DNA of 64,000 nt. Source: Selaginella moellendorffii. Its lineage: Eukaryota; Plantae; Lycopodiophyta. A model generated the notes under the pieces. That model was given only the letters and a program-made list of their open reading frames with translations. It ran no database searches and had not been told where the DNA came from. A program made the position numbers and the translations under genes. Position 1 is the first letter of the stretch. Every line of letters starts with the position of its first letter. The DNA is taken from positions 940,236 through 1,004,235 of the forward strand of contig NW_003314321.1 in the NCBI RefSeq assembly GCF_000143415.4, in the 5' to 3' direction. Below are positions 1 through 64,000 of this stretch, one piece after another.

Positions 1-1765
1 AGAAGAACAAGTACCCTTTGCCAAGAATTGAGGACCTGTTCGATAGGTTGAGAAAAACAAAATACTTCTCGAGGATTGACCTCAGGTCAGGATACTACCA
101 GATCAGGGTAGCAGAGGAAGATATCGAGAAGACAACCTGTCGAACCAGGTATAGGAGCTTTGAGTTTCTAGTGATGCCCTTTGGGCTATGCAATGCGCCG
201 GCAATGTTTTCGGCGTTGATGAACCATATCTTTGTACCCTATCTGGATCACTTTGTGGTCATCTATATCGACGACATCTTGATCTATAGCGAGATGCTAG
301 AGGAGCATGCCGAACACTTGGTGAAGGTGTTTGAGAAACTAAGGGAACACAAACTATATGCTAAAGAGAGCAAATGTGACTTTGTTCAACAAGAGGTAAA
401 GTTTCTCGGGCATGTGGTGGGCCAGGAGGGGCTCAAGGTGGACCCGGAGAAGGTCCAAGCGATCCAGGAATAGGAGTGACCATCGAATGTACATGAGTTG
501 AGGGCATTCTTGGGGCTATGCAACTACTACCAAAAGTTTATCAGACACTATTCGAGAGTAGCCCTGCCCTTAACGGACCAAATAGGAAAAGAGAAGATGG
601 TATGGACAGCAGAATGCGAGGCGGCATTCGTCCACCTCAAAGGGAAGTTGAGGAAGGCTCCCGTGTTTGCATTACCAGACTTTGGTAAGGACTTTGAGGT
701 AGAAACAGATGCTTTGGACTTTGCATTGGGCGCAGTTTTGAAGCAAGACAACCATCCAATAGCGTTCTTCTCGAAAAAGTTGGACAAGGCTCAAAGGAAG
801 TGGCTTGCCCACGAGAAGGAACTGTTTGCGGTGGTCAAGGCGCTCAAGGAGTGGTGACACTACCTTGGGAGACACTTCAAGATTTACACGGACAATGTGG
901 CAACGAAACACTTCTTGTCACAGCCCGACTTGAGAGGGAAACAGGGTCGGTGGGCCAATGCCTTGGCCGAGTTTGATTGTGAGATTTTGTACAAGCCTGG
1001 GAAGAGCAACATCGTGGTAGATGCGCTGAGTCGAAAAGCGAGCTTGAAGTTGGCGATATCTAGTGCGACAGCAACCTTTTAGGACGATGTGCGGACAGCA
1101 TATGAGAACAATAGTCTAGCACAAGAAGTGTTGCTAAGGAATCTAGAGGCACGGGAAGCTCACCAAAGAGGTGAGCTGCCAACGGAAGAGAAAATGGGCT
1201 ATGCGGAACACAACGGACTCATCTATTACAAGCAAACGAGGGTGTATGTTCCAGAAGGGGAATTAAGGAAGGTAGCCTTAGAAGAGTGTCATGACGGACC
1301 TCGGCAGAGTGCCCAAGATGATAGGCTTACTCAAGAGGAAGTACCATTGGCCAGATATGGCTAAGGACGTCCAAGACTATGTAAAGACATGTCCAACATG
1401 TCAGCAGGTCAAAGCCGTGACTAAGGCTAGTAGGGGCTTGTTGCAAAGCATCCCAATTCCAGATCGTCCGTGGAAATGTCTTACGATGGACTTTATCACG
1501 GGACTCCCCCCAAGCGAGGGGTTTGATGTGATATTCGTGGTGGTGGACCAATTTTCGAAAATGGCACATTTCATACCCACCATAATGGAAGTGGATGCGG
1601 AAGGTGTGGCGAAGCTGTTCTTTGAACAAGTGGTTCGAGTGCGGGGAAGGCCGGAGGAAATCATTTCAGATCGAGATAAGATCTTCACTAGTAGGTTTTG
1701 GAGGACTCTCCTGGAACAGTATCGCACCAAGTTGAAATTCAGCACAGCCTATCACCCACAGACAG

Positions 1766-1812
1766 GTATTGGGTATTAAGTCAAGTTTGATGGCACTAAC
1801 ACTTCTTGACAG
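1766..1812 (+). other. Putative 47-nt GT-AG intron within the integrase catalytic core
   Basis: CAGACAG|gtattg...cactaac...ttgacag|ACGGACAA. Removal joins ORFs 1291 and 1806 into the conserved HPQTDGQMERVN. Confidence 0.8.
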
Positions 1813-2230
1813 ACGGACAAATGGAAAGGGTGAATAGGCAGCTGGAGGATTATTTGCGATGCTATGTCTCAGGAGACCAGACTGATTGGGTAAGTCATTT
1901 GGGACTTGCGGAAATGTGTTATAACAACTCACCACATTCGAGTATCGGGGTGAGTCCATGGGAAGTCATCAATGGGCGAGCTATTGAAGGTCCTGTGGAG
2001 CTCGGCGTGGCTGAGTACCATGGAGAGTTACCCGTAGTGGAGGCATTCACGGCGGAAAGACTCAGCATTTGGAATCTAGTGAGGGATTCCTTGGAACAGG
2101 CTCAACAAAGGCAAACCAAATACGTGAACCAGAAGCGTCGGGATATAGAGTTCTAAGTTGGGGAGAAGGTGTGGTTGAACACCAAGAACCTGAGGCTACC
2201 AAATGGGATCAGCCGGAAGCTGACCCAAAG

Positions 2231-2282
2231 GTAAAAATGCATGTATTCCTAGAAATGAACTGATCTTGAGTTCCTTAAGCAG
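2231..2282 (+). other. Putative 52-nt GT-AG intron in the integrase C-terminal GPY/F module
   Basis: CAAAG|gtaaaa...ctgat...aagcag|GTTC. Removal gives KLTQRFAGPYEVEARIGKVAYRL and restores the frame into the chromodomain. Confidence 0.8.
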
Positions 2283-2640
2283 GTTCGCGGGGCCTTACGA
2301 AGTTGAGGCACGAATCGGTAAAGTGGCTTACCGTCTTTGACTTCCTTGAGAGATGGGGAAGATGCATCCAGTGTTCCACGTGAACTTACTCAAGCCGTAC
2401 TTTGAGGATCCGCTTTGCAAGGACCAAGTGAGACCTTTACCTGAGGTTATCCAAGGGGAAGAGGAATACGAAGTTTAGGCCATCCTCAATGCGCGCAAGA
2501 GCAAGAGACAAGGACGCGAGGTGAGAGAGTTCCATGTGAAGTGGAAAGGATTTCCACACTGTGAAGCAACATGGGAACCGGAGGAGAACCTAGTGAATGT
2601 GTGAAATCTAGTGGAGGAATTTCTGCAAGGCAGAACTCTA

Positions 2641-3537
2641 TGTACTTATGCAAAGTTCAATTAAAATATCAATTTGCAAAGTTGAACAAGTGGCATATAT
2701 TGGGACCCAAAGGCGCACCGAAGGTAAGCTAATTAGCATGGGTTAGCTAGGTCGACCAGGTGTAGGGCACTACGCCCGACTCCCCGCGGGGATGTCGAAT
2801 CCATAGACGTATTTTACGGGGGGTTCCAAAAGTATAGTAGGGATAGTGAGGTCTAGGAACCAATCTTAAAGGAACTCTCCAGTGGTGCTTCCAAACTGAC
2901 TTGAGGTTGAGACTGGGGCCGAGGGGCATTGGGTGGGAGTGAGCATGGGCTTGGGTGGTGCCGGAGGGGCCACCCAAGGAAGTGCTCAAGAGCAGCTCCC
3001 ATTCCCGATAGGAAAACCGACTGCAGTGCTCCTGGTGGTGCCCCACTTGAGTACCTTTTGGCTCATTGGTCCTCGCCCTTCCTAGGGGCTTGGGCCTTCC
3101 TTTCGGGATGGAAGTGGGGGGGTAGAAGTACCCATACCGGGCCGTTAGGACACGGTGTTTCGCCCCGATGTCCCGAAGCAAGTGTTGCATTCAAGGCTTA
3201 GGATTTAGAGGGTCCCATGATCAAGTTTTGTTGTACCAAAGGGTGTTAGAAATTTGGAGGCTTGGTGCGCTTGGCTGCTTGTGTCTGTGGGGAGTGTAGC
3301 CGAACCTTAAGTCCAGTCTAACCTGGGGAGGGGGATTGGGAGGGATTTAAGAATCTGTGGATGGAAGGCTAACGCTTCGTTGCTCGTGCAGTGAGTAGCT
3401 GAAACCAAGTAGGAGTAAGTAGGAGCTGGTACAATAGGCAAGAACCTTGGCGAGGGAACTTAGCACAAGCCAAGGCAGTGTTGGTCAGATAGACGAGGTA
3501 AGCTGGCAAATTGAAAAGGAAAAATTTGTGGCTTACA
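2641..3537 (+). repeat. LTR-like repeat (left boundary uncertain)
   Basis: Ends ...aaatttgtggcttaCA at the point where the adjacent gypsy copy is cut. Homologous to 24271-24971 and carries the shared GGGTTCCAAAAGTATAGTAGGG motif. Confidence 0.6.
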
Positions 3538-4907
3538 ACCACTTGATTGAGGAGGAAGTATTCAATAGCAGTTGCAAAGGCACTAGCAAGAGCACCAACT
3601 TCCACCTAACGAGCCAAGTAGTCAAAAGCAATAATAACATACTCATTGCCAGCAATCGACCGTGGAAAAGGTCTCATAAGATCAAACGCCACCAACTCAA
3701 ACAAAAGGGAAACTGCAATTGATTCCAATCATCCTTCCACGGCACGAGGGGGAGTATTATGAGTTTGGCACTAAACGCAATTACGCATATACTGGATAAT
3801 ATCATATCATATCTCTAGCCAATAAAAAGACCTGTGCAGCTTCTTGGTTACACGACGATGTCTCTTATGCCCACCTAGAACAAGAGAATCATGGTAAGCA
3901 CGGAGAAATTGCCGAATAAAGACAAAAGGCACCACCAGCTGTAAATGATCATCAGGATCCATCCCCACAAAATAAAGAAGGTTGTCTTCAAGGCAATATT
4001 GAGAATGTAAATGCTGGAAAGGTAAGTTATCAGCAAGTAATGCAAGATTCTTAAACCCATCTCTAAACTTTTGAATCCACGGTTCAACCTTTTGAGCCTC
4101 GCAAACCTCATCAAGAGAAGGTAAATCTTGTTTTGCGCTTCGTGGACATTGAATGTCAAGTACAACAACTGCCAATGGCATAGAATCCTCGTCTAGAAAA
4201 TCCACAGATGCTAGAACAACAGGCTCGTCAGAAACATAAAAAGAGAGTGAAAAAGGAAGAGGAGCTCGAGAAAGGGCATTAGCATCAGCCATAGAACTCC
4301 CTGGGCGATGAACAACATCAAAATTATATATCTGAAGCTTTAAAGCCCACCGAGTAGTATGACCAACTAAGTTCTTTCGCTTCAATAATGAAGTAATGGT
4401 AGCATAGTCACCCTCAAGTAACATCCGAGAACCATGTAGATATGCATGAAGTTCCTCAAAACCCCAGACTGCTGCTAAACACTCATTATCTATCGTAGAG
4501 TAGTTCACCTTCGCTGGTTGTAATATATGGCTTATATACACAATGGGATGGCACTGACCAGGCACACTCGGGCTCTGTTGCATCAACACACCTCTAAAAC
4601 CAATATCAAAAGCATTCACGCGCAAAATAAAAGGTTGAGTGTAGTTAGGATATGCTCAAATCGGAAGAGTTGTCAATAGCTCTTTGAGATCCACAAACGC
4701 CCACTCACAATCTGGAGACCAAATGAAAGATAACATTGACAACTTTAGTAACGCTCACAACGATGTAGTGTAATCAGAAAGATGATCCACAAACAACCAA
4801 GATACTGCACCTTGCCCAAAAAGCACTGCACATCATTCACACACTTCGGAGTAGGGAACTTTAGAATAGCCATAAGTTTGTCATGATCAACTTGCAAACC
4901 TTCACGA

Positions 4908-5578
4908 TATAATGCACCTTATCTCTCTCCCCTCAAGCTAACTGGAAAAAGGGGCAATTGTTTGATGAGAAAGCTCTTAATGGCTATTTTATCCCCATTT
5001 ATCCCCCAAGGTTCCAAGGATCCATGGTGACAGTATATCCAAATCTCATCCTATGATCACATGTGCTATACTCACCCCCCCTTTAAAAATGTCAATGTCT
5101 TCATTGACTATTGACTAACAACCCCTATTGAGCCAAGGGGAACCAACACTTCCATTTCCGCACTGAATATACCAATCCTTCCATTGTGTAGACCAGCTAT
5201 TCCATGTGAGGCAACTAGTCATCCACCCGTACCACAGTTCCACGGTGGATACCTTCGTTCGTGGATACTCCACACAAGAGGAAAGACGTACACATGCCCA
5301 ATACGTACGATTTCAAATTTAGGGGTAGGAATATACCTTGCTCAAGGGTATATTATATTTTTAAGTAGCCATTAATAAATGGGAATCGAACCCGTGCCAT
5401 TTGCTCTGATACCAACTGTAGCGCACCTTATCTCTCTCCCCTTAAGCCAACTGGAAAAGGGGCAATTGCTTGATGAGAGAGCCTTTAGTGGCTATTTTAT
5501 CCCCATTTATCCCCTAATGTTCCAAGGATCTACGGTGACAGTATATCCAAATCTCATTCTATGATCACATGTGCTACA
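4908..5578 (-). mobile_element. TRIM (terminal-repeat retrotransposon in miniature)
   Basis: Direct repeats 4908-5070 and 5417-5578 (~162 bp). PBS TGGTATCAGAGC (tRNA-iMet) is the reverse of 5403-5414; PPT is the reverse of 5071-5081. Imperfect 4-bp TSD acga/acaa inside the host RT gene. Confidence 0.92.
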
Positions 5579-6257
5579 ACAAGAAATACAATACTCAAGA
5601 TAAGTTATGTCCTTGGATCCAAATACGCACTTTGACTACTTCAGCTTTAAACCAACGTCCCATAGCCGATCCAACACTTTACAAACATCATGAATGTGCT
5701 CCTCCCACGTCCCCTTTAAGTGGATCAATACATCATTAATGAAGTCAGTAGTCACCTTCAGCATATCGCAAAGAACCTCGTCCATCATCTACTATAAAGT
5801 TGCTGGAGCATTGTTTAAACCAAATGGTATCACCAAGAACTTGTACAAACCAAATGATGTACGAAAAGCAGTTTAGGAATATCTTCTTTAGCCATCGGCA
5901 CTTGCCAGTACCCAAAAGCAAGATCTAGCTTGGTGAACCAACGACTTCGCCCTAAACGTTCCAAAAGATCAGCAGTGTGAGGAAGAGGGTACACATCCGG
6001 GATCGTCATTTCATTTAATGGATGATAGTCGATGCAGAAATGAATACTCCCATCAGGCTTCATTACAAAATGAGGTTCACATGCCCAAGGACTCTGTGAT
6101 TTCCGAATAACACCCTTCTTCAACATCTCCTTGACGTTTGCACGTAAAATCTTGATTTCTTTGGGTGACCGACAACGAACAAGAACCTTGGTTGGACGAG
6201 CATCCCCAGTTGGAATCAGATGACATGTGGCAATCTTGGCCCCAAATGATAAGTCAA

Positions 6258-9200
6258 TGTCGCAAATGTGACTTCGGGTATCGAAAGTTACCTATCGGCC
6301 AGTCCTTACAGACATTCTTTCCTTACTGCCACGATGGCAGAAAGTCGGTATTGCTAGACCCTTTATCAGTCCCTCTTGTGCTAGTGGAGTTAACTGGGCA
6401 TTTCGAGTGTACTTAGACCGGACGAGTATAAGGACGGAATTCTTACGTGTTATTAGCTAAGCATACTTAGCCCGGTAAGGAGTTCCCGTCTCGTTTTATT
6501 TTGCACTTGCTAGTGATAAGAATCCTCGCGTATTGAGATTAGTCCCTCAATATCACTAGATGATAGCTTATCGTGTCTAACAAACACCCTCGCTATCATG
6601 CCCTTTATGTTAGTCTCATTTCGGTCTTAAATGCTATTTATGGAAAGTGTCTAGATTTGCTCATTTGGCATATCTACGGAATGTAAAGATTGGCCTGAAC
6701 ACAATGGTGTTCGTTCCATGTCCAAATTCACATTCTAGCACCATTCAATATTTAGTAAGTTTCGAGCTTGTCCTAGAGACTAACTCCTGATACTAAGGGA
6801 GGCTTGGGGTGAAAGCCCAAAGCGTGTGTTCCTCAAGGGGGGAGGGTGGGGGGTGGGGGGGATATAGAGGGTTCCAAATGTATAGTAGGGATAGTGGGTA
6901 GGTCGGGCATGGCTGACCAACCTGAGGCATAGTCTAGCTCTCGCTTGCATGTTTGTCCTTGTTCTACATCCGGTTTGGGTCTAAGCCCAAGTTCCATTCC
7001 ATGCTAGCTAGTGGAGTACCCAGCAGGAGCCCAGCGACAGAGATAGGTGCCCATGAGCTCCAGGGTATGTGGAAGGGTAGAGGCGGCCACTGCCCAGCAG
7101 CGACAAGGACAAGGATCGCTCATATGTTTTTCTTTTGCAGGGCCGCATGACTGTATGTAATTTAGCATCCGTTGGCAGCTCGACCAGGACAGGCTCAGCA
7201 GACCAAGCCCAACACAAGCTGTACATCTCTGTGCTCTTCTTTCTCCCTCGACACAGCAAGGAATGCATGCATTCTTACTGGAATTCCACGGTTTCTTGGT
7301 TTTTTCTGGGGCCTCACAAAAAACTCTAGTGGACAGGAAGAATCGACTCAAGACCCATCTCACTCTGCTGATGAAAGCTGCAGCTCTTGACACTAGAGTC
7401 GCTTTTTGGAAGTGGTGACATCCGAGTGAGCTCAAGAGCTCTGCTGTACGGCTACCTTTTCTATGAGCCTGCGCTGTGGAAGTTCCTGTGCACAACAAGT
7501 AGTGACTTTCGAGGCACTGCATATGGAGACTCAACTGTGAACTCTAGGCACTGGAAAGGCTGGTGGATGGACGTGGAAGGATTTCAAGCTTTTGTGTCGG
7601 CTCCAGAGCACACGACGAGCAAGTGGTACATCGTTCCAAAGATGGAGTGGCTTTCTCCGATGGTGATCCGTGAAGACGAGGAGAGCTTTCTCCACGGCGT
7701 GATCAGCAGCAATGGACTGGTGGATATGGCTGCCAAAGTCACTGAGGAAGTGAGCAGGATGGACAGGGATAGGATGAGACGCTTCATGGTGACAGAGATT
7801 TGTCGGCAAAGCGATGAGTGTCACTGTATTTGGAGTGAGAGAAGAAGGGGTTTTATCGTCGAGGATTCCTGGCCAGATACCAAAGCTTACAGTCTTCACA
7901 GCTTTGTTATGTCTTGGGGTCTATGAAGGAAATCTGCTACTCCATCCATGCGATGTTCACAAGAGCTTGGAAGATTTCTGATGCTTGGAGATGATCACGA
8001 GCTTCGAAGTTTTCTTTTTGCTGCTGGATGATTCGAACTTCTATTTTTACAGTTTGAGCAGCAAAGTTTTTGATCTTTGGGAAAGATTCCACTCGCTGAA
8101 ACGCACTGAAAAAGTCCTCATTATAATGTAACGTGAGCTGGATCGCCAGCGAGGCTCCATGTTCCCACCATTTATACTGGGACTAGGGTTTTCTCCTTCT
8201 GGGCCGACACCCCGACGGGATGATCCTCCATTCGAGTTCACAAATCTGAATGTTGGTTTTTGCATGTTGGTTCTGGCAATGGGATGCCGGTTGCTCTAGG
8301 ACTGTTCTAAGTCACTCCGGGCTCCTGTCCCTTCGCTCCTTGGGCTGTGTGCTCAGGAGTTGCTTCGTGGTCTGGTTCTGCCTCCATGCTTGGGAGTTTG
8401 GCACTGTTCCTTCATTCAGTGGCCCAAGGCCCTGAACCTCAGGTTCCGCACCACTGTCATTTGGACACGTGGCATATGACATGTGGCATGTGTCACATGG
8501 TATAAAGATGGTTTAGGTTCCGCTTCGTGGTGCTATCCTATGGTAAATCACTATAGGATAAAGGGTAAAAACCACGTGCGCTACATTTGGTATTAGAGAA
8601 TGAGTCTCAGCGAGTATTATTCAATGAGATTGGGCAACTAGTCTCGTTGCATACGCAGAGATGAAAACGATGATCCAAATGGGTACACGTTTGGGTGTTA
8701 AAACTTCGCAATTGTTCCTTGGGTATGGATTTGGTTACCTTTTTGTACCATAATAATGTGAGTTTGCTCTTGGGCTCATAGGATGGATTTGAGGTGTACC
8801 ATTTACATGAGTTTTCACTTGGGCTCGTGAGTGAGGCACATTAACAACTCAAAGTTATACTTTGAATTGGCAGGATTAATGTAAGCCTATCGATGGTCTA
8901 GTGGTTCCGTAAGTTGTTCCATGTACCATGGGTGAAAGCGAACCTCCCTGGGTTTGCTATGAGTGGCAAATAGGCTGGTTCGTAGCTGTTTAGCACGGCA
9001 CTAGTGGATCCTTCCTAGGCATGATTACAAGTGAATCAATCAAGATTGTAGGGATTAGTCTATTGATTCAAGTAGTTATTGCCGTGCTCTCTCATAAACT
9101 TTTCTTGGATTGGACTGAAGGCAGTGCGAAAGCATGTTTGAGGTTTAGTCAAAAGATAAGACTGAAAAGGGAGTTGTTAGGGACGAAGGATTAAACACGT

Positions 9201-12200
9201 AAATCATTTTCTCTTGGAGAGATGATTTGCAACGAGGTGTTGACTCATTGCTCATGTTCACAATATGCAATCAAGAGTCCCTACCTTAATGCATGTTGGT
9301 TATGGTGGTCTTATAAGTGGTGAGTTGTGGGATGGATAGCAATGAAGCACTATACTATTTTGTCTAGGCATGCTATTGGAAGACTTGGGTTATAATGCTC
9401 AATTTTTTTCTGGGGAACTTTGCTATTGCTCCTTGAATAGTTTGGTGTTGGATTAGTTTGAGTTTGATCGGAAAGAGAGTGGCATGAGTTTATCCGTATT
9501 GTGAACAAAAGTTAGTGGTGTTAGGTGTTGTAAGTCTCTATTGGTGGAGTGTGGCATTTATGTTGCATTTTGTCGAGTTGAGTTGACACTTGATACTCAC
9601 ATAAACTTTTGTAGTAATGACAAGTGCATTGCTCATGGTGGCTCAATTGATGATCAAGTCATTGTGATTTTATATCATATCCATGTGATAATGAGCAATG
9701 TGTTTACGAAGTTGCTTGGGTAAATGATGATCACCCAAAGTGGTTGATGGTGAAGCTAGTTTACTTGCACATAGTAGCATTATAATAGCTTTGACTGGAT
9801 TCTCAATGGTGGTCCATTATGCTAAGTTTAAGTTGGTACCTTGTTTCCTTAAGTTTGCCCATTAAGGTGTTGGAAAGGGTTATAGCATTTACTTACTATA
9901 GCTTGTTGGTTGATCTGTTAGCACTTGAAGTAGATTGTTGGATGGAGAAAATATGTAGTTCGGGCATTGACATCACTAATACTTGTGTTAGTGGAAGTGG
10001 CATTGTTAATTCGAGTGATGAGGAATTTTCCTTAGACCTTGATTTTCTATGTCATTTTTTTTGTTAATGTTTTGGCTTCATATTAGATCTTGAAGGTGAT
10101 TGAAAAAAGAGTGTTAGTGCAATGTGGATATCCGATGATCAAGTCTTCGTGATTAAGCCTTGGGTGTTCACTTTGCATTTTTGTGGATGTCAATGTTAGA
10201 TGTCAGTTATATGGGCAAAAATGTTTGATGCTTAAGCATGCTATTAGGTCATAAGAATCTATGTTGAGGTGAGCCTATGTGAAGTTGTTGGTAAGAGGAA
10301 GTTGGTTGAGTCTTAAAAGTTTGTATTCCTAGACTAAGAGTCATTCTTTCTCTAGGATGGAAATTTTTCACAAATTTTCTTAAACTTTTCCAATGGCTAA
10401 TCTGTTGATCACTTTTCTCGAAAACCATTCCATTTTCGTAAGTTGGTACAAACTAGTGAAGGGGTTAGAGTTAACTTCACTTAAACCTTAGTAGATAGTT
10501 TGTATGATGCGACCCGAAAGGGATGCTAACTTTTGGGGCTAAGGCAATTGAGTTGGATAGAGTTTGGAGTTCGTATAAAAAGTGGCCGTTGCACTTTTCT
10601 AAGAAAGGTGACCCTTGTGCCTTTCTTTTGTAGAGTTGTGTTTGGTGGCAGATTGTACCTTGCATTTCACTTAAACTTTATGAGAGTAGTGAGCTCTCAC
10701 TGATCTTGACTTAGTCTTGGTGGCCCTGCGCCTTGGCTGAGGATGGTGATGTCCAACTTAGTTGTTTGAGTTGAGATGTTGGTACCCATACTATAACTTT
10801 GTCTATGAGGAGGTTGTGTACCATATGAGTCCATCTCATGGTCTTCACTTTAATTTTGACTGAGTGTTGATCACATAGCTAGCCTCTTCAAAGCATGCTC
10901 AAAGCTAGTAGCTAAATGTTTTAGTGAGTTTATTGCAGTTGAGTTGGATTCGAGTGGTCATTTAGTTTGTGCTTGTCTATGAACTTTTATCTTGTACCTA
11001 GGGTATCATGTTCATGTTGGACAAGTATATAACTTGATGACAAGAGTTGGTGTTTGGGTCTTGTGAAGGCAAGTTGAGGAGTGATTGTTAGTTGCTTTGC
11101 AACTAGTAATTACTTGTAGACTTCGTCAAGGACTGTTGACACTTGCTTTGCTCGATGATGATTTAGCAGTGATGGGCTTACTTTATCGGATGGTGTTGTA
11201 GAGGATCGTGTCGTTAGACTTACATGAGTTTTTTCATGTTGGCATGTCGACTTTACCTCTGTCAATATCATTTGGTTACATTTAGTCCGTAGTGTTGGAT
11301 TTCATTGAGTCTTGGACGTGGTGAATCACTCCTTGATGAAGTGTTATCTGTAACTAAGTTTTGCTGAAGGATTAGTCTTAGATACTGACTAAAGTATCTT
11401 CAACTTTGGTTAGCTTAGTTGCTAGAGAGCTCTGAGTGGTGATTCACTCTTGCTTTCTTCTAATTTTGTTATAGTGTTGATGGCATTGAAATGATACCTT
11501 GTCGTTGATATTGTTGATATTGAGATTCGAGTGAAATGAGATATCCTTCCAAGGATTGATATTGAGTTTCATTAGTCTTGATGAAAATAGTGTTGATGAT
11601 TTGGCTTTAGATTTGTGTTGTTTGCATTCATATATTTGCTAGTTAGCAACAGCATTGATGTTCAAATGAACTGAGTGGCAAGTTTGAGTTAATTGTATTC
11701 TAGACGAGCTTATTTAGTAGGGGTTGAGCGTTGGTTTTTCCTTGAAAAGTGATTTAGTCTTGGACAATGCTACCTCTATGAGAGGAAGAGTTAGTGATTG
11801 GTATTGAAGTGATTGAATCCTTGTTAGACTTCAGTTTGAATATATCGATTATTGATGATTCCTCTTGTGCTTGTTACGATGTGAGTTACGTTTTGTTATA
11901 GATGGATTCATGGAGGGTCGTTTGATGATCACTTGTTGAGTATAACTTTGTTGTGTTTGGCTTTTGGAGTGATGCAAATATGCTCTTCATTAGCTTTGGC
12001 ATTATGAAGTTTGGCTTATGGATGTGTTGAGGAAGATATTATGGGTCGCATCATGATTTCTTTTTTAGTATTGAAGTTAGCTTCTATGAGACTTGTGATC
12101 ATTATTAGGCAAGACTTAACTATAGGCTACTTCGAACTTTTGGTTCTTTGAGTTTATTATGCTCATTGTTCCATTTGTTAGAAGTTGTTGAGGGAAGGCA

Positions 12201-14731
12201 TTTTGGCTCCTAGCTTCGATATTGAAATTAGTATTTGCATCTAGCAATCATTAGTGATGATTAACTATGATCTAGGATAATTGATTATCCTGTCGAAGGT
12301 TTTGCTTGATTATCGTTAATCTAGAAGGATTTGCTATTCTTCGGGATGGTGGATTCCTTCTTAGACGATGATTTTGCATTTCTTTATTGATGGGATGATT
12401 GATGATTTTTTATGATGGTTAGTTATTCTCTTTGATAGCTTATAGCTTTTCGCAATACCACATATTCTTTGTGGTTTGCTTTGGATTGGTCTATTGGGTT
12501 TGAGACATTAGTAGGATGTTGCTAAGACTTGCTTAAGCAACTAGAGTTCCTTTGTATTGTTGGCCGGGATCTATTTAAATTGGCTAGTGTGATGGTTAGC
12601 ATGAATGCTATGTTTGTTAGTCTTGCCACATTCATTTTGTTCTGTTGATTATTACTCGAGTTAGTTTTGATAGATTAGGATGTTATTTCTTTCGGGTGAT
12701 ACATTCACAAGCATTGTGCTTGTTAGTCAATGATACTTTGTGTTCTTTGAGTTGTGTTTTGTGAGTTGTTTGGCATGCTATCTGCCATTTTTAGTAGTTA
12801 AATTTCATCATTGAGTTTCCTTGATAATCTACTTGCTATTGAATTTTGTTGGATGATGATTCTTATGTTTACCAATTATGATGATCTTGGTAGTTCCTAT
12901 ACTCAACTACTAGTTTATCGGATGATAACTTACTTGGAATACTTTTGTGTTCTAATCTAAGTTTTATTTATTGATAATTAAATCTTTAAGATATCATTGT
13001 CTATGACTTTGATATTGTCCATTTATTGATCTTTGAGTTTGGGCCAGTATAGGCAGACTGGCTTTGGCACTTCGGGTGCATGGTGAAATCTCTAGTCATG
13101 GGGTAGCTACTGTCGACTGGTCACATAACTCACCTCTTTGTTGATGTTCCTTATTTGTTAAAAGGGCATGACTGTGTAAACAACTTTAACTGCCTGTTTA
13201 CAGTAGTCTATCTAAACCTTACCGACATGTTTGGTTTCTTTGCTCAGGAGGGTTGGGGCCTCTAGCTTTTCTCTCTATGTCCCTGCGGGCAGGGGCGTAT
13301 CACACTTTTGTAAGCTAGGTGACTCCCAGAGCAGCAAGGGTGGTTGACTCCGTTGGTCATTTCCTTGTCGGCGACGGCCGGAAGGTGTCTAAGCTGGTAG
13401 TGCATCCGCGTTAGACAAAAAGGTTGCCTCCTAACTCATTTAAGTCGGTGCATTTCTCACATAGTGTGAATACTGTGAATTTTTTCTAGAGTTGTTTCCT
13501 TAGCGGTATTCTAGACTCGAGTATGTATTGACGAAGATGTCGATCTTCCCTAGGGGGGGAGAGTGTCGCAAATGTGACTTCGGGTATCGAAAGTTACTTG
13601 TCAGTCAGTCCTTACGGACACTCTTTCCTTATTGCCACGATGGCAGAATGTCGGTATTGCTAGACCCTTTATTAGTCCCTCTTGTGCTAGTGGAGTTAAC
13701 TGGGAATTTCGAGTGTACTTAAACCGGACGAGCATAAGGATGGAATTTCTACATGTTATTAGCTAAGCATACTTAGCCCGGTAAGGAGTTCCCATCTTGT
13801 TTTGTATTGCACTTGCTAGTGCCAAGAACCCTTATGTATTGGGATTAGTTCCTCAATATTGCTGGATGATAGCTTACCGTGTCTGCCAAACACCCTCGCT
13901 ATCATGCCCTTTATGTTAGTCTCATCCGGTCCCAAATGCTATTTATGGAAAGTGTCTAGATTTGCTCATTTGGCATATCTATGGAATGTAGAGATCGGCC
14001 TGAACACAATGGTGTTCGTCCCGTGTCCAAATTCGCATTCTAGTGCCATTCTATATTTAATAAGTTTCAAGCTTGTCCCAGAGACTAACTCCTGATACTA
14101 AGGGAGGCTTGGGGTGAAAGCCCAAAATGTGTGTTCCTCAGGGGGGGTGCGGGGGGGGGGAGCGCTATGGGGGGGTTCCAAATGTATAGTAGGGATAGTG
14201 GGTAGGTCGGGTATGGCCGACCAACCTAAGGCATAGTCTAGCTCTCGCTTGCGTGCTTGTCCTTGTTCTGCGTCTGGTTTGGGTCTAACCCTAAGTTCCA
14301 TTCTATGCTAATTGGTGGAGCACCTATGTCCTTGCGTTAGGCCACCAGTATGCCGAAATAGCGCTAGGCTCTGTTTGGCTCTGTTTGGCTCCGTTTTGCG
14401 TGTTGGTCCTGGCAATGGGATGCCGGTTGCTCTAGGACTATTCCAAGTCGCTCTGGGCTCCTGTCCCTTCACTCCTTGGGCTGTGTGCTCGAGAGTTGCT
14501 TTATGGTCCGATTCCATCACTCCTTGGCTCCATGCTTGGGAGTTTGGCACTGTTCCTTTGTTTAGTGGCCCAAGGCCCTGAACCTCGGGTTCTGCACCAT
14601 TGTCATTTGGACATGTGGCATATGACATGTGGTATGTGTCACATGGCATAAAGATGGTTTAGGTTCCGCTTTGTGGTGTTATCCTATGGTAAATCACCAT
14701 AGGATAAAGGGTAAAAACTACATATGCAATA
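6258..14731 (+). mobile_element. Non-autonomous, LARD-like LTR retrotransposon (8.5 kb)
   Basis: 5' LTR 6258-8585; 3' LTR 13564-14731; PBS TGGTATTAGAG at 8588; PPT AGGGGGGGAGAG at 13552-13563. Exact 5-bp TSD GTCAA, and the empty site is visible in copy 2 near 28166. The T/G-rich interior has no long ORFs. Confidence 0.92.
7140..7926 (+). pseudogene. Captured DUF1853-like (putative PD-(D/E)XK nuclease) gene relic inside the 5' LTR
   Basis: Motif order FLGPH, DRKNRLKTHLTL, LLYGYLFYE, WKGWW, WYIVPKMEWLSP, ERRRGFIVEDSWP matches my recollection of DUF1853. Frameshifts near 7325 and 7387. Confidence 0.6.
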
Positions 14732-17700
14732 GTCAAATTCAAAGAAATCAGAATACTCCTTCATGAGCTGGTCAACTGCTGCAACACAAAGATTGTCAGA
14801 GGGATCAAAAAAGGGAAGAGCAGACCAAGATGGAAAAATAGGAGGAAATATTGGGGGGGGGGGGGGGGGGCGACAAAAGTAATGAAAGCAGAGGTGGAAG
14901 TAAAAGGACAAAAAGGTACGGAAGTGAGAGAAATGGATGAAACATAAGAAAGTATGAGATAAAGGGGAAAAGCCTCAAAGTTACACTTGGTATAATTGTG
15001 CTGCAACCAATCCATACCAAGGATGAGGTCAAAAACTTGACTCAACACCACCCGCAATGACTATAACTCAAGCTCAAGATCACCCATACGCACAATCAGG
15101 TCTGCCTCATCCCATGCACATGCATGTGTACGGCTGTTGCCATAAAAAATAAAAACTGGTTCCGCCATATGACGCAAGTGTAGATGGCAATGTGTGGCAA
15201 CAAGTTGAGCAATAGAAGATAAACTTGAACTTGTATCAACCAACACGGAGAGAATAATATGAGACCTCTTGTTATAAAAATGAGCTTGGAAAGTAAATAC
15301 TAGATGAACTGATGCTGAGTGAACCACTTGATGATACTCCCGAAAAAAAGATAGAGGGGTCACTGATTTATTTGCGCAAGGCCCCTCCATTACTTGCATG
15401 ACTCCTCGTTTCCCAAATGCATCTCGGTATCCAGACCTTTCACTACAGCAACACCAATAGAATGTTGTTGATGCCAAGGTCTCCACCCAGGAAATGGTGG
15501 CCGCCAATCTGGAAAATGCTAACAACGCCAATAAGTGTGACCAACTTCATCACATGCTCAGCAACGAACATCACAGCCACGACCATAGCCTTTCCTTTGT
15601 CTTTGAACTCGAGCAATAGCAGTTGGAACAACCTCCATTGGAATAGGACCATCACCCATAGAAAGTGGAGCTGAAGGACAGGCAGCGAGAAGTGGAAGAG
15701 ACAATGTCTCATAACATTGTGCCAAGCGAAGAGCATCATCAAGGGTGGCAGGAGCAAGTGCATGGATAAGTCTGAAAAAATCTTGAAGAAGTGCTGGCCA
15801 CAACATTCCTAGTTTGATCCGCTCTGACATATTAAGCTCCACACGAAGAAAAAGACTTCGGAAATGAATGCCAAATTGCATCACCAACTTAGATAGCCTC
15901 TAGCAAAGACAATGCAATTGTTAGAAGGCATCATCACAATCGTTGACATGTCCAAATGTATGTTTGAAGATGTCCGGGAGAACACTCCAATCCCCACGAG
16001 TGGCTGCACTCAAACTATTGTACCACTGCAATGCTGTCTCTTGGAGACACGTGGAAAACTCACGCAAATGTCGAACATCATCCCAAGAATGATATGTGGC
16101 AATCACCATGAAGTGATCGAACCAATGGTACACATCATCCCGAGGATTCCTGCAAAAGAACTCCAGCTGAACGCAAGGATTGACACCAAGAGCAGGAGGA
16201 GTTGTACCACATGCCGTGAACACTGCCATCAATTGAGTTTGGTTGTTCAATTGCAAGCACATAACATCAAGCAATTGTACCAATTGCTGCTCCAGAGTCA
16301 AAGAATGAGATTGCTGATTTACCATGAAGATGAACGAAAAAGAAAGAGCAAAAGAAAAGAAATGACAAAAAGCTAGAAGGAAATGGAAATCTAGACAATG
16401 CAAAAAGTTAGATCTAAACCAAAATCCTAAATCCAAACACTCCTCAGAGATAATGAAAGGTGCCTCTTACCTCCACCAATGTGAGTGTTTGGAATATAGA
16501 AAGGGAATATAGAAAATATGCATATCAATTAGCCCAAAAACCTTAGTTTATAAACAAGAGTGGAGAGGTCTGAATTGAAATCAATCCAATGGCTATCAAA
16601 ATCCCATTACGCTAATATTAGTATATGGCATTATAGCTGTACATTTAGCCTTCACAACACTAAATAACATTTTAACATTTTAACATTTTACATATAAGTC
16701 TACACAATTGAATTATTAATTTTTACCTTTTAATTGATTTAATTAATTAACATTGTTATAGTATAATTGGCTTTTTCTTTTATAATCTTTTTATATTTGA
16801 GTTCTTTACAGTGTTTTATGAGTATGAAGGCTTTTATAAAAATAATTTATTGACTTGAAAGGCATTATCATAGTTGCAATTATGTTTTCACCTCTTCAAC
16901 TAGCTTTTTTTATAAAATAGGATTATAGGCTACAATAGCAAAAATTTTAATAAATGATTAAAATTTTAAAATTTTATTAATGAAAATCAACTATTTGGTA
17001 AAATTTTGCAATTACTTTTTATTTTAAAAATAAATTTAAACACCACAAAAATAAATTTAAAAAGTATTTAAAATATTCTTGGATAAAACTTATATGCTAA
17101 GTTTAAATTACTTTTTATAATCACTTTTCATATGTGTAATTGCACTAAAAATGTTTTTAAAGATTTTCTAAAAATATAAATTATCTTTTTTAATATTTTT
17201 TATATGCTTGTTTTATTATTGGTATTGCTAAATTATATACATCTTTAAAAAAACTTTTGTGATTAAATATATATTTAGATTTTGAGTTATGGTGTACTTT
17301 ACTTTATTCAACTTAACATTTAATAATAATAATTTATTAATATTTTAATGTTTTAATTTTGAGATTACACAACAACAATTTATATAATACAAGAAATATG
17401 GTTGGGATTGAAATTGTAGCATTCACATACTTTAAATTTAAATTTTTGTATGTAGTGACTGCCTCGTTATTATTAATGACAATAAAGGGTTGGTAAATTA
17501 AATATTAAATTTTTTTTAAATTTTTTTTAAAGGTTAGAAATCCCACTAAAATAGATTATTCTGGATGTTTATACTTCATAGTTTTTTTGTGTTATTAGTT
17601 ATTGAAATCATTCATAAGTTTTAATTTTTTAATTTTTCTAATTTTTAGTTTATAATTTTTTTTAAAATGTGAATTTTAATGTACTATTTTTAGAAAAAAA

Positions 17701-18272
17701 ATATAAGAAAAAAGAATTTGACAACTAAAAAGAGCCTTTGATCAATTGACATTGTTTGAATAAATTATTTTAATTTTATTAGTCTTTTCATATAAACTTA
17801 ACTGAAAGCTAAGTGGAACAACAACAACATCAAAACTAACTTAAAAAGCAAGTTGTAAAGGATTTACTTTTTTATTTGAGCTTTTTTATTATGATTCCTA
17901 TGTAATCCCCTTTGCATAGGTTTTAAATTTTTAAATACAACACATGTTTTTGATACTTGAATTCATTACTGGAATTTCCAATGGCACATCCAAAAGGATA
18001 ATGAAGCTCATAGCTGCCAATCATAAATTCAAGGTGATAGATGCAACAAACGCCTTCAGAAAAAACAGCCTAGCTAGCTGCTGACAAATAAACTTCATGC
18101 CAGCATTTGCTTGACAAAGATCCCAAGCAAGGAGTGTTGAGCATGTACCTGCCTGCTGTGCTTGATTCAGGCAAAGTTTCTCCATTCTTATGCCAATCAA
18201 TCTTCACTTGGATTCAACCAACAGCAACACACATTCTTGTTTCTTTATCCATGTCGGATGATGATGAATTGC

Positions 18273-18640
18273 TCAGCAGCGAGAGTTCCCAGGATCCAGC
18301 GCCAGAACTCCTTGCGCCACACGAGCTCCCCTCGCAAGATCATTGTGGATCCTACACCCTCCAAGCAAAACCGTCCACTCCACAACATCCGGCTCAAACT
18401 GCATGCTATACACAAGCTCCTCCGCATCGCCCAAATGCCCAGCTCGTCCCAGGAGATGAACCAGCGCGCAATAGTGCTCCCTGTGAGGGCAAACTCCATA
18501 ATCCGCCACCATTGTCACAAAACACTCGCGTCCATCGTAGACAGTCCCGCCATGGCCAGGAGAACGCACGTAAAGCATATTCCATCCTATCCCGTCCAGT
18601 GGAAATCTCCCGGAAGCCTTCCTTAAAATTGCTGCTGTGC
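18273..18640 (-). pseudogene. PLS/E-class PPR gene fragment (C-terminal repeats and E domain)
   Basis: EHYCALVHLLGRAGHLGDAEELVYSMQFEPDVVEWTVLLGGCRIH. Truncated and frameshifted on both sides. Confidence 0.88.
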
Positions 18641-19203
18641 ACTGTAATCAAGTCCTCCATACCTCTTCATATTGTCCAACATGACAAGTGGGAAGTGCAA
18701 ACTAGAACACCAAAAAGTTTTAAATGCAGTTTTATAAACTTATGTTGTTGACAAGCTCATCTCTTGGGAGAAGAACTTGAGCTAGGATCATTTCTCTGCC
18801 TAGAGAAAATTGTGTGTCTCTGCTTGTGTACATGCATGCTCATACTTGTTAGAGCAAAAGACTAACATTTGCTCATAGTTAGTTTATGAGCTAACTAAAC
18901 TCATAGTTAGTTTGTAAAGTGCTCATAGTTTTCTAGGATTTGCTCATAGTTATGAGCAGCTTTCCAATCTGAAGTAAAAGGTTGTGTTTAAGTTCTATAG
19001 TCAAAATCTTTAAGGAAAGTTTTTGGAAAATGAATATGAATATTTATTTCATTTTTTAATTTATATGAAGGTCCTAGAAATTTTGAATTCAATTAATAAG
19101 TATAAAATAATCAAAAAAATAATCTTTATTATTTAATGTTTGTTTTCTCTAACTATTCAACATAATAGGAAAGCAAACCAAGCTTTGATGTGTAACATTA
19201 TTC

Positions 19204-20097
19204 TTATTTTATACAATTGACATGGTTATAAGTATTTGTTGCCCACCAAATTTTATTTGGTCTTTTCACTTCATAAGAAACTAGATTGCAATCATTTTGT
19301 AAAGTTAAAAATGTTATAGATAAACATTTAATGCAATATTTATTAATAGACCACATAATAGTATTGTTTTCAGAATATAATACTATATTGCCATCTGTTT
19401 GAAGAGTAAAAACACAATGTCCAAAATAATCATATTTACTTCCTTTCCTCCATAATAAATATTTTCCAGAATATAAAGAAACTTTACAATTTGACTCAAC
19501 CAGTAAAATATTTTTACCATTTGGAGATCTTATAAATTGGTTTGTATAAAGTAAATTATTTTTAAATCCAATTTTTAAAGATGTTTTACTCATATCACAA
19601 TTATTAGTACTATGTAATGAATAGGTATTATCTTTATTTTTATATCTGTTGTGATTATATTTAAAAACTATACTATATTCAAGTTGATAAAGTGTAGAAA
19701 TTATTTGACATTCATTAGAACGTGCTTTAATTAAAGCATTTTTATATGAATTAAGTATTCTTCTAAATGCTGCTCTTAATGAATTACCATGGATTGTATC
19801 TATATTATTTGAAAATGGACTTGATTCACAATAAGGTGGGTTACCTTCCATTCTAGAAAAAGTCACAACTGCATAACCTGTAGAACCTAAATTAACCACA
19901 TATAAATCTTCATAATTTACTGGATAACTTGTATTTATTGTATGAATTTTACTTAATAAATTATTAAATCCATGATTAATAATCATTCCTATTTCTTGCT
20001 CTGACAAGGAATTATTTTTCCCCCAGTAAACTTCAGGCATTCCATAAACAATAGAAAAATAAAATATAATTATTGTTGAGTTTATAAATTTAATCAT
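19204..20097 (-). CDS. Secreted protein with unknown N-terminal domain and C-terminal bulb-type (GNA/B) mannose-binding lectin domain
   Basis: Intact intronless 297-aa ORF with a hydrophobic N-terminus. QxDxNxVxY sites LQTDGNIVLY and LQNDCNLVSY, plus SPNG and WATNT motifs. Confidence 0.8.
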   Translation of the reverse strand: MIKFINSTIIIFYFSIVYGMPEVYWGKNNSLSEQEIGMIINHGFNNLLSKIHTINTSYPVNYEDLYVVNLGSTGYAVVTFSRMEGNPPYCESSPFSNNIDTIHGNSLRAAFRRILNSYKNALIKARSNECQIISTLYQLEYSIVFKYNHNRYKNKDNTYSLHSTNNCDMSKTSLKIGFKNNLLYTNQFIRSPNGKNILLVESNCKVSLYSGKYLLWRKGSKYDYFGHCVFTLQTDGNIVLYSENNTIMWSINKYCIKCLSITFLTLQNDCNLVSYEVKRPNKIWWATNTYNHVNCIK

Positions 20098-20223
20098 TCT
20101 TAAAATATACTTAAATTTATATTATAGATAATTTTAATTTATAGAAAAGTAATTTACTTTACCTTTATTTAAAATTACATTATTTTTTTAATAAGAAATA
20201 GTGATAATATCTAATTAATTACA

Positions 20224-23200
20224 TATAAGACACAAATCCCTAATCCCCAAAGTGGAGTAGAAAGGGTGCCATATGGTAGTGGTCGAAGAAGAAGTCCAAC
20301 AAACGTAACGTGTTCAGACCTAAGGCTCTAACTTGAAAAGTTGAAAATAAGAGTGGAACTCCAAACGAAGTGCTCAAGAGATGAGTATGAAACAATTGGT
20401 GAATGAATCTCTAAAAAGGGACACAAAAAAGATTGACACATAGCAAGTATTGTGACACATGAAAGTGTCAAGAACGAGTCCAAAAAGGAGTCTAAGATGG
20501 AGTCCGATATAAACTTGAGATAGAGTACAAGATGGACCCAAGATAGACCCAAGATGGATCCGAGATAGAGTCTGAGATGAAGTCTGAGATGGATCCAAGA
20601 TGGGTTCAAGATAGATCTGAGATGAAGTCTGAGATGGAATCTGATATAGACCCGAGATGGAGTTCGAGATGAGTTCAAGATGGAGTCCGAGATAGACATA
20701 AATGTAAATGACTAAATTTTCTATTTTACTTTAGTCATTTAACCACATCTTCAACCACTTGGAAGGGTTTCATTTATAACCTTCATAAGTCTTATTCCGG
20801 ATTTAGGGACTTGCTAGCCCCATGAATGGCATTTATGCCATTTAACTTTTGCATTTGGTCTAAGTGCTCCACATGTTCGATCCTTTAACTGACACCCAAA
20901 GATACCATTGACATATTAGTCTGTTATGTTAAAGCCATGCCTATTCATCCTTGTCACATTAGTAGTCCAAGACCACCTACATCACAGTCCCGTCTCTCGA
21001 AGACTGGGCCATTTGTCCATGAGTGGTCATCCCTTGACCACACCTTAGGATGTTTGAAGATATAAGGAACACCCTTCCTTAATATCCCTTTCTCCAACCC
21101 CACCAAATCCCTTTCCATACACAACCGTACTTGCTAACACCACCACTCCTAAAGGCCCGACCACTAAGTCTCATTGACTTTTGGGACTTCCTTACCATGT
21201 GATAGCATCCTTGGTCACTATACCAAAGCACTATTCTTCTTCCTGTTCATAGTTTAGGACTTTAAAATGATATTTTGGAACTCCATAGCCTTACGCAAGC
21301 CTCATAGGTATTCTCCCCACCTTTTGCCTTTGGGTGCCCTAGCTATGGGGTTAGAGTGAGGTTCTGTTGAGCCACAGTAGATATCCAAATAGGTAGTGCT
21401 ACCCACACTTGGACTAGGAGTATTGACCATTCAATCTCTCGAGGGAGGTAGAGCTGGCTTTTGAACACTTCACCAAGCTACCCTGCTTGTCTATCTGTAT
21501 TCACTCGAGTTTTGGATTTTTTAATGGATATATCATCACCCAACACATAGGTATAACCTTCCTTAATCACATTGGCATTTCTTGGCCAAATTGGCTCCAC
21601 TAAAGTTCTACCCCTACTATACTTTTGGAGCTCACCAAACCCCTCAAAGTCTGGAAGACAATTGCTTTAAGCTTTCACTCTTGGACTCAGACTTGGACTT
21701 GAACTTGGACTTGGACTCAAACTCAGTTTTGGACTCGGTCTTAGTCTCGGTCTTGGTCTTGGCCTTGGTCTCGACCTCAGATTCCATCTCAGGTCTATTT
21801 CGGACTCCATCTCAAGTCCATCTCAGACTCCATATCGGGTCCATCTCGGACTCCATCTCAAGTCTATATCGAGTCCATCTCAGATCTATATTGGACTCCA
21901 TCTCGGACTGCATCTTAGGTCTATATTAGGTCCATCTTGGATCCATATCGAACTCCATTTCAGACTCCATCTCTTTACTCCTTCTTGGCCTTGTTTCCGA
22001 CACTTCGATGTGTCACAACACTTACTATATGTCAGTCCTTCTTGTGTCTTTTTTTAGAAATTCATTCATTGATTGCTTCGTGCTCATCCCTTGAGCACTT
22101 CATTCGGAGTTCCACTCCCACTCTCGACTTTCCAAGTCAAAGCCTTTGGTCCAAATATGTTACACTTATTAGACTTCCACTTTGACCACTACCATGTGGC
22201 ACTCTTTTTTCTCCACTTTATGGCTTAGGGATTTGTATCTCACACCATAGAGTTCAAGATGGACCTGAAATGGAGTCTAAGATGGAGTTTGAGATGGACC
22301 CCCGATGGAATCTGACGTCGAGACTGAGAAAGAGACCAAGACCGAGACCAAGATTGAGATCGAGACTGAGACTAAGATCGAGGCCAAGTTTGAGACCGAC
22401 ATTGAGTCAGAGTTTAAGTCTAAGTCCGAGTCTAATTCTAAGTCCAAGTCCAAAGGTGAAAGCCCAAAGCAATCATTTCCCAGACCTTAGGGGGTTTGGT
22501 GAGCTCTAAAAGTATAGCAAGAGGAGGACTCTAGTGGAGCTAATTTGGGCTAGTTTGGCCAAGAAAGGCTAGTATGACAAAGGAAGGCTAAACTCACATG
22601 GTGGGTGAGGTTATAACCACTGAGGATTCTAAGGCTAGAGTGAACATAGTAAGACAAATTGGGTAATTTGGTGAAGTGTTCAAGAGCCGGCTCTAGCTCC
22701 TCTGGGAGATCAAATAGTCGATGCTCCCAATCCAAGTGTGGGTGGCACTACCTACTTAGATACTTGGTATGGCTCATCGGAACTTCACTCTAGCCTCATC
22801 GCTAAGGCACCTAAAGGCGGAAGGTGGGGAGAGTACCCACAAGGCTTATGTAGGGCCACAATGTTTTAGAATGTCATCCCAAAGTCCTACACTATAGAAA
22901 GAAAGAAGAACAATCCTCTTATATAGTGACTAAGGATATGGTCATATGGTAAAGAAGTTCTAAAGGTTAGTGGGACTTAGTGGTTGGGCATTCAAGCCCT
23001 AACCTAGGGGCAGTGTTAGTGAGTATAGTTGTGGATGAAAAGGGATTTGGTGGGGATTGAAGAAGGGAATTGGGGAAGGGTATTCCCTATATCCCTAGGC
23101 ATCCTAAGGGTGTTAAGGTGTGGTCAAAGGATAACCATTCATGGACAAGTGGTTTAGTCTTTGAAAGATAGGATTGTAATGTAGGTGTTCTTAGACCACC

Positions 23201-23458
23201 CATGTGACAAAGTTAAATGGGCATTGCCTTAGTGTAATGGGTTGATATGTCAATCGTACCTTTAGTTATCAGTTATGGGATCAAACATATGAAGCACTTG
23301 AACCAAGTGCAAAGGCTAAGTGGCATAAATGCCATTTTTGGGGCTAGCATGTCCCTAAGTCGGGAATAAGACTTATGGAAGTCATAAGTGAGATGCCTCC
23401 ATATGGTCAAAAGTTTGGTTAAGTGATTAAAGTAGAATGGAAAATTTAGTCACTTATA
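20224..23458 (+). mobile_element. Solo LTR (GAGATGGAGTCC-repeat family) interrupted by an inverted copy of the same family
   Basis: Termini tataagacacaaatcc ... aatttagtcacttata are deaminated versions of TGTGAGACAC...CGCTTACA. TSD ttaca/ctaca. Homologous to 32061-33862. Confidence 0.8.
20703..22244 (-). mobile_element. Solo LTR of the same family, nested in inverted orientation
   Basis: Starts tgtaaatgactaaatttt, ends gatttgtatctcaca, and is collinear with 32061-33862. No clean TSD seen. Confidence 0.8.
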
Positions 23459-23769
23459 CTACAATTATTAATATGTTACTAAGTAATATGTTGTTAAGTT
23501 TCATACCTTTTGCTCATGGGGCTATATAAATCTAATTTAGCGTTGTCAATTTTCACTTTAGATGGGCCTAGCCACTAGGATACTTGATGGTGATATATCA
23601 TTCTAAACAACAATTAAGAGAGGTTCAAAATTCTCACTAGATTATATTGCCATCTATAAGTTAAAAAAATTCCTTTGCCAATTTAGCAACTATAATAAAC
23701 CAGCTCATTGAGGTGTTATATGCTAAAAGATCCCCTGAAATCATAACTAAAATGATAAAAAGTTTATCA

Positions 23770-24971
23770 GATAAAATTGAGTCTAAGACCAAGTTCAAAA
23801 TCGAATCCAAGACCAACTTTAAATACTAATACAAATGATAGGGGGGGGGGGGGGGGGGGGGGGGGGGTTTTAAAAGGTTCCCAAAATTTTGTAAAAAAAG
23901 TAAGTCTTGGAAAAAATCCCCAAGGGGGGCTCCAAAATTAAAAAAGAATGGGAATGGGGGGTAAAAACTTTGGGGGGGGGGAAAAATGGGCTTTAAGGGG
24001 GGGAAAAAAACTTTTTTAAAAAAGGGTCCAATTCCCCCCCCCCAAAAAAAAAATAAACAAAAAGGCTCCCACCTAAAAAAAAATATGGCCTATTTAAAAA
24101 CCCTTGGGCCCCCCCCTTTCCCAGGGGGTTGGGCCTCCCCTTTGGAAGGGGGGGGGGGGGTAAAAAATTTNNNNNNNNNNNNNNNNNNNNNNNNNNNNNN
24201 NNNNNNNNNNNNNNNNNNNNNNNNNNNNNNNNNNNNNNNNNNNNNNNNNNNNNNNNNNNNNNNNNNNNNNTTGTAAAGGGTTCCAAAAGTATAGTAGAGA
24301 TAGTAAGTCTTGAAAGAATTCCCTAGTGGTGCTTCTAAATTGAATAAGGATTGGGATTGGGGGTTAGTAACTTTGGGTAGGAGTAAATATGGACTTAAAG
24401 GGTGCGAAATAAGCTTTTTAAAGAAGTGTTCAAATTCCCACTCTCGAAAGAGAAATTAACTATAATGCTTCTAACTTAAATAAAATTATGTCTTATTTAA
24501 ATACCATTGGTCCTCACCTTTTCCTAGGGGTTTGAGCTTCCCTTTAGGATGGAGGTGGGGAGTTAAGATATTTATATCGGGTTAGTAGGCCATGATATTT
24601 CCCTTAGGATTCTAAATTAAGAAATGCATCTAAGGCTTAAGATTTAAAGGGTCCTATGAATAAGTTTTATTGTACTATAGGATGGTAAGAATCTAGAGGT
24701 TTGGTGTATTTAGTTGCTTGTATCTCTAAGGAGTGTAATAAACCTTAAGTATAGTTTAACTTAGGGAGGGGGATTCAGAGAGAGTTTGAGGAATCCATGA
24801 CAAGCTGGTTAACACTTTATTGCTCATGCAATAAGTAGTTAAATATAAATAGAACTAAGCAAGACTTAGTATAATATACATGAATATTAGTAAAGGAACT
24901 TAATTAGAGTTATGGCAAATGTGTTTGGATAGACGGGGTAAATTAGCAAATTAAAAAATGAAAAACTTACA
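23770..24971 (+). repeat. Decayed LTR copy related to 2641-3537, spanning the assembly gap
   Basis: 24271-24971 aligns by eye with ~2820-3537, with many C>T/G>A changes, and ends ...cttaCA. Confidence 0.7.
24171..24270. other. Assembly gap (100 N) preceded by a low-quality read tail
   Basis: N run. 23842-24170 is poly-G followed by homopolymer-smeared sequence. Confidence 0.97.
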
Positions 24972-25280
24972 CCAATTTATTTTGTTTATTTGCCCATTTT
25001 TTGCTTTGGTTGTAGCTAGGTTCTTTTACCAAGATCCACTCTTATTATACTAACTCCTACTTAATTTTACTTAACTTCAACTTCTCACTACATGAGTAAT
25101 ATGGTGTTTACCATTTATTCATAGATTCCTAAACTCTTTTGCCCCCTCCCCCTTCCCTAAAATAAACTAAAAACTTAAATTCGCTATAAGTATATGCAAT
25201 CAAATACATTAAACTTTTAAATTTTCAACTTCTCTTAATACAATTGTTTCAATCATGATTTCACAATCCTTAACCTTCGA
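24972..25280 (-). repeat. Inverted partial copy of the same LTR family's 3' end
   Basis: The reverse complement resembles ~3200-3510 and 24640-24950. Confidence 0.6.
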
Positions 25281-25362
25281 CATCTTAAAGAGTTTATTCC
25301 TTACACCCTATTGTGCTTATACTAGCCAACTTTACTTTATGGGGATGTGATTTAGATCTTGA

Positions 25363-28300
25363 TGTGAGTGCTTGGAATATGGAAAGGGAATATAGAAAAT
25401 GTGCATATCAATTAGCCCAAAAACCCTAGCTTATATACAGGAGCGAGTGGTCCGGATTGAAACCAATCCAATGGCTACTAAAATCCCACTATGCTAATAT
25501 TAGTATATGGCATCGTAGCCGTACACTTGGCCCTCACATCATCCCCTCCTCTCGGAATAATAGCAGACCATTAGGGTTCTCTTGTAGATAGGCCTGGATC
25601 TAGAGGAATGTCAGGAGGAGGCATTGGCGGATCTGTAGGTGGTATTAATTGCTCTTGATCCCTTTGTATAAAGCGTTTTAACCGCTACACATACACAATC
25701 TCTGGAGGATCGGCCTGCTGGACGTCATGCCAAACCTTATAAACTTGTGGTCCAACTTGCCGCAACACCCGATATAGTCCTTTCCACTGTGCAAAGAGCC
25801 CCTTAGATAAACCACGTACCGTAAGATGGGGAAAACGGACTAACACTAAATTATCCACTTTGTACTCCGCAAGTGGATGATGATAGGAGTTGTAGCGCCG
25901 TTGTTGCCCCACTTGTACGTGGCCTAAGTGTTCAGCAGACTCTGCTCGCACAAGTGGAAGAATGCTTGTCAAATATTGATCCCATGACCTAGCATCCGTA
26001 GCTCGTGGCAATCGCGAAGGTAAACCCAGCTCCGTTGGTAATATTGGATCATGACCATATAGGAGTTTATATGGTGAAGCACCAACAGAACTCTGCACCC
26101 TAGTGACATATGCATACCGAAGAGATGGCAAATAACCATCCCAATCCGAATGCTGAAAATTCACATACTTCGCAATCATCCCCTTGAACGTCCGAACAAG
26201 CTGTTCCACCAAACCATCTGATTGTGGATGATAAACACTCGTGACAGTGTGGCAAATCCCCAACCGAGACATCAAAACATGAAATGCCTCAGCCATAAAT
26301 GTGGGACCATTATCCGAAAAAATCTGCTCTGGACAAGAATGCTAGAACACCACTCGATTGAGGAGGAAGTATCCAACAGTAGTTGCAGAGGCGTTAACAA
26401 GAGCACCAACTTCCACCTAACGAGTCAAATAGTCAGAAGCAATAATAACATACTCATTGCCAGCAGTCGACCGTGGAAAAGGTCCCATAAGATCAAACGC
26501 CACCAACTTAAATGGACGAAAAACTGCAATTGACTCCAACCGTCCTTCCGCAGCCCGAGGGGGAGTATGATGAGTTTGGCACCAAATGCAGCTACGCACA
26601 TACCGGATAATATCAGGTCGCATCTCCAGCCAATAGAAAGATCTGCATAGCTTCTCGAGTACACGACAATGTCCCATATGCCCACCTAGAATAGGAGAAT
26701 CATGGTAGGCATGGAGAAACCGCGGAATAAAGATAGAAGGCACCATCAGCCGTAAATGATCATCAGGATCTGTCCCCATAAAATAAAGAAGGCCACCTTC
26801 AAAACGATATTGAGAATGTAAATGCCAGAAAAGCAAGTCATCAGCAAGTGATGCAAGATTCTCAAACCCATCTTGAAGCCTTCGAATCCATGGCTCAATC
26901 TTTTGAGCCTCGCAAACCTCATCAAGCGAAGGTAGATCTTGCTCTACACCTTGTGGACACTAAACGTCAAGTACAGCAACCGCCGATGGCACAGAATCCT
27001 CGTCTAGAAAATCCACAGATGCTAGAACAACAGGCTCGTCAGAAACATGAGAAGAGAGTGAAGAAGGAAGAGGAGCTCGAGAAAGGGCATCAGCATCAGC
27101 CATAGAACTCCCTGGGCGATGAACAACATCAAAATCATATATCTGAAGCTTTAAAGCCCACCGAGCAATACGACCAACCAGGTTCTTCCACTTTAATAAC
27201 AAAGTAACAGTAGCATGGTCACCTTCAAGTAACGTCCGAGAACCATGTAGATATGCATGAAGTTTCTCAAAACCCCAGATTGCTGCTAAACACTCCTTCT
27301 CTGTCGTGGAGTAATTCATCTCCGCTGATTGTAATATATGGCTTATATATGCAATGGGATGGCACTGACTAGACACACTCGAACTCTCTTGCATTAACAC
27401 ACCTCTAAGACCAATGTCAGAAGCATCCACGCGCAAAATAAAAGGTCGAGTGTAGTCAGGATATGCCAAAACCGGAGGAGTCATCAACAGCTCTTTGAGA
27501 TCCCCGAACGCCTGCTCACAATCCGGAGACCAAATGAAAGATGATGTTGATGACTTCAGCAACGCTCGCAATGGTGCAGTGCGATCAGAAAGATGATCCA
27601 CAAAACAACTGCAATATTGCACCTTGCCCAAGAAACACTGCACATCATCAATGAAGTCAGCAATCACCTTTGGCATATCGCAAAGAACCTCGTCCATCAT
27701 CCGCTGGAAAGTTGCTGAAGCATTGTTTAAGCCAAACGGCATCACCAAGAATTCGTACAAACCAAATGGTGTACGAAAAACAGTCTTAGGAATATCTTCT
27801 TCGGCCATCGATACTTGCCAGTACCCAGAAGCAAGATCTAGCTTGGTGAACCAACGACTTCGCCCCAAACGATCCAAGAGATCAGCAGTGTGAGGAAGAG
27901 GGTACACATTTGGGATCGTCACTTCGTTTAACGGACGATAGTCGATGCAGAAATGAATACTCCTATCAGGCCTCGTCACAAGATGAGGTTCACATACCCA
28001 AGGACTCCGCGACTTCCGAATAACACCTTTCTCCAAAATCTCCTTGACATTTGCATGTAAAATCCAGATCTCCTTGGGTGACTGACGACGAATGGGAACC
28101 TTGATTGGACAAGCATCCCCAGTTGGAATTGGATGACGTGTGGCAATCTTGGCCCTAGACAATAGGTCAAATTCAAAGAGATCAGAATACTCCTTCATGA
28201 GCCGGTCCACTGCTACAATACAAAGATCGTCGGAGGGATTGGAAAAGTGAAAAGCAGAACAAGATGGAAACATAGGAGGAAATAGTGGGGGAACAAAAGT

Positions 28301-30139
28301 AATGGAAGCAAAGGTAGAAGTAGAGGGACGAAGAGGGACAGAAGTAAGAGGAATGGATGAAACATAAGGAAGTATGAGACAAATGGGAGAAACCTCAAAG
28401 TCACACTTGGCATGATTGCGCTGCAACCAATCCATACCAAGAATGAGGTCAAAAGCTTGACTTGGCACTACCCACAATGACTGCAACTCAAGCTCGAGAT
28501 CACCCACACACACAACCAGGTCTGCCTCATCCCGTGCACATGCATATGTACGGCCGTTGCCATAAAGAATGAAAACGGGTTCTACCGCACGACGCAAGTG
28601 TAAACGGCAATGTGTGGCAATAGGTCGAACAATAGAAGATAAACTTGAACTTGTATCAACCAACACGGAGAGAATAAAAGGAGACCTCTTATTATAAAAA
28701 TGAGCTTGTAAAGTAAACATTAGATGAACTGGTGCCGAGTGACCTTGATAATACTCCCGAAAGAAAGATGGAGGGGTCACTGACTTATTCGCGCAAGGTC
28801 CCTCCGTTATTCGCGCGACTCCTCGTTTCCCGGATGCATCTCGGTGTCCAAACCTTCCACTACAGCAGCACCAACGGGACGTTGCTGACACCAAGGTCTC
28901 CACCCAGAAAATGGAGGTCACCAATCCGGAAAACGCCAACAATGCTAATAAGTATGACCAACTTCGTCACATGCCCAGTAGCGAATATCATGGCCACGAC
29001 CACGTCCTCGCCCTTGTCCTTGGACTCAAGCAGCAGCAGCATCAACCTCCATTGAAACAGGACCATCACCTATAGGAAGAGGAGCTGAAGGATGTGCAGC
29101 GAGAAGTGGGAGAGGCGACGTCTCATAACGTTGTGCTAAGTGAAGAGCATTGTCAAGGGTGGCGGGAGCAAGTGCATGCACAAGTCCGACAAGATCTTGA
29201 CGAAGTGTTGGCCACAACATTCCTAGCTTGATCCGCTCCGACATATTTGGCTCCGCACGAAGCAAAAGACTTCGGAAACGAACACCAAATTGCATCACCG
29301 ACTCAGATGGCCCTTGGTGAAGACGATGCAATTATTGGAAAGCATCATCACAATCATCGGCATGTCCGAAGGCGCGTTTGAAGACATCTAGAAGAACACT
29401 CCAATCCCCGCGAGTGGCTACTCCCAAACCGTTGTACCACTGCAACGCCGTCCCTTGGAGACACGTGGGAAACTCACGCAAATGTTGAGCATCATCCCAA
29501 GAATGATATGTGGCAATCACTGTGAAGTGATCGAACCAATGGTACACATCATCCTCAGGATTCCCGCAAAAAAACTCCGGCAGAACGCGAGGATTGGCAC
29601 CAAGAGCAGGAGGAGTTGTACCATGTGCTATGAACGCCGCCATCAATTGAGTTTGGTTGTTCAATTGCAAGCACATAGCATCAAGCAATTGGACCAACTG
29701 CTGCTCCAGAGTCAAAGGAGGAGATTGCTGATCTGCTATGGAGACGAATGAAAAAGAAAGAGCAAAAGAAGAGAAATAACAAAAAGCTAGAAGGAAATGG
29801 TAGATCTAGACAATGCAAAAAGCTAGATCTAAACCAAAATTCTGAAAGGAAAAAACAAAAGAAAGGAAATGGAAAAAAGCTAGATTTAGACAATGCAAAA
29901 GTTAGATCTAAACCAAAATCCCAAATCCAAGCACTCCTCAAGAACAATCAAAGGTGCCCCTCTCCTCCACCAATGTGAGTGCTAAAGGGAATACAGAAAA
30001 TGTGCATATCAATTAGCCCAAAAACCCTAGCTTATATATAGGAGCGAGTGGTCCGGATTGAAACCAATCCAATGGCTACCAAAATCCCACTATGTTAATA
30101 TTAGTATACGGCATCGTAGCTGTACACTTGGCAATCACA
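25363..30139 (-). mobile_element. Near full-length short-LTR non-chromovirus Ty3/gypsy element, copy 2
   Basis: LTRs 29974-30139 and 25363-25538 (TG...CA); exact 4-bp TSD TTGA; PBS TGGTGGAG (29965-29972); PPT GAGAGGAGGGGATGA (25539-25553). gag 29715-~28810 with a Zn-knuckle remnant; pol 28942-~25560 (PR, RT, RH, IN; no chromodomain). Premature stops present. Confidence 0.96.
28770..28831 (-). promoter_or_regulatory. -1 ribosomal frameshift signal (G GGA AAC heptamer plus H-type pseudoknot)
   Basis: Heptamer is in the gag frame with pol in the -1 frame; 6-nt spacer; stem 1 UCGCGCGA/UUGCGCGA; stem 2 GGAGGG/CCCUCC. A homologous signal lies at 15353-15414. Confidence 0.8.
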
Positions 30140-33099
30140 TTGACAAATATACAAAATATATTAATATTTAATATTGTTTGTAGGGTTTTCTACTTTGAAA
30201 TATCATTCATGGGCAAGGATTGTAGCTTTGTAAATTGAACAAAACTGAGAAATATTGGGTATAATAGAGCAAGGAAGTTATTGCTAAGAAAAGTGAAAGA
30301 GGCTTGGCTTAGATCATAATAAAGAAGCTATGTTAATGCAATAGGTATAATCCTTATTTTTTATTTTATTCACTCTTGATAAATATTTTTACAAATTGGC
30401 TTACATGTTTTTTCATACCATAGTCTAAGAGGTAGGTGTTATGAATAATGAGGTATTGACAATTGCCATTCAACATATATGATAAAAGCAATTGCAAGTG
30501 GCTTGCATTCTAAGCCATATACTTGTCTCTCCAAGGTAATTTATTCATTCTTACAACCTTCATACAACATGAATGAGATCTTAGCCAATCGCCTTCATCC
30601 TGAGAATTTTAAATATAAAAAGATTCTATAATATTCCTTTAAAATATTATATAAGACCTCATTTTGACCATATACTTGTCCCATGGGCTAAAACTATGAA
30701 AGTGGTAGATTAAGGTTGGGATTTGATGAAGCTATTTATATTTTGTTAGATATAATTTCACTTAACTTTTTTTTTTTTTACAAAAATTGCTCCCAATGTG
30801 GTTCCAAGCAAGTAGAATGGCACATAAAGTTACAAAGAGAAAGTATGATTGATTTAGCATATTAAGACTAGCTAATAAGGTGTGTCTTTGGTTTATAAAA
30901 TTAAGACTGCAGGAAACGAGCGATGATATTATAAAGAACATGCAACAGCAGCTGAAAGAGAAGGCTGGCAAATCGGGGTAAGAGCTTTTCTATTTCTTGG
31001 CTTTTAATTATTTATTTCTCCCACCTTTAATTTGAAAAAAAGTAGTTTATTGTACAATATCTCTTGCTTATTTTCATTCTTATAAAAGCATATAAAAACT
31101 CACATCACTTACAAAGCACTTTGTGTTTTTCCACTTGAGGGAGCAAGATGGAAGGTGTGTCAACAAGCAACACACCACTAACTTCCAACAAAACTCTAGA
31201 ATTTACACTCATTGGAAACATGGAGGATAATGAGGATGTGAAGGAAGTGGATGGCCCTATGACTATCACTTCATTTAGGATTTTAATCTCCTCAAATAAC
31301 AAATCCCTCTCAGCCAAGGTTTGAGTAGTTCCATTATATGTTTTTCTCAGTCTAACTTTAAAATTAAGACTTTAGCAGATAGTTTATAGCTCATATTCAA
31401 AGTAGCTCAATTTTAAATTAGCTTGAATATAAATTTTATACTCGAAGTTGTTTAAAAGTTCAATACTTCTATTCTAGCTTGCTATATTAGGGATAATTGT
31501 TTTCATTCTCTTGACATTGGTGCAGAGAGTGGAGTTAAAGCTTAATATAAATTAGGCCATAGTTAACTCTTTAGAGAACAAATGCTTAAAATCAAGGACT
31601 ACTATAGGAGCAAATGTTGCAAGTAGTGTATTCCCACTTCTAACTTGTAGATCTGATTACAAACACAATGCATTGGTAAGTATAATAACCTTTATGACAT
31701 GGAATTTCAGATTTGATAGGTTTTATATGGATTTTAAGATATTTGGTAGAAAAGCATGAGAGTACTAGATAGCTTAGTTGCCTAGGTTGTGGATGGGTTC
31801 ATTCAGCCATAGAAAGAAGTTATGACCCTAATGGACAAAACCATTACAACTATATAAAATAGCTTTATAGGGAAGGAGGCTACTTGAACATTGCAATACC
31901 AAAAACAATCTTAAATTCTTGAGTCTCTTTTAGGTTAAAAACTTTATTGGAACTCAATGGACAAGATAGTTCTTCACCTTAGTGCTTAATGAACAATCAT
32001 CATATAGACATTAAAGAAGTTGATACAACATCACTCTTTGCAGTTGTTGTGTCTACATTATGTAAGCGACTAAATTTTCTATTCTACTTTAGTCAATTAG
32101 CCATACCTTCAACCACTTAGAGGAGTCTTACTTACAACCTCTATATGTCTTATTCTAGACTTAGGGACTTGCTAGTCCTAAAAATGACATTTATGCCATT
32201 TAACCTTTGCACTTGGTCTAAGTGCTCCACGTATACAATCTCATGACTAACACTTAAATGTACCATTGGCATATCAACCTGTTACGCTAAGGCCATGCCC
32301 ATCCACCTTTGTCACACCAGTGATCCAACACCACCTACATCATAATCCCATCTTTTAAAGATTAGGCTATCCATCCATGAGTGATCAACTTAAATCCCCT
32401 CCTTAGCATCCTTAGAATGCCCACAAATATTGGGAACAACCTTCCCCAATATCCTTTTTTCGCACCAAATCCCTTTCCGTCCACGGCCGTGTTTGCCAAC
32501 ATTGCTACTAAGTTAGGGCTTGAAGGCCTAACCACTACGTCCTATTGACCTCTAGAACTTCCTTGTTACATAACTGCATCCTTAGTCACCACTCAAGAGA
32601 ATTACTCTTCTTCCTTTCCACAGTCTAGGATGTTGGGACGACATTTTGAAACACCATAACCCTACACGAGCCTCATGGGTACTCTTCCCACCATCTATCT
32701 TTGGGTGCCCTAGCCAAATGGCTAAAGTGAGGTTCCAATGAGCCATGCCAAGTATCCAAATAAGTAGTGCCACCCACATTTCGACTAGGAGCATTGACCA
32801 TTTGATCTCCTGAGGGAGCTAGAGCCGACTCTTGAACATTTCACCAAACTACCCCGCTTGTCTATCTATATTCACTTTAGCCTTAGACTTTCCATCATCA
32901 CATAACATGTGGGTATAACCTTCCTTAGTCACATTGATCTTTCCTGGTCAAATTGGTTCCACTAGAGTCTAACCCCCACACTCTCTATACTATACTTTTG
33001 GAACCCCCTATAGCCCCCCCCCCCCTCCCTTGGGGGACGATTGCTTTGGGTTTTTACCCAACAACTTGTATTAGTATTTGAACTTAGACTCAGATTCGG

Positions 33100-33365
33100 A
33101 CTTGGACTCAATCTTGGTCTCGGTCTCAGTTTTGGTTCCATCTCAGACTCCATCTCGGATGACATCTCGGGTCCATCTCGGACTCCATCTCGGGTCCATC
33201 TCGGACTCCATCTCAAGTCGATCTTGAACTCCATCTCGGACTCCATCTCAGGTCCATTTCAGACTCCATCTCGGACTCCATCTCGGGTCTCTCGAGTTCA
33301 TCTCGAACTCCATCTCGGACTCCGTCTTGGGTCCATCTCGAACTCCATCTCAGGTCCATCTCGAC
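33100..33365. repeat. Degenerate 12-bp (6+6) tandem repeat GACTCCATCTCG in LTR
   Basis: Repeated ggactccatctc/gggtccatctc units. Sister arrays at 20480-20700, 21685-21975, 22250-22450 and 38035-38280. Confidence 0.9.
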
Positions 33366-33529
33366 ACTTTTATGTGTTATGTGTTGGTCCTCTTGTGTCC
33401 CTTTTCTAGAGACTCACTTATTGCTCGCTTCATGCTCGTTCCTTAAACATTTCGTTGAGAGTTCCACTGCTACTCTCGACTTTTCAAGTCAAAGCTTTTA
33501 GTCCCAACATATTATGCTCGTTTGGCTTC

Positions 33530-33755
33530 TCGGGTGCCCGGACATGTCTGGGGCCTGACATATCGGGTGCCCGGACATCTCCGGGGCCCGACATATCGGG
33601 GCCCGGACATCTCCGGGGCCCGACATATAGGGTGCCTGACATGTCTGGGGCCCGACATATCTGGGGCCGGACATATTAGATGCCCGACATATCCGGGGCC
33701 CGACATGTCCGAGGCCGGACATGGACATGTCTGGGGCCCAACATATCTAGGGCCT
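33530..33755. repeat. ~16-17-bp GC-rich minisatellite (GGGGCCCGACATATC-type)
   Basis: About a dozen units containing gggccc/gacat motifs. Confidence 0.9.
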
Positions 33756-36700
33756 GAGGTATGCCACATGGCATACAAGTGCAAAAGAGGTATCTACTTT
33801 GGTTGCTACCATGTGGCACCCTTTCAACTCCACTTTTGGGGCTTTGGGATTTGTGTCTCACAATTCCACCACCCATAGACTAAGTTTGATTTCTTCATCA
33901 AACGATAAACCATTTTATAAAGTACTCACATTATGGATTACTACTTTTCATCCTTGGCACCCAATTAATATTCATCAATGATTTGGCATTGAAGGTTTAC
34001 CATGCCTTGTCCATCCTCTAAGGAGTATAATCTCTCCAACTTAGAGACTCATTAGACCATTTATGGTGGCCCTTCCTTTTTTATTCAATTAGTTCATGTT
34101 AAATTTATTAAAGACACCATCTCTATTTCAATTTTACTACTCATTCAAGAGTAGTCTCGACTTTTACCAGCATAACCATTGCACTCTAGAACTTTAATAT
34201 CGACATTTCATCAGTTATGCAAACCCCACTTCCCCATTTTATGAAGTTCTTTATTAAAGGGCACTATCATCCTCTCTTTTATTTCATGCCACCATTAGCA
34301 CTAAGTTCCACTTATTCATATTTCGTACTAGGGTTATCCATGGCTTTATCATTTGGCTACTTTACCACTCTATTTCTTTTGGAGCTTTTACTTTCGTCAA
34401 CTTGGAACATTTGGGAATCCATCCTTGGAAACATCTGTCCTTTTCTGCAATCTGTTAGCATCCAATACTTAAATGTTCCTTGCCTAAATTTGCTATTTAG
34501 ATTCCTTTTAATGATTTTTATAGCCTAATTTTAGCCATTAATCTTTTGCTCCTATCCTTTGATTGTTGCACCATGCAACATAGAATCACCACCTCCATCG
34601 TCGAGGTATTATTTTAGTTCTATAGTAAAGGGACTTGCTTTGCTAAGTCTAGAGGGTGTTCACCCTTAGTAGGTCTCTTTAGCATTTTCTACTATAGGCT
34701 CTATCCATAGCCCAACCTTGCAACCCACCCATAAGTCCTTTTCTTAGAGACTATTATTTTGGACTCATAATACCACTGCGTTATTGGTGTTCATTTCCCT
34801 TAGGTGTCTTTCCCACTTGGTCACTTTGACTAAGCCAAACCATTACTAATAGTTCAAATTAACACTTTGAACTAAAAATTTTATTCTTTAACCTTATAAG
34901 GACTTTGTTTTTGTTTAGCCATAAGATCACCTAGTGATCTAACTTTGACACCTTAACATGTTTGCTAATAGGTACTAGGTTTTCTAGACCTTTAACTTGT
35001 TGACCATGACCCCGGGGGCATCCCCCACACTTGGCAGTGCACTCAAACCAACCCTTCCGGCCAAGGGTCCATAGCAATTGAGATTGGGTGTCCCCATCTC
35101 ATTCACCACGTCTTTGGTGCTACTTGCACCAAAGTGTTCAATTAGATATGCCAAGTTTTCATATTAAGTAATTTAACTGTGCATCACGACTCTGGGGCAT
35201 CCCCCACTTAGTGGTGTGCCCAAACTAATCTCCTTATTAAGAGTTAATGATCACCGAAAAATGAATGTCTTCATATTCCAAACCATAACCACGGCCAAGT
35301 GAGTTGGGACTCAAACCCAAGCACTATAAAGTTAGGACTTGAACCCAACCTCCATATATACATCTATGGATGGCATCATCTAGGATGATTGGCGTGACTC
35401 CCCATGCTGATGCACTAACTTATACTTAAAGCGTGTTATGGATCACAGCTTAGGAACATAATTCCTTTGAACTACTAAGTCTTCTTATTTGACAAGTTTG
35501 TAATCATGCATAGACTCTTCCATGTTTGGCTCCATAGGCCACCCTTTTTGAAGTTAACACCTTTAACTAGGGTCTTTATTCCCTCTGATTTGCCAATTTT
35601 GCTTAATAAGTCACATGACTAGCATAATATAGTTTCATGCATAAGTGTGAAAGTCCTTAACTTTCATTCAAAGCCATCTCTTTGAACACTCAGAGACTAT
35701 TTCCTCAACTTTGATAGCTTTGCCTTATGGTAAACTTTAGGACTATATTTCTACTGCACCACTCTGATTTTGCGCATTCTATAAACCATTTATCTATTGC
35801 ACCACTTTGATTTCGTGTGTTCTATAAACCATTTACACTTGTCTTTCTAAATACTACTTTAACTAGAATTATCTTTAGGAACCTTAAAGGGATTTTGTCC
35901 CTTAGCTTGCTAAGAATCTCCTTTCGCAAGCTTTCTAATTGTTATATAGTTTAATATAGATAATTCTATACTTTAAACTTTCTATGGCATCAAGTTGCTA
36001 ATAACAACATGCTCGAGCACCCACTTGATTCTCCACTCCCAACTTGTATAATTATCCTTGGTTATACCCTTCGATTTTTATAATTTCATTTTATCCTTTT
36101 ACTACTTGCTTTTTGGCCTTATGCCTTCCCTTTAGTTATTCTCCTCCCATCTAGGAAGGTAGTTTTGCACTTTCTACCATACATTAGCAAATATTCTTAA
36201 AGATGAACTTACTCAATAACTTAGGGAGTGGTTTTTTAATCTAGATATGCTCACTATGTAATCCCATACATCAAGATTAATGTCACTATATATGGGCCTT
36301 TTTATGCTTATTGCTAGCCATACCAAAATCCTTTTTTTGGCCGACTTATTCTATTTCCGTAACTTTGAATGTTAGATAGCACCTCCTATCCATTATTCAC
36401 TAGGAATTTAGTCCCTTGGGCCTTATCTAATGCCATCATGATACCAAACACTCTCTGGTATTTTAAAGTGTTTTGGTATCCTAATGATCACTTTTTTTGA
36501 CAATGAGCATTTTCCTTTACAACATTAATTTATTATATCTCAACATAAACAATTTATCCCCCAAAGGGGTATATCTAACCTCTTTATCCCAATAAGAAGT
36601 CTTGGGTACTTAATTTCTACTAGTTTAATCAATTATGTTGCACTTTTTATTTAGTTGCCTCATAGTTATCACATCTTACAACTCATTATTACTACTTCTA

Positions 36701-39598
36701 CACATCCATCATTATTTGGGTCACCACACTTTAACTGCATGCCTTCCAACTTAAGCTATGCCATTCCCATTTCCATTAGGATAGGTTCTCATGAACCCGC
36801 TAACTTGACCTCAAGGCATCACACATTAGCACATTTTGTGTCTCCACACCATCAACTCTACAAGCTTACCCTTACGAAACTTCTCACTTATGTCTAGGTC
36901 TTTGCCCAGACAAAAGCAGTTGTTTCTCATACTAACTATCAATTAGCATTACACTATAGTATTTACACATAACTTTACGCTAAAGTTGTTTTTTTCCGGG
37001 AACACCTTTTTTAGGACTTTAATATGGCACATTTTGCCATCAATGAGATACTCACTATTCTCATATTTAGATCTTATGATCCTCTTTATCTTTCATGGGT
37101 ACAATACACCTCAGTCCAAATGCTTCTACCAATTCCTTAGAACCATTCCTTGACTCCACTTGAGTTATCGTGCATGATTGGAGTTCGTTAATGATATCAA
37201 CATTGAAGCCATATAACAAAAGTAGTGTGGGATTAAACTTCCAGACAAAGAAATATATTCATGTCCTATTCATAAGGAACATCTTTGCAAATGTTACATT
37301 GACATTTGATTATTCTTTGTTTTATATGATGAGAATACCGACTCATCGTTTATGTACACCCTCAACTCCTTGGGTTGTTCCAACATTTATAAAAGGTAGC
37401 TCTGGCTACCATTTCAAGGATTCATGTCCTCATCCGTATTTGATCTCCTATAGTTATTAATTTTAGTCTCAAATTCATGAGCACTAACCTTAACTATATG
37501 AGGATAATTTTGTGACTCATTTATTGTTTTGGAGTCTCTATCTTTCCCATGATCACAACTATAGTTATTTATCATAACTACATTAATCAATTTGCTAAAT
37601 CAAATGCTCATCTGAATCACATCCTCAACTCTTCCCACCATCCGTCTTTGGGTGCCCTAGCTAGGTGGCTAAAGCAAGGTTCCAATAAGCCATGCTAGGT
37701 ATCCAAGTAAGAAGTGCCACCCACACTTTGACTAAGAGTATTGACCATTCGATCTCCTAAAGGAGCTAAAACTAGCTTTTGAACACTTCACCAAGTTACC
37801 CCACTTGTCTGTCTATATTCACTTTAGCCTTGGACTTCCTAATGGTTATATTATCACTCAACAGCCTTCCTTAGTCACATTGGTCTTTCTTGGCCAAATT
37901 GGCTGCACTAGAGTCTAACCCCCACACTTTCCGTACTATACTTTTGGAACCTCTTATGACCCAACCCTATCACTTTAGGCTTTCACCCAATAGTCTGTAT
38001 TAGTATTCAGACTCGGTTTGGTCTTGATTTTGACCTCAAACTCCACCTCGGATTCATCTCGGACTCCATCTCAAATCCACCTCGAACTCCATCTTAGGTC
38101 CATCTTAGACTCCATCTTGGATCCATCTTGAACTCCATCTTGGACTCTATCTTAGGGCCATTTCGAACTCCATCTCAGGTCTATCTTGGATTCCATCTCA
38201 AATTCCATCTTGGACTCCATCTCGAACTTTATCTTGGGTCCATCTCAGACTCCATCTCAGGTCCATCTCGGACTCTATCTAAAAAGTTAATGAGCATATT
38301 GTATGGTTGAGATCAACTACTCCAAAATTGTATAAATATTTTCTTAGAAAAGAGTCAAATTGGAAATTTAAGTGTATTTCAGTATGATTAGGAACTTATT
38401 TTGATGTGGTGCTTATCTAGAGACCCATGACAATTAGCTCTTAAAGATTACTATAAAGGGAACATATTGAAACTAATAGTCTATTATTTTAAAAAGTTTA
38501 CAATCCACAATCCATAAAATATTTCATGAATTAGGCATCTGAAGACTACTTAATAAGATCAAACTGAATCACAATTATAACATCTTGCTCTACACTCCCA
38601 TTGTTCTAATATGTTGTTGGATGATTAACAACTAAAGTGTTTATACAATACCCCCATCTTGGCAAGCACTGCTGGTACATTTTCATATTATAGAGATATT
38701 TACAGCAAGAATATTAGAGCTTTATAGTGGCCTTTCTTTGTTGAAATGAATTCATTCAGTGTGATTACCTTCATCACATTATATAAAGTGAAGTCTTTAC
38801 CAAGAAAAAGTGGTGTTTTATTCCTAGCTTCCAAGATTTATTTGGGTTTGTAGTTATCCTTTGACTACTTCAATCAAACAAAGTCTCTATTAGAACCAAA
38901 GCCAAGAGGCTCTTTGCTGTGCAAATTTCACTATGTTGACCCAAGTGAGAATTTAGTGAGTTATGAAAGAGATAAATAAGAAATTAATTGACAAAATTGC
39001 TTAGGGATGCCTTGTTGCCAATGGCTGATTGTGAGCTATAAAAAAAACTCTCCAAAAACTCACTCAGAGTATAATTGCACTAACATTCACAATCTCCTCA
39101 CTACTCACTAAAATAATTCTAAGAACATTTTTAAACACTGTTAAACACTTTAGAAAGGCCAATTTAACCTCTCACCCTCCTTTTTATAGCTAACTCTTCC
39201 ATTGATTTCCTCTAAATCTTTACTATCCTTTAATGTAGATTCTCCTCCCACGACTCTTAAGGAATATCCATGCATCTCTATGTCACCTTAATCAAACATT
39301 CCAAATTCAAGTATTCCAAGTTCCTTCTACATCACACCTAAGTAGTTTGAGCCTCTAATCCAGATGCATCTATAGCTAGACCTTCATTCCCTATATGATC
39401 AATCAAACAACCATCTTTCAGGGATAATCCTGGCAAACTACTCTATATCAGTGGTTCTCAACGTCTCTAACAACATGCTCTCAAGTGAGATTGACAACTG
39501 CTCCTCGCTGGATATTGTCTAACTGATACATTAGAATCTCTTGGCACTTGTGTGCAGATCCCGGGCACATGGGTCGACTCAATGGAAAGGTCACCTAC

Positions 39599-39811
39599 TC
39601 ACCAGGAGAAGAAGTTTCGTTGGCAGAGGGAGTGGAAGACGAGGAAGGAGTCCTGGATGCTGGAGCATCGCCCGAATGTGTCAATGAGGAGGTTGGAGAC
39701 GTAGACGCCATGGGCACATCTTGTCAAGTCAGTGGAGACAATGTGGCGGTGGAATTCTCGTGCCTCAGCGACGCTCTTGCATTCCCTGATGAGCTCCACC
39801 AGTGCCTTCAT
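39599..39811 (-). pseudogene. PLS-class PPR gene N-terminal fragment
   Basis: VYVSNLLIDTFGRCSSIQDSFLVFHSLCQRNFFSW followed by a stop. Confidence 0.8.
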
Positions 39812-40745
39812 TCATCACGCCATAGTCTTTCATTTCATCTTTCCGTCTATTAGATATTTACTCTGGTTCATGCCCTGCTCTAGCGGGGCTGCTTATGGGG
39901 ATCGGTCCAGATGTAAGGAGCAAGTATTGCAGGACTACAAGCTCCTATTCAAGCATTGAGATCATATTTCGAGGTAAAGTATTGTGTCCGCTCTTATGTA
40001 TGCTGACATAATTCATGTGGCAGCAACAGGATAATGACTGCTAGAAGCCAAGGCAACAACAAAGATGATAGTGGACTTTACTGGGAGTGCTTTTGCAGAA
40101 GCCACGCTGCTAAGAGCGCCACCTTTTGGAGCTAAGAAGCTCGAGGACCCCTGCACAACTCGTTCTTCTTCTAGTGGAGCGAGACAGGTTGAGGTAAAGT
40201 TATCCTTTGTTTGGCTTTGCTACTTTCGACTCTCAGATTTTCTTTTCTTTGCTTGTTCTGAGTCGGGCTCCAAATTATTGGCACTGTTTCTTCGAACAAT
40301 GCCAAATCCGCCAAGGATGGAATTTTGCGGAGGGCTGTGGGTGGCAAGAGCCGCCAACTCGACAGGTTAGACCCGAATGAGAGCTCCGGGTGGATGGATG
40401 AACGCGACTCGACGTCCTTGCAATCGCAGTTGGGAGATTCTTCCTCGGCAGCGTCATGGCAGGGAGGTATCCAATCGCCAAAGTGTGGTGACCTCTTCCG
40501 AGAGGATCCGGGCGATCGACAACATCCAGTCGTGGGCTGGATCGAGAAGCTGGACGCGGAGAATCACTACTACACGTACGAGGTGGAGGAACATTGGGCT
40601 GGAGGTACTCCAATTTCGACGCAACACGCGTAAGAATCTCATTGGTCCAGCGAGCACTGTTAGAATACTGGCAATGCGATCAATGTCTTTTTGTAGCCCT
40701 AAATGTTATATATGTTTGGGATTTGACGGTGCTAGGGCAGGGCAA

Positions 40746-41888
40746 ATGGCGGAGCTCCGGCAGAGCGTCCAGCCGCGATGGGTGATCGTCTCCTCTGCTC
40801 GCGGCAATCGGCCACATGATGTTTCCTCCGATCACAGCGGCAGCGATGGCGGTAATCACAGTGGCGGCAATCACAGTTGCCCGTTTTGCAGGAATCACGA
40901 GCACGAGACAGGGGACGAGACGTTTGCGTTCCGGGAGAGCGACGTGGTGAGCGCGCCGGATTGGAGCGTCCGCGTCGTCTACAACAAATTCCCTGCTGTG
41001 GATTCTTCGCTGTCGCCGACGTGCACGATCGATGAGGATTGTCATCGTAGCCGGCGCTCTGGATTTGGATCGCATGAGGTGGTCGTGGAGACGCCGGAGC
41101 ATGGAATCCAATTCGCGGAGCTTCCGATCGACCAGGTAGAGCGAGTGCTCAAGGCGTTCCGGCACCGGCTCAAGGATCTCAGGAATGACAAGCGATTCCA
41201 ATGCGTCCAGGTGACTGGCTTCTTCCATGGCTGGATTGGTTTGACCGATCGCATGGCTTTCCAGGTTTTCAAGAACAATGGCAAAGAAGCTGGTGCGTCG
41301 CTGCGTCACTCCCATAGCCAAATCATCGCATTGCCTATGGTACCTCAAGAACTAATGTGGCAAGTTAAAAACTCCAAAGAGTTCTTCGAACGTAAGGGAC
41401 GCTGTCTCCTTTGCGAGTCCGTGAAAGCCGATCTTCGAGATCGCTCAAGGTTGATCGATCAGTCATCAGGCTTCGTTTCAGTGGCGCCCTTTGAAGCTCG
41501 CTTCCCGTTCGAGACGTGGATTATTCCCATCAACCATAGTTCCAACTTTGAGGAGACGAGTGATTCCGAGGTGATGATTCTTCTTTCTTTCTTTTGGTTT
41601 ACTCTCCACTAACGCATGCATTCTCGTTTATAGATCGGGGATTTGGCGAGATTACTTCATCTAACATTGAAAAAAATAGTGCAGCAATTTCCAGGCGCTG
41701 CATACAACTACGTGCTTTACAACAATCCTTTCTGCGAGGAAACCAACACGGAGTATTTCCACTGGTACATTGCAATCCTCCCTCGACTGGGAGTGCTGGG
41801 GGGCTTTGAGCTTGCCACTGGTTGGACCATCAACACGGTGGCTCCTGAGAAAGCCGCTCAAACTTTGAGGGAGTGCGTCCTCAAATGA
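40746..41888 (+). CDS. GALT-like ADP-glucose phosphorylase (HIT superfamily)
   Basis: [33 protein letters not shown], active-site [18 protein letters not shown]. Introns 41211-41264 and 41571-41633. Confidence 0.95.
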
Positions 41889-42988
41889 TCTGGTATTCAT
41901 TGTTAAGAGCTTCTCGCTAGAACTAACAGCTGGTGATTCTTCGTTTCAGGCGCGCATTTTTCTTATCATTCAAGCTTATGCTTGACAATTTTTCTCTTGT
42001 CAAAAAGTTTTCATTTACGGATTGCAAGAGAGGTAAATAAATCAATCGAACAGTTATTGTAGATGCGTGACCGCTGAGTTTCTTCTCGGATGCATTTGCT
42101 GCTGGTTCCAGATTCTTACAGGTACGTGACTTTCATGCTCACTGTGCTGGTGAGTTCTAGCATTTTCGCATTGAATAATGAAGAGCTTGCTCGCTTGCTC
42201 TCTCCGATCGTTCCTTCTCTGGAGCTTTGCTTTTATGGTTTCTCACAATCCTCGTGTACATGGTTTTATATTTGTAAAACTTGCAGGGACAAGCTTACAA
42301 TGACAATGGGCGATTCTATGAACTATCTGGTAAGATTTACATTGAAGAACGTGGACGATTTATTTCTCTGACGATTTGCTTTTCTCTTCCATTTGACAGG
42401 GAACGAACGAGAACGAAAGCCACCATAGCTGAGTCCTCGTGTTGGTAGCGACATGAGAATCCATCCATGGTTTTCATAAAAGATCATTAAATTGGCACAA
42501 CGATGTGTGCGTTTTGTCGCGTGGATGGAGAGGGGAAAAATGGCCGTTGGAGGGACAGCCGTGCACGAACGGACAGGATGACTTGCGGCACTGCGACCAT
42601 TGGATTAATTTGGTGATTACCCCTTAATTCCAGACGCTGCTTAGGACAGAGTTAATGTGAACGAATTTACCGTTTTACCCTGCCAGCGTGGCACACCCCT
42701 GGGGAAAGTTTGCAGGGTTCACACAAACTGGGCTATGGCGGAAGCATTTAAACGCGACGCACTGGTGCGCGTTTGCGTGACCGATCACGACCGCCTTTTA
42801 ATCCGCCCTCGATGCTGTGGCCTCCATTCTCTCGATTCTAGGCATTTCCTTTCTCCTCCATCTCTTCCTCCTCCATTCTCCTCTTGCTGGATCATCCGCC
42901 GTGTCGATCGTTGCATGCGCGCGGCCTCGCGATGCTTCTTTCGATCCGATCCACGCGCGGCAGTGATATTTCGATCGATCGGCGAGGG

Positions 42989-45305
42989 ATGAGAGCTTCG
43001 GCGATGGCGCTACTGCTGGCGCTCCTCGGATTCTTGCTGGTCGCCGGCGATGGCCAGATGCTCTACAAGGATTCTCGCCAGAGCATTGAGGCGCGGATCA
43101 AAGATCTCCTAAGGAGGATGACGCTCGAGGAAAAGATCGGGCAAATGACGCAGATTGAGAGGGCGGTGGCGAGCCAGGCCGTGGTCAGGCAATACGGCAT
43201 AGGTGAGTGAGTGTCCTCAATCGATCGATCGATTGAGAATGCGATAGCTTCTTGGAAGAATCGCGTGTGATCATCTAAAATCTCCAATGGCTGCTGTGTG
43301 ATAGGGAGCGTGTTGAATGGGGGAGGCAGTGCTCCGGCGGAGAGGGCAGCTCCCAATGTATGGGAGGACATGGTCGATGACTATCAGATTGGAGCTATGA
43401 GCACTCGCCTTGGAATTCCAGTCATCTATGGCGTCGACGCAGTGCATGGTCACAACAATGTCTATGGAGCTACCATTTATCCTCACAACATTGGCCTCGG
43501 TTCTTCCAGGTACTTACTCATTCTTTCTCCATCCATCTTTTTCCTTCCTTTTTGGTATGAAAAGTTTTTGGGACTTTTTCTCAGGGATCCTGAGCTGGTG
43601 CGGAGAATCGGAGCTGCGACTGCGCTGGAAGTGCGAGCGACTGGAATGCCTTACGCCTTTGCTCCCTGCATTGCTGTTTGCCGTGATCCGAGATGGGGGC
43701 GATGCTACGAGAGCTATGGTGAAGATACGCAGCTCGTGAGAAGCATGACGAAGATCATCCAGGGCTTGCAAGGCTCTCCACCACCTAGTCATCCGTCTGG
43801 CTATCCTTACGTTGGAGGACCGTAAGTTAGATCACATTTTCTCTATCCGTGACTACATGACCATTTCTTTGCTTGTTTCAGATCCAAAGTTGTTGCCTGT
43901 GCCAAGCATTTCGTGGGTGATGGAGGGACAGTGAAGGGAATTGATGAGAACAACACAGTGACCACTTATAGGCAGCTCGTTCAAGTTCATATGGGTCCTT
44001 ATCTTGATGCAATCGCCATGGGTGTTTCAACCATCATGATTTCGTACTCCAGCTTCAATGGCATCAAGATGCACGCTAATCGTTTCCTGGTTACCGAAGT
44101 ATTGAAAAATCGTCTCGGGTTTCAGGTAAGCGGCTCTTTGATTCCGTCACGACTTGCTAATAAACTATACACACTTTCCTGTCTGTTTCTGCAGGGATTC
44201 CTGATATCTGACTGGGAAGCCATTGATAGAATCACCGATCCACCCAAGCAAAACTACACGTACTCTGTCTTGACTTCGGTCAATGCAGGTATCGACATGG
44301 TAAGCAATTAGCATTTGGACTTTTTTGTGCGTGTCAGTGTCACTAAATTTCGCTTTCACGACGCAGATCATGGTTCCGTTCGATTACCAAAACTTCATCA
44401 ACATCCTCACTGGACTCGTAAAATCCGGAGCCGTCAGCCAGAGCAGGATAGACGACGCCGTGACCAGGATCCTCAGAGTCAAATTTGCTGCTGGACTGTT
44501 CGAAGCGCCGAAGGCAAATAGGAAGCTCAACAACAAAGTCGGCGCAGAGGACCACCGAGAGCTAGCCAGGGAAGCCGTGAGAAAGTCACTCGTGCTCTTG
44601 AAAAACTCAGCCAGGAGTGGATCTAGCAAGAACATCCTGCCACTCAGCAAGACGGCGCCCAAGATTCTAGTGGCTGGAACACACGCTGATGACTTGGGAC
44701 TTCAGTGTGGAGGATGGACAATCACCTGGCAAGGTGGCAGTGGACAAACAACAATCGGTGAGTAGCAGTTCTCCTACTTCAAACTCTCGTTTGTTCTTGG
44801 CTAACTCTGATCTTGCAAAATGCCAGGAACTACGATTCGCCAAGCAATTGCCAACACCGTGAGCCAATCCACGCAAGTTGTCTACGAGCAGTCCCCAGAC
44901 GCCAACTTCGTCAAGGACAAAGGCTTCTCGTACGCGGTGGTGGTGATCGGCGAGCAGCCTTACGCCGAGATAGCCGGCGACAATCTCAACTTGACAATCC
45001 CCAGCCAAGGCATCGACACCATCCGGAACGTGTGCTCGTCCCTGCGCTGCGCGGTGGTGCTCATCTCCGGTCGGCCGCTGGTGCTGGAGCCTCACATCGA
45101 TATGATGGACGCGCTGGTGGCGGCGTGGCTTCCAGGTTCCGAGGGCCAAGGCGTGGCCGACGTGCTTTTCGGTGACCACGACTTCGTGGGGAAATCGTCC
45201 AGGACGTGGTTCAAGCGCGTGGATCAACTTCCCATGAATGTGGGAGACATGGGCTATGATCCTCTCTTCCCGTACGGTTTTGGCATGACAATGCGGCAGC
45301 AGTAA
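42989..45305 (+). CDS. GH3 beta-glucosidase / beta-D-glucan exohydrolase, secreted
   Basis: Signal peptide; [39 protein letters not shown], nucleophile [19 protein letters not shown]. Short GT-AG introns. Confidence 0.97.
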
Positions 45306-45607
45306 GTTCTCTTTTCTTTGTTTCCGTACAGATTAGTTCTATAGATTCTTTTGCGAGGATCACAAAGATTTTTATCTGATAATACATAGAGGGGAATGTT
45401 TATAACTTCCATTCCATTCTTCCATTGAGGATTGTAAGAGATCTCTTCATCGTTGTTTTGCAGAAGTTTATCACAATGATAATATAGAGTTACCATTCTT
45501 AATTAGTTCGTTTCAGTTCTCTAGGTAAGACCAAAGATAATATTGAGAGGGAATGCTTATGATCATTCCATTCTTATTGACGAGCAACCAAGGAGCTCTT
45601 GGCTGTG

Positions 45608-48600
45608 TCAAGAATCGGGCTTCACCATCTTCACGTTCTTGTAGAGGCGGCGGAGATCGTTCATGGCTCTCTCTTCGATCTGGATGCAGCGAATGCTGGA
45701 CGGACTGCTCGTGTCGGGCTTGTACCAGCAGCTGGGATGCTCGGACGAGAGATCGCTACTGCTAGCGGCAGCATCTCTGCCGAACGAAGAAGCGGCGAAT
45801 CCAACCACTGGCGGGCTTCCAACTTGGTGGCTTCTAAACGATGCTCGCTGCTCCTTGTGCTTGGCCTGGAGAAAAAAAAAAAGAAAAAAGAAAAGAAACA
45901 CGATCAATAAAGCACCACCACCTCGGGACAAGACTTTTACCTCTTGCTTTTGGATGTCTCTCAGCGATGGAAACGCGCCAGGCGATGAGCTTCCGGTCCA
46001 CGGTGCGGCTTTCGGGGGTGTGAAGCTCATCGCTGGAGCTGGCGGCGATCGAACAAACTGCTGTAGAGGAATGCGCTGGTGTCCCGGTGCCGCTGCCTCG
46101 CGAGGGGAGCTCTCCGGAGGCTTGCGTTGCATCGCCACTGACTTGTTGTTAGCACTGGTGTTGCTTGACTCGGCCTTCTGCTCGGTTTGAATCTCGGAGA
46201 GAGACGCAGCTCCTTTGCCGCGCTTGAGAGCACCACCACCCCAAGCTGGGCCATCTGTTTTCGCAACGAGTGGAACCGGCGGCGGTGGCGGCGGAATGGT
46301 TTCCGGAGCTTTGTCCAGAGCACCCGTTAGAAAGAGGGAGAGGCCACCTTTCTTACACTTCGTCTTGGCTTTCTTAACGGTTGCTTTGGAGCGACCATCG
46401 TCAGCTTTAGAAACTTCCGTTTTAAGGTCGGAGCCACTGGTCACTTCTGCAGAAGGAGACGGGAGTCTGAATCCTAGAACCTTGGATTCCATCTCTGCGA
46501 CGCTGTCCTCTTTAAAATCAGTCGCCACCTGTGAAAGAAAGATCAATAATCTGAGATGAAAGCATGATATGAGACTAGCTTACCTCTTCCACCTTGTCAG
46601 GAACCTGGACTTCAGTTTTCTTGCTGTTAGTTTTCTTGCTCTTGCGACGCTGGCGTTTCGAGCGTTCGTCAGTCAGCTGGTTTTGCTTCTTGGAGCTGGT
46701 CTCGGGAAAAACTTCTCCACTGGTCTCAGGCTCTTGCGTTTCCAAGATCCTGAGAGACTCCAAAATTGATTTCTTGGTGCTAAGCTTGGTCATTTGTTGG
46801 TCATCCAGGCTCTGTCCCTTGGAGAGCTTCATCTCCAGCAACTCAATCTGCTGGAGCTTCTTGCGCATCGCACGTAGTTGCTTGGTAGCTCTATCTCCTG
46901 CGCTGTCTTCCTGAAGGAATCCTGCACCGGGCGGCGTTGGAAACAACTGGTCTTTGAGAATTCTTGGATTCGCGAAGGAGTCGGCGTCGTCTTCTTCGCT
47001 GTCCACGATAGCAGGTGTTGTCGCGCTGGGAACTGGGAGCTGTCGATGACTCCATGGTTGTAAAGAACAGGCATCCCAGGACTTTTCCAAGTCGGCTAGA
47101 ACTGATGACCTCGTTGTACCAAAGCTCGCGCCAAAGAATGCAAATATGTAGTCCAGATTACGCAATATGAGGCTCTGAAGAAAAAAGAAAAACAGATTAT
47201 TACTATGAGAAAGTTGAGCAGTCAGCACACACATACCTCGCAGTAGCGTTTCAGCTCATCAGCACCGAGCGCATCTGCAAACTCCAGGATTTGCAATGCG
47301 TTCCTCGGTTCGACGATTGTCGTTGCTATCACCTTTTGACATAAGTCCCTCAAAGAGGGAAGACGATCCTCTGGATCCCTCGGTGGCGTGACAACGAGCT
47401 CGTCATCACCGTTGTCGTCAGTAGCAGTTTCATTTGGAACCAGAGGTTCCGAGTCCGATTGATAAGCAGGCACGTAGATCTCTGTCACAGCTAGTGAATG
47501 CGTTTCACCTACAGCCAGAAGTGTGGCGCGTTTGATCCCATGTATGCGCAGCGGAGCTGGACTGGAGGATTTATCACTGTCCCACGCATAAACGTCTCCA
47601 GTAGAAGTTGCTACTGCCGTTCTATATTTTCCCGCAGACACGGACACCGCATGATGTCCAGTCATAGTCAGCACCTGGCATAAAAGAAGAACAGCTAGTA
47701 TAAACATCATAGGAACAATAGAACAAACGAAGATTACCTGCTGTGCATGTAGTTGTGGATCAGCAGACAACCACGAAAAAATCAAGCCATCCGCAGCGAT
47801 CGCTGTACTGTGCACCACACCCGCCGCTACAGCGACGATATGCAGGCGTTCGGATAAGTGGAACTTCAGTGGGTGTTGTCCCGCCTTCTTTGTATTTCTC
47901 ACTAACACCACGCGCCTGGGTGACACCATTTTGTGGCCCCATGTAAACACCTGCATAATAACTTGTGTAAGGTCGATCATGCGTGGAGAATCAGCTACTT
48001 ACCTCGGTCTCTACGATCACAACAGTGTGACGTTTTGCAGCGGAGATGGCCAAGGCTTTCCTTCCTTTCAAATAGTCCACTACGCGTGGTACGCAGTTCG
48101 AAGCGGAATTTGAAGTTCCGTATCCCAGCTGGCCGTCTTTGTTGCATCCCCAAGTGTAAACCTCTCCGGACTCGGTAACAGCGGCGCTGTGTTTGTTCGC
48201 CGCTGCAACTTCCACTACTTTGGCTCTCAAAGTAGATACACGCCTTGGAGTAGATTGAGTGTCTACAGCAGGATAACCAAGCTGTCCTTCTGTAAAGACA
48301 ATATGTGAGAATGGATAGGGGATGGAAAAATGCTTCGCACCTCTGTTTGTACCCCATGTATAAACTTCACCACCCTCCGTCGCTACGATGGTATGGTGCT
48401 TGGCAGCTGCAACGTTTTTAACCCGTCGTCCGCATAAGCCAGTAACTTGACGAGGTGCTATAACTGCAACTTCTCCACTGCCAGAAGGAACCGAAATGGT
48501 TTACACGAAATAAGTTCTGCATTGCAAACCTGTAGTCCTCGTGTCCCAGGCGTCCTCCCCTTCCATATCCCCAGGAAAATAGCTGGCCGCTTGAATTAAC

Positions 48601-49315
48601 TGCTGTGCTATGGAATTTTGCAGCTGAAACTCGGACGATATCAGCACCGTGAAGAGTCTCAACTCGACATGGTACGCGTTGAATGCCTGCTGTGCCTGTC
48701 CCGAGTTGATAGTTTGAGCCATTCCCCCAGCTGAAAAGCTCCTTCAAGACAACTCCTGCAGGACAAAAAGCAAAAAACTTAGTAACTTAAGATGATGGTG
48801 CGAAACCTCAGCTCACCTCTGCAAGATGGAGCAACAGCCTGTTTGACAGGACCAGAAACCAAGTCGACTGGAAGTCGACCTTTCGAATCATCCAAGGACA
48901 CAGAAGCGCCACCGTCAACAAGCGCACCGGCAACGGCAAGGTGACCAAAATGTAGAGCCCTGTGCAAGCTTCCCCAGCCGGATTCTCCATCCTAAAATTT
49001 GCGAACATGAGAAGAAGTGAGAAATCGAAAGGCAAAAAAAGAACTTCAATAACGTACCCGAGCGTTAGGATCAGCTCCAGCAGCCAAAAGCCTCTTCACG
49101 ATCGGAACGTGATTCCTCCAGGTTGCGATATGCATGGCGGTCGAGCCAAACCTGTCCCGAGCATCGACGCTACCATTAATCTTCTTGAGAGCAGAGAGAG
49201 CGGTCTCCACATCATGCACTGTTCCATTTCGAGCAGCAGCGAATAAGTCCCGGCTCGCAGAATTCGCCAAAGCATGCCGACCAGCAACCTGCTTTCCACT
49301 TGACTTGGCCTCCAT
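45608..49315 (-). CDS. Ankyrin-repeat + RCC1-repeat protein (IBTK-like plant family)
   Basis: Ankyrin motifs TAMHIATWRNH and HRALHFGH; RCC1 motifs FSWGNGSNYQLG, WGYGRGGRLGH, YTWGCNKDGQLG; C-terminal SLRDIQ and IQIEERAM. Multi-exon. Confidence 0.93.
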
Positions 49316-49810
49316 CGTTACCAAGTCCAAAACTTTTCACGTTTTTCTAGCCTGTACCTGTACCCCTGAGCTACAATCCACTACCGAATTCCATCCTCAT
49401 CATATTCTTTTCCCAGGTAGAAGGTGAGCACCAAAAGCCAGTGGCAAATCCCCATGGTTGTCCTCCCGGCAAAAACTATGTTCCTGAGCCTGAAGTTGTT
49501 CTTACCAAGTCTTAGCAGCAGAAGCATTAGTAGGATCGAAAGGGAGGGAACCACTCCATGCCAGAAGCGCGAGAGCGGTGTTGCCTGGAAAGAAGATCGC
49601 CAAGATCATGCCAAATTCATCAGATGATGGTAACAGTACCTGAGGCGATGGCGCTGACACGGCTGCGCCCTAAGAACCCAAAACGCAACTTCCCTCCGCC
49701 CACCCTTCCACGTTTGCCTGCCACTCGAAAGTCGACAGTGGATATCCACGAATTCCACCAGGGTATCTTCTTGAGGGGCATTTTTAAAGTAAAACTCCCC
49801 GAGCATATAA

Positions 49811-52800
49811 CTAAGGAATGTTCTTCCCGCTGCTAAGAAAGTTCTTGGTCCACTGTTCGTTAGACTTCAAGGTTTTCTCGGCTTCATGCAAGAACTGCTG
49901 CTGCTCTTGCAACCGAAGTAGAGCCTGTGAAACGAAAATTAACAAAAATTCTCATTGCTTCTGAAGCATACCTCCGTGCTTGCCATAAGTTCTTCGCCCG
50001 CCCCTTGAGGAGCACACGACGAACTGCTTGCGATGTCAAACTTGCGCTTAACTTTCTTTCTAAGTTGCTTCACAGTGTCATTCCTGCATGGAAAAAACAC
50101 ACTTTTTGAGGAAACAAAGGCTAAAGCAATGGAAACTTACCATGGATTGTGCTGTATCAACTTGAAGAGCGGAGTGGTCGGGTCCGAAGCACGCTTCTTT
50201 TGTTTACCTGTCCTCGACCTGTTCTTTCGTCCGCAGCTATGCCTTGCGTCCGTTGTTGAATTTTCAGTGTCATAGAATCTCTGAAAGCAACTGTTTTCAC
50301 ATAATTTTGTAGGTATTGAAAAACTTTGCACCTTTTCCTTGTCAAGTTCCTGGTATCGCATCTCTAGGTCCCGCCGTCCATCTTCCACTTCCTGTGCAAT
50401 CTCAGCAGCCATAACTCGCGCTCTTTCTAGATCAGATCGTTGTTTGGACAACTCTCCAGTTTCTGGTGGCACAGGGCAAGGAAAAAATCTTGTCAAGACA
50501 AAAGAACTCGGAAACAAACTACCACAGCCACCAAACCAGTTTGTATTCTCGCTGCATGTTCCACAAGTTGCTTCTCAAGTGAGGCATCTGCATGATATAG
50601 CTGTTCCTTCATTCGAAGTACTGCATCACGTTTACCAGCAAGTTCCTTTTTTTCCTGCATTTCATCTGTTGGTTGGTGGCTAAATTTGAAAAACAAATGA
50701 CGTTCTGACCTCAAAGCACTTTTGAAGAAATGACTCCTTTTCTTGAAGACACATACTTCTGAGCTCGTCCATCTTCTGCCTTGACGCTGTAAGATCCGCC
50801 AGAGACTGGGATCGCTCACGTTGGACAGCTTCCTACTTACAAAAACAGATTTTGATTTGCGACTTAAGAAATCAGTTCAAACCTGAAGCGCTTGCAAATG
50901 TGCTCGCTCTCTGAGGAGACTATCCCTCTCAGTAGTCTGTAAATCTTTAATGTTATGGACAGACAATGAAAGAATTCGCATTAGCTCCTCCAACTGCAGT
51001 ATCCATGGCAAGGCTTTAGAAGAGAAACACGTAAAACTCAGAATTTGCTGAACCTGGTTTTGCCACTCATTCATGAACGTGTGTTGCTGATGCATTGATC
51101 TCTCAAACCCGTCCAGCCATTCAGTCCTGAACTTATTAGAGTTCTCTTTCTCTGTAACCATCCAATGCTGTATCTCGTCGACCTTAGTACACCAGTCATT
51201 GGATTTTGAGACTAGCTGCGTGAGCATTTCCATCGTATGCTTTTGATTTGCCACAAATGCTCTCTACAACAAGGCAGAAAAGGTCCTAGAGATTGAGAAG
51301 AAGGAGAAATCCGTTTACCTCGCTGTTTAGCTGATTCTCCTTGGCTTCCATTTCCCTCGCATGGGAAATTTTCAATATATCCACCTGCATGCATTTCAGA
51401 ACATTTCAGAACAATCTGTTGAAAGAAAAAGAAACGTAAAAACAGGTACCTCTTCTTGGTAAACTCGCTGTAATGACGACAGCTTCTCGTCCGCAAGAAT
51501 GCAAGTGTTTTTCAAAAGATGGATTTCAGATGATAGCTGCACAACAATCTTTTGTGCCTCCTCTTTATCTTCTGAAAATTGCTTGCACAGTGCTGAATTG
51601 CTAGAGATTTCAATCTCAGAAATCTCCCTCTCAATTCGCAGCTTTTCTTTCTCAACCTTAAGAATTTCTTCCTTCAGTAAGGAGTTCTCAGACTTCAGTT
51701 GCTTGACTTCATCTGTTAGTTGATTTTTCTCGCTTTCAAGGATCCCTTTCGAGACTAGAGTTTGTCTTAGCCTCTCAAACAATGTGCTTTCCGAGTTCCC
51801 ACTCTCAGGAACTGCACGCTTGTCTGATCCTGATTCTTCAGATTCCTGCAAAGCAGCAACTTAGAAGCATACTATATCGAAGCATTTTACCTGCGAACTC
51901 AAGTTTTCGAGACCACTTGCAAAAGAAACTCGGTGTGCTTTTGGTTGCGCTGAAAAATACAACGTTTTTCCAACGAAAACTGAGGCTGTTCATACCTTTT
52001 TCACGTTGCTGGATTGCCGGACTGGGCTTGGCTTGTTTGTCAACTGGAGGAGTAACGGGGATGATTAACGAAATGTCGTCTCCATCTCGTTTTGTATGGC
52101 TCGTACTATCTGAGAGCTTGCCCGTTCCCTCCGTGTTGCCTAGTGTTGAGCTGAAATTTGTGGGGCTCATTCGTCTTCTTCCGGCTATAGGAGTTTTTCC
52201 CGAGAGGCACGAAGGTTGGTACTCACCAAACTCAAATGGTGTATCCGGTCTTTCAGTCGTTGGCTTCTTCGATATATTAGATGGCCTTCTTTCCGGTTTT
52301 GCCTTATTGAAGTCACCCTCCGAGCCATCCGGAAGCATAGATAGGATATCTGAGCTCTCACCCCAGTCGTCATCCTGTGAAATAAACGTGGAAAAATAAG
52401 AGAATAAAAACCATATGAGATCGACGTACCTTTTTCTTCCGAGGCTCTTGGTCGTGTTTAACAGACGAAACATGAGTGAGAAGGCTGTCAAAGGAACTCT
52501 TCTTTTCCAAGCTTGGAGGTGGAGCGAGATTTTCCTTCCATTTCCTCTTGAAGATTTCCCTGTCGAAAATGTGAATCAAACGAGGAGTGTCGATTTTCGA
52601 ATGCTTTTCGCTGGATGAAGTGTTTTCTCCATCTTACTCATCCGGTGGCGTCTCTGGCTTGCATTCTTCTGTCGGAGAGCTCATCGTGGGATTCACGCTG
52701 GGAAACATGGTTGGAGTGGAGCACTGTTTCTCAGCATCATCGTTTTTGACAGTAAACGAGCTCACAGAGTGGCTGCCTTGAGCTGAATCAGTGCGTGTAC

Positions 52801-53112
52801 TTTCAGTAACACTCGACGTCTTTGTGGACACTGGCAATTCCAATGGACTTTCCTCGTCAATCCCTACCAGACCTTGAATCAACGAAGTAGGAAATCTCTC
52901 AGCTCTAGACCAATTCATTCTACATCCTTACCTTCATCAAAAAGCGCATCTATCGATCTGTCGTCGTGACGAGCACGGGACCAGGATCGTCCAAGCGGCG
53001 GAAGGCCCGATTCGGCTGCAAACAGACGAGAAAAGGATCAAATGGGAGGGTTCTCGGCGAACTTACACGATCTGGAGAGCGATGGCGCATCGGCGAGGGA
53101 GGAGAGCGCCAT
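49811..53112 (-). CDS. Multi-exon protein with S/T/P-rich N-terminus and long coiled-coil C-terminus, function unknown
   Basis: Chain of minus-strand exons with GT-AG boundaries and E/K/Q-rich heptads (ORFs 51396, 50877, 50137). The last exon reads ALLRLQEQQQ...KNIP*. Start codon is tentative. Confidence 0.7.
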
Positions 53113-53227
53113 TTCCACCACACCCTAGCTCGCCCTCTTCCCGCTAAACCTAGAATTCAAATAAGCTCTGTTCTAGGGCTTGTGAAATGCCGGGAGCTGA
53201 TACAATCCCTAGATTGAATGCTTGCCC

Positions 53228-55830
53228 ATGGCGCTGGCGCTCGGAGCTTCTTCTTCACATGTCCTTTCGATTCCTCGCTCGGGAATCACATTCATTTCAT
53301 CGTGGCCTCCATCTTCATCCAGGATTAGCAGCACCGATGGCAGCAATGGCGCTCGGATTCTCACCGCGAGAGTGATTTCTTGCGGCACCAGGTTCACAAC
53401 TCTTGCCACTGGTAAGCTCAAGCGAACGCATTCTTTCTCGTTTGATGCTTTGTCTGGCACAGTGGATAAGAAATCTCTTGAATCGATTCAAGACGAAGAC
53501 AAGGTCAGGGATGAGTTTGTGGAGGTGGGCGTTGTGATTAGAAAGCATGGAGTTCGTGGGGAGTTGCTGATTCGGTCCTCTACCGATTTCCCTCAAGAAC
53601 GATTTGAGAAGGCAAGTTCTCTTTAGAACAAGGACAATTTGTAAGGTTTATCTTGCTTCTTTCAGCCTGGGAAGCGATGGATGAAAATCTCCGAGAGAGG
53701 TGAAGAGACGATAGAGTGCGTGGATCTCGTCAGTGGAAGAAATCGAGCTGGCAAGCTACCGTGCTGGTTGCTTACGCTGAAAAATGTGGACTCGGTCGAG
53801 AAGGTAAGCTCTGATGTTCTTACTCTTTGACAAAATTTGTATTTTTTTTCAGGCTTCGAAGTATATTGGTGCTACCATGCTTGTCAAGCGTGACGAACGG
53901 CCTGCTCTGGAAGAAGGCGAGTTTTACATTCCAGATCTCATAGGCATGGACGTTTTTGTCCAGGTATGAATTTGGTTAGTTCATGCTCATGCCTTGTTTA
54001 CTTTACTATATTTTATGATAGAGCTCCATGGAAAACATTGGAACTATTGCTGATATGTGCAACTTTGGAGCCAGTGACTTGCTGCGTGTCCAACGAAATC
54101 CAGCTTCATCTGTTGGTGAGGGCCCTCTTATTTGGATTCCTTTTGTCGAAGCTATAGTTCCCGTGGTTGATATGGAGCAAAGGCGAGTGATAGTGGATCC
54201 TCCCGAGGGGCTACTGGAGCTGAATACGCCCGCGAAACGCAAGGAGAAAGCTGAAGCACGCAAAGAGGTAGGCCGAAAGTGAGTTCTATAATCTGCCGAA
54301 TTAACGGTTCTTATAGGAGGTGAAAGCCATGCGGAAGTTGCAAATGAGAAAGAGTGGCTTAAAGAAAAGTCTGATAAAATCCAAACAGGACCACCTTTTA
54401 GCAGGACTTTCTGTCGGCGAGCAAGAAGAGCGAGATTCGTTGCTGAAGGAGCTTTTGAACATCGACTTCAAAGCTCTTCAAGTGTCCTTTGTGAAAGCTT
54501 GCGAGCGTTCTAAAACGGTATGACCGTGCATATTTTTGCTGTTAATGTTCTCCTGTAAAGAACGAATGCAGGTTGAGTGGCTTCACCAAGCTTCCCGAGA
54601 TTCCCTCGGTTTCCAAGCAGGAGCTCGAGAGGTGGATGAAAGAAGGCACACATACCGGAGATGGCGAAACAAACAGTGGAAAAGGTTATTGGAAGCGGGG
54701 ACTCGATGTTATTGCAAGCAATAGAGTGGCTGTTGCTTCCTTGATACGTCCGAATGACGACGGGGATCAAAAACTGGACAAACAAAAATCACGACTCCAG
54801 CTTCTTGCTCAACATCTTCGAGCAATTGAAAACCTTGCTACGCTCGTGAGTACTCTTGTTCATAAAAGGTAGTCTTCACCACTAACTGTGGGAACATAGG
54901 AATTTCCAGGAGACGTCTGCCAAATACCTTGGTTCATTTGTACCAGCTCGGATCTCATTGAACCGATTCGTTCACTTCTGGACGAAGAAGAATTCTTCGG
55001 GCTCCAATCCACGCAAGTAAGACTATAGCTAGCTTTTCAAGCTTAAGTTTCCCGTTGTTTCTTTGAATGCAGGTCTGCGTTATAACCGTAGAAACAGTTC
55101 CCTGTTTTGACACAAACAATGTCGCTGGTGATCACCAGATATTGAGAATGTCACCATGGAAACTTTTGCAGTCGGTAACTGGCGATGGCGGAGTGTTGAA
55201 AACTCTAGCTATTGAAGGCCTTATTTCAGAGTTTGCGGAGAAAGGTCTCGATTACTTACAGGCAAGGTTCTTTAAAAGCATTTCGGTCACCATCTATATC
55301 TTTTTGTTCAGGTGCTGGATGATCCAACTTCACAGGCAAGGATAGCGGATCCCTTCCTTTTTGGATATGCAGAGGCACAAGCATCGGAGTTAACCATTCA
55401 AACGGTGGAATGGCAACCATCCATGGACGTCATTGGATTCCGAGAGCTCCAAAACGAGAACTCGCTTAGCTACGAGCTTGTGAGGCGCTACGCTTGCAAG
55501 GACAACAAGGACCTGGAGCTGTGCAGTGCTGTAAGTCCTCTTGGAAGCTACATTCTCTCGGTGTCATTCGCAAAGAAGCTCCATGACAGCGGCTTCAACT
55601 TCGAGCTTCACTCGACCTCGCCCTCGACTAGAACGTTCCCCGTCTACAGAGAAAAGGATGGCAAATGCGAGCTCGTGAAGGATTCAAGCGCGATGGTGCT
55701 TGAATCCTCTCTGCTGGACTGCATCGTCAAGTGCGAACCGCGCAAGGTACTCACAAAGTTCTCTCTTTTCTTTTATGGATTCATTCGTGTTCCTTGTTTG
55801 TCACAGATTTCTATCGTAAAACTCGTGTAA
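53228..55830 (+). CDS. RimM: Plastid 16S rRNA processing protein RimM fused to a nucleotide-diphospho-sugar transferase-like C-terminal domain
   Basis: Transit-peptide-like N-terminus; VGVVIRKHGVRGE, STDFPQERF, EFYIPDLIGM, WIPFVEAIVPVVD, DPPEGLLEL; C-terminal EEFFGL, SVTGDGGV, DPFLFG. Confidence 0.92.
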
Positions 55831-56014
55831 TGCGGCTCAAAGTTTTGTTTTTCTATAGTTCTCATCATCTATCGTGGATTGCATCATCGTGTGCCTGTAG
55901 CTCTCGGAATTTTTATCCAGGTAGCCAAGCTCTGAGCTGGACGGGATGGCGAGAGGTCCAGATAAAAGGATATTTCTCTTCGTCTCCAAACAAAAGATTA
56001 GGGTAGAGTGGATA

Positions 56015-57454
56015 ATGGCGAAGAGGGACGAGATCGCGAGCGCCATGGCCAGGAAGCGGCAGCGCGTATCATCGTCTGGGAGCGACAGCAGCCGAGTGGG
56101 GCAGATCACAGGTAATGGCTTCCCCGCGAATCGAGAAGATTGCGCCGGGGACGAGCAGCAGCACCAGGAGCAGCTGCAAGAACAGGGTTCCAGGGATGTC
56201 AAGGTCGATCCAGACAAGGCACGGATCATCTCCTTCGGCGAGGAATCCTCCGCCGACGTCGTGGTGCATCTCATCGGGGACGAGGAGGAGAATGTGCTCC
56301 ATCTCCACTCCCAAGTGCTCGCCAAATCGAGGTATTTCGCAGCGCTCCTGTCCGAGCGATGGAAAGGCGACGATCAGGCTTCCATGGCGGCCGAGCAAGA
56401 GCCTCCAAAGACGCATCTCAGGATCGACACCACTTCTCCCATGCCGGTCTACCTCGGGATCCTCAGGCTCTTCTACACGGAGAATTTCAGCGAGGCTATC
56501 GTGGACGTCCAGTCCGCATTGGCGCTTCTCCCAGTGGCCGCCGAGCTTCTCTACGACGACTGCATGGCGCGGTGCTTGAAGTTCCTCGAGGCTGTTCCCT
56601 GGAGCAGGGAGGAGGAGCAGCAAATCCTCCAGCTTCTCAACTATCTCCAGCTCGAGGAGACGCCGGAGATCATCGCCAGGGTGATCCCCGGGAGTGACAG
56701 CGCCGTGGAGACGATGCTGAGCGAGCTCGTCTACGCCGCCACCCACAACCATCAGAACGCTGCGAGCGTGAAGCTCTTCGTGGGGAAGATCCTCGACAGC
56801 CACAAGTCGAGGGAGACTGTGAGGTTAGTCCTGGACAACGCTTTCAAGAATGGGCTCAAGACGGTCAAGGACTCGGTGGAGGAGTACTCGAGCCCGAACG
56901 TCCGCGGGAGGCACGACGAGATCGAAGCCATGCAGCGGCAGAATCTTCACACGGCGGTGGTGAGCGGGAGGCACTTGCTATGGCTTGTGGAACGGATGAT
57001 CGAGCTCAAAGTCGCGGAGAATGCCGTGCTCGAGTGGAGCGAGCAGAGTTCCTTCACTGCCAACTTGAAGAGAGCTTTCATGGACGACGTCTGGAGGAAC
57101 AATGTCCCCGGCTTGCCAGCGGTTCTACTCCGGTGCACATCTCGCCTCGCTCAGGCCATGGTCACTGGATCCATCCTAGTTTCCAGGGAGGTGAGGAAGA
57201 AGATGGTGAGGGACTGGCTTCCAGTTCTCATAACTTCCAAGGAGAACGCGGTGTCGGCGAACTGCAACAAGCAGCTCCACCAGAATCTGGAGGAGGTGTT
57301 CCTCAAGCTCATCTCGACGCTTCCGGTTGGCGATGCTCAGGAGCTTCTCCAGCAGTGCCTGAGCTTCGCTTCCCGCGGGCTGGACGAGAGCTCGAACCTG
57401 GCCATGGCTTTTGCGACGTGGTTCCGACGAGCAGGCGCTAGCGAAAACTCGTGA
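56015..57454 (+). CDS. BTB/POZ domain protein, intronless
   Basis: ADVVVHL..LHLHSQVL.KSRYFAALLSERW and CLKFLEAVPWSREEE. The second ATG of the ORF was chosen as the likely start. Confidence 0.93.
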   Translation: MAKRDEIASAMARKRQRVSSSGSDSSRVGQITGNGFPANREDCAGDEQQHQEQLQEQGSRDVKVDPDKARIISFGEESSADVVVHLIGDEEENVLHLHSQVLAKSRYFAALLSERWKGDDQASMAAEQEPPKTHLRIDTTSPMPVYLGILRLFYTENFSEAIVDVQSALALLPVAAELLYDDCMARCLKFLEAVPWSREEEQQILQLLNYLQLEETPEIIARVIPGSDSAVETMLSELVYAATHNHQNAASVKLFVGKILDSHKSRETVRLVLDNAFKNGLKTVKDSVEEYSSPNVRGRHDEIEAMQRQNLHTAVVSGRHLLWLVERMIELKVAENAVLEWSEQSSFTANLKRAFMDDVWRNNVPGLPAVLLRCTSRLAQAMVTGSILVSREVRKKMVRDWLPVLITSKENAVSANCNKQLHQNLEEVFLKLISTLPVGDAQELLQQCLSFASRGLDESSNLAMAFATWFRRAGASENS

Positions 57455-57785
57455 AAAGGTTCGTCTTTGCGCATTTGGTCTTCGATCGTCTCTGATTATC
57501 TCTTGGGCTCTTGCGCAGTGCGTCAATGCTGGATGGCGTGTCTTTCGTCAACGAGGAAGCTTTTAGCGTTTGTGGGGGTAAGCTTTTCGCTTTTGTACAG
57601 TCTCTTCTGTGAATCGCTTGCATGAAATATAGTTGAGCGCTTCGCTCAACATGCGTTCGTAAGTATAGATCATATCAAGAACAAGAAGAATCGTTTGAGC
57701 TTTTGGGACCGAGCAAGCTATAACTTTGGTTTCTCTTAAGCGTTTCCCCAGAACAAGAAAAAAAAAAACTCTCTTTGCGAAAAAT

Positions 57786-57857
57786 GGTTTCGTGGTCTAG
57801 TGGTGATGACACTGGACTCTGAATCCAGTAACCCGAGTTCGAATCTCGGCGAAACCT
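57786..57857 (+). tRNA. tRNA-Gln (anticodon CUG)
   Basis: Acceptor stem GGTTTCG/CGAAACC; anticodon arm CTGGA-CTCTGAA-TCCAG; T-loop GTTCGAATC. Confidence 0.96.
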
Positions 57858-58002
57858 CTTCTAAGCTTTGCATTAAAAAAATCTCTTCCTTTTATGTTTT
57901 GTGTACATACCTTTCTTATGGTCTTTTGGCAACAATGGTCTCTTTCTATCAATCACAAAAATGGTAGCACTATAGTTTTCAGTGTCTGTCGCCATGGATC
58001 AA

Positions 58003-58869
58003 TCAGCCAAAGCAGCAAAACCAGTTGCTCTGGAAGGAAGAAAGAATCGAAACAGTCAAAGAATTTCTTTTTTTTCCAATTGAGTCGCGAGGACTTACTT
58101 GCTGCTTGCGACCGGGATGTCCTCCTCCTCGTCCATAGCCCTGCTGCTGATGATCCGGAGCACTGTCCTGTTGAATTCTTCCCGGCTGCCGCTCGTTCCT
58201 CGCATTGTTAAAGATTGTCGTGAAGCCCTCTCCCGACGATGGATCCTTGGGGTCCCAGTCCCCGAATTTGGGCAATGCAGGCGCGTTCCTCTCGGGAATC
58301 TGTGCCAGCAAGCGATCCAAAACCGTGAAATCCAGCTGCCCAAGATCTTCTTACCTTGGCTTGCGGATGGAGCGGCGATCGATGGATGTCTGATCCATTG
58401 TAGCGCCGGTTGCTATCGGAGGACGAGGATGGAGTTCTTCCCACCATAGCAGGTGATTGCCGGTAGCGCGCGGGCGATTCCATGTATTTCTTGAATTCCC
58501 CGTCCTCCCTGCTGCCAATTCGCTGCTCCGTGCGCGATCTTCGCGCTGGATCCGTCGGATTGTCTTGTTGATGCTGGTGCTGTTCTTGGCGATGGGGCGA
58601 TTTTGGGGCAACAGTGGCAGGCGGTGGAGGAAACGCTCCAAATGCTTCTGGGTTCTCGGATGGATCATTTGGGTTGATCAATCGGCCGCCTCTTCCAGCT
58701 CTGGCCGACTCGAACACCTTGGTGTAGGGCGCGTGATCGTTGGGATCCCAATTCCCAAATCGCGGGACGTGAGACCCAGCTCTATTCCTTTGCTGCAAAC
58801 AAACCAACCAATCAATCAATCAATCGATCCAGTCGATCGACCCATCAAGCTACTGCTACTCACTGCCAT
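58003..58869 (-). CDS. RIN4: RIN4-like protein with two NOI domains
   Basis: VPRFGNWD..PYTKVF and LPKFGDWD..GFTTIFNNAR; C-terminal WFCCFG acylation site; 6-nt first coding exon ATGGCA|gt. Confidence 0.92.
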
Positions 58870-59240
58870 CGCGATCGATCGATGTCCCGAAGAAAAAAAT
58901 CTCGCGAAGTATCGAGTCCTGGCTTGCGATTGCTGGCTAAGTGATCTATGATCGATCTCTGCACAGAGATCTCCGCGAGAGAGGCAGAAGACCTAGAAAT
59001 CTAATAATGCTGTTCGTGCGCCTCCTTCGTGTTGGCAGAATAGACCATTGGCGAGTATGACACGGTCATTCTAAGCCGGCACGCTTGTCTAGATCACACG
59101 GCTATACGCGCTAACACGTGGCAGCATCTCGAGAGTCGATAGCTGACAGAGCCCTAAACGGCGGGATTTTATTTTGCGATCCAAGAATCGCAATCTTATC
59201 GCCTAGCTGTGGTGCGGGAGGGGCGGCGATCTCCGGCGCC

Positions 59241-62163
59241 ATGGCGTCCTACGCTGCCGCATTGGGATCGCCATGGCTTGGGCGTCCGATCCAGCTGCGC
59301 AAGCTCCGAGGAGGTTCCCGGGGTCGTATTTGCAGCGCCAGCGCTGGATTCCGGGTGAGCGTCGCGAGCTTGGAGCGCAGTATGATGGAATCCAGGCAAG
59401 GAATTTCTTAGATGTCGATATTTTGTCTTTCTTTCTTGACGGACGATCGATCCTGGGCAGTGTCGGGAATGCATTGCGGGAGAGTGGTCTTTTCTTCCAT
59501 AAGACGATCTTGCAAGACTCGTTGGAAGTGCTTCCCAGCTCGCATACTGTAAGCGTGGATTTCTTCCTTTTGTGGTACTCGTTTGATTGAAACTTTTGTT
59601 TTTTTTTGGTCAAGTCTCTGGAATGGTGGGCTGTCGCAGCACCGGCAATGCTTTGGTTCTTGCTGGCTTCTCCTGGCGGCATTTCTGGCGTTGTTGACTT
59701 CCTCGCTTCTCCTTTGCATGCTCGTCGTCAAAGGTTTTCGACTTCCAAGTTTATAACTCTGTTGCTCAACGCAGCGTGTGTTTTCTTTGTTTCATCGTAA
59801 TAGGGAATTCCCAGCCAATGAAGTTGAGGTTGGAAGACGCATTGGAGAAGGATCGTTCGGAATCGTCTATGACGGATACATTGGCCGAGGAAGTAAGAGC
59901 CTGGGTGTTTTGATACCAACAGGTTGATTTTTGGAGTTTTGGCAGCCAATGGCGACGAGGGCATGCATGTCATTTTGAAGAAAGCGAAAGCTCAAGTTTC
60001 GGGCTCTTCAGAAATGCACAATACGGAAGTGTACATGAACCGGTACTTGCAGGTAAATTTGGTCGAGAGAGAGAGAGAGAGAGAGTCATATTGTCGTTGT
60101 TTTGTAGAGAAACGCGCCCGAGGCTGTGGCTGATTTTCTGGGAACGGTGCGAGTCAAGCAGGATCAAGTCAAAGGAAAATTAACAGAGGTACGAGATACA
60201 GAGTGGCGACTGAGACCCGCGTCTAAGATTGCTGCATTGCATTTTCTGTCCAGGGGCTGTGGCTAGTGTGGAAGTTTCAAGGCTACCATACGTTGAATCA
60301 CTACATGAAACAAAAGACATTTCCAGAGAATCTCTCAAAGCAACTTCTCGGAGACAGTGTAAGGTTGTATGCCTTGGCTAATATCAGATGTTGGTAACAG
60401 GGTTGTTTTAGGCCACAAACAAGCGTTATGGCTCTACAAACCAACGACAAAATGCTCTAATTCTCCGAACTATAATGACTCACTTGTTATATAACCTACA
60501 GCAAATCCATAGAACCGGTAAGCATGTTTGCCGCTGAATGTCTTTAGATCTTGTTCTTACTTTATCCCCAGGCGTTGTGCACCGTGATGTAAAGCCTTTA
60601 AATTTAATTCTCGCCGGCGATACGGATACTTTTAAGCTCGTCGACCTTGGCGCATGTGTCAATCTACGGTCCGGTTACAATTACGTAAGTGACGAATTTT
60701 TCGCAAATCATGCTTTTCAAATGAAAATTTCAAGTACAGGTTCCGAACGAAACAATCATGGACCCAGATTATGCACCTCCTGAGCAGTACGTCATGCCGA
60801 CGAGAACGCCAAGGCTTCCTCCTGATCCACTTTGCTCGCTAATCTCGCCACTCATCTGGCTTTTGAATACTCCAGATCGTTTTGACGTATTCTCAGCTGT
60901 AAGTCTCAATACGCGTGTTTCCTCTTCAGCTTCTAATTAGCTTTCGTTACAGGGTTTGGTGATGATGCAGTTGTCTGTAAAATCTTTGCGACATGAGAGT
61001 GCGATGGTAATCTTTGCAGATCAAAATTTCGTGTGTTACGAGCTTATGGAGGGACGTGGCTTAACTGCAGAAGCACTTTTCTGGAGAACTTAAGCGCGCA
61101 GGATACGATTTGAACAAGTGGAGGAAAAAATGCCAAGTTCCGAAGGAAGAGTTTTCCCTTTTGGATGCTGATGGTAATGATAATTGCGGCTTTACTGGAT
61201 ACCATTTAACTGTTTGTGTATTGTGAAGATGGCGCTGGCTGGGAGCTTGTAACTGCTTTGCTTCAACCGCGGCACGACAAGGCATTCATGATTTGGCCCA
61301 GTAAGACTGAAGCATGCATGCTAGCAGTTACTCTTGATCTGATTATTTATTTTCCAGGCCTTGTGAGAGGTCGTCCTTCTGCAGCAGCTGCACTGAAGCA
61401 CCGTTTCTTTAGAGGGACTCGTCGTGTGGAGCCGATCAAGATTGAATTTCCGAAGTTTCCTCCTAACTTCGAACCAGCGGCTGTCCCGATGGCTGCGCTT
61501 TCCCTGATGGCAGAATCTGGTGCTGGAATCAAAGTGTTACAAGAGAAAGTGGTGGGCGAAATGGCTACTAAAGTCAAGAGCCCAGAGTTCACATATGCTA
61601 TTACAGCAGCTATTCCCATTGCTGCGTTGATCTGTTTGGGATTATCTTTGAGCTGGATGGTAAGTTTCTTTTCTTTCAGTTTGATTTCCGATAATACTTT
61701 CTTCTATTGGAAACAGCTGATGCAAGGGCTTCAAACGTCAGCACAGTTGTCCTACGGGGTCAGCCAGAATCTTGGGATAACTGGCCCAGCCTCGGCTGCG
61801 TTTTGCCTTTTCGTTCTCAAGTAAGTTACTCTGCGGATCATTTATGTGACTGACATCTCCAAATGCAGGCAATTGCTCGTCGGTCCAGCGGCTAAAAACA
61901 ACAAAAACGACCAGCGGAGTACCAGCACCGGACTTGCGAGCGTTTCCGGCTATGGTGAAGTGAGAAGACTAGCGGAAGAAGTTGGAGCCTTGGACACTCG
62001 CCTGGGCTCGCTTGAAGCGCTGGTGACAATCGACGGTGGAGAGTCATTGGAAGACAAGCACTATCAGCAAATTGCTCGGGTTTGTATACATGTTTGTTCT
62101 CTTCGTGGTCTCATCTCAGTTTTGTTGCAGATGCAAAGCCTGTTGGCGCAACCGCAGCGATAA
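59241..62163 (+). CDS. STN7/STN8-family thylakoid Ser/Thr kinase
   Basis: Transit peptide, TM segment, IGEGSFG, GLWLVWKFQG, HRDVKPLN, DLGACVNLRSGYNY, DPDYAPPEQYVMPT, GAGWEL. Many short introns. Confidence 0.88.
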
Positions 62164-62255
62164 CTTGTAAGCGGCTTCTATTCTCAACTTCGTTCTCAGG
62201 GAAATCAATCATCCATGGCTTGAGAATAGCTTTGCAAATTTTATCTTTGTGCTAA

Positions 62256-62328
62256 GGGGATGTAGCTCAGATGGTAGAGCGCTCGCTTAGCATGCGAGAG
62301 GCACCGGGATCGATACCCGGCATCTCCA
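62256..62328 (+). tRNA. tRNA-Ala (anticodon AGC)
   Basis: GGGGATGTAGCTCAGATGG...CTCGC-TTAGCAT-GCGAG...CATCTCCA, the canonical plant tRNA-Ala with a G3:U70 pair. Confidence 0.97.
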
Positions 62329-62478
62329 AGTCCCGGCAGGCATGTCAACCCCAAAGTTTCAAGAATTAAGTTTTCCAAATATCGGCGCGAACGACCATCC
62401 TTTTTTTTATCGTTCCTGGTGAACAGGTCCGATTCATGACTTCGCGAGCTCTGGATTTAACTTGTCGTCGCATTTGCT

Positions 62479-63243
62479 TTGTTATCTCGTTCGTTTGCTT
62501 TCACGTCGCGCTCTACGCCTTCCTCTCCTGCCGCGGAGGTGAAAGTCAATCTCCTCTACAAGAAGTCCGATCGCACTGTTCCCTTCCTCGAGGCAAAGAA
62601 AGACTTCGTTGATCTCCTCATGAGCTTTCTCGTGCTTCCGGTGGGGTCTGTGATCAGGCTCCTGCGAGCGGGCAACACTGTGGATACCGGTGTGAATAGC
62701 GCCATGGTGGGCGGTGCTGCGAAGCTGTTTGAGACCATCGAGAAGATGGATCAGTCGAGCATGGAAGTTAGCAAGACCGTTCTCACCGACCCGGTGACGG
62801 ATGCTTCCGCGTTTCGGGGAGGAAAGATTCTTACCTTAGAAGGGCCGGATTCCACTGCTCCGGTCTACAAGTGTGGGCGTCAAAACTGCTGCAATTTCAG
62901 CGCTGGCAGTACACACTTCTCATGCCATCCTGATTATTCTCATCAAGTGCTGAAGATAGGAAAATCCCCTCAAACTACTGGCTACGTCAAGGACAATGTG
63001 ATCTTCATGATCACTGACGAGCTCGAAGTCTACCCGACTTCCACGATCAAGAGCATCGTCCTGCTCAACACGCTCAAGGTGAAAACTATGGAGGTCAGCG
63101 TGGGCGTTAACGAGGTAAATTCTCAGTTTCTTCTTTTTGTTCTTCCATACTTCCCTGCTCAAGGCGTCACTGGTTTCAAAGACTGTGCTCAACGACGTCT
63201 TCAAACCTTACGTACAGCGATCTTATTTTACTTCCTAGAATAA
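62479..63243 (+). pseudogene. DUF674 family gene, probably disabled
   Basis: EAKKDFVDLLMSFLVLPVGSVIRLL and GYVKDNVIFMITDELEV; the last exon LLKASLVSKTVLNDVF is in another frame. There is no in-frame ATG before the domain and the last intron has no AG acceptor. Confidence 0.75.
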
Positions 63244-64000
63244 TCATGCCATGGTTTTGAAATCTTGTTCTTCTTCTTAGTTCGGGAAGGCATTCAACAC
63301 TAAAAGAGAAAATCATGACAAGTTTGTGAGAGAAAACCATGGGACATTCCCCATGTTTTCACTATTCATACTCTCAATTTCTTGTCCAAACTTGCAGAGG
63401 AATGGGTGCTCCATCCTGGGCATGCGCTGCTGGAGATTCCAGAAGACGATCTTGGATATTTTTTCCTGGAGTTTAGGCAATATGCTTTAGTTTCCGCTGG
63501 CTTCTTTTGACGGCATTCTGGCATTGAAGACTTCTTCGCTTCTCCTTTCTTGAGTTCTAAAATTTGTTGCTCAACATTTTTTTCTCTGATAGGAAATTTC
63601 CAGGTTGGAAGCACTTGGCAATGCAACTTCCAAGTCAGATCAACTAAGCAACAGAGTAGTTGGTAATCAATTCCAATGTTTCTTTTCTTGTGTTTGCACA
63701 TAATTTTATATTTATTTTACAGTGAAATATCACTACTCAAAATAGAAAAGATAAAAATATCTAAAAATTTGCTATTTCATTTTGTAATTTAATTACAAAC
63801 TACTCTAAGTGATAAGATATAAATAGATTATCTTAGCTACTGATACAAGTTACGAGAATTTGGGGAATTTTCAATTTTCAGCTCCAAGCTTTCAAGGACT
63901 CAAATCAAAGTTTACTAACCTATTGGATGTTGTTTAAGCAGGTTAATAAATTATAAGCATGTATATATTTATAAACAGAGGATTAATATAAATATATTTA

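What the first reader, a model, noticed from the sequence alone, without database searches (positions are those of the whole stretch)
1766..2282. Chromovirus retrotransposon whose integrase is split by two spliceosomal-type introns
Seen: insertions of 47 and 52 nt (1766-1812, 2231-2282). Both have GT...AG ends, CTRAY-like branch motifs and the same size as host introns in this window. Each shifts the frame, and precise removal restores conserved integrase motifs (HPQT-DGQxER; KLxxR-FxGPY). Established: the E of GQxER is the third residue of the D,D35E triad, and an element copied through RNA should lose introns unless unspliced RNA is the packaged template. Inference: unspliced genomic RNA would give a Pol ending at TAA 1777-1779 with a catalytically dead integrase. 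Singly and doubly spliced RNAs would give integrase without or with the chromodomain, i.e. a splicing-gated switch for integration and targeting. Plant retroelement introns I know of (e.g. Ogre) are not in the integrase. I cannot check the literature here.
Basis: partly seen in the sequence, partly recalled or inferred. Interest (0 to 1): 0.88.

Follow-up and report, generated by a model that had tools for sequence, protein, structure and literature searches.

The report
Retrotransposon with introns inside its integrase
A high-copy spikemoss jumping gene carries two tiny introns inside its integrase gene that stay in its genomic copies but are cut out precisely in likely-RNA assemblies, so it likely makes integrase from spliced RNA while copying itself from unspliced RNA.

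Summary
Both insertions (1766-1812, 2231-2282) are GT-AG introns with branch motifs; removing them gives the exact D,D(35)E spacing. They are family-wide: 16,415 DNA contigs cover both at exon-like depth, and none of 18 visible joints (of 31) removes either. Contigs from runs guessed to be RNA show both exact splices, in three of four studies; one contig has both removed. Unspliced forms occur too. A host gene clusters with Selaginella moellendorffii proteins, and the layout matches SM1-Galahad (PMC3350952), whose split ORFs were described in 2012 but not read as introns; identity is untested by sequence. The proposed chromodomain on/off switch is unsupported: keeping intron 2 also cuts the SH3 (GPY/F) domain, and that isoform was not seen. 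Best reading: spliced RNA encodes the full integrase, unspliced RNA is copied (inferred; BARE1-like RNA pools). Introns are known in Ogre, BARE1 and EVD, but ten paper searches found none inside an integrase. This window copy is dead. No earlier scan finding covered this DNA.

The parts
3..473 (+). Reverse transcriptase part of pol (runs off the window's left end; gag and protease are not in the window); in-frame stops follow at 471 and 477 in this copy
   Evidence: Pfam RVT_1 E 2.8e-32; ORF list
480..1082 (+). RT thumb and RNase H part of pol, with stops at 855 and 1080 in this copy
   Evidence: Pfam RT_RNaseH_2 E 6e-27, RT_RNaseH
1282..1765 (+). Integrase exon A: zinc finger and core with the first two catalytic Asp, up to HPQT; this copy has a private frameshifting deletion near 1302
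   Evidence: Pfam Integrase_H2C2 and rve; Ty3 integrase 7q5b E 2.1e-28; other copies are longer at 1301-1302
1766..1812 (+). Intron 1, 47 nt, GT..AG, phase 1, branch motif at 1796-1800, stop at 1777-1779; its last 5 letters repeat the 5 letters before it
   Evidence: joint 1760>1808, skip 47, GT..AG (cut +5) in X15 and X17; one raw RNA read in X21 inferred from depth bins
1813..2230 (+). Integrase exon B: catalytic Glu, rest of the core, linker and start of the SH3_Tf2-1 domain; stop at 2154 in this copy
2231..2282 (+). Intron 2, 52 nt, GT..AG, phase 2, inside the SH3_Tf2-1 (GPY/F) domain; stop at 2232-2234 if kept
   Evidence: joint 2228>2281, skip 52, GT..AG (cut +2) in X15 and X20
2283..2664 (+). 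Integrase exon C: GPY motif, rest of SH3, group I type chromodomain (about 2467-2630); stops at 2338, 2347, 2476, 2602 in this copy; ATG 2353 to terminal stop 2662 spans 309 bp
   Evidence: Pfam SH3_Tf2-1 (E 0.008, weak) and Chromo (E 4.5e-12)
2665..3537 (+). 3' untranslated region and 3' LTR (start not determined), ending in CA at 3537, where the integrase of another gypsy element resumes
   Evidence: 69% match of 3064-3527 to a second LTR-like copy at 24505-24968 and shared end; 3538 onward matches 26349 onward

Best explanation
This is a dead copy of a high-copy Ty3/gypsy chromovirus family whose integrase gene is split by two short spliceosomal-type introns that the family's DNA copies keep and that contigs from likely-RNA runs lack precisely; the element likely translates its full integrase from doubly spliced RNA and reverse-transcribes unspliced RNA. 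Shown: the introns, their presence across the family's DNA contigs, both exact splice joints, one contig with both removed, and contigs that keep them. Follows from the D,D(35)E rule: RNA that keeps intron 1 cannot give an active integrase. Inferred: because new copies keep both introns, the packaged template is the unspliced RNA and integrase comes from a different RNA molecule; the likeliest sorting device is two RNA pools as in barley BARE1 (a capped, spliced translation pool that is not copied, and an unspliced pool that is packaged). A likely side effect, if gag-pol is one ORF as described for SM1-Galahad, is less integrase than Gag and RT.
For: DNA: run X1 lays 16,415 contigs on 1200-2760; summed depth in the four bins overlapping the introns averages 0.91 million against 0.86 million in the other 23 coding bins. 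Of 31 joints, 18 are visible (15 in table 5, 3 more in 5c); none matches an intron, while unrelated deletions at depth 115-292 were detected, three of them ending inside an intron. RNA-guess contigs: X15 has one 1083-nt contig over 1440-2621 with both introns out; X17 has intron 1 both out and in; X20 has intron 2 out; X19 keeps both; 3 of 4 studies show a splice. Raw RNA run X21: depth bins add up to one 150-nt read that skips 47 nt at intron 1. The family majority in X1 and the X15 contig differ from the window copy at 4 of its 5 internal stops in exons B and C (the fifth is not among the rows shown), so those stops look private. PMC3350952 (section 5) describes hundreds of SM1-Galahad copies whose consensus ORF ends without chromodomain and is followed by ORFs of 316 and 309 bp; the window gives 318 and 309 bp, and 1295-4+266 = 1557 aa against 1577 aa for the unsplit sister SM2-Galahad. 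Precedent for separate pools: PMC3735527 (abstract and passages).
Against: Packaging, RNA ends, capping and translation were not observed. Runs X15-X20 are only guessed to be RNA by the tool, and X1 may be the window's own sample. 13 of 31 DNA joints are hidden (each apparently weaker than depth 134, about the level of the rarest shown), so a rare intron-less copy is not excluded. Expression is low: 9 reads in about 12% of three RNA runs, no joint reached the listing threshold, and three reads run into intron 2. The X20 contig begins in 255 unrelated letters, so some splicing may occur in read-through transcripts. Codon-position test for selection on the downstream exons was inconclusive: 8 of 25 differences at third positions in exons B+C (p 0.63) against 8 of 11 in exon A (p 0.009), from 36 coding rows of the 40 shown out of 154; 6 of 7 shown places where expressed copies disagree are third positions, only 3 of them in B+C. 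No intact copy was seen here, and PMC3350952 found none.
Confidence: 0.62

Rival explanations
1. Passenger introns in a parasitic family: the element's own integrase is dispensable because an unsplit relative such as SM2-Galahad supplies it in trans, unspliced RNA is simply the commonest form, and the splicing seen is incidental.
For: An unsplit sister family with hundreds of copies and near-identical LTRs is described in the same species (PMC3350952); no intact SM1-Galahad copy was found there; no third-position excess in exons B+C among the rows shown; one spliced contig is chimeric; parasitism of BARE2 on BARE1 is a precedent (PMC3735527).
Against: Two separate insertions both have exact GT/AG ends, branch motifs and exact frame restoration; the stops in exons B and C look private to this copy; exon A, useless without exon B, shows a third-position excess; the observed splicing (3 of 4 studies) should still leave intron-less copies, and none was visible.
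Confidence: 0.2
2. One reading: regulated alternative splicing makes three useful products (no integrase, integrase without chromodomain, integrase with chromodomain) and so toggles targeting.
For: Spliced and unspliced forms of both introns coexist; PMC3350952 cites work in which Tf1 integrase without its chromodomain is more active and less specific.
Against: Keeping intron 2 stops translation inside the SH3_Tf2-1 domain, before GPY; no record with intron 1 out and intron 2 in was seen; the one singly spliced record spanning both sites is the reverse. The contigs are few and short, so absence is weak.
Confidence: 0.1
3. The copies multiplied as DNA (segmental duplication or carriage inside other elements), so the introns never passed through reverse transcription.
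For: The copy is nested in another element; TSDs could not be checked because the 5' end is outside the window and no genome is held.
Against: The element ends cleanly in CA inside another element's integrase; it has RT, RNase H, integrase and chromodomain in gypsy order; SM1-Galahad is described with LTRs, PBS and PPT.
Confidence: 0.06

Closest known systems
SM1-Galahad, Galadriel-clade chromovirus of Selaginella moellendorffii (PMC3350952; sections 5, 7, 17, passages and supplement search seen)
   Same: Same host species label for a window gene's cluster; high copy, most contigs 90-99% alike; main ORF ends in the integrase core; two short downstream ORFs, 309 bp with a group I chromodomain (exact) and 316 bp (318 here); altered chromo box.
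   Different: The paper reports the split ORFs but has 0 occurrences of 'intron' or 'splic' in its text and none of 'intron' in its supplement. It gives LTRs of 1076/1146 bp with G tracts of 11-25; this copy has at most 873 bp after the last stop and a longest G run of 7. No sequence was available to compare.
[quoted passage not shown]
   Same: An intron kept in genomic copies, spliced in a subset of transcripts, whose removal is needed for the full polyprotein.
   Different: One longer spacer (274 bp on average) between ORFs, gating RT and everything after it; here two host-sized introns inside one enzyme, one within the catalytic triad.
BARE1 of barley (PMC3735527; abstract and passages) and EVD of Arabidopsis (PMC5580714; passages), Ty1/copia
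   Same: Small introns in a plant LTR element; in BARE1 spliced RNA is not copied because translation and packaging use separate RNA pools.
   Different: There splicing makes a Gag-only RNA and unspliced RNA encodes the full polyprotein; here the logic is reversed and only spliced RNA can encode integrase. Separate pools are not shown here.
Penelope-like elements (PMC8557442; passages)
   Same: Retroelements that keep introns after retrotransposition, by an unknown route.
   Different: No LTR, integrase or particle; another mechanism.
Foamy virus pol mRNA (recalled, no call; also named in scan note e1-9795892)
   Same: Enzymes made from a spliced RNA that is distinct from the genome RNA.
   Different: A large splice removes gag; here about 100 nt in all are removed, so spliced RNA keeps every other part of the genome.

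Membership tests
Ty3/gypsy chromovirus | Domain order RT, RNase H, integrase | tested here: met
   Pfam hits in that order
Ty3/gypsy chromovirus | Chromodomain at the integrase C-terminus | tested here: met
   Pfam Chromo E 4.5e-12 at 2479-2601; joined to the core only after splicing
Ty3/gypsy chromovirus | D,D(35)E triad | tested here: met
   35 residues after removal of intron 1, as in 99 of 99 homologues scored
Ty3/gypsy chromovirus | Two LTRs, PBS, PPT, TSD | tested here: inconclusive
   3' end CA at 3537 shared with a second copy; no clear PPT or LTR start; 5' half outside the window, no genome held
Spliceosomal (U2-type) intron | GT..AG ends, branch motif, low GC, host-like size | tested here: met
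Spliceosomal (U2-type) intron | Exact removal in RNA, presence in DNA | tested here: met
   Both joints in contigs of runs guessed to be RNA, one inferred read in a run on record as RNA; none among 18 visible of 31 DNA joints
SM1-Galahad | Main ORF ending without chromodomain plus ORFs of 316 and 309 bp | tested here: met
   stop at 1777; 318 bp and 309 bp
SM1-Galahad | Host Selaginella moellendorffii, hundreds of copies about 95% alike | tested here: met
   window gene 55946-57451 clusters with S. moellendorffii proteins; 11,515 of 16,415 contigs 90-99% alike; copy number itself not measurable
SM1-Galahad | LTRs over 1 kb with G tracts of 11-25 | tested here: not met
   at most 873 bp between the last stop and the LTR end, longest G run 7; the paper notes many deleted copies, so I call it SM1-Galahad-like and do not file it as a member
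SM1-Galahad | At least 80% nucleotide identity to the family exemplar; Galadriel placement in an RT tree | not testable with these tools
   no sequence in the text or supplement seen; no hit above 54% (exon A) or 51% (exon B)
BARE1-type separate RNA pools | Capped spliced RNA translated but not copied; unspliced RNA packaged | not testable with these tools
   contigs show no RNA ends or caps
Introner (mobile intron) | Similar copies at unrelated sites, terminal inverted repeats | tested here: not met
   the two introns do not resemble each other or anything else in the window (best E 0.13); no inverted ends; only the window was searched

The most novel reading that the evidence does not exclude
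An LTR retrotransposon has separated its genome RNA from its messenger so completely that ordinary host-type introns have settled in the catalytic core of its integrase: the enzyme can come only from an RNA that is never copied, and the host spliceosome sets the transposition rate. With an unsplit sister family in the same genome, this would be a natural test case for intron gain in, and RNA sorting by, a retroelement.
Probability: 0.5. Interest if true: 0.87.

Novelty: new variant of a known kind. Interest (0 to 1): 0.74.

Why it matters
Loss of an intron is the classic proof that an element passes through RNA (recounted in PMC12786077), and that review lists only Ogre and EVD as plant exceptions. 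Here spliced and unspliced RNA differ by about 100 of some 7,000 nt, only the spliced one can encode the integrase, and only the unspliced form is visible among copies. That is genetic evidence that an LTR element tells genome RNA from messenger by its processing history or ends, the question that the BARE1 paper calls major, and it is testable with existing long-read data. It would also reinterpret a published family as possibly intact rather than broken, and warns that ORF-based annotation misses intron-bearing retrotransposons.

Tried and rejected
Own genome: none held, so copies, TSDs and gag could not be examined. Pattern for an intron at the same motif in metagenome contigs: 19 matches, 0 of 19 in an integrase; only one His codon variant was searched. 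Viral contigs: 1 locus at 45% identity, not examined further. Protein searches found no close family member: 1 hit, best 120 of 751 at most 54%, none, best 150 of 6626 at most 51%; 112 of those 150 have the intron-1 motif unbroken and the other 38 look like variants or decay, not introns. P0221, as long as SM2-Galahad, is a Centaurea protein. No RNA holder was on record among indexed runs. X23 laid no read. Ten paper searches found no report of introns in an LTR-retrotransposon integrase; the library lacks most subscription papers, Repbase and REXdb entries were not seen, and the Ogre primary paper was not held. PMC2864245, PMC6317226, PMC3059260, PMC3605345 and PMC12130899 were searched by term only and showed nothing on this; the supplements of PMC6317226 held as text had no hit. 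Scan look-ups by place, sequence and relatives were blank. The Atlas tool did not complete. Rejected: private insertions, assembly artefact, introner origin within the window.

Full report
What is there. The window opens inside the pol gene of a Ty3/gypsy element: RT (3-470), RNase H (480-1079), integrase zinc finger and core (1282-1764), a weak SH3_Tf2-1 match and a chromodomain. Two insertions, 1766-1812 (47 nt) and 2231-2282 (52 nt), begin GT, end AG, are about 12-15 points lower in GC than the exons and carry CTRAY motifs 17 and 23 nt from their ends. Four homologues aligned by tblastn change frame at these two places and at one private break near 1302. Removing intron 1 puts 35 residues between the second catalytic D and the E, the spacing in 99 of 99 homologues scored; the distance from that E to the KL motif is 130, within the 126-132 of most homologues. 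Of 425 GT..AG pairs in the region only 5 have all three signals, and all use these two acceptors. Host introns read by eye are 51-102 nt. The element ends in CA at 3537, inside another element's integrase. The copy is dead: stops at 471, 477, 855, 1080, 2154, 2338, 2347, 2476, 2602 and a frameshift.

Are the introns private? No. No genome is held, so I used sequencing runs. DNA run X1 lays 16,415 contigs on 1200-2760; summed depth over the intron bins equals that over exons (0.91 against 0.86 million; not a copy number). The tool found 31 joints; the 18 visible ones are scattered deletions at depth 115-292, none at an intron boundary, and three end inside an intron. The 13 hidden joints appear weaker, so a rare intron-less copy is possible, a large intron-less subfamily is not. 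X1 may be the window's own sample.

Are they spliced? Yes, on contig evidence. In four runs of four studies that the tool guesses to be RNA exactly two joints appear: skip 47, GT..AG, in X15 and X17, and skip 52, GT..AG, in X15 and X20, both at the predicted places once the short flanking repeats are allowed for. One X15 contig spans 1440-2621 with both introns out. X17 holds intron 1 in both states and intron 2 kept; X19 keeps both; X20 keeps intron 1, lacks intron 2 and is chimeric. In three runs on record as RNA (about 12% of each read) only 9 reads lay, no joint reached the listing threshold, but the minus-mate depth bins of X21 sum to one 150-nt read that skips 47 nt at intron 1, and three reads run into intron 2.

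What family? A gene elsewhere in the window clusters with Selaginella moellendorffii proteins. PMC3350952 (section 5) describes SM1-Galahad from that species: Galadriel clade, hundreds of copies, no intact copy, a consensus gag-pol ORF of 1295 aa that ends without chromodomain, then ORFs of 316 and 309 bp, the last with a group I chromodomain. The window gives 318 and 309 bp from ATG to stop, and splicing would give 1557 aa against 1577 aa for the unsplit sister SM2-Galahad. The paper never uses 'intron' or 'splic'. Against identity: its LTRs exceed 1 kb, while this copy leaves at most 873 bp, and no sequence could be compared. I put identity at about 0.75 and call the element SM1-Galahad-like. 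Relatives in the protein collections are at most about 54% identical and mostly read through the intron-1 motif unbroken, so the introns are likely a gain in this lineage (inference).

How it likely works. RNA that keeps intron 1 stops at 1777, before the catalytic E, so only spliced RNA can give an active integrase (established chemistry of D,D(35)E enzymes). Copies keep both introns, so the reverse-transcribed template is likely the unspliced RNA. The two RNAs differ by 99 nt, so something must sort them. BARE1 offers a tested precedent: a capped, partly spliced translation pool that cannot be copied and an unspliced pool found in particles, with no spliced copies in genomic DNA (PMC3735527). 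I commit to that model at 0.62; pools, packaging and translation were not observed. The main rival (0.2) is a parasitic family with passenger introns served by SM2-Galahad; my codon-position test did not settle it (8 of 25 third positions in exons B+C, 8 of 11 in exon A, on a biased 36 of 154 rows). Spread as DNA gets 0.06.

Compared with what is known. Ogre needs splicing for its full polyprotein, but its intron lies between ORFs (PMC6317226). BARE1 and EVD splice to make Gag only; the EVD study saw no conserved splicing in Arabidopsis Ty3/gypsy elements. Penelope-like elements keep introns by an unknown route. A 2025 review names only Ogre and EVD as plant exceptions. Ten searches found no introns inside an LTR-element integrase; subscription papers and repeat databases were not seen. 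The scan's own notes had nothing on this DNA; one search returned other kinds of spliced genes in fungal elements.

Verdict. Real, family-wide, spliced; a new variant of a known kind (intron-bearing LTR retrotransposons), in a family whose split ORFs were probably published without this reading. Interest 0.74.

Noticed in passing
window 6258-14724: A probably non-coding LTR element (LTRs of about 1160 bp with long G tracts, PBS-like site at about 8586, PPT at about 13552, about 5 kb G/T-rich interior without long ORFs) inserted in another gypsy element; its LTR shares a 31-nt motif with 2818-2848 and fits the LTR size published for SM1-Galahad better than this copy does.
   Followed up: partly
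window 7021-8257: An insertion of about 1.2 kb inside that element's 5' LTR carries a host-like gene fragment (7375-7923) with a DUF1853 match, E 4e-13.
   Followed up: partly
window 19207-20097 (-): An 891-nt open frame at only 24% GC with a hydrophobic N-terminus and a weak B_lectin match (E 2e-4, below cut-off); the exact sequence is not in the protein collection.
   Followed up: partly
window 25688-29805 (-) and 3538-6291 / 14731-16466 (-): Two copies of a second gypsy family; the copy at 25688-26341 reads through the motif that intron 1 splits, a same-genome control without the intron.
   Followed up: partly
window 20228-23456, 32060-33840, 37628-38295: Several copies of a repeat with long inverted arms and 11-12/23-nt tandem units; type not determined.
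   Followed up: no
window 1732 (run X20, record 16): A contig joins 255 unrelated letters to the element at 1732, keeps a 46-nt variant of intron 1 and lacks intron 2: probably a host or other-element transcript reading into a partial copy.
   Followed up: no
window 23840-24270: Low-complexity, poor-looking sequence next to the 100-N gap; a decayed LTR related to 2821-3537 follows the gap.
   Followed up: partly
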